64,000 nucleotides of DNA, from contig JBGFSC010000034.1 of assembly GCA_041694815.1 (NCBI GenBank), forward strand, positions 1 to 64,000, read 5' to 3'. The notes beneath the pieces are model-generated. The model was not told where the DNA came from, made no database searches, and was given only the letters and a program-made list of their open reading frames with translations. Below are positions 1 to 64,000 of the stretch, piece after piece. The translations under genes and the position numbers were made by a program. Numbering within the stretch: position 1 is the first letter of the stretch; every line of letters starts with the position of its first letter. Origin of the DNA: Elusimicrobiota bacterium. GTDB taxonomy: Bacteria; Elusimicrobiota; Elusimicrobia; UBA1565; JACRDR01.

Positions 1-29
1 TGGCCGAACAACGTGTTATAATGGGACAT
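1..29 (-). CDS. Putative IS4-family transposase, first ~10 codons only
   Basis: GGAGG 6 nt before ATG; MSHYNTLFG..; runs off the window. Confidence 0.6.
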
Positions 30-117
30 AAGAATCCTCCGTCGGTAAGATGGTTCCTGAACAAAACCATTCTACCAATCAGACGGGGGATTCTCTATTT
101 TTCTTGGGACACTACTG
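1..117 (-). mobile_element. Left end of an IS4-family (DUF4372-type) insertion sequence; element continues beyond the window start
   Basis: Minus strand reads CAGTAGTGTCCCAAGAA (terminal-IR-like, 117-101), then TGG-TAGAAT (extended -10, 77-69), SD GGAGG and ATG at 29 giving MSHYNTLFG(Q/H), which resembles DUF4372 IS4 transposase N-termini. Confidence 0.7.
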
Positions 118-162
118 CTTTTAGTGCCTGACGAAAACCCCTGCGGCGATCATAGTACTAGC

Positions 163-933
163 ATGAGCCTGTGGGCGCTGATGGCACTGCTGCCCGCCGC
201 GGCCCAGCCACCGGGAGACGCCGTGATCCCCTGGAAGGTCGAGGCAAGCCGCCCCGCCTTGATCCAAGACGACGCCGCTGCGGGAGTCCGGCATCGAATC
301 GCGCTTTCGGGACTGCTCAATCGGCATTGGAGGGAGGGCGCGGCGCTGGCCACCGCCTCCGGCCTGATGCGCTTGAGCGCCCAATTCGATCGCGAAGGCC
401 GCCCGCACCTAATCGTCCTCGCGGAGGGCGCGCGAGAGCCATGGATCGTCGCCATCGGCCTGGGCATGCGCGGGCAATGGCGGCAGGGCGCCCACGCATA
501 TGAGTTGAGGCTGTCGTACAGCCCGTTTCGTGACAAGCTCGACAACGAGCTAATCATCATCGAGGACGGTGCCAGGCAATACCGGCTGAAGGTGGGTGAA
601 ATTCTCGCCGCCACCTATCGCGCCGGCGCGGAGGCAGGGCCTTACCGTCTCTTTTATTACAACGAGATACGGGCCTTGCGGGAAGGTCCCGCGATCGACC
701 CGGGGCTGTTCGGATTCCTGCTCGTCGAGAATCCGGAACAAGGCAGGGTACACCGGCTGCGGCGGGAGGATTTGGCGGGCGGATCCATGCTCCGCTATCG
801 CATCGGCGGACGCGATCTGTATATCCGTTGGGACGCGGCGCTCGATTCGCTGGAAATGGAGGTGTCAGACTTTAACTTTTTGAACTTTTGGAACTTATTT
901 ACTCGATTAGGTTCCAAAAGTTCAAAAAGTTAA
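163..933 (+). CDS. Hypothetical exported protein; last ~24 codons and stop lie in a palindromic insertion
   Basis: ORF 124..933; signal-peptide-like MSLWALMALLPAAAQ from ATG 163. Confidence 0.65.
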   Translation: MSLWALMALLPAAAQPPGDAVIPWKVEASRPALIQDDAAAGVRHRIALSGLLNRHWREGAALATASGLMRLSAQFDREGRPHLIVLAEGAREPWIVAIGLGMRGQWRQGAHAYELRLSYSPFRDKLDNELIIIEDGARQYRLKVGEILAATYRAGAEAGPYRLFYYNEIRALREGPAIDPGLFGFLLVENPEQGRVHRLRREDLAGGSMLRYRIGGRDLYIRWDAALDSLEMEVSDFNFLNFWNLFTRLGSKSSKS

Positions 934-946
934 AGTCTGACACCTC
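859..946. repeat. Perfect 36-bp inverted repeat with 16-nt spacer (REP/MITE-like)
   Basis: 859-894 GAGGTGTCAGACTTTAACTTTTTGAACTTTTGGAAC is the exact reverse complement of 911-946. Confidence 0.95.
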
Positions 947-984
947 GGTCCTCGGTCGTCGTTCGAAATAGCTATAATTTCGCA

Positions 985-2187
985 GTGGCGGGCATCTTCG
1001 ATTTCCTGATCATCGGCGGCGGAGTCACCGGGACGGCCTTGGCCCGGGCCCTGCTGGAAAAACGCCCCAGCGCCCGGGTTGCCCTTCTCGAGAAGGAGGA
1101 TCGCTTCGCCGCCCATGCCAGCGGGCGCAACAGCGGCGTCCTGCACGCGGGCTACAACCAGAAGCCGGGAACCCTGAAGGCACGCTTCTGCGTCGAAGGC
1201 AATCGCAGGCTCAAGGAATATTGCCGCGCGCGCGCAGTGGGGCTGCTCGAGAACGGGATACTCGTCGTCGCGCAAAAAGCCTCGGAGATCCCGGTGCTAG
1301 AGGAGTTGTTGCGTCGGGGGCGGGAGAACGGCGTCGCCGGGTTGCGGCTATTGGAGGCCTCCGAACTCGCCGCGCTTGAGCCCAACGCCGTGGCGGAGCG
1401 CGCCCTGTACGCGCCCTCCGGCGCCGCGGTGGACGCCGCCGGATTGGTGCGTCGCCTGGCCGAGGACGCGGCCAAGCAGGGGGCCACGCTGCTGCTACGC
1501 CAGGACGCGGGCGAGATCTACGCCGACGGAGAGGGTTTCGTGGTCCGCGCCTCCGATGGAGAGATCAGAGCCAAATGCCTGGTCAATTGCGCGGGCCCGC
1601 ACGCCGACCGCATCGCCCATCGTTTGGGGGCGGGACTCGAATATGCGGTGGTGCCGTTTCGAGGGGAATTCTATTATCTCGACGAGGCCAAAGCCGGCCT
1701 GCTGCGTTCGATGCTCTATGGGGCGCCCGATCTCGAATTCCCGTTCCTCGGCGTGCATTGGACTCGCATGTTTGACGGGAAGGTCAAGATCGGCCCCAAC
1801 GCCGTGCTCGCCCCGGGCCGGGAGGCGTACGGGCGTTTCGAGTTCCGGCTCAAGGACATGCTCGAGATGGGCTTAGACCCCCGCTTCTGGAAGATGCTGA
1901 CCCGCCCCCAGTTCCGGCGCCTGGCCGCCGAGAATCTGCGCAGTTCGCTCTCGAAGGACGTTTTCGTCGCGAGGGCCTTGGCGCTGCTTAAAGGCGTCTC
2001 CCCCTCCGATTTCCGCGCTGGCTCCTCCGGGATACGCGCCCAGATCGTCGACTCTTCTGGCCGCATGGTCGACGATTTGCTCGTCGAGCGGAAGGGAAAC
2101 GCCCTGCACGTGCTCAACGTCGTTTCACCGGGGCTTACCTGTGCCTTGCCCTTCGCCGATTATCTCGTCGGGCTGCTCGAGGGGTAG
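985..2187 (+). CDS. lhgO: L-2-hydroxyglutarate oxidase (FAD-dependent)
   Basis: GGGVTG FAD motif, HASGRNSGVLHAG, PFRGEFY, PFLGVH, GIRAQ, SPGLT. Confidence 0.85.
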   Translation: MAGIFDFLIIGGGVTGTALARALLEKRPSARVALLEKEDRFAAHASGRNSGVLHAGYNQKPGTLKARFCVEGNRRLKEYCRARAVGLLENGILVVAQKASEIPVLEELLRRGRENGVAGLRLLEASELAALEPNAVAERALYAPSGAAVDAAGLVRRLAEDAAKQGATLLLRQDAGEIYADGEGFVVRASDGEIRAKCLVNCAGPHADRIAHRLGAGLEYAVVPFRGEFYYLDEAKAGLLRSMLYGAPDLEFPFLGVHWTRMFDGKVKIGPNAVLAPGREAYGRFEFRLKDMLEMGLDPRFWKMLTRPQFRRLAAENLRSSLSKDVFVARALALLKGVSPSDFRAGSSGIRAQIVDSSGRMVDDLLVERKGNALHVLNVVSPGLTCALPFADYLVGLLEG

Positions 2188-3086
2188 GCCGCCCAGCGGC
2201 CGTCCCGCCATACGTAGGTGCGCTGGCCCCAGCGCGTCCACCATCGCTGCTTCGATTTGAGGATCCAGACCCAACGGCGTGACGGCAACAGGAAGCCCCT
2301 CCAATCACCGTCGTGAAGATGCGTGGGGCCGTGCCAATGCCGGCCTTGATGCGGCCTGCGTTTGCTCCGGGATTCCTCCGGTGGCCTCACCGAGGCTAAT
2401 TCCGCAGGGGTGGGAGGCGAGGGATCGACGGGCCCTCCGTCCGGCGGCAGAGGGACGGGACCCGCCCTCAAGAAATCGGGAGCTTTATGCCCCGCGGCCT
2501 CGGCGTGGCGCCGAAGAAGATCGCGCAGATGTCGCATGGAGGGCGCGACGGATTGAAAGCCTTGGCGCCCGTCCCAGGCGATCTCGTGATACTCGGACGG
2601 ATCCAAGAAGTCCTTTTCCGAGGCTTCATCGCCTGGCGATTTCAGCTTCGCGGGAATTTCGTCAAGCCGAGCTTGCGTCGCGTCCCGCCGTTTCCTTTCT
2701 AAAGGAGCTGGCGCTTGACTCAGGAGAGGGGAAGGCCCTGTAGTTCGTATTCGATTTGGTAGATATCCAAACGTTTGAGCGTCTGTTCGTCCCCATAAGT
2801 CAGATGCGTAATGTTGTTGTCCTCGCGCTTGAATATCGAGCTCGCCGCGCGCCTCAAGCGCGTGAAAGTTGCTGTTTATAAAGGCCCGTTTACGCGCCTC
2901 GGGCGCGTGACTCGACACACTTCGCGTGTCGAGTTCGAAAACCGCAACTTCCGATCCAGCGACGCGAAGCCTCGGCAGAGCCCTCTGGCGGGGATAAAAG
3001 ACAAAAAGGAAAACCAGCAGAAAGATTAAGGCGAGAAACCCGCGTTGTCGCCGACGTCGCATGGCCGAACCCGCCGCCCTGGACAT
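2160..3086 (-). CDS. Hypothetical membrane-anchored protein with Trp/His-rich C-terminus (start may be 3062)
   Basis: 308-aa ORF; basic stretch followed by TM helix FLALIFLLVFLFVFY. Confidence 0.55.
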   Translation of the reverse strand: MSRAAGSAMRRRRQRGFLALIFLLVFLFVFYPRQRALPRLRVAGSEVAVFELDTRSVSSHAPEARKRAFINSNFHALEARGELDIQARGQQHYASDLWGRTDAQTFGYLPNRIRTTGPSPLLSQAPAPLERKRRDATQARLDEIPAKLKSPGDEASEKDFLDPSEYHEIAWDGRQGFQSVAPSMRHLRDLLRRHAEAAGHKAPDFLRAGPVPLPPDGGPVDPSPPTPAELASVRPPEESRSKRRPHQGRHWHGPTHLHDGDWRGFLLPSRRWVWILKSKQRWWTRWGQRTYVWRDGRWAAYPSSSPTR

Positions 3087-3119
3087 CGGCAGGGGTGGGG
3101 CCGACGGGACGGCGCGCTG

Positions 3120-3779
3120 TCATTTTGCCACGCCGGAGGCGGCCGGCGCAGGGCCAATGGGCCCGGCCTTTTCCCGGTCCTTGGGCCCAGTTTCTTTATC
3201 GTCCTTGAGCGCGTCTCGCAGCGAGGGCCTCGCGAGCGAGGCCCTCGGGGGAAGCTCCGATTCGACGTAGGCCCCTGGCTTGATGTTTTTGATCGATCCC
3301 GGGACCGATACCAGTATGTCGCCTACGACCGACTCCAGCCGCCCCTTGCCGGATGGGAACCTCTGGATCGCGATAGCCGCGCCGCTGTGCAGGATGGCCC
3401 GGATCGCGCCAAGCTCCACGTCGAGAGTCGTCTCCTTGCCCGTGCCGGCGATAATGACTGCTTCGGGGCCGCCATCGCGGGGGAATGCGGTATTGAACAG
3501 GAAGCTGTCTCCACTCTCAGCGAAGACAAAAAGGTCCCCGGATTGGAACAGGGCTTCCCCGGCGACGATCGACACCTCCGAGCCCGCCGGGATATGGGGC
3601 AGCATCCCCTGAAGCTTCTGCTCCCGCCGCGTGTCGTCGGTCTGTATTTGGATCTGGCCCGTGAAGCGGATAATATCCAGGCGGACGCCGGAGCGCTGCG
3701 TTCCCGGTGAATGGGCGCTCAGGGGAAGGCCGCCGCCCAGCCAGCCCAACCAGAGGAGGAAAACCCATGCCCGGAACAT
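3120..3779 (-). CDS. Hypothetical exported beta-rich protein (loosely FecR-like)
   Basis: Signal peptide; TATACT 6 nt upstream of ATG. Confidence 0.6.
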   Translation of the reverse strand: MFRAWVFLLWLGWLGGGLPLSAHSPGTQRSGVRLDIIRFTGQIQIQTDDTRREQKLQGMLPHIPAGSEVSIVAGEALFQSGDLFVFAESGDSFLFNTAFPRDGGPEAVIIAGTGKETTLDVELGAIRAILHSGAAIAIQRFPSGKGRLESVVGDILVSVPGSIKNIKPGAYVESELPPRASLARPSLRDALKDDKETGPKDREKAGPIGPAPAASGVAK

Positions 3780-3874
3780 GGGGGCAGTATAGGCGAGAGG
3801 GCTCCGATTCCCCGTATCGTCCGGGTAAAAACCCCGTCTTGGCTCCGTGATGGGGCATATAGTATGCTGCTGGC

Positions 3875-4426
3875 GTGGAGTTCTCGTTCGTTCCGACCGC
3901 GATCCGAGAGGTCATCGAGGTCACGCACGGCTGCGCGGGAGACGCGCGGGGCTTTTTCGCGGAGACCTATCGGCGAGACGCCTTCATCCAGGGCGGCATC
4001 GACGCCGAATTCGTTCAGGAAAACCATTCGCGCTCGGCCGCGGGCATACTGCGAGGACTGCATTACCAGCTCGACCCCTTCGCCCAAGGGAAGCTGGTGC
4101 GCTGCGTCCGAGGCCGCATCTTCGACGTGGCGGTGGACTTGAGGGCGGGCTCGCCCACCTACAAGCGCTGGGTCGCCGTGGAGCTCTCGGAAGAAAACCG
4201 CAAGATGCTCTACGTCCCTCCCGGCTTCGCCCACGGCTTCTGCTCGCTGACGGATTGCGACGTGATCTATCGGCAGACCCGCTATTATGCCCCTGAACAG
4301 GAGCGGGGGATACGTTGGGACGATCCGGAGCTCTCCGTTGTCTGGCCCATCGCCGCTCCCAAGCTTTCCGCCAGGGATGCCGCCCATCCCTTCCTGAAAA
4401 ACGCCGAAAATAACTTTAAATATTAG
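3875..4426 (+). CDS. rfbC: dTDP-4-dehydrorhamnose 3,5-epimerase
   Basis: [35 protein letters not shown] motifs. Confidence 0.95.
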
Positions 4427-4427
4427 G

Positions 4428-4530
4428 TATAATAGCACGTTCCCCGGTACCGCGGAGCCGTGGGAATGATCCGCACCGCCGCGGTTTGATCGTTAAACAT
4501 AACGACGCATCGAAAGGAGGAGGAAGGACC
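4428..4530 (+). promoter_or_regulatory. rpsB promoter (-10 TATAAT) and structured 5' leader
   Basis: TATAAT 4428-4433; ~90-nt leader with GC-rich stems; SD GGAGGAGG. Confidence 0.5.
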
Positions 4531-5345
4531 TTGATCAACATCTCAATGAAGGCCATGCTGGAAGCGGGAGTCCATTTCGGACATCAGACCCGCCGTTGGA
4601 ACCCCAAAATGGCGCGGTTCATTTTCGGGGAGCGCAACAACATCCACATCATAGACCTGCAGAAAACCGTCAAGGAGCTCAAGAAGGCCTACACCTACAT
4701 GAAGGAGAGGGCCGCCGAGGGCGCGACGATTCTGATGGTGGGGACCAAGAAGCAGGCGCAGGACATCGTCAAAATGGAAGCGCAGCGTTGCGGCGCCGCG
4801 TACGTCACCGAGAAATGGCTGGGCGGCACCCTGACCAATTTCGAGACCATCAAGAAGTCGATTAAGCGCTTAGACGAGCTAGAAAAATGGGAGACCGACG
4901 GCATCTTCAACGTGCTCTCCAAGAAGGAGGTCTCCCGCCTGAGCAAGGAGATGCTGCGGCTGCGCAAGCTGCTGACCGGCATCCGCAAGCTCACCCGCGT
5001 GCCGGACGTGCTGTTCCTAGTCGACCCCGTCGAGCAGGAGCTGGCCGTCATCGAGGCGCGCAAGCTCAAGATCCCCATCGTCGCCGTCTGCGACACCAAC
5101 TGCGACCCGGACTTGATCGACCACCCGATCCCCGGCAACGATGACGCCGCCCGCTCGATCAAGCTTTTCTGCGGGCTTATCGCCGACTCGATCCTTGAGG
5201 GGAAGGCCGAGTCCGCCAAGGCCGCGGCGGCACAAGCCCAGGCGGCCCTTCCCGCCGAGGCGCTCGAGGACGCGGCGGCCACGGCCGCGGCCGAGGACGT
5301 CTCAGCGACCGAGGACGACGTGGCCGTGGCGGAGACGGAAAACTC

Positions 5346-5349
<4 letters not shown>
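4531..5349 (+). CDS. rpsB: 30S ribosomal protein S2 with acidic Ala-rich tail
   Basis: [38 protein letters not shown] start after SD. Confidence 0.98.
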
Positions 5350-6934
<1,585 letters not shown>

Positions 6935-6943
6935 AGAGCAAGC

Positions 6944-7498
6944 ATGGAAGACATACTGTCGTCGGCCGACGCGATCATGAAGAAACGCCTTGAGAAGTTC
7001 AAGACCGACTTGGCGGGCATTCGCACCGGCCGCGCCAATCCCCAAATCCTCGACGGGGTCCGGGTGGAATATTTCGGGCAGCCCGTGCCCATCAAGCAGG
7101 TGGCCGCCATCTCGGTGCCCGAGGCGAGGGTGCTCGAGATCCGCCCGTGGGACGCCTCTAGCCTGGAAGCGATCGTCAAGGCGCTGCAGAAGTCGGATTT
7201 GGGCATCCCCCCCCAGAGCGACGGGACGGCGGTTCGCCTCCTCCTCCCCGCCATGACCGAGGACCGTCGCAAGGAGATCATCAAGCTGCTCGGCAAAACC
7301 GCCGAGGAGTGCCGCGTGGCGGTGCGTAACGAGCGTCGCGACGCCCTGGAAAAGCTAAAAAAGGCGGAAAAGGCCAAACAGATCGCCGAGGACGCGCGCA
7401 AGAAGCAGGAAGACTCCATTCAGAAATTGACCGACGGCTACATCCGCAAGATCGACGAAGCCCTGCTCCTTAAGGAAAAAGAGGTAACAACCATATAA
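6944..7498 (+). CDS. frr: Ribosome recycling factor
   Basis: IRTGRANP, RVAVRNERRD. Confidence 0.97.
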   Translation: MEDILSSADAIMKKRLEKFKTDLAGIRTGRANPQILDGVRVEYFGQPVPIKQVAAISVPEARVLEIRPWDASSLEAIVKALQKSDLGIPPQSDGTAVRLLLPAMTEDRRKEIIKLLGKTAEECRVAVRNERRDALEKLKKAEKAKQIAEDARKKQEDSIQKLTDGYIRKIDEALLLKEKEVTTI

Positions 7499-7560
7499 AG
7501 ACGCCCTTTTCGCAAAAGGACCACGCCGCGGCCGCTCGGGAGGCCTCCCAGGCCGCCAGC

Positions 7561-8250
7561 TTGGATCCCGAGCGCATCCCGCGCCATGTCGCCATCATCA
7601 TGGACGGCAACGGTCGTTGGGCCAAGTCGCGGGGTCTTCCCCGCGTGGCCGGACACCGCCTGGGCGCCAACTCGGTTAAGGCGGTGGTGCGCGCGGCCGC
7701 CGAGCTCGGCGTCGAGGTGCTGACCTTGTACGCGTTTTCCACGGAGAATTGGCTGCGCCCAAAGACGGAGGTCGCGGACCTCATGCGACTCTTGTCGTGG
7801 ACCCTGCGCAAGGAGACCGCAGACTTGGATAAGAACAACGTCCGGTTGAGGGCTTCCGGCCGTCTCGACGCCCTCCCGAAATCCGTGCTCGGGGAGCTGC
7901 AAAAGGCGCAGGAGAGGCTCAAGGACAACACCGGCCTGATCCTAAACCTCGCCCTCAATTATGGCGCGCGCCAGGAGATCGTCGACGCCGTCAACGCGGC
8001 TTGGCAGTCCGGGGCGCGGCGCCTCGACGAGGATACCCTCGCCAAGCACCTCTACACCTCGGGCCTTCCCGATCCCGATCTCGTCATCCGCAGCTCGGGG
8101 GAGATGCGGCTTTCGAACTTCCTGCTCTGGCAATCCGCCTACGCCGAGCTCTACGTGACGCCGGTACTCTGGCCCGATTTCCGCGGCCCCGAACTGCGGG
8201 CGGCCATCGCGGAGTACCAGAAGCGTGACCGCCGTTTCGGCGGGCTATAG
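7561..8250 (+). CDS. uppS: Undecaprenyl diphosphate synthase (start may be ATA at 7495)
   Basis: HVAIIMDGNGRWA, YAFSTENW, RLSNFLLWQ. Confidence 0.96.
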   Translation: MDPERIPRHVAIIMDGNGRWAKSRGLPRVAGHRLGANSVKAVVRAAAELGVEVLTLYAFSTENWLRPKTEVADLMRLLSWTLRKETADLDKNNVRLRASGRLDALPKSVLGELQKAQERLKDNTGLILNLALNYGARQEIVDAVNAAWQSGARRLDEDTLAKHLYTSGLPDPDLVIRSSGEMRLSNFLLWQSAYAELYVTPVLWPDFRGPELRAAIAEYQKRDRRFGGL

Positions 8251-8253
8251 CCG

Positions 8254-9069
8254 ATGTTGCTGCCTCGGGTTCTGACGGCCTTGGTTGGCATCCCGTTGTT
8301 GTTGGGGCTCGTGCACCTGGGCTCCTTGCCCTTCGCGGCGTTCGTCGTCGCCGTGGCCGTGCTTTCCCTCTACGAATATTCCCTGCTTCTGTTCATCGGA
8401 GCGAAACCCGTACAGCGCGCCATAACCGTATTGGGCGGAGGCCTGCTGGCCGCGACGATCTCCTTGGGAAGCAGCGGACCCTACTGGCCCTCCGACGCGA
8501 CGGCCGGTGCCGTGATTACCGCCCTGCTGCTGTCGACTTTGCTGCGCGAGATGTTCCGTGCCCAACACTCCCTGGACCGGGCGGCCTTCACCTTCTTCGG
8601 CATCTTCTTCATCGGGTGGACTCTTCCCCATTTGGCCCTGATCCGAGACTTGCGGCCGGACGGCGAAAAGTTCACTTTCCTCTTGTTCGTCAGCGTCTGG
8701 ATCATGGACAGCGCCGCCTATTTCGTGGGCCTCCGCTGGGGGCGCAGGCCGCTGGCTCCTGTGATCAGCCCGAAAAAGACCTGGGAAGGCGCGGCCGCCG
8801 GCCTACTGGCGGCCGTCGCCTGCGTGCTGGCGGCGCGCTCTTGGTTCCTGCGAGAGGCTCTCAGCCTCCCGCTCGCGCTCGCGCTGGGGCTGTTGATCGG
8901 AACGGTCGGCCAGTTGTCGGATCTCGCGGAATCGGTGCTCAAGCGGGCCGTGGGCGCCAAGGATTCCTCGGCACTGCTCCCCGGGCACGGAGGAGTGCTC
9001 GACCGCTTCGATTCGTTCCTTTTGGCGGCGCCAATGATGTACTATATGTTGGCGCTCACGCGTCCATGA
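8254..9069 (+). CDS. cdsA: Phosphatidate cytidylyltransferase
   Basis: ISPKKTWEG, KDSSALLPGHGGVLDRFDS; multiple TM segments. Confidence 0.96.
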   Translation: MLLPRVLTALVGIPLLLGLVHLGSLPFAAFVVAVAVLSLYEYSLLLFIGAKPVQRAITVLGGGLLAATISLGSSGPYWPSDATAGAVITALLLSTLLREMFRAQHSLDRAAFTFFGIFFIGWTLPHLALIRDLRPDGEKFTFLLFVSVWIMDSAAYFVGLRWGRRPLAPVISPKKTWEGAAAGLLAAVACVLAARSWFLREALSLPLALALGLLIGTVGQLSDLAESVLKRAVGAKDSSALLPGHGGVLDRFDSFLLAAPMMYYMLALTRP

Positions 9070-10247
9070 AAAACGTCGCCATCCTGGGGTCCACCGGCTC
9101 GATCGGGGTCAACGCCCTGCGGGTTATCGAGGAGATGCCCGACGAGTTCCGGGTCGTAGGCCTTTCGGCATATTCGAACGTCGAACTGCTTTCTCGGCAG
9201 GCCAAGCGCTTCAAGCCGGTGCAGGTCTCGGTGTTCGACCCGGATTCCTCCGAGGAGCTTAAGGCTCGGCTCAACGGCGCTGTGCGCTACCTTCCCAGCG
9301 GCGTCGAAGGGCTTTGCGAGATGGTCTCGGCCAAGGATGTCGATGTGGTGCTGCTGTCCTTAGTCGGCGCCGTCGGTTTCGCGCCGCTCTTGACGGCACT
9401 CAAGGCGGGAAAGACGGTGGCCTTGGCCAACAAGGAGCCGATGGTCATGGCCGGAGAGCAGTTCATGATCGAGGCGGAGCGCTGGGGCGGCCGGATATTG
9501 CCGGTCGATTCGGAGCCCTCGGCCCTTTTCCAGTGCCTGGCCGGGAGGCAGGCGCCCAAGGGCGGGCTGCGGGGCTACAGCGCGATGGTCCAGCGCGTTT
9601 TCCTTACCGCTTCGGGAGGCGCCTTCTACCGCCGCAAGGGGCGGCTCGACCAGGTGACGGTCGAGGAAGCCCTAAGACATCCGACCTGGAAAATGGGAAA
9701 GAAGATCACCATCGATTGCGCGACCTTGATGAACAAGGGCTTCGAGGCCATCGAGATCAAGAACCTCTTCGGCCTCTCCCTCAAGCAGATAGAGATCGTC
9801 ATCCATCCGCAGTCCATCATCCACTCGGCCGTCGAGTTCAAGGACGGCTCCGTCCTGGCGCAGATGTCTCCCCCCGACATGAAGCTGCCGATCCAATTCG
9901 CGATGACCTGGCCGGACCGAGTCCGGCGCGTCATCGAGCCGCTCGACCTCTTTGAGGTCAAGAGGCTCGACTTCGACAAGCCCGATTTCCGCCGTTTCCC
10001 CTGCCTGGCGCTGGCCTTGGAGGCCGCCAAGGCCGGGGGTACCTCCTGCGCGGCGCTCAACGCGGCCGACGAAGTGGCCGTCGAGTGCTTTTTGGGAGGC
10101 AAGATAGGCTTCACCGATATCGCCCGGGTCATCGAGCGGACCTTGAAGGCCCATCGCGGAGGCTCCAGGCTGCCGTCCTTCGCCGAGGTGCTCGAGGTGG
10201 ACCAATGGGCTCGGGTCAAGGCGCAGGAACTGGCCTGGTCCTTATGA
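9066..10247 (+). CDS. dxr: 1-deoxy-D-xylulose 5-phosphate reductoisomerase
   Basis: ILGSTGSIG, ALANKE, PVDSE, HPTWKMGKKIT; ATGA overlap with cdsA. Confidence 0.96.
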   Translation: MKNVAILGSTGSIGVNALRVIEEMPDEFRVVGLSAYSNVELLSRQAKRFKPVQVSVFDPDSSEELKARLNGAVRYLPSGVEGLCEMVSAKDVDVVLLSLVGAVGFAPLLTALKAGKTVALANKEPMVMAGEQFMIEAERWGGRILPVDSEPSALFQCLAGRQAPKGGLRGYSAMVQRVFLTASGGAFYRRKGRLDQVTVEEALRHPTWKMGKKITIDCATLMNKGFEAIEIKNLFGLSLKQIEIVIHPQSIIHSAVEFKDGSVLAQMSPPDMKLPIQFAMTWPDRVRRVIEPLDLFEVKRLDFDKPDFRRFPCLALALEAAKAGGTSCAALNAADEVAVECFLGGKIGFTDIARVIERTLKAHRGGSRLPSFAEVLEVDQWARVKAQELAWSL

Positions 10248-10260
10248 GGGACAAAGAATA

Positions 10261-11334
10261 ATGATCCTATCCATCGTGGCCGTCCTGCTGACTTTCGGCG
10301 TCGTGATCTTCCTGCACGAATTCGGCCATTTCCTCATGTGCAAGCGGCTCAAGGTGCGCGTGGAGCGCTTCGCCTTCGGCTTCGGCCCCGAGCTGCTTGG
10401 CATCACCTACGGTGAAACCCGTTTTTCTATTTGCGCTTTTCCCCTGGGCGGGTTCGTGAAGCCCGCGGGGGAAAGCCTCGAGGATTGCTCGGGGCAACCC
10501 GACGAGTACTTCTCGAAGACTTGGTACCAACGCCTAGGGATCGTGGCGGCGGGACCGGCGATGAATTACGTGCTGGCCTTCGCGTTGTTCTTCGGCGTGG
10601 TCTGGCTGCGAGGCATGCCCGAGCCATCGAAGGAGGCCGTCATTGGCGAGATGGCCCAGAACTATCCGGCCGAGCAGGCGGGATTTAAGACCGGCGACCG
10701 CATCGTGAAGGTAGGCCCCATCCCCGTCGAGACCTGGGCGCAGATGGCCGACGCCATCCATTCCAATCCGGGAAAACCGCTCCGGGTGACATTGGTGCGC
10801 GAGGGCACCCTGGTGCAGATATCCGTGACACCCAGGCTCGATCCAGCCAGCGGCCACGGGCAGATCGGTATCCTGCCTAAATTCGAATACCGTTCGATGG
10901 GGCTTCTGGGCTCATCAAGGGAGGCCCTGCGCCAATGCTGGCATTGGACGAAATTGACGGTGACCACCCTCGCGGAGAAGATAGTCAAACGCGAGCGCCC
11001 GGATCTGGCCGGCCCCGTCGGCATCGTCCAGATGGTCCATAAGGCGGCCCACTCCGGGATCGAGGACCTCGTCTTCCTCATCGGCCTAATCTCCGTGGCG
11101 GTGGGATTCTTCAACCTACTCCCGATCCCGTTGCTCGATGGCGGGCACGCCGCGCTCTACGTCTGGGAAGGCATCAGCCGCCGGCGCCTGACGCTCAAGA
11201 CCGTGGCCGTCGCCAATTCCGTCGGGATGATCTTTCTCATGAGCCTGCTGTTGTTCGCCACCTACAGCGATCTCGTGCGCATTCGGGAGCAGCGCCGCGT
11301 CAAGAGCGAATCGACGAAAAAAGCCGCGCCATGA
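10261..11334 (+). CDS. rseP: RIP metalloprotease RseP with PDZ domain
   Basis: HEFGH, NLLPIPLLDGGH. Confidence 0.95.
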   Translation: MILSIVAVLLTFGVVIFLHEFGHFLMCKRLKVRVERFAFGFGPELLGITYGETRFSICAFPLGGFVKPAGESLEDCSGQPDEYFSKTWYQRLGIVAAGPAMNYVLAFALFFGVVWLRGMPEPSKEAVIGEMAQNYPAEQAGFKTGDRIVKVGPIPVETWAQMADAIHSNPGKPLRVTLVREGTLVQISVTPRLDPASGHGQIGILPKFEYRSMGLLGSSREALRQCWHWTKLTVTTLAEKIVKRERPDLAGPVGIVQMVHKAAHSGIEDLVFLIGLISVAVGFFNLLPIPLLDGGHAALYVWEGISRRRLTLKTVAVANSVGMIFLMSLLLFATYSDLVRIREQRRVKSESTKKAAP

Positions 11335-13076
11335 AGGCCAGCCGCCTCCTACTGCCGACCCTGCGGGAGGCCCCCTCCGACGCCGACAACGTATCCGCGA
11401 AGCTGATGCAGCGCGCGGGCATGATCCGCAAGCTCGCGGCAGGGCTTTACGAATGGCTGCCCCTCGGCCTTCGAACCCTGCGCAAGGTCGAGCGGATCGT
11501 ACGCGAGGAGATGGACCGCATCGGCGGACAGGAGCTGTGGCTGCCGGTGGTACAGCCCAAGGAACTCTGGGAGGAGACTGGGCGCTGGAGGGTGTACGGC
11601 AAGGAGCTCCTGCGCCTGAAGGACCGCAAAGGAGGGGAATTCTGCTTCGCGCCGACGGCCGAGGAGGTCGTCACCGATCTGGTGCGGCGCGAGGTCCGCT
11701 CCTGGCGGCAGCTGCCCCTCATGCTCTATCAGTTCGGACTCAAGTTCCGCGACGAGATACGGCCGCGGTTCGGTGTCATGCGCGCGCGGGAATTCCTGAT
11801 GAAGGACGCCTATTCCTTCCACGCCGACGACGAGGATTGCAAGCGCTACTACGAGGAAGTCTTCGAGGCCTATCGAAGGGTTTTCGAGCGCTGCGAGCTG
11901 AAATTCAAGCCGGTGGAGGCGCAGTCGGGCGCCATCGGCGGCTCTTTCTCCCACGAGTTCATGGTGCTCGCCGAGACCGGCGAGGAAACGGTGGTGGCCT
12001 GCACGAGCTGCGCCTACGGCGCGAACATCGAACGGGCCGAATGCCTGCCTCCCGCCGGCCTCGACACCGAATCCCCCTCCTCTCTCGAGGAGGTCCATAC
12101 TCCGGGTATGGGCGGCGTCGAGGAGGTCTCCGCCTTCCTCAAGATCCCGGCCCGCAAGTTCTTAAAGACCCAGCTCTACATGGCCGACGGCATCCCCTTG
12201 ATGGCGCTGGTGCGCGGCGACCACGAGCTCAACGAGCCCAAGCTGGCCCGGGCTTCGGGCGCCGCGCTGCTTGAGCGCGCCAGCGAGTCGCAGTACCAGT
12301 CCATCGCCGGCTGCGAGGTCGGCTTCGCCGGACCCGTGCGCCTTCCGTTGTGGAAGGCCCCGGACGGCCAGAAGATCACGCCGCGCGTCATCGCCGACCT
12401 GTCGCTTAAGGGGCTCGTCAACGGGATCAGCGGTGCCAATCGCCGCGACACCCATTTGATGAACATCAATCCCGAGCGCGATTTCCGGCCGGAGGCCTAC
12501 GCCGACCTACGCATGGCAACGCCGCAGGACCCTTGCCCGCGCTGCGGCTCGAAAGTGGAGTTCGCCAAGGGCATCGAGGTGGGGCATACCTTTAAGCTTG
12601 GCATCAAGTATTCGCAGGCCCTGGGCGCCGTCTACCTGGACGCAGCCCAGAAGACGCGGACGATGGTGATGGGCTGTTATGGCATCGGGGTATCGCGCGT
12701 CGTGGCGGCGGCCATCGAGCAGAACCACGACGAGAACGGTATCCGCTGGCCCCTCCCCTTGGCGCCCTTCGCCGTGGTCGTCGTCCCAGTCGAAAGCGAG
12801 GACGCCGCGGTGCGCGAGGCGGCGAACGCCCTTTATAAAGGATTATGGGACAAAGGCGTCGAGACCCTGCTCGATGACCGGCAGGAGCGTCCCGGCGTGC
12901 GATTTAAGGACGCCGATTTAATCGGCATCCCTTTCCGCGTCGTGGTAAGCCTCAAGACGCTCAAGGACGGTCAGGTGGAATTTAAATCTCGCATTTCAAC
13001 TGATGTCGAACGCCTCAAGGTCGATCAGGCCTTGGAGCGTTTGATAGATTTAGTCACTCCCGCCGTTCGAGTCTAA
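11331..13076 (+). CDS. proS: Proline--tRNA ligase (with editing domain)
   Basis: FRDEIRPRFGVMRAREF, GIEVGHTFKLG, MGCYGIGVSR. Confidence 0.97.
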   Translation: MKASRLLLPTLREAPSDADNVSAKLMQRAGMIRKLAAGLYEWLPLGLRTLRKVERIVREEMDRIGGQELWLPVVQPKELWEETGRWRVYGKELLRLKDRKGGEFCFAPTAEEVVTDLVRREVRSWRQLPLMLYQFGLKFRDEIRPRFGVMRAREFLMKDAYSFHADDEDCKRYYEEVFEAYRRVFERCELKFKPVEAQSGAIGGSFSHEFMVLAETGEETVVACTSCAYGANIERAECLPPAGLDTESPSSLEEVHTPGMGGVEEVSAFLKIPARKFLKTQLYMADGIPLMALVRGDHELNEPKLARASGAALLERASESQYQSIAGCEVGFAGPVRLPLWKAPDGQKITPRVIADLSLKGLVNGISGANRRDTHLMNINPERDFRPEAYADLRMATPQDPCPRCGSKVEFAKGIEVGHTFKLGIKYSQALGAVYLDAAQKTRTMVMGCYGIGVSRVVAAAIEQNHDENGIRWPLPLAPFAVVVVPVESEDAAVREAANALYKGLWDKGVETLLDDRQERPGVRFKDADLIGIPFRVVVSLKTLKDGQVEFKSRISTDVERLKVDQALERLIDLVTPAVRV

Positions 13077-13149
13077 TCAGCAAACACCTGCCTTTTTGTA
13101 CTTAAAAGGGAACTAATTCACTTCTTGCTCGTATATATATGTGGATAAC

Positions 13150-13167
13150 TTCCGCGCTAGCGCGGAA
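13150..13167. promoter_or_regulatory. Perfect 18-bp palindrome directly before the SD of the HNH gene
   Basis: TTCCGCGCTAGCGCGGAA followed by AGGAGG; TGTGGATAA at 13140-13148. Confidence 0.6.
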
Positions 13168-13179
13168 AGGAGGATAACA

Positions 13180-14127
13180 ATGATTGAAATATCTGCACTT
13201 TCTGATACCGAGCTGACGGAACATCTTCATTTGTGTGTAGCTAGGGAAAATGAGTCGCTCGCAGATGTAATTATTGCTCTTGATGAATTTGACAAACGAA
13301 AGGTTTATGCGGATAAGGCCTATGCAAGTTTATTTATCTATTGCACAAAAGCTCTAGGTTTTTCTGAAGATGCAGCCTTTCGTCGTATTCAAATCGCACG
13401 CAAATATAGAGAGTTTCCTTCGATCATTGAGCGTATTCGTTGCGGCGCCCTGTCACTTACAGTAGCGAATATCATCGCGCCGCACCTGACTTCTGAGAAT
13501 CACCGAAGACTTATCGACCAGGCCTCTGGCAAATCACGAAAGGAAGCTGAGAGACTTGTCGCCTCAGCCTGGCCGAAGCCGGCCGCTCACGACGTAATCC
13601 GATCCATAGTTATTCCCGCGGTGCAACAGGAAATTCCCATTAAAAAAGATGAGTCAGCTTCCAATTACATGCCGAAGGAATTCGTTAGGATCGCATTCAC
13701 AGCGAACGCTACGTTTCATGAGAAATTAAAATGCTGTCGTGACCTGTTAAGTCATAAATATCCCTTTGGACAGCTTGATGGTATTTTTGAAGATGCAATG
13801 GACGCCTTGCTCGATAAAAAAGATCTTCAACGTTGTTCAGTCCGACCTCGAATTCGTTGTTCAAACCCCTTTTCAAGGACAATTCCTCGTTGGGTCAGAG
13901 ACAGGGTATGGCGTCGAGACAACGGACGTTGTGGTTTTATTAGTGAAGAAGGGCGTCGTTGCGAATCGACAAAATTCCTTGAATTTGACCATGTAAAGCC
14001 TTGGTCTCAAGGCGGTCGTTCCAATGACCTGAAAAATATTCGTCTGCTGTGTCGCACCCACAATCAAAGGGAAGCAAGAAGGCTTTTAGGCTATGGGAAC
14101 TCAAAGTCGTTGCAACGTCAAACCTGA
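13180..14127 (+). CDS. HNH endonuclease with N-terminal helical (DUF222-like) region
   Basis: VWRRDNGRC..RC..LEFDHVKPWSQGG..NIRLLCRTHN; SD AGGAGG; much lower GC than neighbours. Confidence 0.88.
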   Translation: MIEISALSDTELTEHLHLCVARENESLADVIIALDEFDKRKVYADKAYASLFIYCTKALGFSEDAAFRRIQIARKYREFPSIIERIRCGALSLTVANIIAPHLTSENHRRLIDQASGKSRKEAERLVASAWPKPAAHDVIRSIVIPAVQQEIPIKKDESASNYMPKEFVRIAFTANATFHEKLKCCRDLLSHKYPFGQLDGIFEDAMDALLDKKDLQRCSVRPRIRCSNPFSRTIPRWVRDRVWRRDNGRCGFISEEGRRCESTKFLEFDHVKPWSQGGRSNDLKNIRLLCRTHNQREARRLLGYGNSKSLQRQT

Positions 14128-14145
14128 ATGTTATAATAGGCGCCT

Positions 14146-14655
14146 GTGTTTTTTCTTAATTTTTTCCGTTATTTGGCCACGGCATTGGCCGCCCAGGACA
14201 GCGCGAAGGCGTTGGCCGGCGGCTTCGCCCTCGGTTTTTGGGCCGGGTTGGTGCCGAAAAGCAGCCTGCTGGCCCATCTGCTACTCATCGTGATCTCGAT
14301 GACCCGGGTCAACCTGGCGGTCGGCTACCTCTCTGCCCTGATCTTCAGCGCGCTTTCGGTGGGCATCGACCCGATCGCCCATGCCGTCGGCAATGTTCTT
14401 TTGACGAAGCTTGATGTCCTGAAGCCATTATGGGTTTACCTCTATAATCTACCCATCGTTCCTTGGACGCAATTCAACAATACCATCGTGTTGGGTTTCT
14501 TCCTGATCGGCGGGGCGCTGAGCTATCCCCTCTATCGGCGTAGCATTCCTCTCTTCGAGCAATACGGCCATACCTTCGGAGCGACGCTGCAAAAATGGCG
14601 CGTTTCCAAGATCCTGCTCGGCGCCTCCTGGTGGCAGCGCTTAAAGGGTCCCTGA
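14146..14655 (+). CDS. TIGR03546-family membrane protein
   Basis: LAGGFALG..LYNLPIVPWTQFNNTIVLG; precedes TIGR03545-like partner. Confidence 0.8.
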   Translation: MFFLNFFRYLATALAAQDSAKALAGGFALGFWAGLVPKSSLLAHLLLIVISMTRVNLAVGYLSALIFSALSVGIDPIAHAVGNVLLTKLDVLKPLWVYLYNLPIVPWTQFNNTIVLGFFLIGGALSYPLYRRSIPLFEQYGHTFGATLQKWRVSKILLGASWWQRLKGP

Positions 14656-16412
14656 TGCGCTGGTCCTACATCGTCCCGCGCCTCATTATCCTGGGCCTCC
14701 TGTGGTCCTTTTTTGCCTTGGCTTTCGATCCCCTGCTCCGCTGGGGCCTGCAATCGGGCGGCAGCTCCGCCTTGGGAGCCAAGGTGGAGATCGGCCGTCT
14801 GCGCACCCGCTTTTTCCCTCCCTCCATCGAGCTCGACCGCTTCTCCGCCGCCGATCCCGGCCAGCCCATGAGCAACATGCTTGAATTCTCCTCGGCTCGC
14901 CTGAGACTTCAAGGCCGTCCCCTGCTCGAGCGCAAGATCGTCGTGGACCAGGCCTCATTGTCGGGGATCGCTTTCGGGACTGCCCGGAAAAGCTCCGGGG
15001 CCCTGCCGCGCCGGCCCCAGTCCAAGGCCGCGAAAATGATGGGGGAATGGGTGCAGTCGAGTAAGGCGATGCCCCTGCGGGCGTGGACTTCCGCCAAGTC
15101 GGAGGCCGTGGAGCGTTATCAAGTGAAGCCGGAGGACCTTTCTTCCCTACGGATGAGCGAGGAGCTCAAAAAGAAGTGGCCTTCGGCCTTCCAAGCTTGG
15201 CAGGAACGGATCAAGGCCGTCGACGCCGAAGGAAAGGCCGCCCGGCTGCAGGAGCTTTTCGAGGAGGCTCAGAAATCCAAGGACGCGCCGGCCCGGATCC
15301 AGAAGGCCGCCGAGCTGCAGAGGCAAGCGCAGCAATTCCGGCAGGAGATAGGTTCTCTCAAGAAAGAGCTGGAGGCCCAGGCATCTCAGGCCCGCGCTGA
15401 TTTGGACGCCGTAGCGAGGGCGAAGGCCTCCGATATCGAGAATTTACGCGGCAAGCTGCAGCTGCCGAGCTTCGACGCCGAGGCCCTCTCCGCCTTCCTG
15501 TTGGGCGAGCAGGCCAGCGCGCGGATACTCAAGGCCTTGAGGCTTTTGGAAACGGCGAGGCGCTACATGCCTGCCAAATCGTCTCCCCCGAAGCCGACGC
15601 GGAGCCGTGGATTGACCGTGGAATTCCCTAGGGAGAAGTCCTGGCCGGCCTTCTGGCTGGTGCGCACGGGCCTATCGGGCAGCGTCGATCTAGGAGCCCC
15701 TCTCGATTTCTCCGGGGAGGCGGCGGATTTCTCCTCGAACCCGCCGCTTGTCGGACGTCCGGCGACCTTGAAACTTCGAGGCGGCCAGGGGGCGCGCCGG
15801 GCGAATTTGGAGGCCGTTTTGGACCATACGGGCGAGGTTCCGGCGGATTCCCTGCGATTCGACTACGCGGGCCTTCCCATGGCGGCTATGAAGGTCGGGG
15901 ATTCCGCCTCGTTCGCGCTGGGAATAGGAGCCGGGACCGCCTCCATTTCCGGTAGCATCGGGCTCAAGGGAGACGCGCTGGAGGGCAGCATCGCCTTCCG
16001 GCAGGACGGGGTCACGCTCGAGCCGTCCTTCAGCGGCCCATCGGAAACCGGCCGCCTTTTGGGCGGGGCCTTCGCCGGGATCCGTTCCTTGGAGGGCAGG
16101 CTTCTGCTGGGCGGCACCCTCGATAAACCGCAGATCCGGATTTCCTCGAACCTTGGCGCCGCCTTGAGCCAGGGGCTTAAGGCTTCGCTGGGCAAGGAGA
16201 TCCAAGCCAGGACGAAGGAGTTGGAGGCGCAGGTCTCCCGCCTGGTGGATGGATCCCTCAGTCAGCTCAAGGGCGAGCTCGACGGGCAGACGCGGCAGGC
16301 GCTGGCCGCGCTGGGCGTCGGCGATCAAAAGCTCGATGAGCTGCAACGCAAGATCCAAGACCAACTTAAACTCCCGCTAAAGATCCCAAGCTTCAAGAAG
16401 CTGGGACTCTAG
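14655..16412 (+). CDS. TIGR03545-family membrane-anchored protein
   Basis: MRWSYIVPR + TM, ADP..PMSNMLEF, FGTARKSSGAL, coiled coils, ISSNL; TGATG coupling. Confidence 0.8.
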   Translation: MRWSYIVPRLIILGLLWSFFALAFDPLLRWGLQSGGSSALGAKVEIGRLRTRFFPPSIELDRFSAADPGQPMSNMLEFSSARLRLQGRPLLERKIVVDQASLSGIAFGTARKSSGALPRRPQSKAAKMMGEWVQSSKAMPLRAWTSAKSEAVERYQVKPEDLSSLRMSEELKKKWPSAFQAWQERIKAVDAEGKAARLQELFEEAQKSKDAPARIQKAAELQRQAQQFRQEIGSLKKELEAQASQARADLDAVARAKASDIENLRGKLQLPSFDAEALSAFLLGEQASARILKALRLLETARRYMPAKSSPPKPTRSRGLTVEFPREKSWPAFWLVRTGLSGSVDLGAPLDFSGEAADFSSNPPLVGRPATLKLRGGQGARRANLEAVLDHTGEVPADSLRFDYAGLPMAAMKVGDSASFALGIGAGTASISGSIGLKGDALEGSIAFRQDGVTLEPSFSGPSETGRLLGGAFAGIRSLEGRLLLGGTLDKPQIRISSNLGAALSQGLKASLGKEIQARTKELEAQVSRLVDGSLSQLKGELDGQTRQALAALGVGDQKLDELQRKIQDQLKLPLKIPSFKKLGL

Positions 16413-16477
16413 GCCCCTCGAAATCAGGGACCTTGGCCTGATATTCTACGGCGGCCTCAATCGATATAATCCGAAGT

Positions 16478-16912
16478 ATGAAAAAGCTTTGTTTGTGCCT
16501 CGCGATCGCCTGTGGCTCTAGCGCCTCGGCGGGGGAATGGGAAACCCATCTTCAAAAGATCATCCGCGACGTCAAATCCTGGAAAAGCCAAGCGAATTGG
16601 GTGGAACGCAAAGGGTTCGTGACCAAAAGGTATCTGGAGTCCGGCGCAGGCAGCCGCGAATTGCTGGTGCTCATGGGCGGCGGTTCCGAGGAGTACGTCC
16701 TCCGCCAACGCCGCGGCCTTCCCCTCCCCAATTCGGGTCTCGAGAGATTCGTCGGCAAGGTCGTCTCTTGCCAGGGCCGGATTCTGGAGCAGGACTCCTA
16801 CCCCCCGGTGCTCGAGGTCTCCCACTGCCGCGGCTATTCTGGCAAATGGCTTGGCTCTGACGGCAAGACCCTGGTCATCGAGGAAGGCGATCTGCGCGGT
16901 TTCCAGCGCTAA
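16478..16912 (+). CDS. Hypothetical exported protein
   Basis: Signal peptide MKKLCLCLAIACGSSASA; TATAAT 7 nt upstream. Confidence 0.6.
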   Translation: MKKLCLCLAIACGSSASAGEWETHLQKIIRDVKSWKSQANWVERKGFVTKRYLESGAGSRELLVLMGGGSEEYVLRQRRGLPLPNSGLERFVGKVVSCQGRILEQDSYPPVLEVSHCRGYSGKWLGSDGKTLVIEEGDLRGFQR

Positions 16913-16919
16913 TCGAGGT

Positions 16920-16948
16920 TTGACTCCCGAAAATCCGATTGCTATAAT
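16920..16948 (+). promoter_or_regulatory. Sigma70 promoter of the rimP operon
   Basis: TTGACT (16920-25), 17-bp spacer, TATAAT (16943-48). Confidence 0.85.
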
Positions 16949-16966
16949 TAGTTTGTAACCACTGCG

Positions 16967-16997
16967 AAAAGTGGCCGAAGCTCGAGCCACTTTTTTT
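16967..16997 (+). terminator. rimP leader hairpin / attenuator-like terminator
   Basis: AAAAGTGGC..GCCACTTTT stem followed by a T run, between promoter and rimP. Confidence 0.7.
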
Positions 16998-17010
16998 ATT
17001 CCCTAACGAT

Positions 17011-17469
17011 ATGCCGGACTTAGCGAAGATAGAACAGACGGTGCAAGGCATTTTGGACCAGGAGGCTTTCGAATTGGTCGACCTGCGCTACCTCAACGAT
17101 GGGGGCCGATGGGTGCTTCGCTTCTACGTGGACAAGGCCGGCGGGGTCAAGCTCGACGATTGCGAGTATCTCTCCAACCGCATCGGGGCCATGCTAGACA
17201 TCACCGATTTGATGCCGAGCCGCTACACGCTGGAGGTCTCCTCCCCGGGTATGAATCGGGTGCTCAAAAAGGAAAAGGATTTCTTGCGCTTCCAAGGGCA
17301 TCGCGTAAAGTTGCGTTTGAAGAGCCCCGAGGGCGGACAGCGCCAATTTCGCGGGTTCCTCAAGCCCATGGAAGGTAACTTGGTCGTGCTGGAAGCAGGG
17401 GAAAAGACCGTGCGTTTCGCGATAGATCGCATCGACGAGGCTCGGCTTGACCCCGAGATTGAAATTTAG
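17011..17469 (+). CDS. rimP: Ribosome maturation factor RimP
   Basis: LRFYVDK..DDC..YTLEVSSPG; precedes nusA. Confidence 0.95.
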   Translation: MPDLAKIEQTVQGILDQEAFELVDLRYLNDGGRWVLRFYVDKAGGVKLDDCEYLSNRIGAMLDITDLMPSRYTLEVSSPGMNRVLKKEKDFLRFQGHRVKLRLKSPEGGQRQFRGFLKPMEGNLVVLEAGEKTVRFAIDRIDEARLDPEIEI

Positions 17470-17479
17470 GCGGGAAACC

Positions 17480-18823
17480 ATGAGTTCGATATCCGGAGCC
17501 AAAAGTCCCCTCATCCTGGCCCTCGAGCAGATCGAGCGGGAAAAGGGAATCAAGAAGGACGACGTGCTCAAGATGATCGAGGGCGCGATCGTCAGCGCCC
17601 TGCACAAGCACGTGGGCAAGGACGCCATCATCGAGTGCCTCATCGATCCGGACACGGCTAATATCAAGGCCAACGTGGTCAAGAGGGCCCTATCCCAACC
17701 CGTCAATCCGGACACCGACATCTCGCTCGAGGACGCGCGGCGCTACAAACCCAAGATCGCCGAGGGAGAGGAGCTTAAGATCCCCATCGAAACTGAGGAC
17801 TTCGCGCGCATCGCCGCCCAGACGGCCAAACAGGTGCTGACCCAGCGCATGCGCGAAGTCGAGAGGGACAATCTCTACGAGGAGTTCAAGCCGAAGGAGG
17901 GCGAGGTCGTCAGCGGCAGCGTGCACCGCTTCATGGAGCGCAACATCATCGTTGACCTAGGCAAGACGGAAGCCATCATGCCGCTGCGCGAGCAGATCCG
18001 GCGGGAGCGCTACGGCATCGGCGACCGGGTACGCGGCGTCATCCTGAAAGTGGACAAGGCTCAGCGGGGGCCTCAGGTGCTCCTCTCGCGGGCGACCCCT
18101 CTTTTCCTGCGCCGCCTGCTCGAGACGGAGGTGCCCGAGATCGGCGAGAAGATCGTCGAGATCGTAGACATCGCCCGCGACCCGGGTTTCCGCGCGAAGG
18201 TCGTTGTCCGCTCCAACAATCCCAAGGTGGACGCCGTGGGCGCCTGCATCGGGATTAGGGGCTCGAGGATCCGCAGCATCATGAATGAGCTATCTGGTGA
18301 GCGCATCGACCTAGTACTCTTTTCGGACGAGCTCAGCGGCTTTATCTCGAACTCTTTCACCCCCGCCAAGGTCTCCTCGGTCCGCATCCTCGACAAGGAA
18401 AACAAGAAGGCGGAGGTTATCGTCCCTAACGACCAGCTTTCCCTGGCCATCGGGAAGGAAGGCCAGAATATCCGGCTGGCATCGAAGCTCACGGGGTGGA
18501 GCCTAGAGGTCAAATCGGAGAGCCAGCGCATCGAGGAGGCCCGCAGCCTTCAAGAGAGCCGGGTGGCGGACTTGACCGAGCTCGAGGGGGTAGGCCCCAA
18601 GGCGGCGGAAGTGCTGGTCAAGGCGGGCATGTCGGACATCTATCGTCTGGCCACGTTCAAGACGGAGGATCTCATGACGCTCCAAGGGATCGGCGAGAAG
18701 ACGGCCGCCAAGATCATCGCCAGCGCGAAGCAATACGTCAGCGAACACCCTCCCAAGGGCGAGGAACCGCGTCCTGTGGCCGAGAAGCCGGCGGAAGGAA
18801 CGGCGGAGGCGTCGTCGTCATAA
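17480..18823 (+). CDS. nusA: Transcription factor NusA
   Basis: FARIAAQTAKQV, S1 and KH domains, SLAIGKEGQN, HhH C-terminus. Confidence 0.97.
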   Translation: MSSISGAKSPLILALEQIEREKGIKKDDVLKMIEGAIVSALHKHVGKDAIIECLIDPDTANIKANVVKRALSQPVNPDTDISLEDARRYKPKIAEGEELKIPIETEDFARIAAQTAKQVLTQRMREVERDNLYEEFKPKEGEVVSGSVHRFMERNIIVDLGKTEAIMPLREQIRRERYGIGDRVRGVILKVDKAQRGPQVLLSRATPLFLRRLLETEVPEIGEKIVEIVDIARDPGFRAKVVVRSNNPKVDAVGACIGIRGSRIRSIMNELSGERIDLVLFSDELSGFISNSFTPAKVSSVRILDKENKKAEVIVPNDQLSLAIGKEGQNIRLASKLTGWSLEVKSESQRIEEARSLQESRVADLTELEGVGPKAAEVLVKAGMSDIYRLATFKTEDLMTLQGIGEKTAAKIIASAKQYVSEHPPKGEEPRPVAEKPAEGTAEASSS

Positions 18824-18835
18824 GGCGGAACCATC

Positions 18836-21244
18836 ATGGAAAAGAAAAAAACGAGCAAAAAGACGATTTCTGATAAGCCGAAGAAGAAGGCCGAAGCCGA
18901 GAAAAAGCCCAAGAAAACAGTCAAGGCGAAAAAGTCCGACGAATTAGAAAAGCTGGGGGTGCGCCGTCAGGCCGCGGAAACCCGCAAAACCCAGGAAAAG
19001 GATTCGATAGCCCCCCCCACCGAACACCTGGTCGACGCCTTCGCCCGCCTTCGAACGAGCAGTGCGCAGCGCCAGGCCCCTTCCATCACGCGATTGTCGG
19101 CGGGCAGCAGTTTGGCGCCCAAGCCGCCGGTCCCGCCGATCCCCAAACCCCCCGCCCCGGCGCCTGGCAAGCCGACGGCTGCTTCGGCTCCGGCCGCAAC
19201 GCCCGCCGCCTCGGCGGCGGCTCCGGCCGCGGCACCTCCCAAGCCAGCTACGCTTGCTCCCAAGCCGGTCTCGGCTCCGCCCGCCGCGGCGCCGACTGTC
19301 CCGCCCCCTCCGCCGCCTGCCAGACCCGCGGCTCCTCCGCCGGCCGTAAGCAAGCCGGCGCAAAAGCCCGCCGCGCCCGCACCGCCTAAACCGATTCAGG
19401 CCCCCAAGCCGGCGGCGGCGCCCCCTCCGGCGCCGGTCCCGTCCAAGCCGGCGGAACCGGCTCCCAAACCCTCGCTGACGCCGCTCAAGGTGACGACGCA
19501 GGCCACGGTGCGCGAGCTGGCGGAGAAAATGAATGCGAAGGTCAACGATCTCATCAAGAAACTGATGCAGATGGGGGTCTTCGCCACGATCAACCAACGC
19601 CTCGACTCGGAAACGGCGGTGCTCATCGCTCACGACATGGGATTCGACCTGGAGGTCGTCCCCATGCACATGGAGGAGGAGCTCGCCGGCGGCAAGGAGC
19701 AGGCGGACAAACCGGAGAACCTCAAGCCTCGCCCGCCGGTGGTCACCATCATGGGCCATGTCGACCACGGTAAGACCAGCCTGCTCGACGCCATCCGCTC
19801 CACCAACGTCGCTGGCGGGGAAGCCGGGGGGATCACGCAACACATCGGCGCCTACAAGGTCAGCATCCCGAAGGGGGATATCGTTTTCCTCGATACCCCG
19901 GGCCACGAGGCTTTCACCGCGATGCGAGCGCGGGGCGCGAAGGCCACCGATATCGTGGTCCTGGTGGTTTCCGCCGCCGACGGGGTCATGCCACAGACGG
20001 TGGAGGCCATCGACCACGCCAAGGCTGCCGGGGTTCCGATCGTGATCGCGGTCAATAAGGTCGATCTTCCCACGGCCAACCCCCAAAAAATCCGCCAGGA
20101 GCTCAGCGCGCACGGGCTGCTCTCGGAAGAGTGGGGAGGCAAGCATATCTTCGTGGACGTCTCGGCCAAGAAGCGCATAAACCTCGACAAATTGCTCGAG
20201 ATGCTCCTGCTCCAATCCGAGGTGATGGAGCTCAAGGCTAACCCCGATCGTCCGGGAGTCGGCGTCATTCTCGAGGCCAAGCTCGACCCCAAGAAAGGAA
20301 ACGTCGCGACCCTGCTCGTGCAGTCGGGCACCGTGAAGGTGGGCGATTCCTTCGTGGCGGGGCTCACCTACGGCAAGGTCAAGGCCATGGTCACCGATAA
20401 GGGGGAACGCCTCCAGAAGGCGGGGCCGTCCACGCCGGTCGAGCTCTTGGGAATCTCGGGAGGGGTTCCACAGGCCGGGGATCTTTTCAACGTGGTCTCC
20501 AGCGAACGGCAGGCCCGGGAGATCGCGGAGAAGCGCGGCCTGGTGCATCGCGAGGAGGCATTGGCCCACCGCAAGCACATGAGCCTCGTGGGCCTCAAGG
20601 CGCAGGCCGGCGGAAAGGGCGGGAAAACCCTCTCGATCGTGCTCAAGGCGGACACCCAGGGTTCTATACAGGCGATCAAGGACTCCTTGGAAAAGCTTTC
20701 CAACGCCGAAATCCTCGTCAGCGTCATCCACGCCGGCACCGGGAATCTCAACGAGTCGGACGTGCTCCTGGCCAACGCCTCCGACGCGGTCATCCTGCTT
20801 TTCCATGCGGACGCCGACGCCCGCACCGAGGAATTGGCCGCCAGGGCCGGCGTCGAAGTGCGGAAATACGAGATCATCTACGATCTCGTGGCCGACGTCA
20901 AGGCGGCGATGGAGGGATTGCTCGAGCCCGAGATCGTCGAGACCGTGGCGGGACGCGCCGAAATTCGCGAGGTATTCAACGTCCGGGGCGGGAAGATCGC
21001 GGGCTGCATGGTCACCGAGGGCAAGCTAACGCGGGGAGGCGTCGTCCATCTTTTCCGCGGGGCCCAGAAGCTCACCGAGTCCCGGGTGGAGACGCTCAAG
21101 CGCTTCAAGGACGACGTCAAGGAGGTCGAGAAGGGGCTCGACTGCGGCGTGGGGCTGGAGGGTTCGATCGATTTCCAGAAGGGCGACCGCCTCGACGTCA
21201 TCGTTAAGGAAAAAAAGACGAGAAGGTTAGAAGCAGCTAAATAA
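18836..21244 (+). CDS. infB: Translation initiation factor IF-2
   Basis: [32 protein letters not shown]. Confidence 0.98.
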
Positions 21245-21291
21245 AACGGGAGGGCCCCACCCGCTGCTCGCCCTCCCGTGGAGAGGGGCGA

Positions 21292-21654
21292 GTGACTATG
21301 CACCAACGCAACGAACGCATCGCGGAGCTTATTCGCCAGGAAATTTCAGTCATCCTGCGGGACGTCAAGGACCCTGGGCTCATGGGCTTGTTGACCGTCA
21401 CCGACCTCAAGTTGACGCGGGACAGGAAATCGGCCGTCGTATTCTATTCCATGCTGGGTACGGCGGAAGAGAAGAAATCAACCGCCAAGGCCCTGGAAAG
21501 ATCCGTGCCCTTCGTGCGCAAGCGGCTGGCGGAGCGCTTGTCGCTGCGCTCCATCCCCAAGGTCGTGTTCGAATACGATCCGACCCCGGAACGCGCCCAG
21601 CGGGTGGAGGCCCTATTGCACGCCATCGAGGAGGAGAAAAAGGGTGGGCATTGA
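21292..21654 (+). CDS. rbfA: Ribosome-binding factor A
   Basis: RIAELIRQEIS..KDP..LRSIPKVVFEYD. Confidence 0.93.
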   Translation: MTMHQRNERIAELIRQEISVILRDVKDPGLMGLLTVTDLKLTRDRKSAVVFYSMLGTAEEKKSTAKALERSVPFVRKRLAERLSLRSIPKVVFEYDPTPERAQRVEALLHAIEEEKKGGH

Positions 21655-22351
21655 AGGATTACTGCTCGTAGACAAGCCACGCGGCTGGAGCTCGCATGAC
21701 ATGGTGGCATGCCTGCGCCGCCGCCTACCGAAAGGCCTCAAGGTCGGCCATTCGGGCACCCTCGACCCGCTGGCGACGGGTCTCCTTGTCCTGCTCTTGG
21801 GCTCCGCGACGAAGAAGGCTTCCCTCTTCCAAGGATTGCCGAAGGTCTACTCCGGCCGTATCCGCTTGGGCGTGGAAACGGATACGGGCGACCTGGAGGG
21901 ATCGCCCCGGCGCGAGGCGGCGGTCCCGGAATTGAGTTTCGAGTCCCTCCAGGCGGAGATGCACCGGCACCTGGGAGTCCACGACATACCCCCGCCGCTT
22001 TTTTCCGCCGTCAAATATAAGGGCCGTCCGCTCTATTCCTACGCTCGGCGCGGTATTGAGCTGTCACCAAAACCCCGCCCCCAACGCGTCGACGAATGGA
22101 CGCTGCTCTCCTGGGATAGGCCCGAGCTCGAGTTCCGACTGCGCTGCTCAGGGGGGACCTACGTGCGATCGCTGGCGGTCCATCTCGGCAGTAGCCTCGG
22201 CAGCGCGGGTGTGCTCAGCGAGCTCCGTCGCGAAGCCGTCGGCCCTTTCGATCTTCGCGGAGCGCTCGGAGCGCGCGAGGCCCGCGAACTCCCCATCGAG
22301 CAGCTCGCCGCGCGGTTGTTGCCCGCCGAAGTCCCCGCTCCCGCCTCGTGA
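21644..22351 (+). CDS. truB: tRNA pseudouridine(55) synthase, short form without C-terminal PUA domain
   Basis: KVGHSGTLDPLATG, CSGGTYVRSL. Confidence 0.95.
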   Translation: MGIEGLLLVDKPRGWSSHDMVACLRRRLPKGLKVGHSGTLDPLATGLLVLLLGSATKKASLFQGLPKVYSGRIRLGVETDTGDLEGSPRREAAVPELSFESLQAEMHRHLGVHDIPPPLFSAVKYKGRPLYSYARRGIELSPKPRPQRVDEWTLLSWDRPELEFRLRCSGGTYVRSLAVHLGSSLGSAGVLSELRREAVGPFDLRGALGAREARELPIEQLAARLLPAEVPAPAS

Positions 22352-23220
22352 AGTCGTTGGTGACGATCGGCACCTTCGACGGGGTGCACCGGGGCCATCA
22401 GAAGCTCATCCGCTGGGTGTTACGCCGAGCGGGGCGATTGAACCTTAAGACCACCGTCGTCGTGCTGGATAGGCCTCCGCGCTTCTTCTTTCACCCGGAC
22501 AAGGCTCTCCCGCTGCTGACCACTCCCGAGGAGCGCCGCGAGCTCATCCTCCGGATGGGCGTCGACTCGGTGCGGATCCTCCCCTTCAACCGCAACATGG
22601 CCCGCGTCCCCCACACGCGCTTCTTCGAGGATTATTTGCTGAGGCGCTGCCGGGCGGGAGGCCTCTTCGTCGGTCCGGACTTCGCCTTCGGCCGCGCCCG
22701 GAAGGGAGACATTCCTTGGATGAGGCGCGCCTGCGACGTGCTGGGCATGCATTTCGGCATACTGCCGCTTGTGCGCGTCGGAGAGCATAAGATCGGTTCC
22801 TCCCATATCCGACAGCTTATCTTGGAAGGTCGCCTGCCCGAGGCCAACCGCCTGCTGGGCCGGCCGCATTTCCTCCTCGCCGCGGTCATCAAGGGCCAGG
22901 GCCTGGGGCGCAAGATCGGCTTTCCCACATTGAACCTGGACGTCCCCGAGAGCAAGCTGTTGCCATCCGGGGTGTTCCGCGTGCGAGTGTCGGGGCCGGG
23001 AATACTGCGCCGAGTCGGCGTGTGCAACGTGGGCGTGCGCCCCACCGTCTCTTCGGAGGGCCGAAGGCACGTAGAGGTCCATCTGCCGGGCTTTAAGGGC
23101 AGCCTTTACGGCCGGACCTTGAAAGTGGAATTTCTCAATCGAATACGTCCCGAAAAGAAGTTCGCCTCGTTGAACGACCTGCGGGAACAGATCGCGCGGG
23201 ACGTCGCGTCGCTCCGCTAA
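22348..23220 (+). CDS. ribF: Riboflavin kinase / FAD synthetase
   Basis: IGTFDGVHRGHQ, GRKIGFPTLN, NVGVRPT. Confidence 0.95.
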   Translation: MKSLVTIGTFDGVHRGHQKLIRWVLRRAGRLNLKTTVVVLDRPPRFFFHPDKALPLLTTPEERRELILRMGVDSVRILPFNRNMARVPHTRFFEDYLLRRCRAGGLFVGPDFAFGRARKGDIPWMRRACDVLGMHFGILPLVRVGEHKIGSSHIRQLILEGRLPEANRLLGRPHFLLAAVIKGQGLGRKIGFPTLNLDVPESKLLPSGVFRVRVSGPGILRRVGVCNVGVRPTVSSEGRRHVEVHLPGFKGSLYGRTLKVEFLNRIRPEKKFASLNDLREQIARDVASLR

Positions 23221-23374
23221 TAGGTCGCGATTCAATGGCGTACCACCTCGCGAAGGGAATAGTGACCGTGCCATCGTAGGTAATGGGTTTGACATTATAG
23301 GACCAAGGACTCATATGGCCTTCTGTCTTTCGATTCATGTCGCTATCCATCCGGCGGAAGTATAATCGAACCGC

Positions 23375-23929
23375 ATGAAGAGAAGCTCTGCCGCCTTGAG
23401 CCTCATCATCGCGCTCTCGGGTGCGGCCCTTGCCAGGCAGCATCACGAGATCGAGACGGAACCGGGGCGCATCTCCCAATTCTTCGACGCCGCCCAAGCC
23501 GCGGCCAGGGATTTTATCAAACGCCGTGGCCGTTACTACGTCGATGCCGAGCGTTGCGCGCCGCGACTGAGGGAGCTCTCGGCATTGCTCTCCCAGCTGT
23601 TGCGCCATATACCGGCCCAGGAGGGCTTGGCCTGCGAGAGACCCTCCTGCCTCGTCGGCGATGCCTCCGGTTTTTACGACAAGACGCTCGTCGACGCGCG
23701 CGTCGCCGCCCTTTTAAGGACCATCGATGGGATGATCGTCAACGGTGAGCTCCGCGCGGCCGAAAAGGCCGTCGATGCGATCCGCAGTGTCCCGGTCGAA
23801 TACAGCTCCTACGTGGCCCAAGGAGATCTGCGGGTACGCAAGCACGACGTCGACTTGAAGGTCGTCCTAGCCCTCGTTTCCATCGAGCGGGCGCGAGCCG
23901 ACATGCAGGCCTCCTGCGGCAAGCCGTGA
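23375..23929 (+). CDS. Hypothetical exported protein
   Basis: Signal peptide; TATAAT 8 nt upstream; GTGA overlap with next gene. Confidence 0.65.
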   Translation: MKRSSAALSLIIALSGAALARQHHEIETEPGRISQFFDAAQAAARDFIKRRGRYYVDAERCAPRLRELSALLSQLLRHIPAQEGLACERPSCLVGDASGFYDKTLVDARVAALLRTIDGMIVNGELRAAEKAVDAIRSVPVEYSSYVAQGDLRVRKHDVDLKVVLALVSIERARADMQASCGKP

Positions 23930-25482
23930 TCGGTCTGGCGGCTCTTTCCTGCCTTCTGCTGCTGCCGGCCGCAACGGGGCAAGCCCATCCAGATTTAGAT
24001 GCCCTCTTCGATAACGCTTTGCCACGCGGCGACAGCGATACTGCTCCGCGGGCTGGGGAGTCGTTCAAGCCTTATCCCTCTGCCTCCGGCGATCCCGCTC
24101 CCCCTCCCCCCGCCTCGCCCTTCGCCGACCCCGCACGGCGCCGGCGGCTTCTCGAGCGGGCGAAGGAGGTCCTGGAGTACAATCGGGAACGCTTCGAGCA
24201 TCAAGGCCGGACGCATGAATTCACGGTACCGGATAAACGCCTCTACCCCTATCAATGGCTTTGGGATTCCGTTTTTCACGCGATGGGAATACGCCATTAC
24301 GATGTCGGCCGTGCCCGGGCGGAACTGGAGACCCTCTTAGCGGGCCAGCATGCCGATGGACTGCTGCCGCATATGCTGCAGCTCCACCCCGAACAGCTTC
24401 GCGCCCGCGCCGTGGCTCGCCTAGGGAGGACCCTAAGACGTTTCGACATCCCCGGCGCCTTCGCTGCGGCCGGCGCCGCACTTCGTTTCTCGCTTGAACC
24501 TCTTTACATGCGCGCGGCCTATCCAGGATACGACAAGACCCATTCGAGCCATCTGACGCAATCTCCTGTGGCAGCCGAGGGAGCCGCCGCGGTCGCCGAG
24601 TCCCTCGGCGGGGCGGAGGGAAAACATTTTCTCGAGAGCGTTTTTCCGAAACTGTACGCGTACTATGAATGGCTTCATCGCGAGCGGGACGTAGATAAAG
24701 ACGGTTTGATCACGATTTATAATTCCGTCGAGACCGGCACGGACGATAATAGCCGCTGGGATCTGGTCTATGGCGTCCAGCCGGGCGGTCGCATTACGTG
24801 GAAGGAGAACCTAGGCTTGACGCTACGGCAGAGGCTCTTCGGCGCCAAGTCTTCATTTGAAGCCAAGGCCGTCGACATGAGCAGTTATTACTATCAAAAC
24901 CTGAAGGTGCTTGCCCAAATCGCCCAGACGCTCGGCAAAGACAGGGAGGCTCGTATCTTGTTGGCGCGCGCAGCCCAGACGCGGGAATCGATTTTAAACA
25001 AGATGTGGGATGATCAGGCCGGCATCTTCGTCGACCTAGCCAAAATCGATGGGAAGGAGACCCCCTTGCGCGTATTGACCCCCTTCGGCGCCATCCCGCT
25101 GTACGCTGGGATACTCGATCCCAATGACACTCGGGTCCCCAGGCTCCTGGAACCCTTCTCCGACCCAACCCGCCTTCAAGCCCCCTATGGGATCCCCTCG
25201 GTCTCGCGCAGCGACCCGAGTTTCGAAGCGCAGCGCTATTGGCGCGGCACGAGCTGGATCAACGTCAACTATTTTATCGCGCGGGCGATGCTTCAATATG
25301 GCCGTAACGCGGAGGCCAGAAATCTTATCTATCAGGCCTTCGAAATGGTCGAGCGTGGCGGTTTTAGGGAATATTTCAACGCGGAAACAGGAACGGGATA
25401 CGGCGGCAATCCGTATTCCTGGACAGCCTCCTTGCTATTTGAACTCGAGGCCCTTCTTGAGCAGGCCGAGAAGGCCGCTTGA
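23926..25482 (+). CDS. Exported six-hairpin glycosidase (GH63/MGH1-, trehalase-like)
   Basis: YPYQWLWDS, ETGTDDNSRWD, YWRGTSWINVN, FREYF, YSWTA. Confidence 0.85.
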   Translation: MIGLAALSCLLLLPAATGQAHPDLDALFDNALPRGDSDTAPRAGESFKPYPSASGDPAPPPPASPFADPARRRRLLERAKEVLEYNRERFEHQGRTHEFTVPDKRLYPYQWLWDSVFHAMGIRHYDVGRARAELETLLAGQHADGLLPHMLQLHPEQLRARAVARLGRTLRRFDIPGAFAAAGAALRFSLEPLYMRAAYPGYDKTHSSHLTQSPVAAEGAAAVAESLGGAEGKHFLESVFPKLYAYYEWLHRERDVDKDGLITIYNSVETGTDDNSRWDLVYGVQPGGRITWKENLGLTLRQRLFGAKSSFEAKAVDMSSYYYQNLKVLAQIAQTLGKDREARILLARAAQTRESILNKMWDDQAGIFVDLAKIDGKETPLRVLTPFGAIPLYAGILDPNDTRVPRLLEPFSDPTRLQAPYGIPSVSRSDPSFEAQRYWRGTSWINVNYFIARAMLQYGRNAEARNLIYQAFEMVERGGFREYFNAETGTGYGGNPYSWTASLLFELEALLEQAEKAA

Positions 25483-26646
25483 CTCCTTCTTAAGGAGATC
25501 GGCGAACTTCTCCCAAGGCGCGTCCCAACAGCCCCAAAAGTGGTAATAACGGCGGATATGCCCCGGCTGTAGCGAGGCCGCCCCGAAGTCGGCCGCCGTG
25601 TATTCGGCGCTCTTGCGGCAGCGCATAAAGGCCCGGGTCCCCTGGGAGCCGGAGATCCGATTGCCGCGGACGACCCCGGCCGCGATCCCGTCGACGGCCA
25701 GGCCGACTACGGCGCCTGAAACCTCGTTGTTCTCGATGGTGCCGGCGTCGCGGACGTTGAGATTCATGAACCAGGGGTGCGGGCCGACGACGATTCCGAA
25801 GGCCAGCCGGTCCCGCGCCGAGACAATCGTATTGTCCCGATAGACGGAGCCGGAGTGGTCCCCGTTGCCCGAGTTCCCTCCGGTAAAGTTGAACACGTGC
25901 AGGCCGGCGAAGCCGTAGACCGCCGACTGCTCGATCCGGTTACCCTCGATGCGGCAGTCGCGGCCTCCTCCGACGACGATGTTGATGTCGGTGTTGTCCT
26001 TGAAGAAGTTGCCGCGCACCCGGCCTTGGTCGCATCGCAAAAGGGTCAGGCCGTCGGCCCAAGGCTCCGGCGTCTCAGGGGCTTGATCCTTCGAGAATCC
26101 GTTATTTTCGAAACGGCAGTTCTCAATCTCGTAATCGGATCCCGCCACCTCGCAGGCGGAGCCGCACATGGCGTGGATGGAGTCGACGTGGCGGAGAGCG
26201 AAGGCGCTGCCCCGAGGCTGAAGGTTGGTGCCGAAATCGCGGTATCCCTTGCATTCCCGCCGCCGGAGGCGGTTGCCGACATTGCCGTCGAAGATAAGAT
26301 GCGACAAGGAATAATCGGAGACGTCATCGCCCACGGCCAGCATGGGCGCGAAAAGCTCCGGATGGGCCAAGAGCCGAGCCCTCTGCGGGGGCCGCGAGGA
26401 CCTAAGCTGCGTCTGGGACTTCCTCAGGCGCAGGCCCTTGCGCAGGATGTAGCCGGGAAGGCCGGGCTCAAGCTCGACTACGCCGCCGGCGTCCAGGCAG
26501 GCTTGGAGGGCTTCGTCGTCCGGGATCTGGTCGTTGGGGTCGGCCCGAGGGCAAAGGGATGGCGCGGCGAAGGCGCTCTCCGCCATGAAAACCGCAAGTA
26601 GCAACGCGAGGAACATGGACGTTATTTTAGCATGACGGCGGCTCAT
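25435..26646 (-). CDS. Exported right-handed parallel beta-helix protein
   Basis: Signal peptide; repeated IENCRF/VRGNFF/IEGNRI/IENNEV motifs. Confidence 0.75.
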   Translation of the reverse strand: MSRRHAKITSMFLALLLAVFMAESAFAAPSLCPRADPNDQIPDDEALQACLDAGGVVELEPGLPGYILRKGLRLRKSQTQLRSSRPPQRARLLAHPELFAPMLAVGDDVSDYSLSHLIFDGNVGNRLRRRECKGYRDFGTNLQPRGSAFALRHVDSIHAMCGSACEVAGSDYEIENCRFENNGFSKDQAPETPEPWADGLTLLRCDQGRVRGNFFKDNTDINIVVGGGRDCRIEGNRIEQSAVYGFAGLHVFNFTGGNSGNGDHSGSVYRDNTIVSARDRLAFGIVVGPHPWFMNLNVRDAGTIENNEVSGAVVGLAVDGIAAGVVRGNRISGSQGTRAFMRCRKSAEYTAADFGAASLQPGHIRRYYHFWGCWDAPWEKFADLLKKESSGLLGLLKKGLEFK

Positions 26647-27299
26647 GCGGGAAGCATTGCTTGGAGTCTCTCGAAATTCAACTGCCCCAGCCCTTGGACG
26701 ACTAAGTCCGCCTCGGAGAAATCTTGATCCTCGTTGAAGCCGTTGCGCAGGCCCACGCAGCGCAGGCGCGCGCGCTTGGCGGCGACCACCCCGTTGCGGG
26801 AGTCCTCGATCGCGACGCAGCGCTCGGCGTCAACGTCGAGGCGTTCGCAAGCCCTCCGGTAGATCGCCGGCGAAGGCTTGCCTTGGCCGCCGAGCTCATC
26901 GGCGCTGACGACGGTCTCGAAAAACGGGGCTAGGGAAAAGCGCTCGATCACGAGAGTGATCCATCGGGCGGGAGAGGAGGACGCCAGAGCGAGCCGCACG
27001 CCCCTGGCGAGCAGGTCCTCCGCGAGGGGTTTAAAGCCCGGCAGGAGCTCCGTTTCCCGACGGTAGATCGCCTCGGCGACGCGCCCGTAAAGGAGACGAA
27101 AGCGGCCGATGTCCATCCTCAGCCCGTGCTTGCGGGCCAGCCAGGCGTGCAGATCATCGACGCTGAGTCCCAATAGGCAGGTTCGATCGACCGATCCGGG
27201 GTCCCCTAACAGCTCCTCGAGGAAGACGGCCTCATGGCGTTTCCAGTGGGATTCGCTGTCAACGACGACGCCGTCCATATCGAAGATGACGGCGTCCAC
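26643..27299 (-). CDS. HAD-superfamily phosphatase (beta-PGM-like)
   Basis: FDMDGVVVDS, ASSS, KPSP, IEDS. Confidence 0.92.
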   Translation of the reverse strand: MDAVIFDMDGVVVDSESHWKRHEAVFLEELLGDPGSVDRTCLLGLSVDDLHAWLARKHGLRMDIGRFRLLYGRVAEAIYRRETELLPGFKPLAEDLLARGVRLALASSSPARWITLVIERFSLAPFFETVVSADELGGQGKPSPAIYRRACERLDVDAERCVAIEDSRNGVVAAKRARLRCVGLRNGFNEDQDFSEADLVVQGLGQLNFERLQAMLPA

Positions 27300-28162
27300 T
27301 ACCTTATGATTTCCACTTCCTGGACGGGATGGATCTCCCAGAGCGAGGCCCGGCCCTTGCCGAGGATCGGGTGGCGGGCGTCATACTCCTCCTCGAACTT
27401 GTGGAACGAATCGTAGTAGGTCCAGCCGCGCACGCGGACACGGTCGCCCACCTTGGGCAGGGGCATCTCCGGATGGCGCAGCCGCCACTCGGGGGTGATC
27501 TCCATGTGGATCGGAGGGATGTCGAAGGTGACGTCGCCGTCGAAAGAGACGACGCTGCGCTCCGTGACCAGGCCGGTGACCTCGATGCCGGTGGCCACGT
27601 TGAGCTTGCCGCGTCGGAGCTCCTCCACCGTCGAGGCGACGGTCCGCCGGGGAAAGCGGAGGCGGTGCTTCATCATGAAGATGCGCAGCGGGCCCAAGCG
27701 GAGGAACTCTTCCAAGGGGATGTCCTCGGGCAGGACCTCCTCTCCCCGGCGCAGGCAGTCAAGCTCGGAGTCCAAAAAGGCCAGCAGCTCCGCCTCCCTT
27801 CCTCGTTGCCCGGCGCTCCAACGCAGTTGAAGGATGAGATGGCGCGCCAAGGAGCGGGAATACGGGAGGACGTCCTCGCGGTGGCGCAATTGCTCCAAGA
27901 GCGTCTCGAGCTGCCGCAGCAGCGGGCGCGTCGAGCCGTTGAGCGCCTTATCGGCGCGCAACCTTCGGGCGACGGAGGCGAGTTTTTGGAAGAGGGACTC
28001 GCGCGCCTGGAGGTCGGCTCCGGTTTCCGCGAGCGTCGATTCCAACGCGTCGGCCAGACGCCTCAAGTCGGCACGGACGGAGCGGGGAGGGATATCCGCA
28101 TCGCCCTGACTCATGGTCGGCAAGGCGAAGAGTAGGAATGCCAGGACTAACAGTTTGCTCAT
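27299..28162 (-). CDS. Exported protein with C-terminal OB-fold-like domain
   Basis: Signal peptide; DGDVTF..EITP..GDRVRVRGW..WEIHPV. Confidence 0.65.
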   Translation of the reverse strand: MSKLLVLAFLLFALPTMSQGDADIPPRSVRADLRRLADALESTLAETGADLQARESLFQKLASVARRLRADKALNGSTRPLLRQLETLLEQLRHREDVLPYSRSLARHLILQLRWSAGQRGREAELLAFLDSELDCLRRGEEVLPEDIPLEEFLRLGPLRIFMMKHRLRFPRRTVASTVEELRRGKLNVATGIEVTGLVTERSVVSFDGDVTFDIPPIHMEITPEWRLRHPEMPLPKVGDRVRVRGWTYYDSFHKFEEEYDARHPILGKGRASLWEIHPVQEVEIIR

Positions 28163-28815
28163 CGATCCCCCTTAGCGCGGCAGAAATGCAGGCCGGTTCC
28201 GATCAAACCCCCCCAAAGGATGGCGGTCCCCAGTTCGCCGGGTGACGGCAGCAGGGCTCCGCCGCGCGGGCCGAGCATGGAAAAGCGCTCCAGCAGCAAC
28301 TGGAGCCCTCGGTCGAGCGGATAGGCGACGGCCAGCGAGGCGAGAGGAGGCCCGAAGGTCCGCCAGGAAAACCGGCGGGCCGTCTCCCACGCCATGACGA
28401 GCACGGCCGCCGCGTTGGCGGCGATATAGGATCCCAATACTAGATAAAACCAAGCTAAGGTGGGAGCCTCCATGGCCCCCTCGCCCCAGGAGAACGCCCG
28501 TGTCGAGATCCCCAAGACCAGCGAGAGGGCCAAGAAGGCGGCGGCGGAGGAGCCCGCCGCCCGTAGCAGCCTCCGGCGCCAGCCACCGCCGCCCGTGGCC
28601 GCCGCGAGGCAAGCGTAATACGTCGCGGTGAAGAGCGTCATGTCGAAAAACGGGGGCCCGTGCGCTCCCTTGAGCCAGGAGTCGGCGTCGGCGCTCAATT
28701 GATGGGCGGCCATCACCAGCCAAGGCCCGGCGAGCCCTCCCAGCAGGCCACCGAAGCCTCCTGTCAAGGCCCCGCCCGCCGCCCCGGAGCCGACGCCGCC
28801 GCGCGCCGGACTCAA
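28159..28815 (-). CDS. Hypothetical integral membrane protein
   Basis: Hydrophobic 3' part of ORF 28159..29958; in-frame TTG overlaps the ALDH stop (TTGA). Confidence 0.6.
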   Translation of the reverse strand: MSPARGGVGSGAAGGALTGGFGGLLGGLAGPWLVMAAHQLSADADSWLKGAHGPPFFDMTLFTATYYACLAAATGGGGWRRRLLRAAGSSAAAFLALSLVLGISTRAFSWGEGAMEAPTLAWFYLVLGSYIAANAAAVLVMAWETARRFSWRTFGPPLASLAVAYPLDRGLQLLLERFSMLGPRGGALLPSPGELGTAILWGGLIGTGLHFCRAKGDR

Positions 28816-30323
28816 TAGATGTTGGACTCCCTTTTCGAGCCGGTGTAGTCGAGGAAGACGGTCTTGGGCTCGGTGAAGAAGCGAACCCCTTCCTTGGCCA
28901 TCTCCCGTTCGCCGACCCCGGAGCCCTTCACTCCGCCGAAGGGAACCGACGCCTCGCCGCCGATCGTCGGCGAGTTGACATGGACCATCCCCGCGTCCAT
29001 CTCCTCGATGAAACGCATGGTGATGGACAGGTCCTGGGTGTAGACGGCGCTGGTCAGCCCGAAGGGGCAATCGTTGGCTAAAGACATGGCCTGCTCGAAG
29101 GAGGAGGCCCGAGCGACCGATAGCACGGGGCCGAAAATCTCCTCCTGGTAAATCCGCATCGACGGCTTGACCCCGTCGAAAATGGCTGGTTCGACGAAGA
29201 AGCCGTGCCGTAATTCCCCTTCCTGGAGGCGCCGGCCGCCGAAGAGAAGCCGGGCCCCTTCGCGCTTGCCGATCTCGACGTATTCGAGATCGGTTTCGAG
29301 CTGGCCCGCGTCCACCGCGGGGCCCATGCCGGATTTGGGGTCTAAGCCGTTGCCAACCTTGATCTTGGCGGTCTCTTGCACGAGCCTCTCGAGGAACCGG
29401 TCCGCCACCTTTTCGTGCAGGATGAGCCGGCTGGTCGCGGTGCAGCGCTGGCCCGTCGAGCCGAAGGCGCCCTTGAGCACCCCGGCCAAGGCGAGCTCCA
29501 GGTCGGCGTCCTGCCAGACCACGCAGGGGTTCTTGCCTCCCATCTCGCAGGTCACTTTGATCCCGCGGCGTCCCGCGATCGAATGGACCCCCTTTCCTAC
29601 CGAATTGGATCCCGTAAAGGAGACCGCCTTGATCCGGGGGTCCTCCACGAGCAGGTTGCCGATGCTCGATCCGGAGCCCAGCACGAGGTTGAGCACTCCC
29701 GCCGGCAGCCCGGCCTCGTCGAAGATGGACACCAGTTCCGCGGCCATCGCGGGGACCAAGGAGGCCGGCTTGAATACCACCGTGTTGCCACCGACCAGCG
29801 CGGGGGCGATCTTCCAGCAGGGGATCGCCCATGGAAAATTCCAGGGAGTGATCACGCTGACGACGCCGAGGGGCTGGCGAATCGTAAGCAGCAGGTTGCG
29901 CGGCAGCTCCGAGGGAGCGGTCTCGCCCATCAGGCGAAGTCCCTCGCCCGAGAACCATTCCAAAAGCCGGATCCCCTTCTCCATCTCCCCAAGGGATTCC
30001 GGCAGAATCTTCCCCTGCTCACGGGTCATGAGTCGAGCGAGCTCCTCGCGCCTGCGCCAGGCGATCTCAGCGGCCTTGGCCAGGATCCGGCCGCGGACAG
30101 GCCCCGGCGTCGCTTTCCACGGACCGAAGGCCTTTTCAGCCGCGTCGATCGCGCGGAGGGCGTCGGAAGGGGCGGCGTTCTGGAAAACGGCGATGGTCTC
30201 GCGGGTGTCGGCCGGATTGACCGAGGCGATCTCGCGATCGCCGGAGCCGGCCACCCATTGCCCCCCGATGCGCTGCTTAAGGGTCAGCGTCTTGCCTTCC
30301 TTTTCCTTCGTGAGCGTGTTCAT
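28812..30323 (-). CDS. NAD(P)-dependent aldehyde dehydrogenase
   Basis: ITPWNFP, FTGS, EMGGKNP, GQRCTA, EEIFGP. Confidence 0.95.
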   Translation of the reverse strand: MNTLTKEKEGKTLTLKQRIGGQWVAGSGDREIASVNPADTRETIAVFQNAAPSDALRAIDAAEKAFGPWKATPGPVRGRILAKAAEIAWRRREELARLMTREQGKILPESLGEMEKGIRLLEWFSGEGLRLMGETAPSELPRNLLLTIRQPLGVVSVITPWNFPWAIPCWKIAPALVGGNTVVFKPASLVPAMAAELVSIFDEAGLPAGVLNLVLGSGSSIGNLLVEDPRIKAVSFTGSNSVGKGVHSIAGRRGIKVTCEMGGKNPCVVWQDADLELALAGVLKGAFGSTGQRCTATSRLILHEKVADRFLERLVQETAKIKVGNGLDPKSGMGPAVDAGQLETDLEYVEIGKREGARLLFGGRRLQEGELRHGFFVEPAIFDGVKPSMRIYQEEIFGPVLSVARASSFEQAMSLANDCPFGLTSAVYTQDLSITMRFIEEMDAGMVHVNSPTIGGEASVPFGGVKGSGVGEREMAKEGVRFFTEPKTVFLDYTGSKRESNIY

Positions 30324-31153
30324 GATTTCCTCCCGGTAGTTAGAACGGCATGGGCGTTTTGCAGGATGAGAAAAGAGCGGAATAGTTCGATCTCGCGGCC
30401 AAGGTCGGCGATGTCGCGCTCGAGCGACTTGATATGGGCACCGAGCGTCTCACGGACCCCCAAGAGGGGACGGGACGCCTTCGCGTCGCCGGCGGACAAG
30501 GAAACAAGGGTGCGCTTGAGCTCGGCGAGGCCTTCCTTGAATTCGCTCTGCAGGGCCTCCAGGGCCTCCAGCGAGGAGAGGCTCCGCTTGGGCGGAGCGC
30601 CGACGCCTAGGCGGCGCCGGGCCTGCTCGACGTCGAGGCGGGCGCGGCGCAGGTCCGCGGAACGGTTTTCCCGGTTGTAATTGTTCCGGACCGAAAGAAG
30701 CCGTACGGCGTCCTCTTGGGGCAAGGCCATGGGCATGGAGCTGACCTTGACGAGGAAATCATCCCGCTTCGCCGCTGCCATCTGCAAAGACAGCAGCAGG
30801 GTGTCCTGCTGTTCGCTGAGCCGCTCCACCGGATCCGAGCCGGAGGAGGGCAGGAACCTGCGCAGCTGCTGGGGATCCCGGAGCAGGTTTTCTAGCTCGA
30901 CTCGGCCGGACTCGGTCGAAGCCTCCGCCGAAAGGATGAGGGAGCGTATCCATCGCAAGGTCTTATCCGCGTCCGGTGCGGAGGATTCGGCCGCGTTCTC
31001 TAAATTCGACTCCTCGGCCTCCGCGACCGCCCGGCGCATTTCCGGGTCGCTCAGCGAGTCGTCGGCGTCCTTGTCGGCGGCCTGTACTCCCGAGATGACT
31101 CCGACAAAGCAAAGCGACAGCAAGACCCACAAGGGATTACGCCCCATAAGCAC
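30320..31153 (-). CDS. Hypothetical exported coiled-coil protein
   Basis: Signal peptide; helical heptads; ATGA overlap with ALDH. Confidence 0.6.
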   Translation of the reverse strand: MLMGRNPLWVLLSLCFVGVISGVQAADKDADDSLSDPEMRRAVAEAEESNLENAAESSAPDADKTLRWIRSLILSAEASTESGRVELENLLRDPQQLRRFLPSSGSDPVERLSEQQDTLLLSLQMAAAKRDDFLVKVSSMPMALPQEDAVRLLSVRNNYNRENRSADLRRARLDVEQARRRLGVGAPPKRSLSSLEALEALQSEFKEGLAELKRTLVSLSAGDAKASRPLLGVRETLGAHIKSLERDIADLGREIELFRSFLILQNAHAVLTTGRKS

Positions 31154-32036
31154 CTCCCGCCAGCACGCAACGCTGCAAAGAGCCCGCGATCCTGCGTTCG
31201 TCGATGCGCGAGCCGATGAAGAGCAGCTCGTTGTCCGAGCCGTTCCTGCCGCCCTTAAGGGGTTCCCGTTCGTAGCTTCCGGTCAAGTATTGCACCTCAT
31301 GCCGGCCGCTGGGCAGGCGGACGCGGCCCTTGGCACGGTATATCTCGCGAGGTAGATTCTCCATGAAGGAGCGCAGTCCCGCGGGATCGAGGACTCCGGG
31401 CATGCGGATGCGCAGGGATTCGAAACCAGCCGAGCGGGTGCCCGAGGCGCCCTCGAGTATGCCGTGCAGGTCGACGTTCCCTCGGCGGGCCCGCACGACG
31501 AGGGCCTTCGGATTGAGCTTGCGGATCTCCTTTTCGGCCTCGACAATCTGGTTGCGCGTGGCGACGTCGGTCTTGTTCAAGACGACGATATCGGCCGCGC
31601 GCAGCTGCAGGACGTAGAAATAGGCCAGGGTTTGGAAAAGGCTAAAGAAGCCGGCGGTGTCTACGACCACCACGCTCGGTTCGACCGAAAAGGAATGGCG
31701 CAGCGAGGGGGCCTCGCGGAGGGTCCGGAGGATGCGGGCGGGCTCGGCGATCCCCGTGGATTCGATGAGCACACGGTCTGGAGCCGAGCGGCAGAGGGTC
31801 TTGAGCGCCACCACGAAATCGTTGGAGACCTGGCAGCAGATGCAGCCGTTGGCCATCTCGGAGGCGCGGGATTTGGCCGCCCGCAGCGTCTTGGCGTCGA
31901 GCGAGACTTCCCCGATCTCGTTGAGCAGCACGGCGACCCGCTCCCCGCTGGTCTTGAGGAAATGCCGGATCAGGGTCGTCTTACCCGAGCCGAGAAAACC
32001 GGCTATTAAATTAACTTTAATGATTTTCTTGGGCAC
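31137..32036 (-). CDS. COG0523/CobW-family G3E GTPase (putative metallochaperone)
   Basis: GFLGSGKTT, NEIGE, GCICC, IESTG, LNKTD, YRAKG. Confidence 0.9.
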   Translation of the reverse strand: MPKKIIKVNLIAGFLGSGKTTLIRHFLKTSGERVAVLLNEIGEVSLDAKTLRAAKSRASEMANGCICCQVSNDFVVALKTLCRSAPDRVLIESTGIAEPARILRTLREAPSLRHSFSVEPSVVVVDTAGFFSLFQTLAYFYVLQLRAADIVVLNKTDVATRNQIVEAEKEIRKLNPKALVVRARRGNVDLHGILEGASGTRSAGFESLRIRMPGVLDPAGLRSFMENLPREIYRAKGRVRLPSGRHEVQYLTGSYEREPLKGGRNGSDNELLFIGSRIDERRIAGSLQRCVLAGGAYGA

Positions 32037-32050
32037 TTTTGCTTAATGTC

Positions 32051-32122
32051 TCAATTAAGGCGTCGATGCTTTCGGCTGAGTCCTGCCAGGGCGAACTCCG
32101 CCTTTAATTTAGAGTCGTCCAT
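32051..32122 (-). CDS. Putative 23-aa peptide MDDSKLKAEFALAGLSRKHRRLN
   Basis: AAGGAGG 4 nt before ATG, directly after the hydA stop. Confidence 0.4.
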   Translation of the reverse strand: MDDSKLKAEFALAGLSRKHRRLN

Positions 32123-32132
32123 GACGCCTCCT

Positions 32133-33527
32133 TCAAGATCGCGGACCTCGTTTTAAGAAGCGCCCGTGAGAATGTTTTCCCACGAATTTGCCTTCCTGCA
32201 CTAACGGAGTTCCCCGCACGAACACATCCCTGATGCTGCCGTCTACGGTCATTCCTTCATACGGATTGTAGTCCACGTTCATGTGGGTGTTCTTGACCGA
32301 GATGGTGTGCTTCTTCTTGGGGTCCAGGAGGACGAGGTCGGCGTCGGCCCCGGGGGCGATCGTTCCCTTGCGCGGATAAAGCCCAAAGAGCTTGGCCGGG
32401 GTCGTCGAGGTGATATCCACGAAGCGGTTGGCGGTGATCCGCCCCTTGGAGACGGCGTCCCAGAGCAGCATCATCCGCGTTTCGATGCCGGGAGCGCCGT
32501 TGGGGATCTTGGAGAAGTCCTTTTTGCCCAGCTCCTTGCCCGGCTTGCCGCCCTTGCCCTTCATGCAGAAGGAGCAATGATCGGTGGAAACCACCTGCAG
32601 CCAATTATTCGCCAGGCCTCGCCAGAGCCGCTCCTCGTTGCCCTTGGGGCGTAGCGGCGGCGACATGACGAATTTGGCCCCCTCAAACCCCGGGCGCTCA
32701 TAGTCCTCGTAGGAAAGGTACAAATACTGCGGGCAGGTTTCGGCGTAGGCCGGCACTCCCCTCGCGCGGGCGCGGCGGACCTCCTCCATGGCGTCTCCGG
32801 CGGAAAGATGCACGATGTAGATCGGGACCCCGGCCATCTCCGCCAAGGCGATGGCGCGGCGCGTGGCCTCCGCCTCGGCGCTCATGGGGCGGGTCAAGGC
32901 GTGGTATTTCGGCTCGATTCGGCCCTCGGCCAGGGCTTTTTTGACGAGCACGTCGATCACCCCGCCGTTTTCGGCGTGCATGCAGATCATGCCGCCGTTT
33001 TCCTTGGTGCGCATAAGCGCGCGGAATATCGTAGCGTCGTCCGACATGAACACTCCGGGGTAGGCCATGAACAGCTTGAAGGATGGAACTCCCTCGTCGA
33101 CGATCTTATCCATCTCGGGCACCTGCTTCTCCGGCAGGTCCACCACGATCATGTGGAAAGCGTAATCGACGGCCGATTTCCCCTCCGCCTTGGCATGCCA
33201 AGTGTCGAGCGCCTCGCGCAGCGCGCCGCCGCGGCGCTGGATGGCGAAGTCGATGATACTGGTGGTGCCCCCCGCTGCCGCGGCCGTCGTTCCGCTGACG
33301 AAGTCGTCGGCCGTCGTGGTGCCGCCGAAGGGCATATCCAAATGCGTGTGCACGTCGATGCCTCCGGGGAAAATCACCTTCCCCTTGGCCGATACGATTT
33401 TGGAGCCGTTCGCCGGCAACCCCTTGCCGATCGCGGCGATCCTTCCCTTTTCGACGGCGATATCGGCCTCGTAAGTCTCCGAGGCGGTGAGGATGGTGCC
33501 TCCCTGGATGATCAAATCGTAGCTCAT
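32133..33527 (-). CDS. hydA: Dihydropyrimidinase / D-hydantoinase
   Basis: PGGIDVHTH, SFKLFMAY, HAENG, ETCPQY, STDHC, IPNGAPG. Confidence 0.95.
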   Translation of the reverse strand: MSYDLIIQGGTILTASETYEADIAVEKGRIAAIGKGLPANGSKIVSAKGKVIFPGGIDVHTHLDMPFGGTTTADDFVSGTTAAAAGGTTSIIDFAIQRRGGALREALDTWHAKAEGKSAVDYAFHMIVVDLPEKQVPEMDKIVDEGVPSFKLFMAYPGVFMSDDATIFRALMRTKENGGMICMHAENGGVIDVLVKKALAEGRIEPKYHALTRPMSAEAEATRRAIALAEMAGVPIYIVHLSAGDAMEEVRRARARGVPAYAETCPQYLYLSYEDYERPGFEGAKFVMSPPLRPKGNEERLWRGLANNWLQVVSTDHCSFCMKGKGGKPGKELGKKDFSKIPNGAPGIETRMMLLWDAVSKGRITANRFVDITSTTPAKLFGLYPRKGTIAPGADADLVLLDPKKKHTISVKNTHMNVDYNPYEGMTVDGSIRDVFVRGTPLVQEGKFVGKHSHGRFLKRGPRS

Positions 33528-35047
33528 AGGGATCCCTCGTATAGCGGGGTCTTGGCGGGCACCCGCCGTTTTTCCGCGATCGCCATCAGCACGTAGTAAG
33601 CGGTAAAGGAGACGGCGAAACTGACGAACCAGGCGTAGTGATACAGGGCGCGAAGCAGTCCGGAGCAGGGGCGCGCGCCGATGACGTCCAAGAACCCCGG
33701 GATACAGACCGCGATGCCGGCGGCCAGGGCCAGAGCGGCGGAAGGATTGAACCCTCCGATGAACCAATACGGCCCCTGCCTGCGGTAGAGGCCGGGCAGA
33801 TCCAGCTCTGTCTTGCGCAGTAGGTAATAATCGCAGATGAGTATGCCGCCGATCGAGCCCAATAGCGCCGAGTAGCCGACGAGCCAGGTGAAGATGTACC
33901 CACTCGGGTCGGCGACTAGCTTCCAGGGCTGGATCAGGATGCCGATGAGGCCGGTGATGAGCCCCCCCGTCCTAAACGAGATGCGTTGGGGCCAGAGATG
34001 GGCGAAATCGTTGGCGGGGCTGACCACGTTGGCGGCGAGATTCGTGGCGAGGGTCGCCAGGCACAGGGAGAACAGGGCCACCGTGAGGACGATCGGGTTC
34101 TGGAACTTGGTGATGAGCACCACCGGGTCCCAGATCGGCGCTCCGTAGACGACCACGGTCGCCGAGGTGACCGCCACCCCGATGAAGGAATAGAGGGCCA
34201 TCGTCGTCGGAAGGCCCAGGGTCTGCCCCCACATCTGGTCGCGCTGGCTTTTGGCGAAGCGCGTGAAATCCGGGATATTCAGCGAGAGCGTGGCCCAGAA
34301 CCCCACCATGCCGGTCAAAGACGGGAAGAAGACGGCCCAGAATGCCCCTTCCTTGGGGCCGCCGGCCACGAATTGGGAAGGCTGCGAGAGCATGGGGCCG
34401 AACCCCCCGGCCGCTCGATGGGCCCAGGCGAGCAGGGCCAGGCCCAGCAGGATGAGCAGCGGGGCCTTGATGTCGAGCAGGATACGGATGGATTCTATGC
34501 CCCGGTAGATGACCAGCATATTGATCGACCAGAAGAACAAGAAGCAGCCCCATTGGGGGGCGCTGATGCCGCCTAAGAGCGGGGGCGAGATCTCCCAAGA
34601 AGGGAAGTAGATGCCCAGTATCTTGTAGATCGCCCATCCCCCGATCCACGCCTGTATGCCGAACCAGCCGCAGGCCACCAGGGCGCGCAGCAGGGCCGGG
34701 ATGTTGGCCCCGAGCACCCCGAAGGACGGACGGCAGTAGACGGGGAAGGGGATCCCGTAGCGGGTGCCCGCGTGAGCATTAAGCAGCATGGGCGCGAGCA
34801 CGATCAGGTTGCCCAGGAATATGGTCGCGACCGCCTGGTACCAGTTCATCCCCTCGGCGATCAGCGAGGAGGCGAGCATGTAGGTCGGCACGCAGGCGGA
34901 CATCGAAATCCACAACGCCGCGACATCCTTCAGGCCCCACCGGCGCTCGGCGAGGGTCGAGGGCGCGATGTCCTTGTTCCAATACGGCGAGGAAGAGAGG
35001 TCGGCCTTGAGCTCGTAGATGCCGTCTTTGACCTGAACGTCGCTCAT
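33524..35047 (-). CDS. NCS1 nucleobase:cation symporter
   Basis: YGIPFPV, ACGWFGIQ, WATLSLNIPDFTRF, AANVVSPAND; ~12 TM segments. Confidence 0.93.
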   Translation of the reverse strand: MSDVQVKDGIYELKADLSSSPYWNKDIAPSTLAERRWGLKDVAALWISMSACVPTYMLASSLIAEGMNWYQAVATIFLGNLIVLAPMLLNAHAGTRYGIPFPVYCRPSFGVLGANIPALLRALVACGWFGIQAWIGGWAIYKILGIYFPSWEISPPLLGGISAPQWGCFLFFWSINMLVIYRGIESIRILLDIKAPLLILLGLALLAWAHRAAGGFGPMLSQPSQFVAGGPKEGAFWAVFFPSLTGMVGFWATLSLNIPDFTRFAKSQRDQMWGQTLGLPTTMALYSFIGVAVTSATVVVYGAPIWDPVVLITKFQNPIVLTVALFSLCLATLATNLAANVVSPANDFAHLWPQRISFRTGGLITGLIGILIQPWKLVADPSGYIFTWLVGYSALLGSIGGILICDYYLLRKTELDLPGLYRRQGPYWFIGGFNPSAALALAAGIAVCIPGFLDVIGARPCSGLLRALYHYAWFVSFAVSFTAYYVLMAIAEKRRVPAKTPLYEGSL

Positions 35048-35922
35048 CAGGGCAATTGCTCCGTGAGGGCGTTGTAGGTCTCGGGACGCCGGTCGCGGAA
35101 GAACTGCCAGACCTTGCGCACCTCCAGGATCTGGTCTAGGTCGAGATCGGCCGTCACGAGCGCGTCCTTGTTCCGCGGGCCCACGGCGACCATCTGGCCG
35201 CGGGGATCGCAGAAATAGCTCTGCCCGTAGAACTCGCCGATATTCCAGGGCTTCTCGCGCCCCACCCGGTTGATCGCGCCGACGAAGTACTGGTTGGCCA
35301 CCGCGTGGGCGGGCTGCTCGAGCTTCCAGAGATACTCCGAGAGGCCGGCGACGGTCGCCGAGGGGTTGAAGACGATCTCGGCCCCGTGTAGGCCCAGGAT
35401 GCGGGCGCCGTCGGGAAAGTGCCGGTCGTAGCAGATATAGACCCCGACCTTGGCATAGCGGGTCTGGAAAACCGGGTAGCCCAGATTCCCCGGCTTGAAA
35501 TAGAATTTCTCCCAGAAGCCCGGGGCGCAGTGCGGGATGTGGTTCTTCCGGTATTTCCCCGCGATCTTCCCGTCGGCGTCGATGACGACGGCGGTGTTGT
35601 AATAGGTGCCCACCTCCGGTGTCTCGTACATCGGCACGACGATCACCATTTGATGCTTGGCCGCTAGTTCCTGCATGAGCTCCGTGGTCGGCCCGGGGAT
35701 GGGCTCGGCCGTCTCGTACCAGCGCACGTCCTGCTCGGCGCAGAAATAGGGGCCGTAGAAGATCTCCTGCATGCAGAGGATCTGCACGCCCTTCTTGCCC
35801 GCCTGGTCGATGAGCGGCAGGTGTTTGGCGATCATCTTCTCCTTGATCTGCGGGAGGCTGTGCTTGGGCACGCTCCAATCGCAGCTGGCCTGGATGAGTC
35901 CACAGCGAACTTTTCTAGACAT
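35047..35922 (-). CDS. Nitrilase-family beta-ureidopropionase
   Basis: QEIFYGPYFC, YRKNHIP, FWEKFYF, YICYDRHFP (E-K-C triad); pathway context. Confidence 0.9.
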   Translation of the reverse strand: MSRKVRCGLIQASCDWSVPKHSLPQIKEKMIAKHLPLIDQAGKKGVQILCMQEIFYGPYFCAEQDVRWYETAEPIPGPTTELMQELAAKHQMVIVVPMYETPEVGTYYNTAVVIDADGKIAGKYRKNHIPHCAPGFWEKFYFKPGNLGYPVFQTRYAKVGVYICYDRHFPDGARILGLHGAEIVFNPSATVAGLSEYLWKLEQPAHAVANQYFVGAINRVGREKPWNIGEFYGQSYFCDPRGQMVAVGPRNKDALVTADLDLDQILEVRKVWQFFRDRRPETYNALTEQLP

Positions 35923-36442
35923 CCCTTTTTCCTCCTCCGAGAGAGTTGCGGAGCTGGTCGTTGAGCGCCTTGAGGCGGTCGGCCGTAGCCGGCACGCCCA
36001 AGAATTCCTTCTCGAAAGGCAGCAGAACCTGCTCCTGCACGGGCAGTTTGACCTCGTAGCGGCCCTCCGACGTGTTGAGCTCGAACTGGGTCCCGTAAAC
36101 CTGGCCGAGGCCCAGGCTCATGAGGTAGCGGTCCAGGGAGGCGGCGCTCAGCCAGCGCGCGACGGGGTGGCCCATGATGGCCGAAAGGGTGGCGAGGCGA
36201 TGGGCGGCCAGGAAATCGGACGGGGCGCAGCCGTGCTGCAACACCACGGCGGCATGGTAGAGGTCGGCCGCCGTCTTGAGCGAGCCCGAGCGCAGCAGCT
36301 CGTAGGTCTTCTGCGCGCGGGCCTGGTCGCGGGACTTGAGGGCCGCGAAGGCCTCCGGGCTGTGGTAGACCGTCTCGCGCTCCTTCTGGTCGGCCGTAAA
36401 CAGCTCGAGCATCTGAGGGGAGTCGGTGGCCGGCGCGCTCAT
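35915..36442 (-). CDS. Hypothetical protein with QxYGTQF motif
   Basis: DLYHAAVVLQHG..WLSAASLDRYL..QVYGTQF; overlaps both neighbours. Confidence 0.75.
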   Translation of the reverse strand: MSAPATDSPQMLELFTADQKERETVYHSPEAFAALKSRDQARAQKTYELLRSGSLKTAADLYHAAVVLQHGCAPSDFLAAHRLATLSAIMGHPVARWLSAASLDRYLMSLGLGQVYGTQFELNTSEGRYEVKLPVQEQVLLPFEKEFLGVPATADRLKALNDQLRNSLGGGKRDV

Positions 36443-37767
36443 CCGTGCATCCGTTTATACACCGGGTGGTAGCCTTTCTGTCCCCGATCGGTGTATTGCT
36501 CCCAGCTCAAGGGTTCGTGAGGGGTCTTGACCTCCCTCATCTCGATGCAGCCTTCCACCGGGCAGACCAGCGAGCAGAGATTGCAGCCGACGCAGTCTTC
36601 TTCGATAACGAACGGGATTCTGGATGAGGAACGTTTTGTCCCCCCCGCGACTCGCCCCCGCGTGGGGGGGGCGAGTGCGATGCATTGATGAGCGGTATCA
36701 TTGCAGGCCACGTAGCAGAGATCGCATTGGATGCACTTGTCCGGGTTGATCCGGGCGACGGTCTTGTGGTGGAGGTTGAGCTTCTTCCAATCCACGACGT
36801 TGGGGGCGGTCAGGCCGATGAAATCCTCGAGCCTCTTGAAGCCCTTGGCGTCCATCCAGTCCGAGAGCCCCGCGTTGAGCTCCTCGATGATGCGGAAGCC
36901 GTAATGCATCACGGCCGTGCACAGCTGCACCGAGGAAGACCCCAGGAGCATGAACTCGACGGCGTCGGCCCAGGTCGAGACGCCGCCGATGCCGGAGATC
37001 GGCAGCCCGCGCGTGGGGGGATCCGTGGCGATCTGGCTGATCATGTTGAGCGCGATGGGTTTGACCGCCGGCCCGCAGTAGCCGCCGTGGGCCACCTTCC
37101 CCCCCACCGAGAATTTGGGCTTGAGCGTGTCGAGATCGACGCCCATGATGGAATTGATGGTGTTGATGAGGCTCACCCCGTCGGCGCCCCCCTCCTTGGC
37201 CGCCCGGGCGGGGAAGCGGATATCGGCGACGTTCGGCGTGAGCTTGACGAGCACGGGAGTCTTCGCCTTCTCCTTGACGTACTCCGTGACCATGCGGGTG
37301 TACTCGGGGACCTGGCCGACCGCCGAGCCCATGCCCCGCTCCGACATCCCGTGGGGGCAGCCGAAGTTCAGCTCGATGCCGTCGCAACCGGCGTCCTCGA
37401 CCCGTTGGACGATGTCGTGCCAGGCCTTCCTATCGCAGGGCACCATCAGCGAGGCGATCACCGCCCGGTCCGGGAAGCGCTTCTTGACCTCGTAGATCTC
37501 CTTGAGATTGTCCTCGAGCGGGCGGTCGGTGATGAGCTCGATGTTGTTGAAGCCCGCGATCTTCTGCCCGCCGATGTCGATGGCCCCGTAGCGGGAGGTG
37601 ACGTTGATAACGGGAGGGTCCGCGCCGAGGGTCTTCCACACCGCGCCGCCCCAGCCGTACTCGAAGGCGCGCATCACCTGCTCGCCGGAGTTGGAGGGTG
37701 GGGCGGAGGCCAGCCAGAACGGATTCGGGGATTTGATTCCGGCGCAATTGGCGGAAAGATCAGCCAT
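36439..37767 (-). CDS. preA: Dihydropyrimidine dehydrogenase subunit PreA
   Basis: NPFWLASAPP, NNIELITDR, LNFGCPHGMSERGMG, two C-terminal 4Fe-4S motifs. Confidence 0.96.
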   Translation of the reverse strand: MADLSANCAGIKSPNPFWLASAPPSNSGEQVMRAFEYGWGGAVWKTLGADPPVINVTSRYGAIDIGGQKIAGFNNIELITDRPLEDNLKEIYEVKKRFPDRAVIASLMVPCDRKAWHDIVQRVEDAGCDGIELNFGCPHGMSERGMGSAVGQVPEYTRMVTEYVKEKAKTPVLVKLTPNVADIRFPARAAKEGGADGVSLINTINSIMGVDLDTLKPKFSVGGKVAHGGYCGPAVKPIALNMISQIATDPPTRGLPISGIGGVSTWADAVEFMLLGSSSVQLCTAVMHYGFRIIEELNAGLSDWMDAKGFKRLEDFIGLTAPNVVDWKKLNLHHKTVARINPDKCIQCDLCYVACNDTAHQCIALAPPTRGRVAGGTKRSSSRIPFVIEEDCVGCNLCSLVCPVEGCIEMREVKTPHEPLSWEQYTDRGQKGYHPVYKRMHG

Positions 37768-37768
37768 G

Positions 37769-39178
37769 TCAGCGAGCCGGGATCGGGGCGACGCGGCGCC
37801 CGTCGATTGTGCTGACCCAGTAGGCGTTCTCGGGGGAAGGGGCTTGTGCACCGGTCAGCGAGCGGTGTATCCCCCACGCGGCGCGTTTGCCGTCGGCGAC
37901 CGCATTGACCACTTCCTTTCCGCCGTTGACGGCGTCGCCTCCGGCGAACCACTTGGGATTGCTGGTGCGCAGCGTCTCGGGGTCCACCCGGACCCGTCCC
38001 TCGGCGTCTATGGCGATGCCCGCGGCGGCGGCCAGCTCCCTCTGCTTGCTTTGCCCTATGGCCTTGATCACTCGGTCGCACGGGACATCGAACTGGGTAC
38101 CGGCGATCATTTCGACCCGACCGCCCTTGGCGACCCGGGTCTTTTGAAATCGGACGCCTTCGACGCGCTTTTTCCCCAAGATCGCGGTGGGAACCGCGTG
38201 CCAGAGGAACTCGACGCCATCGGATTTAGCCAATTCGTATTCGTGCTCGTAAGCCGACATCTCGCCGGGGCCGCGGCGGTAGGCAAAGATCACTTTCTCA
38301 GCCCCGAGACGCTTCGACTGAGTGACCGCGTCGATGGCCGTGTTTCCTCCGCCGATCACCACGGTGCTGCGGCTGCGGCCCAGTGGGGAAAGGCGCCGCG
38401 ATTTCAAATGCGCGATGAAATTAAGCGCGTCCCATACCCCGGGAAGGCCTTCGCCCCGGATATTGAGCGAGTGGGTCGCCCCCAAGCCGATGGCGAAAAA
38501 CACCGCCTTGAAGCTCTTCTCCAAATCGGCGACGTTGATATCCTTCCCGATTTCCACTCCCGCGCGGAGTTGGGCGCCCGCAGATAGCACCTGGCGCACC
38601 TCGTCCAAGGACACCTTCGAGCTCATCTTGTACTCGGCCACGCCGTGCGTATTGAGCCCGCCGGGGAGCTTCTGCCGCTCGAAGAGGACGACCGGATGCC
38701 CCAGGCGGAGCAGGTACGTCGCGCAGGAAAGCCCCGCGGGCCCGGCGCCGATAATCGCCACGGGCAAGGCGTTCGAGGAGCCGGGCGCGAAGGCTCGCCT
38801 CCCCTGGCGCAGGAAGGCGTCAGTGGCATGCCGCTGCAAGCGGGCGATCTCGATAGGCTTCTCCTGCCAGTGGTGATAGACGCAGGCGCCTTCGCAGAGC
38901 ACCTCCACCGGGCAGACGCGCGCGCAGGAGTGGCCAAGGGCGTTGGCCTCCAGTATGGTCTTGGCCGAGCCGGTCAAATTCTTGCTGGCGATCTGCTTGA
39001 TGAAACGTGGGATGTCGATATGGGTGGGGCAGGACTGAACGCAGGGCGCGTCGTAGCAATAGAGGCAGCGATTGGCCTCCAGGACGGCCTCCTCAGGCGC
39101 CAGCGGCTCGACTATTTCCGCGAATTTTTCTCGAAATAGCCTCTCGACGGAGGCACTTGTCCCGTTGGATTTCTGCAT
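37769..39178 (-). CDS. preT: Dihydropyrimidine dehydrogenase subunit PreT
   Basis: EANRCLYCYDAPC, CARVCP, GAGPAG, GGGNTAID; adjacent to preA. Confidence 0.93.
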   Translation of the reverse strand: MQKSNGTSASVERLFREKFAEIVEPLAPEEAVLEANRCLYCYDAPCVQSCPTHIDIPRFIKQIASKNLTGSAKTILEANALGHSCARVCPVEVLCEGACVYHHWQEKPIEIARLQRHATDAFLRQGRRAFAPGSSNALPVAIIGAGPAGLSCATYLLRLGHPVVLFERQKLPGGLNTHGVAEYKMSSKVSLDEVRQVLSAGAQLRAGVEIGKDINVADLEKSFKAVFFAIGLGATHSLNIRGEGLPGVWDALNFIAHLKSRRLSPLGRSRSTVVIGGGNTAIDAVTQSKRLGAEKVIFAYRRGPGEMSAYEHEYELAKSDGVEFLWHAVPTAILGKKRVEGVRFQKTRVAKGGRVEMIAGTQFDVPCDRVIKAIGQSKQRELAAAAGIAIDAEGRVRVDPETLRTSNPKWFAGGDAVNGGKEVVNAVADGKRAAWGIHRSLTGAQAPSPENAYWVSTIDGRRVAPIPAR

Positions 39179-39352
39179 GGCGGAAAGCGAAATTTTAGCT
39201 TATTGGCGGCGAGGAAGCAAAGCCGTCGTAACCCCGTTTAAGGCATCGTTAAGCGATGGCTTCGATCATAACTTATGATTTAAAATCAAATATTTTTTAA
39301 CTTTCCGGGAAAGCTTTTGGCGCGGAGTATCGCTGGCAAAGAAGCACTCTCA

Positions 39353-40522
39353 TTACCCAGGCCGATGAAAAAGGGTTGGAATCTCGTCAACCGCCAGGGC
39401 GCGGACTCCGGGTCGAAGCGCCGAATGTGCTTGATCATCGCTGCCGGCGTGAACGACAGCCATCTCCAGGCGATTTCGGTGGATAGATTTCGCCAAGCGT
39501 TCTAGCGGCCCAGCGGTATCGGGGCGTGGCGTGCGGCTGGCCTTGGCTTCAAGCAATGTTAATCTTCCCGGCCCCGTTGGAATTATAAAATCGACTTCCA
39601 GGCCCTGTTGATCCCGGAAATAGTAAAGTTCGCGACGAAGCCCACGATTGACCTGCGCTTTTACGATCTCAGACGCCACGAAACCTTCAAACAGGGGGCC
39701 GTGGAAGGGAGAACGGGTCAATAAACTGAGCGAATCGATCCCTAGTAGATGGCAGGCCATCCCGGGATCTAGAAAATAGAGTTTGGGCGACTTGATCAGA
39801 CGTTTTCCGAAGTTCTCAAAATAGGGTGGAATCAATAGGATTTGGGCCGTGGCCTCAAGGATGTCGAGCCAGGCCGAAATCGTTGGCACCGATACGCCGA
39901 GCGGCGCGGCGAGATCGGTCCGGTTGAGAATCTGGCCGCAGCGGCTTGCAATTAAGGACAGGAATCTGCGAAAGAGACTAAGGTCGCGGATTGCGGCCAA
40001 CGAGCGGACATCACGTTCCAGATAGGTCTGGAGGTAGGAGCGAAACCACAGCGATGATCCTCTCCCCATGGATAGAGCCTCCGGAAAACCCCCCCGTAGC
40101 AAGGAAACCTTGGCCGATTCCTCCAGAGACAGGGGCAGGAGTTGCAGCACTGCCGCTCGGCCGGCCATGGATTCTGTGACCCCCTTCATCAACGGCGCCT
40201 CTTGAGAACCCGTAATCAGCCATTGCCCCTTTAAAGCCGGTTTCGCGTCAACCGCGGTACGGACGTAGTTTAGGAGTTCGGGCGCATTTTGAATCTCATC
40301 GAAAATCGCGGGCCTACCCGCCTGTTCCAAGAAGCTCCGAGGGTCGGCCCGTATGCGCGATATGATATCAGGATCCTCGAGCAGATGATAGGACGCCTTT
40401 GGGAAGAGTCGTTGGAGAAGTGTCGTTTTTCCAGCCCGTCGCGGACCCGTCAGTATGACGGCTGGGAATAGTCGGGCCGCCTTTTGGACCTCCTTCCGCA
40501 ATAAGCGGGGCACGAACCGCAT
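39353..40522 (-). CDS. AAA_14 ATPase with DUF4143 domain
   Basis: TGPRRAGKTT, FDEIQ, ESMAGR, YLERDVR, KSPKLYFLD, YFRDQQGLEVDF, EAK. Confidence 0.9.
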   Translation of the reverse strand: MRFVPRLLRKEVQKAARLFPAVILTGPRRAGKTTLLQRLFPKASYHLLEDPDIISRIRADPRSFLEQAGRPAIFDEIQNAPELLNYVRTAVDAKPALKGQWLITGSQEAPLMKGVTESMAGRAAVLQLLPLSLEESAKVSLLRGGFPEALSMGRGSSLWFRSYLQTYLERDVRSLAAIRDLSLFRRFLSLIASRCGQILNRTDLAAPLGVSVPTISAWLDILEATAQILLIPPYFENFGKRLIKSPKLYFLDPGMACHLLGIDSLSLLTRSPFHGPLFEGFVASEIVKAQVNRGLRRELYYFRDQQGLEVDFIIPTGPGRLTLLEAKASRTPRPDTAGPLERLAKSIHRNRLEMAVVHAGSDDQAHSALRPGVRALAVDEIPTLFHRPG

Positions 40523-40528
40523 ATGAGT

Positions 40529-40557
40529 ATTATAAACTGCTACTTTATAAAAATCAA
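40529..40557 (-). promoter_or_regulatory. Sigma70 promoter for the AAA_14 gene, leaderless, with overlapping palindrome
   Basis: TTGATT-17 bp-TATAAT, ATG 6 nt downstream; TATAAA-N7-TTTATA overlaps the spacer. Confidence 0.75.
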
Positions 40558-40561
40558 TACC

Positions 40562-41356
40562 TCAATGGTCAAGCAAAAGCCACACAGCCGCAATGGACAG
40601 CTCGTAGAGCAGATAGGCGGGAACGGCCACCAGCACCTGGCTGAAGATGTCGGGCCCCGGAGTGACGATAGCGGCCAGGATCAACAATCCCAAAAAGACC
40701 TGGCGTCGATGCCGGGTCAACGTCTCCAAGCGCAAAAGCTTGAGGGCCGCGAGAACGAATAGGACGATCGGCAGCTGGAATAGCACCGCCAGGCCGAGCG
40801 TCAAATAGGCGAGGTAGCCGAGATAGGCGTTGAGCGTGATGTACGGGACCAGATAAGAGGTGGAGTAGGCCATCAGGAATTTCAGGCCGATCGGCCCGAT
40901 GATGAAAAGCCCGACCGCGCCGCCCGCGAGAAACAGGGCATAAGAGGCGGGGATGAGGCGGATCACCCAGAGCCTCTCTTGCGGCTTGAGGCCGATGGAT
41001 ACGAAGGCGATGGCCTGATAGAGCATCCACGGGAATGCCAACAAGATGCCGGCCACCATCGAGACCTTGACCTGGGCGAAAAACGGCTCGACGGGAGAGG
41101 TGTAGACCAGCGATTGGATAGGGGGGCGCAGCAATACAGGCAGAAGTTGCGGGTAGAGCGCGTAGGCGACGATCGTCGCCGTGGCCCATCCGGCCAACGA
41201 GCGGATCAGGCGAGTCCTGAGCTCCTCGAAATGCTCGAGCAGGGGGCGGGGAGGGTCTTGGACGGGAGCTTCAGGGTTTTGGAGGATTGTCTTCGAAGCC
41301 TTCGCGCAATCCGTCCTTAAACGCCTTGATGGACTTGCCGAAGGAGCGGGCGACAT
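40562..41356 (-). CDS. tatC: Twin-arginine translocase TatC (start uncertain)
   Basis: LLEHFEELRTRL, FQLP, TPGPDIFSQ, LYELSI. Confidence 0.93.
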   Translation of the reverse strand: MSPAPSASPSRRLRTDCAKASKTILQNPEAPVQDPPRPLLEHFEELRTRLIRSLAGWATATIVAYALYPQLLPVLLRPPIQSLVYTSPVEPFFAQVKVSMVAGILLAFPWMLYQAIAFVSIGLKPQERLWVIRLIPASYALFLAGGAVGLFIIGPIGLKFLMAYSTSYLVPYITLNAYLGYLAYLTLGLAVLFQLPIVLFVLAALKLLRLETLTRHRRQVFLGLLILAAIVTPGPDIFSQVLVAVPAYLLYELSIAAVWLLLDH

Positions 41357-41435
41357 CGGGCAGCCGGCTCGGGCCGAAGAACAGCAGGGCCACGATCAGG
41401 ATGAGTACGAGTTCCGGCCAGCCGATGTCGAACAT
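41271..41435 (-). CDS. tatA: Twin-arginine translocase TatA, 54 aa (absent from ORF track)
   Basis: MFDIGWPELVLILIVALLFFGPSRLPDVARSFGKSIKAFKDGL, read directly from sequence. Confidence 0.95.
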   Translation of the reverse strand: MFDIGWPELVLILIVALLFFGPSRLPDVARSFGKSIKAFKDGLREGFEDNPPKP

Positions 41436-41473
41436 AAGGAAATTGTAGCAAATTGCCTGCAGCGAAGGGCAAT

Positions 41474-42091
41474 CTAAAGCGACTTTTCGGATTTGACCAT
41501 GGGTCCAAAAATTTTTTTCATTAAATTATCATAAATATCGTCTTCGCGACTCCAAGTAGGCCCATGATAACCGTGATAGCGTCGATTATTCTCGTCCGTA
41601 TACTTAACTTCCATAAAATCACGGCCTTTCCACACAATGATCAGCTTTTCCGGAGACGGGCCGACTAGAGAATAACTCAGAGGAAAGAAATATCCACTTT
41701 TGACTAAAAACGCTTTATAGATCAACCCTCCAATGCGGAATTCGCCCGTAAGGATGCGGATGGGAGGTTGATCTGGGCCTTGCTCTATCGTGCGATCTCC
41801 GAGTTTGGAAAAAACAATATCTAATTTGGCGATACGCTTATAAAAGCGTTCGATGGCAAGAGAATATTCCCGAGCCGCCTGTTTTTCTTCCGCCTCTTCC
41901 TTTTTCAGCAGTGCGGCATAATCGACATTGGGATCTGGATCAAGAAACCTCTCAAGAGCTTTTTCGAGGTGTTCCTTACGCTCCATCCTTCGATTTTTTG
42001 GACCCCCAGATTCCGCATGCAACGAGATAAGGAATATTAAATTCGGAAGTAAAAATATCGAAATAAAAACCGCGGTGTTATTCATCCCCAA
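41474..42091 (-). CDS. Hypothetical exported protein, low GC
   Basis: 205-aa ORF with signal-like N-terminus and GGAGG SD; AT-rich. Confidence 0.6.
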   Translation of the reverse strand: MGMNNTAVFISIFLLPNLIFLISLHAESGGPKNRRMERKEHLEKALERFLDPDPNVDYAALLKKEEAEEKQAAREYSLAIERFYKRIAKLDIVFSKLGDRTIEQGPDQPPIRILTGEFRIGGLIYKAFLVKSGYFFPLSYSLVGPSPEKLIIVWKGRDFMEVKYTDENNRRYHGYHGPTWSREDDIYDNLMKKIFGPMVKSEKSL

Positions 42092-42257
42092 ACCCTCCGT
42101 TTGGATAAGTATTGATGCGCGGGAAAGGCCCTGCCTGGGCCAAGCGGCCCATCAACCGTGGTCTTTTGGCCTATGAATCGTCTGACCCAAAGGACCTATG
42201 CGATACCGGATAGTGCCAATATAGCGGACCTGGAAGCAAAAATTTGTCAGCGGGGCG

Positions 42258-43442
42258 TCAGTCGCTTATCGGCTGTCGTGATGTCGAAGGATAGGAAATC
42301 CCTCTTAGGGCATGTATCTTAGCCAGCTGGGCCATGCTGTCTGAAGGATCGCGGGCCAGCGCCTTTTGGGCGAGCCTCAAGGCCGCCCGATGCTGCAGGC
42401 GCATCTCCAGGGCCAAGGCCTGCCGGCCCCAGAGCAGAGGCTCCTTCGAGGGAGCGATATTTTCGGTGGGCGATCCCTCGATCCAGGAGCAGGCTTCCTC
42501 GATCGGCGGCGCCGGGCGCTCTGTAGCGGGCGGCACGGCGACGCCCCCGCGCCCCTGGGCCCGCTTGAGCAGCACGGCCATGCGCCATGCGGTAAGGAAA
42601 TGCGGGCTCTCCTTGGGCACCAGCCGCAGCGAGCTTAAGGCCTGCCGATCTCGCCGCGCGAGGAACAAGACCACGGCATGTTCCAGCCTAAGCCTCGCAT
42701 CGGCGTCCTGGACCAACTCGAATATGCGTTCATAATCGGCCGCGGCCTCCTCGAAGCGCTCGAGCATGGCGTTGGCATGCGCTCGGCGCAACAGGAGTTC
42801 GGGCACTACCGAGCCGCGTCGGCGGAGGCGTTCCTCGACCAAGGAAAGCACCTGTCGCTCATCGGAGTCCGCCCCGTCCCAATCCCCCTTGCGGCGCCGT
42901 ATCTCGGCGCGCAATCCGTAAAAGCTCCAATCGCCGTAGGAGCCGCTGATGCCGCGAAGCACTCCCAGGCCTTGGCTTATGTCCTCGAGGGCCCCGGCGA
43001 GATCCCCCTTGTTGACCCTGGCCTGGGCTCGGTAAAAGTAGCACTCGGTGATCCCGTCGGGCTTGAGTTTGCCCAATTCAAGCGCGCGATTGAAATTCGA
43101 GATGGCCGCCGGATAGCGCTTGGACTCGAACTCCCAAAGGCCCAGCAGTCGGTACGGGTCCCCGCTGGCGGGATCGAAACGCATCGCGCGCCGCGCGTCG
43201 CGGTCCGATTTGGGGTCCTTGAGCCACAGGCGGGCCTCGCTGCGGCAGATATAGGCCGGAGCCCAATCCCCGCGCACCTCGAGGGCCTGATCGCAGCTCG
43301 ACAAGGCCCCGCTGTAATCGCCCCGCACGATGCGCTCATAGCCTTGCTCGACGAGCTTTTGCGCCCGCTGCGCGCGGGTCAGCGGGAACTCAAATCCGAG
43401 GGCCGGGAGGGAAATGACGATAAGGGCCGCGGGCGCGAGCAC
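42258..43442 (-). CDS. Exported TPR-repeat protein
   Basis: Signal peptide; multiple TPR-like helical repeats. Confidence 0.8.
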   Translation of the reverse strand: MLAPAALIVISLPALGFEFPLTRAQRAQKLVEQGYERIVRGDYSGALSSCDQALEVRGDWAPAYICRSEARLWLKDPKSDRDARRAMRFDPASGDPYRLLGLWEFESKRYPAAISNFNRALELGKLKPDGITECYFYRAQARVNKGDLAGALEDISQGLGVLRGISGSYGDWSFYGLRAEIRRRKGDWDGADSDERQVLSLVEERLRRRGSVVPELLLRRAHANAMLERFEEAAADYERIFELVQDADARLRLEHAVVLFLARRDRQALSSLRLVPKESPHFLTAWRMAVLLKRAQGRGGVAVPPATERPAPPIEEACSWIEGSPTENIAPSKEPLLWGRQALALEMRLQHRAALRLAQKALARDPSDSMAQLAKIHALRGISYPSTSRQPISD

Positions 43443-43472
43443 GCGATAGTGTAGGGCGATCGGGCCTGAAAT

Positions 43473-44279
43473 TCAATAGGCCTTGGGGATCGTCTTGGGG
43501 CGGTTATAGGGCCGCCTTACCCGGCGGCTGAGGAATTTATGGCCGAGCCAATCGTAGATGCCGTCCGGCAAATGCGCCAAGAAATACTTGACGGGGTAGG
43601 ACAGCTGCCAAGGGAAATGTACCACGCGCCGGCGCTTCTCGATGCCATCGAGGATGCGCGCGGCGCCGTCTTCCGTTTCCAGGAGGAAGGGCATCTGCCG
43701 GGGATCGTTGCGGTCGGTCATCTCGCTTTTGACGAAGCCCGGGCAAACCGTGACCACATCGACGCCGGTGCCGATGAGGTCAATGCGGGTCGCCTCCAGC
43801 ATCGCGTTGAGGGCCGCCTTGCTGGAGCAGTAGGAGCCGGAATTGGGCAGGCCCCGCCAGCCGGCGATGCTGGAGATGCCGGCGATGACCCCGGACCCCG
43901 CCGCGAGCATGTCGGGGAGCACCGCCTCGATCCAATGCGCGACGCCGAACACGTTGATCGAGAAGGTCCAGCGGTAATCCTCCGCGGAGAACTCGCGCGC
44001 GTTCTTGGAATCTCCGACCCCCGCGTTGAGTATCGCCCAGTCGAGCCCGTTCCAGCGGGACTTGATCTCGGCGTAGTGCTTCCGGACTGCCTCGGGATCG
44101 CTCACGTCTCCGACGAGGACCAGGCACTCTCCGCCCGCCGCCTCGACCGCTCGGGCGGCCTCCAGCAACAGTTCCTCCCGGCGTCCCGTGATTGCCACCC
44201 GCGATCCCCGCCGGCCCAATTGGACGGCCATGGCGCGGCCGAGGCCGGAGCTGGCCCCGGTGACGAGGACGCGCCTCAC
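43473..44279 (-). CDS. SDR-family oxidoreductase
   Basis: TGASSGLG, LNAG, YCSSK, PGFVKS; GTGA overlap with nuoN. Confidence 0.93.
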   Translation of the reverse strand: MRRVLVTGASSGLGRAMAVQLGRRGSRVAITGRREELLLEAARAVEAAGGECLVLVGDVSDPEAVRKHYAEIKSRWNGLDWAILNAGVGDSKNAREFSAEDYRWTFSINVFGVAHWIEAVLPDMLAAGSGVIAGISSIAGWRGLPNSGSYCSSKAALNAMLEATRIDLIGTGVDVVTVCPGFVKSEMTDRNDPRQMPFLLETEDGAARILDGIEKRRRVVHFPWQLSYPVKYFLAHLPDGIYDWLGHKFLSRRVRRPYNRPKTIPKAY

Positions 44280-45694
44280 CGGACCTGCGCGGAGAGGCGA
44301 ACGCCGGCGATGAAGGGGTCGGGGTAGAGGCCGATCAGGAATATGGCCGCGGCGGCCAAGGCGAGCCCCGAGTAGAGGTAGAGGCTGGCGGGGACCGGCT
44401 GCGCCTTGCGCGCGGGCTTAAAGAACATGTGGTAGGTGATGCGTAGGTAATAATAAACGGAGACGACGCTGTTGAGCACGCCGACGGCGGCTAGGAGGTA
44501 GAGCTTCTCCTTCATGGCGGCGGCGAACACATAAAACTTGGCGATGAAGCCGGCCATCGGCGGTATTCCCGCCAAGGAGAGCAGGAAGAAGCTCATGAGC
44601 AGCGCGACGGGAAGATTTCGCGTCGCCAAACCGTCGTAGGCCTCCAGCTCGTAGGAGTCCTCGTTTCCGATGAGGATGGCCACGGCGAAGGCGCCGATGT
44701 TCATGAATACGTAGACGAGGCAGTAGAGCAGGAGGCCTTCCATTCCCGTCTTGCCGCCAGCGACGAAGCCGATGAGCATGTAGCCGGCCTGGGCTATCGA
44801 GGAATAGGCCAAAAGGCGCTTGACGTTCGTCTGGAATATCGCGGTAAGGTTGCCCACCGTCATCGTCAGCATCGCCAAGAACGAGAAGAGGGCGGTGAGC
44901 TCCAGTCCGCCGACCGGGATAAGCACGAGGAAGACCCGCAGCATCACCGCCAACGCGGCCACCTTGGGGGCTATGGAAAGGTAAGCCGTGACCGGGGTCG
45001 GTGCTCCCTCGTAGGCGTCCGGCACCCAGAGGTGGAAGGGAGCCAAGGAGGCCTTAAAGCCGAAGCCCACGGTCAACAGCAGCACCGAAAGGAGGAACAC
45101 GGGGCCTCCGGGAGCCTTGAGGGCCGTCAGGTTGGTGGTCCCAGTCGTCCCGTAGAACAGGGAGATGCCATAGAGCATGAGCGCCGATGAGAAGGCCCCG
45201 ATGAGGAAGTACTTGATCGCTCCCTCGTTGGACTTGAGGCTCTTGCGCTCGAAGCCCGCGAGGATGAAGGAGGAGATTGAGATGAGCTCCAGGCTCAGGA
45301 AGATGAGCAGCAGGTCCACGGCGGAGACAAGTAGCATCATGCCGGTGGTCGCGAGCATGACCAGGGCGGCGAAAGAGCCCAGATGCGTTCGGGACTCCGT
45401 CGCGTAATCGAGGGTAAGCAGTAGGGCCAATATGGTCGTGACCAGCACGATGATCTTAAAGAACACGCTCAGGGGGTCGAGCACCCACAAGGAGCCCGAG
45501 CTTCCTCCGCCCGCCTGCAAGGCCGGGTCCGAATAGGTGATGCCGATCATGCCCAAGGTCAGGGCCGCGCATAGGATGCCGACGTGGAAGAGGCCCTTGC
45601 CGTAGGAGCTGGGCGTCCAAAGGTCGGCCAAAAGCAGCAGCAGCGACAGCACCGCCAAGAGAATCTCCGGATAAAGAAGGTGTATCCCGGTCAT
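44276..45694 (-). CDS. nuoN: Complex I subunit N
   Basis: EGAIKYF, GFK..PFHLWVPDAYEGAP, KRLLAYSS. Confidence 0.95.
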   Translation of the reverse strand: MTGIHLLYPEILLAVLSLLLLLADLWTPSSYGKGLFHVGILCAALTLGMIGITYSDPALQAGGGSSGSLWVLDPLSVFFKIIVLVTTILALLLTLDYATESRTHLGSFAALVMLATTGMMLLVSAVDLLLIFLSLELISISSFILAGFERKSLKSNEGAIKYFLIGAFSSALMLYGISLFYGTTGTTNLTALKAPGGPVFLLSVLLLTVGFGFKASLAPFHLWVPDAYEGAPTPVTAYLSIAPKVAALAVMLRVFLVLIPVGGLELTALFSFLAMLTMTVGNLTAIFQTNVKRLLAYSSIAQAGYMLIGFVAGGKTGMEGLLLYCLVYVFMNIGAFAVAILIGNEDSYELEAYDGLATRNLPVALLMSFFLLSLAGIPPMAGFIAKFYVFAAAMKEKLYLLAAVGVLNSVVSVYYYLRITYHMFFKPARKAQPVPASLYLYSGLALAAAAIFLIGLYPDPFIAGVRLSAQVR

Positions 45695-47172
45695 TTGTTG
45701 AAGAGGGGTGCCAGGATATTGACCATGTTATTGATCGTCGGATTCATCAAATCCAAGGCCGCGCGGGGCCAAACGCCCAAATACACCGTCAAGACGGTCA
45801 AGGGAAGCACGGCGGCAAGCTCGCGTGCGTTGATCTCTTCTAATGATGCCCACTTGGTGTTCAGCGGGCCCAAGAAGACCTTTTGGATCATCCGCAGGAA
45901 AAAAGCCGCGGTGACCAGCACTCCGGTGACGGCTAGGATCGCGAAGATGGGGAATCGCTGGAAAGCCCCTAAGAAGCAGAAGAACTCCCCGAAGAAACCC
46001 GCCAGCCCGGGCAGGCCGAGGGAGGCGAAGCAGGTAAGCGTCATGAGCCCCGCGTAGACCGGCACCCGGGCAGCTAGGCCGCCGAAGGCGGAGATGTCCC
46101 GGGTATGCGCGCGGTCATAGACGACGCCGACGAGCAAGAAGAGGGCTCCCGTGATGAGTCCATGCGCGACCATCTGCAGCATGGCCCCGTTGAACCCGGT
46201 GGAGGAGACCGCGGCCAATCCCAGCAGGACATAGCCCATGTGGTTGACCGAGGAATAGGCGACCATCTTCTTCATGTCGGTCTGCGCCATCGCGCAGAGG
46301 GCGCCGTAGATGATCCCGATCGTGGCGATGACGAGGAGGTAGGGGATGAACCATTTAAACCCCAGGGGCAAGACGGCGTAGGAAACGCGCAATAGTCCGT
46401 AGCCGCCCATCTTGAGCAAGACCCCGGCGAGGATCACGCTCACCGCGGTCGGGGCCTCCACGTGGGCCAAGGGCAGCCAGGTGTGGAAGGGGAAGGCCGG
46501 CACCTTGATCGCGAATCCCAGGTAGAAGGCCAAAAAGGCCATGATCTGGAAATGTTCCGTCCAGCCCGGGTGCATCTTGGCCAGTTCGACGAGATCGAAG
46601 GTATGGGGAGCGGAATTGAAATACAAGGCTAGGATTCCCAGCAGCATGAATACCGAGCCGAAGAGGGTGTAGAGGAAGAACTTGATCGCGGCGAACTCCT
46701 TTTTGGGGCCGCCCCAGACGCCGATAAGGAAATACATGGGCACGAGCGTCAATTCCCAGAAAATGTAGAAGAGGATGAGGTCCAGGGCGGCGAAAACCCC
46801 GAGCATGCCCACGTCCAGCAGCAGGAACCAGAAAAAGTACTCCTTGACCCTCTCCTGGATGCTCAAAGAAAAAATCAAGGACAGCAACGTGAGCAACGTC
46901 GTCAGCAGCAGCAGGGGCAGCGAGAGGCCGTCGACGCCGAGGAAGTATTGGATATTGAAGGTGGGTATCCAGGCATGCCTCTCGACGAGCTGCATGCCGG
47001 TGGCCGATTCCGCGGTGCTAAAGAACGCCAGCGCGACGAGGGAAAGCAGGAAGGAAATTCCGGCGGCCCCCAACGCGGTCGCGCGGATAGCCGTGACCTT
47101 TTCCTTCGGGATGAAAAGCACGGCGACGGCTCCGATAAGCGGCGTGAAGATGATCCAGCTAAGAAGGTTCAT
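45691..47172 (-). CDS. nuoM: Complex I subunit M
   Basis: LGVDGLS, FWE, PFHTWLPLAHVEAPT, LLKMGGYG. Confidence 0.96.
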   Translation of the reverse strand: MNLLSWIIFTPLIGAVAVLFIPKEKVTAIRATALGAAGISFLLSLVALAFFSTAESATGMQLVERHAWIPTFNIQYFLGVDGLSLPLLLLTTLLTLLSLIFSLSIQERVKEYFFWFLLLDVGMLGVFAALDLILFYIFWELTLVPMYFLIGVWGGPKKEFAAIKFFLYTLFGSVFMLLGILALYFNSAPHTFDLVELAKMHPGWTEHFQIMAFLAFYLGFAIKVPAFPFHTWLPLAHVEAPTAVSVILAGVLLKMGGYGLLRVSYAVLPLGFKWFIPYLLVIATIGIIYGALCAMAQTDMKKMVAYSSVNHMGYVLLGLAAVSSTGFNGAMLQMVAHGLITGALFLLVGVVYDRAHTRDISAFGGLAARVPVYAGLMTLTCFASLGLPGLAGFFGEFFCFLGAFQRFPIFAILAVTGVLVTAAFFLRMIQKVFLGPLNTKWASLEEINARELAAVLPLTVLTVYLGVWPRAALDLMNPTINNMVNILAPLFNK

Positions 47173-47185
47173 GTTTTATTCCCCA

Positions 47186-49135
47186 TCAATGGATTAAGGT
47201 AAGCATCGCGAAAAGGCTGGCGGCCATGGCGACGTAAAGTAGGTACTCTTGGACCTGACCCCGAACGAGGCCGCGCAGTCCTCCTCCCGCCCATCCGGTG
47301 ACCGTCCCGGTGAGATCCACCGCGCCGTCGATAAATAGCGTGTCGATGAAGTTTTGTATCTCGGCCAACAGCAAACAGATCAATCCCCAAGCATCGACGA
47401 AGACTCGGTCTATGATCCGCTCGTCGATCCAAAAGCAGATCCGCGCCAGCACGTCGGATCCCTTGACCAACAGTAGGAAGAAATCGTCGAAGCCGTAGCG
47501 ATTCTCGAGCAGGGTAAAAATCGGGGACATCTTCGCCTTCAGATCGGCCGCGACGGCGAAATCCCCCCGGCCGTAGAGCCAATACGAGAGGCCCGCCGCC
47601 CCGGCGAACACGGCCAAGGCGGACCAAAGAAGGAATCCGGGGTGATGGCCCCCGTGCGAGGCTTCCGGAAGATGCACCAAGGCCTCGAAGGCGCCTGTAT
47701 GACTGAGCAGGAATCCAGCGAGCGCCGACAGGACGGCCAGCACCCAAAGGGGAACCGTCATCACCGATGGGGATTCATGGGCGTGGTCATGCTTGGCGAT
47801 GTCCCGAGGGTTTCCCGCGAAGGTCATGAACATCATCCGGAACATGTAGAACGTGGTCAGACCAGCGGTAAGCAGGGCCACGGCCCACATCAACGGGCTA
47901 TGCCCATAGACGGCGGCCAGTATGGCCTCCTTCGAGTAGAATCCGGAGAATCCCGGGAAGCCCGTGATGGCCAAGGTCGCGATGGCCATGGTCACGGAGG
48001 TGCTCAGCATCTTTTTCGACAGTCCGCCCATCTCGCGCATGTCGTTAGTATGCATGGCGTGGATGACGGAGCCGGCGCCCAGAAACAGGAGGGCCTTGAA
48101 GAAGGCGTGCGTGGTCAAATGGAAGAGCGCGGCGGTGTAGCCGGCCGCGCCAACCCCCAGGCCCAGCATCATGTAACCGAGCTGGCTGACGGTGGAGAAG
48201 GCCAGTACGCGCTTGATATCGTAGGCCACCAAGGCCATTGTCGCGGCCATGAAGGCCGTCAGCAGGCCGACCCACGCCACGATGTCGGAAGCCAAGGGGC
48301 TGGCGGCGTAGAGGAACTGGGTGCGGGCGACCAGGAATATGCCCGCGGCGACCATCGTCGCGGCATGGATCAACGCGGAAACCGGGGTCGGGCCCTCCAT
48401 GGCGTCGGGCAGCCAGATGAACAACGGGACCTGCGCGGATTTACCAATGGCTCCACAGAGCAGCAGCAGGCCGGCGGCCGTGGCCACCTCGACCGGGAGG
48501 GCCACGGCTCCCATCGACGCCCGCTGGGCGAGCATCGGGATTTCGAAGGTCCCGGCATAGGCGAACAAGAGCAGAAGGCCGAGATAGAATCCCAGGTCGC
48601 CGAGCTTGGTGGTGATGAAGGCTTTTTTGGAGGCGTAGGCCGGGCCGGGCTTCTCGAACCAGAATCCGATAAGCAGGTAGCTGGAGACCCCCATGAGCTC
48701 CCAGCAGGCGAAGACGACCAATAAGTTGCTCGAGAGCACCAGGCCGAGCATAGAAGCCGTGAAGAAGCCGACGTACGCGTAAAAACGCTTGAAGCGGGTG
48801 TCGCCGTGCATGTAGCCCAGCGAATAGATCTGGACCAGGAGGCTGACCAACGTGACGACGAAGGTCATGAAGACGGCCGGGCCGTCGAGCAGAAGCCCCA
48901 GCGAGACGGGGTAGTCCCCGAACGTGAACCACGGCAGGGAGGGCGCCGGATAAGGCATGGACACCTGATGGGTCAGGGCCTTGTACAGGATGCTGCAGGA
49001 GTCCAACCAGCAGAAGCCCATCGCCCCGATGGATAGCAACGGCATGTTGGACTTGGGACCCTCCTTGCCGAACAGGAGGACGATGATGGAGGCGATCAGC
49101 GGGACCAGGGGGATCAGGTAGGCGTGGTCAATCAT
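47186..49135 (-). CDS. nuoL: Complex I subunit L
   Basis: WLPDAMEGPTPVSALIHAATMV, HAFFKALLFL. Confidence 0.96.
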   Translation of the reverse strand: MIDHAYLIPLVPLIASIIVLLFGKEGPKSNMPLLSIGAMGFCWLDSCSILYKALTHQVSMPYPAPSLPWFTFGDYPVSLGLLLDGPAVFMTFVVTLVSLLVQIYSLGYMHGDTRFKRFYAYVGFFTASMLGLVLSSNLLVVFACWELMGVSSYLLIGFWFEKPGPAYASKKAFITTKLGDLGFYLGLLLLFAYAGTFEIPMLAQRASMGAVALPVEVATAAGLLLLCGAIGKSAQVPLFIWLPDAMEGPTPVSALIHAATMVAAGIFLVARTQFLYAASPLASDIVAWVGLLTAFMAATMALVAYDIKRVLAFSTVSQLGYMMLGLGVGAAGYTAALFHLTTHAFFKALLFLGAGSVIHAMHTNDMREMGGLSKKMLSTSVTMAIATLAITGFPGFSGFYSKEAILAAVYGHSPLMWAVALLTAGLTTFYMFRMMFMTFAGNPRDIAKHDHAHESPSVMTVPLWVLAVLSALAGFLLSHTGAFEALVHLPEASHGGHHPGFLLWSALAVFAGAAGLSYWLYGRGDFAVAADLKAKMSPIFTLLENRYGFDDFFLLLVKGSDVLARICFWIDERIIDRVFVDAWGLICLLLAEIQNFIDTLFIDGAVDLTGTVTGWAGGGLRGLVRGQVQEYLLYVAMAASLFAMLTLIH

Positions 49136-49150
49136 GGCGTGGCGTTTCCA

Positions 49151-49456
49151 TTAGCCCTTGAGCAGGTTATAGTCCTCGGCATAGACGGTGTTGAGCTTGC
49201 GGTAGATGGCCAGCACCAGTGCCAGCCCCACGACCACCTCAGCCGCCGCGATGGTGATGTTGAAAATCGTCACGGCCTGCCCGAGAAGCCGGTCCGGGTG
49301 CAGGAACCGGTTAAAGGCGACGAAGTTGATATTCGCGGCGTTAAACATCAGCTCGATCGACATCAGGATCCCGATCACGTTGCGGCGGGTCAAGGCCCCG
49401 AAGAGCCCGATCGCGAACAGGCCGGCGCCGAGGGCGAGATAGTGGGTGAGCGTCAT
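49151..49456 (-). CDS. nuoK: Complex I subunit K
   Basis: RRN..MSIELM..AAAE. Confidence 0.96.
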   Translation of the reverse strand: MTLTHYLALGAGLFAIGLFGALTRRNVIGILMSIELMFNAANINFVAFNRFLHPDRLLGQAVTIFNITIAAAEVVVGLALVLAIYRKLNTVYAEDYNLLKG

Positions 49457-49941
49457 TCGGCCTCCGCCCGCGAGAAGAGGATCGCGCCCACGAGGGCCGC
49501 GAGCAGCACCAGCGAGATCAATTCGAAGGGCACCGCGAGATCGGTCAACAATAACCGCGCGATTTTCGCGGTACCCGGCTCGGGGCCCGCGGCGAGGGTC
49601 ACCGAGCGGTACGCCTTAAGCCCCCTGAGGAGCCCGAAGAGCGTCACGCCGCAGACGAGCAGCGCGGCCAGCCATTGGGCGTTGCTCTGGCGCAGGACTA
49701 AGTCGGAATGGCGGGCCGCCAGGAGAACGACGAAGAGCACCAGCACGTTGATGCCGCCGACATAGATGAGGATCTGCGAGGCAAAGACAAAATCGGCGCC
49801 GAGCAGCGCGAAGATCCCGGAGACCCCCAGGAGGCTCACGCCGAGCATCAGTGCGGAATGCAGTACGTTGCGGAAGGTCACGACGCAGAATGCGGCGCCC
49901 AAGGTCATCACGGCGAAGGTGTAGAAGGCGACCCAAGTCAT
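49453..49941 (-). CDS. nuoJ: Complex I subunit J
   Basis: NVLHSAL, QILIYVGG, PFELIS; ATG at 49941. Confidence 0.93.
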   Translation of the reverse strand: MTWVAFYTFAVMTLGAAFCVVTFRNVLHSALMLGVSLLGVSGIFALLGADFVFASQILIYVGGINVLVLFVVLLAARHSDLVLRQSNAQWLAALLVCGVTLFGLLRGLKAYRSVTLAAGPEPGTAKIARLLLTDLAVPFELISLVLLAALVGAILFSRAEAE

Positions 49942-49942
49942 C

Positions 49943-50452
49943 CTAGCGCCGGGCCTGCACGGTTTGGATCTGCATCTGCCACTCGGGGGCCAGCCATTGC
50001 TTGAGTTTACGGTTGAAATACTTGCCCACGAAATCGAAGTCCTTCTTCCAGCCCCGTACCATCTCGTCCCGGTTGGCGAAGACCAGCTCGTAATCGAGGG
50101 AATGCCAGACGGACTTGGGCTTGGTGGGGCAGGCCTCCTCGCAGAGCCGGCAGAAATTGCACTTGCCGAAGTCAATCGTATACCAGTTTACCTTGGCGAT
50201 CTTCTTGCCCGCCTCGTTGACCGCGTTCTCTAAATCGATGCAAGAGGAAGGGCAGGCCTTCACGCAGAGCGAGCAGGAGATGCAGGTCTCGACGTCGAAG
50301 AGCAGCGCCCCGCGGAAGCGCTCGAAAGGCACGAGTTTTTCCTGGGGGTATTGGACCGTGATCGAAGGCTTCCACAAGTAGCGGAAGGTTATCCAAAGCC
50401 CCTTGCAGATGTTGGCGGCCGCCGCGGCGACGTCCTTGAAATAATCGATCAT
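49943..50452 (-). CDS. nuoI: Complex I subunit I
   Basis: TVQYP, CISCSLCVKACP, CNFCRLCEEACP. Confidence 0.95.
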   Translation of the reverse strand: MIDYFKDVAAAAANICKGLWITFRYLWKPSITVQYPQEKLVPFERFRGALLFDVETCISCSLCVKACPSSCIDLENAVNEAGKKIAKVNWYTIDFGKCNFCRLCEEACPTKPKSVWHSLDYELVFANRDEMVRGWKKDFDFVGKYFNRKLKQWLAPEWQMQIQTVQARR

Positions 50453-50503
50453 GTCACTGCCTCCCCCACGGGGAGGTAAGTAGCCGAAGGGGACTAATCG
50501 TTT

Positions 50504-51874
50504 TCATATTAATAGATATATGCTCGCCAAGGCGATATTCACGAAACTCCAGGGTAGCAAGAACTTCCAATTGAAATCCATGAGGCGGTCGACCCTAAAG
50601 CGCGGGAAGGTCCAGCGGAACCATAGGAAGCAGAAGACGATCCCCAGGGTCTTGGCCAGAAACCAAGCCCAGCTCGGGATCCAGGTCCAGGGGGCCCAGG
50701 GCAGGGGAGAGCCACCTCCTCCCATGAAAAAGGCCGCCGTCAGACAGGAGGCCAGCAGCACATAAGCGTACTCCGCCAGGAAGAAGAGCGAGAATTTCAT
50801 CCCGGAGAATTCCGTGTGGAATCCCGCGACCAGCTCCGATTCGGCCTCCGGAATGTCGAAGGGGACTCGGTTGGTCTCGGCGACGGAGGCGATGAGGAAG
50901 ATCAGGAAGGAAATCTGGCCTACCACGGGATAAAAGATGTACCAGCGGGGAATCACGCCGAACCAATACCCGGCCTGGGAATCGGCGATGCGTGTGAGGT
51001 TGAGGCTGCCGGCGAACATCAGCACGGGAACGATCGAGAAGGAGCGGGGCAGCTCGTAGCTGACCAGCTGGGCGGCGGAACGAAGCCCCCCCAGCAGGGA
51101 GTACTTGTTGCCTGAGGCCCATCCCGCCATGACGATGCCGATGACGGAAACCCCGGCGACCGCGAAGATATAGAGCACCCCGACGTCGATGTCGGCGGCC
51201 GCCAGCTCTCGGCCGAAGCTAATCGGCGCGAAGGCCAGGATCGCCGGGATGACCACGATCACGGGCGCTAAGCGATGCACCCATCGGTCCGCGGCGATAG
51301 GCGTAATGTCTTCCTTAAATAGGAGTTTGATCCCGTCGGCGACGGTCTGCAGCCACCCGTGCCAGCCTCCGACCGTCATGGGACCCAGGCGGCTTTGGAT
51401 ATGGGCGGAGATTTTGCGCTCCCACCAGACGAGGAAGATCGGCGCGACCAGGATGATATGCAAAACAACGAGCACCTTGAGCAGTATCCAAACCCCGCTC
51501 GCCGCGAAAGAGGAGGAGAGCAGCCCGGAAACCGCCGATTGGAGGAGAGCGCCCCACGGGGCCAATTCCCCGACGGCCGCCGTGAGCCCGAAGGCCCCCA
51601 GCAGCAGCGCGCCCAAGGCCAGCGCGCCTCGGCGATAAGAGCGCAAGGACCAAGGAGCCTTCCAACGTTGGGTGGGCCAATAACGGTCATGGGTCAAAAG
51701 GGCGCCCTTGTAAGCGGGGTTGAACACGGGCTCCTTGATCTCCACCTTGGGTTTCGGCGCCGGCTTGGCGGGCGCGGCAGGGGCCGGCGGCACGACGGCG
51801 GCGGCGGGCGGAACCTTCGCGGAGGAGCCGTTGGAGGCGGCGTGCTTATCGGCGGGGTTCTTGGGAGCGCTCAT
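50504..51874 (-). CDS. nuoH: Complex I subunit H with ~125-aa N-terminal extension
   Basis: ERKISAHIQSRLGP, ADGIKLLFKE, ETNRVPFDIPEAESELV; TGATG coupling to nuoD. Confidence 0.95.
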   Translation of the reverse strand: MSAPKNPADKHAASNGSSAKVPPAAAVVPPAPAAPAKPAPKPKVEIKEPVFNPAYKGALLTHDRYWPTQRWKAPWSLRSYRRGALALGALLLGAFGLTAAVGELAPWGALLQSAVSGLLSSSFAASGVWILLKVLVVLHIILVAPIFLVWWERKISAHIQSRLGPMTVGGWHGWLQTVADGIKLLFKEDITPIAADRWVHRLAPVIVVIPAILAFAPISFGRELAAADIDVGVLYIFAVAGVSVIGIVMAGWASGNKYSLLGGLRSAAQLVSYELPRSFSIVPVLMFAGSLNLTRIADSQAGYWFGVIPRWYIFYPVVGQISFLIFLIASVAETNRVPFDIPEAESELVAGFHTEFSGMKFSLFFLAEYAYVLLASCLTAAFFMGGGGSPLPWAPWTWIPSWAWFLAKTLGIVFCFLWFRWTFPRFRVDRLMDFNWKFLLPWSFVNIALASIYLLI

Positions 51875-53007
51875 CAGCGGTCCACCTCGCCGAGCACGAT
51901 ATCGATGGAGCCCAGTATGGCAATGACATCGGCCACCTTCTTTCCCTCCAGGATTTCCTGGAGGATGGCCAGGTTGATGAAGCTGGGGGCGCGCACGTGC
52001 ATCCGGTAGGGGCTCTGCCCACCGTCAGAGACCAGGTAGATGCCGAGATTTCCCCTCGCCCCTTCCACATGCGCGTAGGCCTCGCCGGGTTGGGGCTTGG
52101 GGACCTTGGCCACTCCCTTGGCCATGAACTCCCCCTCCTTCATCTGATCGAGGCACTGCTCCACGATGCGAACGGACTCGCCCATCTCGCGCACGCGGCA
52201 GAAATAGCGGTCGAAGCAGGAACCGCCCTTGCCGAGCGGCACCTCGAAGCGAACTTTATCATAGGCCGCATAGGGCTCGAACTTGCGCGCGTCATAATCC
52301 ACCCCCGAAGCGCGAAGGTTCGGTCCGGAAAGGCCCCAAGCGATGGCTTGATCCGCGGAAACGAGGCCCACGGTCTTAGTCCGGTCCTGGAAAATGGGGT
52401 TATAGGTCAACAGGGAATCATATTCCTCGAGACGCGCCTTGAAATAATCAAGGAATTCGCGGGTCTTGGAAGTCCACTCCGGCGTTATGTCGCTCATAAC
52501 CCCGCCCAGGCGGATATAGTTGTAGGTCAGGCGCGCCCCGCAGGCCATCTCGAAGAGATCGAGCACCATCTCCCGCTCACGGAAGGCGTAGAGGAACGGG
52601 GTGAAGGCGCCGATGTCGATACCGTAGGTGCCGAAGAAGAGCAGATGGCTCGCGATCCGATTGAGCTCGCACATGATGGTGCGCAGGTAGTTTGCCCTCT
52701 CGGGGACCTGCAGGTTCATGAGCTTCTCGGCCGCGAGGCAGAAGACCAGGTTGTTGGGCATCGCCGCCACGTAGTCCCATCGGTCGGTCAAGACGACGCA
52801 ATGGTGGTAGCCCCGAACCTCGGAGAGCTTTTCGGTGCCGCGATGAAGATAGCCGACGTCGGGAACGGCCTTGACGATCACCTCGCCCTTGACCGTCAGG
52901 CCGACCCGAAGCACCCCGTGCGTGCTCGGGTGCTGGGGGCCGAGATTGATGAAAAGCTCGTCTGTTTTGAGGAACTCGTCCTGCCGGGTGACAAGGGGAG
53001 CGCTCAT
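51874..53007 (-). CDS. nuoD: Complex I subunit D
   Basis: NLGPQHPSTHGVLR, GYLHRGTEK, GEVDR C-terminus. Confidence 0.96.
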   Translation of the reverse strand: MSAPLVTRQDEFLKTDELFINLGPQHPSTHGVLRVGLTVKGEVIVKAVPDVGYLHRGTEKLSEVRGYHHCVVLTDRWDYVAAMPNNLVFCLAAEKLMNLQVPERANYLRTIMCELNRIASHLLFFGTYGIDIGAFTPFLYAFREREMVLDLFEMACGARLTYNYIRLGGVMSDITPEWTSKTREFLDYFKARLEEYDSLLTYNPIFQDRTKTVGLVSADQAIAWGLSGPNLRASGVDYDARKFEPYAAYDKVRFEVPLGKGGSCFDRYFCRVREMGESVRIVEQCLDQMKEGEFMAKGVAKVPKPQPGEAYAHVEGARGNLGIYLVSDGGQSPYRMHVRAPSFINLAILQEILEGKKVADVIAILGSIDIVLGEVDR

Positions 53008-53573
53008 CGGTCGAACCGGTCCGGAACGTGCTCGTAATCCTTGCGGAGGGGGTGGCCTTGGATGAAGTCCGGAGTCAGTATCTTGGTGAGATTCGGATGC
53101 CCTTCGAATCGTACCCCAAGCAGGTCGAAGACCTCCCTCTCCTGCCAATCGGCGGTCTTGAAAAGACCGGCCAGGCTGGGCGCCGAGGGGTTCTGCCGCG
53201 GCAACTCCACCTTCAGGAACAGCTTGAGCTTCCCCTTCAAGTGGCTCGCGCAGTAGACAAGCTCGATCGCTTCGCGGTAAGGAAAGCCCGGGGTGGCCGT
53301 CGGGGCCTCGACTTGGGGCGTGGCCCCCTCGGGAAGGAAGGCGTTGGGGTTCGGGTCCATGACGTAGCCCTTCGGGCTGACGGGCCCCTTGTAATCGACG
53401 GCGGTGATCATGTCGAGATATTCGAAGCCTTGCTTCTTCAGCCAGGAAAAGACCGCGCCGAGCGCGGAGGGATCGGAAAGACGGACGGTAGGGTAGTCCT
53501 TCACCGCGACCGATGTCTTCTCAATCCCGGCAAACTGCGCGCCGAGCCGAGAGAGCAGTTCTTCCGCGTTCAT
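53004..53573 (-). CDS. nuoC: Complex I subunit C with Pro-rich insertion
   Basis: [29 protein letters not shown]. Confidence 0.93.
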
Positions 53574-54136
53574 CCGAGCGCCTTGGCGGGATCGAGCTCC
53601 CGACTGCCCGAGGCCTGCTGCGGCGCGGCGCCGCGGGTGGCCGCGAGTTTCATCTTCATGATCTTTTCCTGCAGCTTGATCACGGCGTATTGCAGGGCTT
53701 CCGGGCGAGGCGGGCATCCGGCGATATACACGTCCACCGGGATAATCTTATCGACTCCCTTGACCACGGAATAGGAATCCCAGTAAGGTCCCCCGCAGTT
53801 CGCGCAGGAGCCCATGGAAATGACGAAGCGGGGCTCGGGCATTTGGTGGTAGATCTGGATGATGGGATCGGCCATCTTCTTAACCACCGTGCCCGCGACG
53901 ATCATCACGTCCGCCTGCCGCGGCGTGGGGCGGGGGATGACCCCCATGCGGTCGAAATCGAAACGCGAGGCATAGGAGGCCATCATCTCGATGGCGCAGC
54001 AGGCCAGGCCGAAGGTGAGGGGCCAAACGGAGGATTTGCGTCCCCAATCGATGACGGTGTCGGCCGTCGTCAGCAGGAGTTCGCCGCCCGGAAGTCCCTT
54101 GGCGACGCCCGGCAGCCTTTCGAGTATCACTCCCAT
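53570..54136 (-). CDS. nuoB: Complex I subunit B
   Basis: [23 protein letters not shown]. Confidence 0.96.
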
Positions 54137-54483
54137 GCCAACGCCCCCTTGCGCCAGGCGTAAACGAGCCCGAGGAACAAAATGGCCAGGAAGATCATCA
54201 TCTCCACGACGGCGAAGGCGCCGAGAGAGCGCGCCTCGACCGCCCAGGGGTAGACGAAAAGGGTTTCCACCTCGAAGATGACGAAGATAAGGGCGTACAC
54301 GTAGAAACGGATATTCGTCTGGACCTCGGTGGTGCCGGCGGCTGGCATGCCGCATTCGTAGGTGGTGCGCTTGATCGGATCTTCCACCCGCGGGCGGAAA
54401 AGATACGCGGCCGCCAGTGTGACGGCCGCGAATAGCACGCCCACGACCGCGAAGGCGAACAAAGTCGCGTAGCCGTGGATCAC
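54127..54483 (-). CDS. nuoA: Complex I subunit A
   Basis: [18 protein letters not shown]. Confidence 0.95.
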
Positions 54484-55550
54484 CCGATTTTCTCTTGGAT
54501 CAAAACTTTATAAGCCTCGCCCATTCCGTCCGGATGCAATAGCGTCTTTATTTTATTTTTTTCCTTATATTCTTCCAAGCCCTCTCCCTTGGGCATCCAT
54601 TCCATGATCCCGCGGTCGAGGAGAAACCGTGAGAGGGTGGTATAGGAATCCAGGCGCAGGCCGGAGCGCTCCCCCTCCGCGATCAAGGCGTCAAAATCCA
54701 CGGAGGCGGTCAGGTCCTGGCGTCCTGGCTTGGCGAATAGGGAATGGCCCGTCCTGTGCCTGTAAAAGGCGCGCGGCGGGTTCGGATCCTGCGGGGCGAA
54801 GCGCTTTCCATAATCGATGGTGATGACCGTCCCGGCGATGATCGTTTCTCCCAATTGCCGTACCCACTCCAAAGCCTCTAGGTTGACGGCATGCCGGCCC
54901 CCTTCGGGAAGCTGCGGGCAGACCCTGGCGGCGATAGGCAGCAGTTCGCTGCGCGAAATCTCGCCCAGCTCGGCGCGCACCCCCTCGCCCCCGCGGATCC
55001 CGGTTCCGCGGGCCCCGGAAGTGCTCACGTAGACCTCCCGCATCTTGCCGCCCTGCTTTTCCAGGAGATGGACGGCAAACGCATCGACGAGCTCATTGGA
55101 CAGGAAGACTCCCACGCATGGGGGCACGTCGCGGAGGCGGTTGTAGCCGAGCACCCTCTCCGAGGAGGCCGCCGAAAGTATGCTGCTAAGTAGCTGCGAC
55201 TCTGAGCGTTCCACGAAAACGTAGCGAATCTTGGCCGCCCAATCCCCGTGGCGCTCGCGCAGGCAGCGTAAGACCTGCGAACCTAGCGCGCCATTGCCCG
55301 AGCCCATCTCCACGATGAAGTACGGCCCGGGCACCTTGCGCGATTCCAAGGCGTCCAGGCGCCGGACGATCTCCAGAGTCAGGATGGCGGCGAAGCAGCC
55401 GTGGAGTTCGGCGGCGGTGTAGAAGTCGGCCGTCGGGACCCGCGATTCGTAATAGCCGCTCTTGGAATACAGAGCGGACTCCATGTAATCGTGAAACGTG
55501 ACCATCGGGGGCGTCTCCCCCCGGGCCCGCTCAGAGGAGGTCTTCGGCAC
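54480..55550 (-). CDS. MidA/NDUFAF7-family SAM-dependent methyltransferase (start 55550 GTG or 55505 ATG)
   Basis: [58 protein letters not shown]. Confidence 0.9.
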
Positions 55551-55713
55551 CCAGGGTCTTCTTTTTGCCGTCCGCCTTCACTTTTTCAATGGAGGCGGAA
55601 ACGATTCCCTCAACCTTCCGCGACAGTCCGTCGATATAATCGGCGCCCGTCCTGAAGCCGGCATCCTTGACGGTTTTCTTAATCTTGCTGACCACCACCA
55701 ATGTCTCAGCCAT
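55531..55713 (-). CDS. Bacterial histone-fold protein, 60 aa (Bd0055/HBb-like)
   Basis: [68 protein letters not shown]; LVVxSKxK start and KT..D end match bacterial histone singlets. Confidence 0.85.
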   Translation of the reverse strand: MAETLVVVSKIKKTVKDAGFRTGADYIDGLSRKVEGIVSASIEKVKADGKKKTLGAEDLL

Positions 55714-55755
55714 CCGTTGTGTTCTCCTTGGGTAGGTATGACGAACCGTCACTCC

Positions 55756-55784
55756 ATTTTACAATAAGTGTCCAAAAGGGTCAA
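55756..55784 (-). promoter_or_regulatory. Near-consensus sigma70 promoter upstream of the histone gene
   Basis: TTGACC (55784-79), 17-bp spacer, TAAAAT (55761-56). Confidence 0.85.
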
Positions 55785-56171
55785 TCAACGCCTCTTTTTG
55801 TCGAGCGTCGAGGCGCATTCCTGGCGGACGGCGACGGCGCGCGCCGAAGCGCTTCCCAACTCCAGCGCGTAGGAGGCGTAATTGAGGCAGGCGTCGAATT
55901 GGCCGCTGGCGAGCGCGGCCTCGGCGACGAATTCGTAGGCCCGCTGGCTTTTCCGGTCCAGGCGGATCGCGGAATAAAAATCGGCGAGGGCCTCCTGCAA
56001 CCGCCCCTTCTCGAGTTTGTTCCTGCCGGCGGCCAGGAGCTCCTCGACCAAAACGGCCTTGGGCCGGGCACGGGGCGGGTTTTTAGCGGCCTTGTTCTTC
56101 GCAGGCCTTGAGGGGCTCGCCGTGGCCGGAAAAACGAGCAAGAGGCACAGGAGAGGAGCGCGGAAATACAA
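55785..56171 (-). CDS. Small exported TPR protein
   Basis: 3' part of ORF 55785..56798; TTG start then LLCLLLVFPATA signal and two TPR-like repeats. Confidence 0.6.
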   Translation of the reverse strand: MYFRAPLLCLLLVFPATASPSRPAKNKAAKNPPRARPKAVLVEELLAAGRNKLEKGRLQEALADFYSAIRLDRKSQRAYEFVAEAALASGQFDACLNYASYALELGSASARAVAVRQECASTLDKKRR

Positions 56172-56185
56172 GCGGAGGGAGTGTA

Positions 56186-57319
56186 CTAACTTTTGATGCG
56201 CTTGGCATACTCGAGGTTGAAGCGGTAGCCCTGCTCCACGGCCTGGATCAAGCCGCCGAAGGCGTCGAGCTTGCGGCGCAGCGCCGCGACATGCTCCTTG
56301 ATTCTCGAGAGCTCCTCTTGCGGCCAGGCGCGAGATAGCTTTTTGAAGAGTACCTCCTCGTCTAGGACCTTCCCGGAGGCGCTCATGAGGTAGATGACGA
56401 GCGCCATCTCGGCGCCGCTCAACTCGAGCGTCGTATTTCCCGAAATGACGAGCCGCCGGCCTAGGAAATCCAGGAAGACCCCACCCGAGGATATCCCGCG
56501 CGCGTTCGCGCCGAAGCGGCCGCGCCGCAACAGCCCTCGGATCCGAGCCTGGAGCCGCAGCGGCGGGTCCGTCTTGGCCAGGAAATCGTCTGCGCCCATG
56601 TCGATGCATTGCGCCTCTTTGAGCACCCCGGAATCCCCGGTCAGCATGAGTATGGGCATCCGGAACCATTTTTGCTGCTCCCGCAGCCTGCGGCAAACGT
56701 CCTCGCCGGACATACCAGGCATATTGAGGTCCAGGATCACGAGATCGGGAACCTCGTGTTCGACCAGGAATACGCCTTGGCGCCCGCTCGAGGCCCACAG
56801 GAACTCGTACGGCTGGTCCTTAAAAAGGATGCGAAGACGCTCGACCGTATCCTCCTCGTCGTCGATCACCAGGATCGTGAATACCAGCCCCGGCCCGGGG
56901 ATGGTCTTCGAGTTTTTCGGCGCCGTCCGCCGGCGGAGCAGGGCCTGGATCTGCCTCAGAAGGGGGTGGAGTTCCTGCTCCACGATCTGGGATTTAGGGA
57001 GGAAGGAGTCGGCTCCGGCGTAGCGGATGTTCATCTCGTCGCTCAGGCCGTCGAAGACGCCCGAAATGGCGATGACCGGTATGCTTCTGGTGTCCTCCCT
57101 GCCCTTGAGCTCCCTGAGCGTTTGTTCGCCCGACTTCCCCCCCGATTCGAGCAGCAGGTCGAGGATGATCAGTTCCGGATGCTGCCGCGCCGCCAGGGCT
57201 AGGCCTTCCGCCGCGCTCGAGGCCCCCAGGACGGCGAAACCGGACGCCTCCAGGAAACGGCGGAGCATTTCCCGGAACGGGACATGATCGTCTATGATGA
57301 GCAGTAGCGGTCGGTCCAT
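56186..57319 (-). CDS. Response regulator with two receiver domains and an OmpR-like DNA-binding domain
   Basis: IIDD..ILDLLL..GADSFLPK; VIDD..ILDLNMP..GADDFLAK; HVAALRRKL..GYRF. Confidence 0.9.
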   Translation of the reverse strand: MDRPLLLIIDDHVPFREMLRRFLEASGFAVLGASSAAEGLALAARQHPELIILDLLLESGGKSGEQTLRELKGREDTRSIPVIAISGVFDGLSDEMNIRYAGADSFLPKSQIVEQELHPLLRQIQALLRRRTAPKNSKTIPGPGLVFTILVIDDEEDTVERLRILFKDQPYEFLWASSGRQGVFLVEHEVPDLVILDLNMPGMSGEDVCRRLREQQKWFRMPILMLTGDSGVLKEAQCIDMGADDFLAKTDPPLRLQARIRGLLRRGRFGANARGISSGGVFLDFLGRRLVISGNTTLELSGAEMALVIYLMSASGKVLDEEVLFKKLSRAWPQEELSRIKEHVAALRRKLDAFGGLIQAVEQGYRFNLEYAKRIKS

Positions 57320-57352
57320 CGATGAGAACTATAAGGGGCTAACGGGAAAAAA

Positions 57353-57796
57353 TCAAGGAGAAATTTGACCGCCGTCCGCAGCCGGATTTTCGGAGCTCTG
57401 AGGCTTGGTCCCCAGGATCCGGTGCAGCGCGACCGCGAACGTGGCGGGATTGACCGGCTTGCTCAGGAACTCCACGACATTCGGCTCCCGGCGCATGAGC
57501 TCGATCGCCGAGGAATTCATGCCGCGCGCCGTGATTACCATGATCGGGATCCGGGATGTTTCGCCCGACTGGATATGGCGCAGGATCTCGTAGCCTCCCA
57601 TCCGGGGCAGCATGAGATCCAGGAGGACCAGGTCCGGCATGAGGGCCTGGATTTTGTCGACGGCCTCTTGGCCTTCGGAGGCCGTCTCGACCTTGAACCC
57701 CTCCTTCTTGACGAGATAGCTTAGCAGGTCGCGGATGGCCGGGTCATCATCAACGATGACGACGCTCTTGCCAGGATTCTTAGTTTCTTCCGTCAT
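57353..57796 (-). CDS. Single-domain response regulator
   Basis: VDDD, LLDLMLP, ITA, SKP. Confidence 0.92.
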   Translation of the reverse strand: MTEETKNPGKSVVIVDDDPAIRDLLSYLVKKEGFKVETASEGQEAVDKIQALMPDLVLLDLMLPRMGGYEILRHIQSGETSRIPIMVITARGMNSSAIELMRREPNVVEFLSKPVNPATFAVALHRILGTKPQSSENPAADGGQISP

Positions 57797-57818
57797 TGGT
57801 GAATTAGCATGAAGGGCT

Positions 57819-57891
57819 TGGCGCCGGGAGGATTCGAACCTCCGACCTAGCGCTTATGAAACGCCCGCTCTAACCCCTGAGCTACGGCGCC
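57819..57891 (-). tRNA. tRNA with CAT anticodon (elongator Met or Ile2); CCA not encoded
   Basis: GGCGCCGTAGCTCAGGGGTTAGAGCGGGCGTTTCATAAGCGCTAGGTCGGAGGTTCGAATCCTCCCGGCGCCA; full cloverleaf; paired G1-C72 argues against initiator. Confidence 0.93.
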
Positions 57892-58444
57892 GCCAAGCCG
57901 ATGATTCGTTATTATACCTAACGAAAAGGCCTAGAGCGACTCCCGTAATAAGCCCGGCTAGATGACCGGGCTTGAGATGATGCGCGACGGCAAGGTCCAA
58001 GGCAGCCTGTGTCAGAAGGAAAATAATGGCACTCGGGCCCAGCCACTTAGGGCTATTGGCCCATTTATGCAAAATCAGCGTAGCTCCTGCGAGCCCGCAG
58101 ATGCCCTGTGAAGCACCCGAAGAAACTAATTGAGGTGCGAATAATACGCTGGTGAGAATCCCAAGGGTTCCGCTCAAGAAATATATCGCAAGCATACGCG
58201 GCGGGCCCACAAGCTGTTCCAGAGCGGTCGTGAAAGCGAATAATGCGGCGACGTTGAAAAGCATATGGGCTGACTTTACATGAACGAACTGGGCAGTGAT
58301 TAGGCGCCAGAGCTGGCCAGAAGCCAAAAGCTCCCCCGTTAAAGCTCCAAATTTCAGCAATTCCGAGGATTTAACGGTTTTTAACGGAGAACCATGAGTA
58401 AGGCATGATACCGTTAGTGACGCCAGGAGCGTTGCGCCGGACAA
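57854..58444 (-). CDS. Rhomboid-family intramembrane serine protease; 3' end overlaps the tRNA
   Basis: GQLWRLITAQFVH..HMLFN, GASQG, HLAG. Confidence 0.85.
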   Translation of the reverse strand: MSGATLLASLTVSCLTHGSPLKTVKSSELLKFGALTGELLASGQLWRLITAQFVHVKSAHMLFNVAALFAFTTALEQLVGPPRMLAIYFLSGTLGILTSVLFAPQLVSSGASQGICGLAGATLILHKWANSPKWLGPSAIIFLLTQAALDLAVAHHLKPGHLAGLITGVALGLFVRYNNESSAWRRRSSGVRAGVS

Positions 58445-58467
58445 AAAAATGGATGTAGGCCTGAATT

Positions 58468-58665
58468 TCAGAAATCCTCCAGGTGAAATCCAGCATCCTT
58501 AAGGATGCGGTGCAACAGACCCTTTGGAATATCACCGGAATGGATCGGAATGACTGTGCGATATTTCGTCGTCGGATGTTGGAGCACGAGATGGGAGCCT
58601 TTCTGCCGTTTTTCGATGAAACCGTTCTTTTTTAGGAAGCGAACGACCTCGCGGGCTGTCGCCAC
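58468..58665 (-). CDS. hicA: HicA-family mRNA interferase toxin
   Basis: LKKNGF..RQKGSH..VIPIH..DIPKG..ILKDAG. Confidence 0.93.
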   Translation of the reverse strand: MATAREVVRFLKKNGFIEKRQKGSHLVLQHPTTKYRTVIPIHSGDIPKGLLHRILKDAGFHLEDF

Positions 58666-58892
58666 TAGGCGGGAATAGCGATTTGATTTACTTCGACGAT
58701 CTTAGCGGCGGATTTAGGCAGCGGATCGTGGTCGGCTTGGCAATCCTCGATATAAAGCTTGAGAGCTTCCGTTAAATCCTTCTTGGCCAGGTCCGCCGTT
58801 TTCCCGGAACCGTAAACACCCGGGAGGTCCGGGACATAAGCCCAGCAGGATTTCCCCTCTTTGACGACGACAACAGGATAATGCAGAGTCAT
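58665..58892 (-). CDS. hicB: HicB-family antitoxin, short form without DNA-binding domain
   Basis: YPVVV..AYVPDLPG..G.T..EAL..YIE. Confidence 0.92.
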   Translation of the reverse strand: MTLHYPVVVVKEGKSCWAYVPDLPGVYGSGKTADLAKKDLTEALKLYIEDCQADHDPLPKSAAKIVEVNQIAIPA

Positions 58893-58981
58893 GACAGTTT
58901 CAGTATAACAGCTGACCCAGGCTCTCGCAAGCGGGATTTGGTGTCCAAAAAGTGTCCATCGGCTATTTTTGCTTTTTCCGT

Positions 58982-59026
58982 TTATGAAACGCCCGCTCTA
59001 ACCCCTGAGCTACGGCGCCGCCAAGC
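58982..59026 (-). repeat. Second copy of the tRNA 5' half plus 7-nt leader (att-like)
   Basis: TTATGAAACGCCCGCTCTAACCCCTGAGCTACGGCGCCGCCAAGC; identity ends at the anticodon loop. Confidence 0.95.
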
Positions 59027-59082
59027 GGATTCACACGCAAAGTCATTATACTTTAGTGCTGACTATGCTGGCTATCCTGGCA

Positions 59083-60399
59083 TTAATTCCACTTCAAGCG
59101 GAACCGGCGTTCCGCGGCGTCTTCGACGTTCTCGGGGGGCGCCGCAGGCAGGGAAAGCTTCTTCGTCAACGGTTCAAGATCCTTGTACTGATCCCTCTCG
59201 TAGATGCGGACCGTTCCGTCCATCTCCACGACCCCGATTTTCCGCCCATCGGGGCTGAAGGCCGCGGTGCTGAGAAGCTGCGGGAATTTGAAAACAGGCT
59301 CCCCGTTTCGAAGGTCGTAGATGGCAGATCTGGCATGCGCCCCGAAGCCGAAGTAAAGGCGGCGGTCGGGGCTAAACGACCCTAGCACCAGCCAGGCGCC
59401 TTCCGTTTTCCTCCACAACGCCTTCTTTTCACCCGTGGCCAGGTCCCAGACGATTTCGGTGCCGTTATAATTCGTCGCGACCAGCTCCTTCCCATCGGCT
59501 CCCAGTCGGCTGTACGACACGCGCCCCTCGACGTCCTCGGTCCTCAGCCTTTTGCCGCTCGCCGCGTCCCAGAGCGAAGCCTCATCGTAGGCCGTCGTGA
59601 ATATCTTCGAGCCGTCCGAAGAGAAATAGGCCAAATCCACGCCGGTTTTATAGGAATCCTTGCCCGACACCAAGACTTGATGCTTGATCTGTATTATTTT
59701 CTTTCCCGTGTGCACGTCCCATACGGTCGCATACCCTCGCCAATCGGATGTCACCAGTCGGGAGCCGTCGGCATTTAAGGCCGCGTGATGATGGGCATAC
59801 TTAAAAAGCTTGATAGGCCCGTCGACTTCATGGCTGACAACTTCCTGTATGGCTACTCCCGTCCGCGAATCGCGAACATGGGTGGCCCTATTGGTGACCA
59901 CGGCGATTCGATTCCCATCGCGGCTAAAGGATACCTGTTCGATCGCCTCCTCATTTCCCCCCTGGAAGGCTATCCATTCCTGGCCCGACTGAATATCGCA
60001 GACAACGAGCTTGGTATTTTTTTCACTGAGGTAATGAAGAAAACGCCCATCGGGACTTATTGAAGGACGCGTCGGCGCGCTCGTATAGAGAATCCGCGAC
60101 TGATCGCCGATCTCCGCGTCGAGCACGATGACGACGCCCCTTCCGAAGACCAAAAGTTCTCGGCTGTCCGGAGTGAATTCGATCCTTGGCGAAGGGATCG
60201 GGCTGTTTTTGGCGTATTCCAATAACAATTGAAATATCGTGTTAGGGCCGCCGAATGCCGCCCTTTCCTTGAGCTGCACCTTGTAGCGGGCAAGCTCGAT
60301 CTCACTCAATAGCCCTTCCTGGGCGCCGAACGCCGGTCCGGGGTGAAGCGGGCTCAGGGAAAGACAGAGAGGAAAAAGGAAAATAACGCGACGTTTCAC
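59083..60399 (-). CDS. Exported WD40 beta-propeller protein
   Basis: Signal peptide; repeated FSPDG/WD motifs. Confidence 0.88.
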   Translation of the reverse strand: MKRRVIFLFPLCLSLSPLHPGPAFGAQEGLLSEIELARYKVQLKERAAFGGPNTIFQLLLEYAKNSPIPSPRIEFTPDSRELLVFGRGVVIVLDAEIGDQSRILYTSAPTRPSISPDGRFLHYLSEKNTKLVVCDIQSGQEWIAFQGGNEEAIEQVSFSRDGNRIAVVTNRATHVRDSRTGVAIQEVVSHEVDGPIKLFKYAHHHAALNADGSRLVTSDWRGYATVWDVHTGKKIIQIKHQVLVSGKDSYKTGVDLAYFSSDGSKIFTTAYDEASLWDAASGKRLRTEDVEGRVSYSRLGADGKELVATNYNGTEIVWDLATGEKKALWRKTEGAWLVLGSFSPDRRLYFGFGAHARSAIYDLRNGEPVFKFPQLLSTAAFSPDGRKIGVVEMDGTVRIYERDQYKDLEPLTKKLSLPAAPPENVEDAAERRFRLKWN

Positions 60400-61499
60400 T
60401 GGAATCTAAACCTCAGTTCGGCCGGCTCGAAATCGCTGGAGTCCACAGGTAGCGAGGCTTTTTCCGAAAGCTGCTGTTGCAGGGTCTTGACGCGTTCGGC
60501 GAAATCCAGGCGAATAAGGTGGATGTCGTGATCCTGTCCCATGAAGGCGAGCCGCCTGCCGTCCCCGCTAAAGGAGCCGGAAAAACGCAATTGGACCTCG
60601 CCTACTTCCTTCAACAACTTTCCCGTTTCCGCGTCCCAGACCGCCATGGCATTGCTCATGCGCCCGCCCACCGCGAGAAGCCTGGAGCCGTCCGGGCTCC
60701 ATTGCAGGGATTTCCACTCGCTCCGGAACTCGGGCGGCAAATCCAACGCGAGTGTTTTCTTCCAATCGGGCGAGACAAGCAGCTCCAACGCGCCGCCGGG
60801 GGCCGCGACGGCCAGCTTAGACCCGTCGGCGCTAAATTCCGCCTCCTCCACGGGAAGTTTGAGCCGCGCCAGGTTCCGCCATGGCTTGACCGGCCAGGGG
60901 GAGGAGAGATCGAAGCTGTCGATCGCTCCGCTTTTCTTGAGCGCGATGATCCGGGAGCCGATCAGGCGCGCCGCCAGGATGTCCTTGCCCGAAAAATGGG
61001 TGATCGGCTTCATCGATCCCGAATCCCAGACGAGCAGATGCTCGCTGCCGTAGGCGAGCATGTATCGACCGTCCGTGCTGAAGGAAAACTTCGGATCCGA
61101 GCCCGGATGCTTGATGGAGCCTCGCTCGATGTAGTCGACGGCGCTGTAGAGAGCCAAGGTGGCGATGCGGTCGACGACGATCCACTTTCGGTCCGGGCTA
61201 ATGAATGCCGCCTGGAACAGGCCCGTTTGCATGATGGGGCTGGTCCGGACGCCGCTTTTAGCATCCAGGACGAAGATCTCGCCGCGATAATTGCTCGCTA
61301 ACAGCGACATCCCGTCCAAGCTGAACTGCACCGTTTTGTACCCGCTCGATCCCGACGCCAAGGTCGAACTCTCCGGCGCGTCCCATTCGAAGCCGTGCGC
61401 CGGGAGTATGATCAGGGCGGCGCAGAGCGAGACTGCCAGAGCTCTCAGACGGAGCCTATTCGGAGGCGGAAACGAAGCCCTCGAGGATGACCTTTTCAA
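60396..61499 (-). CDS. Exported WD40 beta-propeller protein
   Basis: Signal-like LAVSLCAALIILPAHG; FSLDG/FSTDG/WSPDG/VWD repeats. Confidence 0.85.
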   Translation of the reverse strand: MKRSSSRASFPPPNRLRLRALAVSLCAALIILPAHGFEWDAPESSTLASGSSGYKTVQFSLDGMSLLASNYRGEIFVLDAKSGVRTSPIMQTGLFQAAFISPDRKWIVVDRIATLALYSAVDYIERGSIKHPGSDPKFSFSTDGRYMLAYGSEHLLVWDSGSMKPITHFSGKDILAARLIGSRIIALKKSGAIDSFDLSSPWPVKPWRNLARLKLPVEEAEFSADGSKLAVAAPGGALELLVSPDWKKTLALDLPPEFRSEWKSLQWSPDGSRLLAVGGRMSNAMAVWDAETGKLLKEVGEVQLRFSGSFSGDGRRLAFMGQDHDIHLIRLDFAERVKTLQQQLSEKASLPVDSSDFEPAELRFRFQ

Positions 61500-63846
61500 G
61501 GATGTCTCCGACCGCCTCGGGCACGGTGTGCAGGGTGGGCTCCAGGATATGCCGGGGGTAACGCTGAGCCACGTAACTCATCCCGGCGCCGACCCCGATG
61601 CCGATGACGCCCACCTGCTTGCTCTCGGCTCGGGCCAGGGCCTGGTCCATCCTGGCCGAGGCCGCCCCATTGCCCTCGCCGTCGGTGATGACGATCAGGT
61701 AGCGCCACTCGCCGCCCTGCTCCTCTAGGCCTTGGATGCCCTTTCCGCCCTGCAGGGCCATCATCACGGCCTCGGTGTCGTAGGTGGCGCCTCCGTTTTG
61801 GTTGGCGATGCTGTGCACGAGGCCCTTCTTCTCGTCATGCGTCAGCTTCTTGATATTGACGGGGTCCCCGCTGAACTCCTTAAAGAGCACCACCGAATCG
61901 GAGAAGCCCATGATGCTGTAATCGATGCCAAGCCGCTCGAGCACCTCCATGAACAGCACCGAGGTCTGCAGGGCCAATTCCATGCGTTCCCCGGCCATCG
62001 AACCGGAGACGTCGATGAGCAGGCGGAACTTGTAATCGCGCCGCGTGGGCAGCTTCTTGCGCTCGAAGACCTTGAAGTCGCGCGGCTGGGTCCAGCCCCG
62101 GCTTTCCGATTTGATCCATTTGCGGACGCTCACGCGCTGCCCGGTGCGGAAATATCCCTCCCAAGTCGTGCGCGTATTCTTTTGAAACAAATTCTCAAGG
62201 CGTCCCGTGAAGCCGTCGAGCAGAGGCTCGACCTTCGCCAGGGTCTCCTCGTAGGAATTTTTCGGCGAGGTGTGCCGGAGAACGCCCTCGTGCTGCTTGA
62301 GCAGGTCGGTGATGGACTCGAGGGTCTCGATGTCGCCGTCGTTGTTCTGGGCCGTCGCGCCGGGAGGGGCGTTGACGCGGTTCTTCCCCTCGCGTCCCCG
62401 CCGTCCGGGATCGAGCGAAACCGAGCTGTCCTTGCCTTGGCTCCGTTGCTGTTGCCTTTGCTTCTCCTGCTCCTCCCCCTTGCCGTGCGTCGGAGATAGT
62501 TTCTCATCGGCTTGCTTGGCGCGATCCTCGATGATCTTCTTGGCCTCCTCGTCGCTCATCCCCTCTCCGTCTTCCTGCTGCTCGCCCTCCTCCTCTTGGC
62601 CGCTGCCTCCGCCCTCTTGGTCCTGTTTCTTGTCCTTCTGGCCCTGCGAGCCCTTCCCGTCCTTGGAATCGTTCTTACCCGACTTCTCCTGCTTTTGATC
62701 GCGGGTACCGGGCGGCGGCGGTGGTTGATTCATGCCTCCGCTCCCGCCACCCCCACCTCCGTTTTGGCTTTGCTTGCCCTTCCCCTGTTTCTGCTGCTGC
62801 TGCTGTTTCTTGAGCTCGTCCTTGCTCTCTTCGACGAGCTTGCGATAGATCGGAAGGATATCGTTTTTTACCACCTCGAAACGCTTAAAGGCTTCACGGA
62901 TGCGGTCGTCCTCCGAAAGATTCCCGTTTTCCGGAGTCATGTCCCGAAGGCGCTTGAGCGCGTCCATGCTTTGCTCCATGGCCTCGCGCACTTTCTTGTT
63001 TTCGATCTTCTTGGGATCCGGCAACTCGTCTCCGGAACGGCCCTTATAAGCTCCGGTGCCGCGGTAGGACTCAAGGATCACCTTCAAATATTCTTCGAAC
63101 GGCAGCGGTTTCGCCATGGGAGGCGAGCCGTTCTTTTGCGCGTCCTTGCCGGCCTTCATCAATTTTTCCGGATCGTAATTTTTGATGAGGGCTTTCAAAT
63201 AATGGGGCAGCCCCGGCCAGCGCTTTCCCATCGCCTGCTCCTGATAGATGTCCTCGAGTAGATTGAAAAGGAAATGGTCCGCGGCGGGAAACTCGGAAGA
63301 GTCGAGCAACTGCTTATAATGAGGCAGCTGATCCCATCGGGTCCAGAACACGTGCCCCGCCTCGTGGGCCGCGCCGCCGATGAGCGGGTCGATATTGTCG
63401 AGATTCTTGACCACGTCATGGATGGGGAAGTAAACGGTTTTATTCTCGCGATCCGTCATCCACCAGGGGCCGACGCGGAACTGCACGCTTTCATCGCCAC
63501 CCATCGAGACGCCGATGCCTGAGAGCACGCTCCAGACCTCGCCCAATCGCTTGCGTACCTTCGGCCACTGGTCGCGGGGCACCTTTTGTTCCTGGAGGAA
63601 CGCTTCCAGGGCATCATCGGACTTCTTGGCCAAGACCTCCGAGGATTCCTCCTCCCCTTCCTCGCCACCCTCCGGCGGCGCCTCCTTGCCGTTATTCTCG
63701 AAGAGGGCGTTGAGAACCTGGCGAGCATTTTCGCCCGCGCGGAGGCGGAGCACATGCCCGCGCAGGTTGCGGTACTCGGCGCGCGCGGCCGCGGGGAGCA
63801 GCAGCGCGGCGCCGAGGAACGCCGCTCGTCGCGTGAGCGCGCTCAC
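61456..63846 (-). CDS. CobT-like protein: signal peptide, HExxH domain, Q/E/G/K linker, C-terminal VWA (MIDAS)
   Basis: TRRAAFL..ARA signal; AAHEAGH..LLEDIYQE; DVSGS, GGAT, ITDGEG. Confidence 0.88.
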   Translation of the reverse strand: MSALTRRAAFLGAALLLPAAARAEYRNLRGHVLRLRAGENARQVLNALFENNGKEAPPEGGEEGEEESSEVLAKKSDDALEAFLQEQKVPRDQWPKVRKRLGEVWSVLSGIGVSMGGDESVQFRVGPWWMTDRENKTVYFPIHDVVKNLDNIDPLIGGAAHEAGHVFWTRWDQLPHYKQLLDSSEFPAADHFLFNLLEDIYQEQAMGKRWPGLPHYLKALIKNYDPEKLMKAGKDAQKNGSPPMAKPLPFEEYLKVILESYRGTGAYKGRSGDELPDPKKIENKKVREAMEQSMDALKRLRDMTPENGNLSEDDRIREAFKRFEVVKNDILPIYRKLVEESKDELKKQQQQQKQGKGKQSQNGGGGGGSGGMNQPPPPPGTRDQKQEKSGKNDSKDGKGSQGQKDKKQDQEGGGSGQEEEGEQQEDGEGMSDEEAKKIIEDRAKQADEKLSPTHGKGEEQEKQRQQQRSQGKDSSVSLDPGRRGREGKNRVNAPPGATAQNNDGDIETLESITDLLKQHEGVLRHTSPKNSYEETLAKVEPLLDGFTGRLENLFQKNTRTTWEGYFRTGQRVSVRKWIKSESRGWTQPRDFKVFERKKLPTRRDYKFRLLIDVSGSMAGERMELALQTSVLFMEVLERLGIDYSIMGFSDSVVLFKEFSGDPVNIKKLTHDEKKGLVHSIANQNGGATYDTEAVMMALQGGKGIQGLEEQGGEWRYLIVITDGEGNGAASARMDQALARAESKQVGVIGIGVGAGMSYVAQRYPRHILEPTLHTVPEAVGDILEKVILEGFVSASE

Positions 63847-64000
63847 TTCGACTTCTCCTTGTCACCCTCGAGCAATTGCTTGAGCCTCCAGCCGACCCGC
63901 AGGGACGCCTCGTTGGCGTCGGGCTCCTCGACCCAATACTCCCAGTAGCGGCCCCGCACGGCGGGGCTGAGCATGTTGCGGCCCTGGTACTGCGGCGGGT
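63843..64000 (-). CDS. C-terminus of an AAA_5 (MoxR/midasin-type) ATPase, partial
   Basis: Manual translation PPQYQGRNMLSPAVRGRYWEYWVEEP..EKSK*; matches the (N)P..Y.GR..LSPA.R.RF sensor-I/arginine-finger segment; GTGA overlap with the VWA gene. Confidence 0.7.
   Translation of the reverse strand, partial: PPQYQGRNMLSPAVRGRYWEYWVEEPDANEASLRVGWRLKQLLEGDKEKSK

Follow-up and report, generated by a model that had tools for sequence, protein, structure and literature searches.

Why should a histone gene stand at the head of a set of respiratory genes in a bacterium, and is the histone a substrate of the methyltransferase encoded beside it? Both questions are raised by a locus of an Elusimicrobiota bacterium (assembly GCA_041694815.1, contig JBGFSC010000034.1), within the stretch of 64,000 nucleotides analysed here (the window). 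Having established the identities of the genes, their order and the conservation of that order, we consider it likely that the class Elusimicrobia carries an operon of a histone gene, a methyltransferase slot and nuoABCDHIJKLMN, in which MidA would act on Arg56 of NuoD and the histone would not be its substrate. The histone, MidA, nuo and SDR genes all lie on the minus strand. The features are as follows.

57819..57891, minus strand: tRNA-Met(CAT); between it and the histone gene lie a small ORF and two response-regulator genes
55756..55784, minus strand: promoter-like site of the sigma70 type, TTGACC-17-TAAAAT, upstream of the histone gene (consensus scan)
55724..55729, minus strand: histone Shine-Dalgarno sequence AAGGAG (sequence)
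55531..55713, minus strand: histone ORF of the HBb/Bd0055 type, alpha3-truncated, 60 aa (sequence match and AlphaFold model)
55506..55523, minus strand: 6-bp GC stem with no U tail, covering the MidA Shine-Dalgarno sequence (fold of the 81-nt stretch no better than shuffles, z 0.63)
54480..55505, minus strand: MidA/NDUFAF7-family SAM methyltransferase (PF02636, COG1565), 341 aa (profile and fold)
54550..54578, minus strand: weaker promoter-like site (9/12) inside the MidA gene, just before nuoA (consensus scan)
54127..54483, minus strand: nuoA, overlapping the MidA gene by GTGA (profile match)
53570..54136, minus strand: nuoB; Tyr118, at 53783-53785, co-varies with MidA presence (profile match and column test)
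53004..53573, minus strand: nuoC (profile match)
51874..53007, minus strand: nuoD; Arg56, at 52840-52842, is the predicted methylation site, and two residues, Thr58 and Trp77, show co-variation with linked MidA (TIGR01962 above cut-off)
50504..51874, minus strand: nuoH, with a long N-terminal extension (profile match)
49943..50452, minus strand: nuoI (profile match)
49453..49941, minus strand: nuoJ (profile match)
49151..49456, minus strand: nuoK (profile match)
47186..49135, minus strand: nuoL (profile match)
45691..47172, minus strand: nuoM (profile match)
44276..45694, minus strand: nuoN (profile match)
43473..44279, minus strand: SDR oxidoreductase overlapping nuoN, a local passenger (profile match)

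By sequence and predicted fold the 60-aa ORF is confirmed as an HBb/Bd0055-type histone, in line with the original prediction of a histone fold. With phmmer its best match was PDB 8fvx (E 3e-9), ahead of HLp (1e-6) and HTkC (5e-4), and its AlphaFold model (pLDDT 86) has helices at residues 3-17, 24-48 and 56-59, a histone fold with an alpha3 of 3-4 residues. HBb, HLp and HTkC were also the best Foldseek matches of the model (TM 0.69-0.78; HBb first, TM 0.77, E 3.6e-3), none as good as E 0.001, and a search of the Pfam and NCBIfam profiles returned no family for the protein; the HBb/Bd0055 bacterial-dimer category is itself set by sequence clustering, and its traits also include dimers that form no face-to-face tetramer, high abundance, and the binding and bending of DNA. 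K10, K12, K52, T53 and D58 are invariant in the alignment, and in the RKT...D motif Arg is replaced by Lys (KKT) in 77 of 80 relatives.

The identity of the methyltransferase, likewise foreseen, is secured by a PF02636 match at E 2.4e-37 (129 bits against a curated cut-off of 23.3) and by its fold. The top six Foldseek matches (4g67, 4f3n, 5zu0, 1zkd, 5ztz) lie at E 1e-23 to 1e-25, the next at 1e-8, and the model has a TM of about 0.8 to MidA structures. Conserved residues of the MidA alignment (E66, G68, G70, G72, N137, E138, D141, D231, G233, D264 and T266) include the SAM-binding motif. We place the start at ATG 55505 because homologues begin there, which rules out GTG 55550; the predicted GTGA overlap with nuoA is present.

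The nuo genes follow in the order A-B-C-D-H-I-J-K-L-M-N and encode an 11-subunit complex I, with NuoD and not a hydrogenase large subunit; nuoEFG are absent, a point that the original prediction had missed. A second complex I cluster, of 14 subunits, lies on another contig of the same genome (G000:C49) and holds the single NuoF-domain match of the genome. For complex I without the NADH module, use of ferredoxin has been hypothesised. The methylation motif of NuoD is intact as predicted (GYLHRGTEK, its Arg being R56). Of the coupled nuo genes said to run through to the SDR gene, the nuoA-N cluster stands; none of 15 relatives has the SDR gene after nuoN, and the gene was rejected as an operon member.

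The signals predicted around the histone gene were all found. TTGACC-17-TAAAAT scores 10/12 and is the best of seven promoter-like sites in 15 kb (shuffles yield 2.7), the AAGGAG is in place, and a sequence scan found no U-tailed terminator between the histone and MidA genes in the window. Sites scoring at least 9/12 within 150 nt 5' of the histone gene occur in 12 of 43 MidA loci, against 1.6 expected, and in 11 of 22 MenG loci, against 2.4 expected. There is no such enrichment 5' of nuoA in MidA loci, where conservation of the internal site was rejected: it occurs in 1 of 42 loci, the window's own (0.5 expected). The hairpin after the histone gene was likewise rejected as a conserved attenuator: besides its z of 0.63, stems of at least 5 GC pairs occur in only 10 of 43 MidA loci. 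A U-tailed terminator follows the histone gene in 2 of 43 MidA loci; these and the site before nuoA in the window count against the operon explanation.

Hand counts from gene coordinates place the histone gene ahead of nuoA in 43 of the 49 histone-bearing genomes of the class, and in 43 of the 44 that have both genes. The intervening gene is MidA in 26 of the 43 and MenG in 14, and there is none in 3. The adjacency is thus conserved across the class, as had been supposed, and the conserved link is histone-nuoA; a quinone methyltransferase takes MidA's slot in other lineages. MqnA/D-family genes are found in 14/14 MenG-slot genomes and in 0/32 with the order of the window. A tRNA-Met(CAT) lies within 400 nt of the histone gene in 26 of 42 MidA loci, 4 of 5 direct loci and 0 of 22 MenG loci. 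In one clade (f6/f10/f12) MidA is located elsewhere and adjoins queG in the two loci checked. One genome (L053), in which nuoA follows the histone gene with no further nuo genes, was left out of the trees, all of which were built in quick mode.

MidA presence tracks the 11-subunit complex I and not the histone. It is absent from 37/37 histone-bearing genomes of other classes, and eight genomes from three genera have the histone but neither MidA nor the NuoD orthologue of the 11-subunit complex. Six MidA-less genomes are nested among 42 MidA-bearing rows, and we compared the two groups over 302 conserved NuoB/NuoD columns, having dropped identical NuoB+NuoD rows and rows with fewer than 250 aligned NuoD residues. 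Only three columns changed in at least five of the six: NuoB Y118F (6/6), NuoD T58V/I (5/6) and NuoD W77L (5/6); no column reached five in 1000 random sets, a control that ignores branch lengths. All three belong to stretches that surround cluster N2 and Arg56, the residue open to methylation. Transferred by constant offset to Yarrowia numbering (PMC8042128), W77 of NuoD falls between R141 and Y144, and NuoB Y118 lies seven residues past the N2 ligand C150. Five of these MidA losses do not form one clade (AU p 4.6e-6). One MidA-less genome (L129) retains T58 and W77, and NuoD of the f6/f10/f12 clade has V58 and D/N77 in 11/11 rows, with NuoB Y118 retained. For Thr58 a sign test on independent pairs was not significant (p 0.125) and a second pair test gave a median of 0.0625; neither test included MenG-slot rows, and genome L230, whose contig starts inside nuoA and in which the histone was also not found, was kept out of the column test and coded MidA-less in the second pair test. 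Taken together, MidA most likely methylates NuoD Arg56, rather than the histone.

The original prediction had gone further, suggesting that the methyltransferase might also modify the neighbouring histone. If MidA, as a complex I assembly factor, modified the DNA-contacting Arg21 of the histone as well as NuoD Arg56, it would set a histone mark and couple chromatin to respiration; we think this very unlikely. Arg21 (in GFRTG) is kept in 80/80 relatives and aligns with N22 of HBb, the top DNA-contact residue of that protein, but it is just as fixed where MidA is lacking, in the 37 genomes of other classes and through the six nested losses. Family f5 has the histone in 2 and MidA in 0 of 22 genomes (nuoA-like genes in 18 of 22); this joint absence would fit a tie between the two, and it also explains why MidA-positive genomes are nearly always histone-positive (41 of 42). 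Against such a tie, none of 27 conserved histone positions changes in more than one of the six MidA-less genomes, the eight genomes mentioned above keep the histone with neither MidA nor the complex, and MenG takes the slot in 14 genomes. The other proposed target, Arg32 (in LSRKV), is found in 2 of 80 relatives and in 0 of the 42 linked to MidA. A histone arginine methyltransferase would be expected to have its distribution and a target residue tied to the histone, and neither tie is seen. A complex prediction for MidA with the histone scored 0.00; its controls were not folded, and it is counted neither way.

The order might instead be conserved without a common transcript, the histone gene being effectively monocistronic and midA-nuo transcribed separately, which we regard as unlikely. 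A membrane complex would be expected to call for another dose than a very abundant protein of the nucleoid. In f5 (G210) the histone-nuo link is broken, other classes (G020, G065) do not show it, promoter-like sites precede nuoA here and in 4 of 22 MenG loci, terminators occur in the two MidA loci noted above, and alpha3 histones have been reported as single-gene operons (PMC11390915). However, the genes leave scant space for a terminator and a promoter: 25 nt separate the histone stop from the MidA ATG in the window, the gap has a median of 23 nt and is at most 30 nt in 25 MidA loci, MidA and nuoA overlap in 32 of 40 loci, and several MenG loci have stop-start overlaps. The order also persists where the intervening gene has been swapped or, several times over, deleted. 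Judged from spacing alone, the histone and complex I genes are probably co-transcribed. Chromatin and respiration may be co-regulated, as was first proposed. It is highly improbable that the enzyme in the slot is no protein methyltransferase at all, MidA having replaced MenG in place to methylate a quinone or other small molecule. MidA does occupy exactly the position of MenG, and a search of 37 MidA-clade genomes found no full-length MenG; yet this clade also lacks MqnA/D, so MenG would have been lost along with its pathway. Moreover, both enzymes are present in MenG-slot genomes, the fold matches MidA, and the co-variation falls at the NuoD Arg site.

Each part of the locus has known relatives. 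With HBb/Bd0055 of Bdellovibrio bacteriovorus (PDB 8fvx, 9ezz) the histone shares sequence, fold, the short alpha3 and residues S9, K10, K12, K16, K52 and T53, and Elusimicrobiota members are already listed among the bacterial-dimer alpha3 histones (PMC11390915). It differs in having Arg at the N22 position and mostly KKT for RKT, and in heading a probable respiratory operon, whereas HBb is a single-gene unit; no nuo link was found at any of 80 Bdellovibrio-like histone loci, 47 of them with at least 1.5 kb downstream. NDUFAF7/MidA acting on NDUFS2/Nqo4 (PDB 5zu0, 5ztz, 1zkd, 4g67) has in common the family, fold, SAM-binding motif and HRGTE target motif in the 49-kDa subunit, methylation here being predicted from the genes; here, in contrast, MidA is encoded inside a nuo operon, for an 11-subunit complex, in a non-proteobacterial phylum. 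[quoted passage not shown] Ca. Actinomarina (bioRxiv 10.1101/2021.02.01.429150) similarly has NDUFAF7 beside an 11-subunit nuo cluster, a further complex, of 14 subunits, encoded by its genome, and an operon headed by an unrelated gene; there, however, the histone is absent, the head gene encodes heliorhodopsin, and NDUFAF7 lies after nuoN and not before nuoA. Histones of the RdgC and IHF-related kinds (PMC11390915) also occur in conserved multi-gene operons, the RdgC histone as first gene, but they belong to other histone classes and their partners are DNA-related, whereas the partners here are respiratory. No description of a histone-nuo operon was found in the literature covered, main texts mostly outside subscription journals; gene-cluster figures in the supplements of PMC11390915 and PMC10627809 could show the locus.

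According to the explanation that we favour, transcription from the histone promoter would read through into the 11-subunit complex I, the histone being an ordinary nucleoid protein that shares a promoter with respiratory genes. The slot before nuoA would house a complex I helper: MenG in lineages that use the futalosine route to menaquinone and, for the clade without it, MidA. While the complex is being assembled, MidA would, as NDUFAF7 does on NDUFS2, dimethylate NuoD Arg56 next to cluster N2, with NuoD Thr58 and Trp77 and NuoB Tyr118 possibly kept for recognition of the site by MidA or for fitting the methylated Arg.

That an alpha3 histone gene heads a probable respiratory operon in a class of bacteria makes the co-expression of nucleoid and respiratory proteins a testable question. 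The role of the dimethyl-arginine next to cluster N2 has been stated to be open (PMC8042128). Here the repeated losses of MidA form a natural knockout series that points to T58 and W77 of NuoD and Y118 of NuoB, whose equivalents in Paracoccus or Yarrowia are amenable to direct mutational tests, and the co-varying residues extend the likely range of Arg modification to complex I lacking the NADH module outside the Proteobacteria.

The 60-residue protein at the head of the operon, for which Pfam and NCBIfam recognised no family, is an HBb-type histone. Its reading frame matches HBb/Bd0055 (E 3e-9), its named homologues are from Elusimicrobiota, and its structural model (pLDDT 86) finds HBb, HLp and HTkC first, at probabilities of 0.99-1.0 and a best E of only 3.6e-3. 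The near-consensus promoter and strong Shine-Dalgarno sequence of the original prediction were likewise recovered:

55784-55756, minus strand: promoter-like site, 10/12 match, best of 7 sites in 15 kb
55713-55531, minus strand: 60-residue histone reading frame, AAGGAG upstream

The next gene follows after 25 nt and overlaps nuoA. It encodes a PF02636 protein whose model (pLDDT 94) matches COG1565 proteins and Dictyostelium MidA with E about 1e-23, the next fold scoring 1e-8; the enzyme is, as proposed, a MidA. The predicted gene run from histone through the nuo genes to an SDR gene holds in the window, the nuo genes being nuoABCDHIJKLMN, but the SDR is not a conserved member, following nuoN in 0 of 15 relatives. 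NuoH (50504-51874) carries about 120-130 additional N-terminal residues with a hydrophobic stretch, and several MidA-clade loci have a homologous extension. A tatA-tatC pair lies downstream of the operon (40562-41435). Four other loci (L121, L122, L125 and L126) hold divergent PF02636 matches in open frames of more than 600 residues, two starting with signal-peptide-like N-termini. NuoEF and NuoG of the window's genome, G000, are located in a second, 14-subunit cluster on contig C49, whose NuoD reads HRAFEK. That cluster (15355-28500; L127) is ordered J-K-L-M-N-A-B-C-D-EF-G-H-I, with NuoE and NuoF fused, and adjoins ETF-like genes; both complex I types have been described in lineage IV Elusimicrobia (bioRxiv 10.1101/765248).

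Of 301 genomes surveyed across the phylum, 86 gave the histone; 49 of these belong to the window's class and 37 to other classes. Within the class, a hand count from coordinates gave histone-MidA-nuoA in 26 of the 49 genomes, with an insert ahead of nuoA in one of them, histone-MenG-nuoA in 14, histone-nuoA in 3 and no linkage in 6, five of which lack a nuoA orthologue. The 80 loci of an overlapping set divided into 42 with MidA, 22 with MenG, 5 with histone directly before nuoA and 11 unlinked; all three MenG genes tested scored above the TIGR01934 cut-off. In the 37 histone-bearing genomes of other classes PF02636 was above cut-off in none, and the two with a nuoA orthologue carry it far from the histone. 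Similarly, none of 80 metagenomic loci with Bdellovibrio-like histones, 47 of which had at least 1.5 kb downstream, showed nuo, MidA or MenG within 3 kb. Because the gene between histone and nuoA varies, and the other classes and Bdellovibrio-like loci do not have the link, the conserved link is that of histone to nuoA, limited to the window's class within the genomes and loci searched. This class-wide arrangement of known parts is real. In agreement with the original prediction, a literature search found no description of a histone-nuo operon, nor do the portions consulted of PMC9006661, PMC10627809, PMC3829151 and PMC9036352 give one. Alpha3 histones are stated to be single-gene operons (PMC11390915), and in Ca. 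Actinomarina NDUFAF7 adjoins an 11-subunit complex I, with heliorhodopsin as head gene instead (bioRxiv 10.1101/2021.02.01.429150).

Several further features of histone loci were observed. No histone was found in any of the 88 and 89 genomes of two families with small genomes (f4 and f14), which are also without nuoA matches, or in the six genomes of genus g6. Many Bdellovibrio-like histone genes (L149-L228) end head-to-head with an apparent NAD-dependent DNA ligase gene, as read from sequence. A tRNA-Met lies at most 400 nt upstream of the histone in 26 of 42 MidA loci; in the window, tRNA-Met(CAT) is separated from it by two response regulators and a small TPR-like frame with homologues in 5 loci (56186-57891), possibly an insertion at the tRNA, and two short frames upstream of the tRNA (58468-58892) resemble, by eye, a HicA/HicB toxin-antitoxin pair. 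G000 also encodes a second, divergent 66-residue histone (C37:13553-13720; L111:1483-1683) with an RKT...D motif and its own Shine-Dalgarno sequence, face-to-face-like by eye; seven other genomes gave weak second histone matches.

MqnA/MqnD-family genes are present in all 14 MenG-slot genomes; none of 32 genomes of the window's order has them, and family f8 gave weak matches only. A search of 37 MidA-clade genomes gave no full-length MenG. It follows that MenG is a real quinone enzyme, lost along with its pathway, and the slot between histone and nuoA can be read as a position for helpers of complex I. Two lineages outside the MidA clade have MenG in the slot, on an unresolved root, which makes histone-menG-nuoA a plausible ancestral order. 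In the whole of G000, with its two complex I clusters, MqnA/D, MenG and MenA were not found and no quinone synthesis was recognisable, possibly reflecting quinone auxotrophy or an unknown pathway. Its only UbiA-family match (L148, C14:51715-55455) resembles, judged from sequence, a heme O synthase with a CtaA-like gene next to it. Weak MenA-like matches were found in three relatives.

Gene spacing and promoter-like sites suggest that histone, MidA and nuo share one transcript. Histone and MidA lie a median of 23 nt apart, the MidA and nuoA genes overlap in 32 of 40 loci, and 2 of 43 MidA loci have a U-tailed terminator 3' of the histone. Promoter-like sites precede the histone in 12 of 43 MidA loci (1.6 expected) and 11 of 22 MenG loci (2.4 expected). 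Upstream of nuoA they occur in 4 of 22 MenG loci (1.6 expected) and show no enrichment in MidA loci (1 of 42, 0.5 expected), the sole case being the window. Such a transcript might reflect selected co-regulation of histone and respiration, but the link breaks in family f5 and is missing in other classes, and we therefore lean slightly towards inherited promoter sharing.

Symmetric dimethylation of the arginine corresponding to NuoD R56 has been shown in human, Pichia and Paracoccus, and E. coli lacks it (PMC3750175); this modification has been called unreported in bacteria other than Paracoccus (PMC11522691). The proposal that MidA also methylates the histone fared poorly. Of 80 relatives, 2 have the LSRKV arginine and all 80 have Arg21, whichever gene fills the slot; Arg21 aligns with N22 of HBb, which makes more DNA contacts than any other residue in simulations (PMC11317129). 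Histone and MidA are both largely missing from family f5, and their co-occurrence by itself therefore does not discriminate between the two substrates. In a quick-mode NuoB+NuoD tree, with the HRGTEK motif masked, six genomes with histone directly before nuoA fall among 42 MidA-bearing rows. Full-length slot-type MidA was not found in these (L056, L066, L129, L229, L100 and L081). The last two are the same as G192 and G090, and in G090 the only matches are two divergent ones within long unrelated frames. An AU test rejected a single clade for five of the six (p 4.6e-6). The MidA tree, also quick-mode, agrees broadly with that of Nuo, making MidA losses the simpler reading. Of 27 conserved histone positions, none is altered in more than one of the six, and we consider histone methylation by MidA highly improbable.

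Among 302 Nuo columns that are conserved where MidA is present, three differ in five or all six of these genomes: NuoB Y118F (6/6), NuoD T58V/I (5/6) and NuoD W77L (5/6). A control of 1000 random draws of six MidA-bearing rows, which ignores branch lengths, had no column above four. NuoB 118 is Tyr in 41/41 MidA-linked and 20/20 MenG-slot rows and Phe in 7/7 further MidA-less genomes with the 11-subunit complex type; the 14 MenG-slot genomes in the handle survey all carry MidA elsewhere. Constant offsets to the Yarrowia numbers of PMC8042128 (R56 = R121, R76 = R141, Y79 = Y144, C111 = C150) would place all three sites in segments around cluster N2. Several observations weigh against this signal. 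An underpowered independent-pair test on T58 gave p 0.125 and 0.0625, MidA-less L129 keeps T58 and W77, and a clade of families f6, f10 and f12 combines unlinked MidA with NuoD V58 and D/N77 (11/11 rows). In that clade, whose NuoD lacks T58 and W77, a different MidA substrate is possible; in L113 and L116, which hold the unlinked MidA of MenG-slot genomes, it lies directly 3' of queG and a gene for a glycerophosphodiester phosphodiesterase. In some MidA-linked NuoD (L031, L032, L037, L040, L044, L067, L087-L089, L092) the Glu of HRGxE, described as highly conserved, is Ser, Cys or Gln.

Across 101 genomes of the window's order, PF02636 was found in 75 and a NuoD orthologue in 81. Two of the 20 without a scored orthologue are truncated contigs carrying histone-MidA-nuo; the other 18 are also without MidA, and eight of them, from three genera, keep the orthologous histone. 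Thus MidA goes when this complex I goes. Service to the 11-subunit complex I appears, from such comparisons, to be the better-supported role of MidA, and NuoB Y118, NuoD T58 and NuoD W77 are the three residues at which to probe it.
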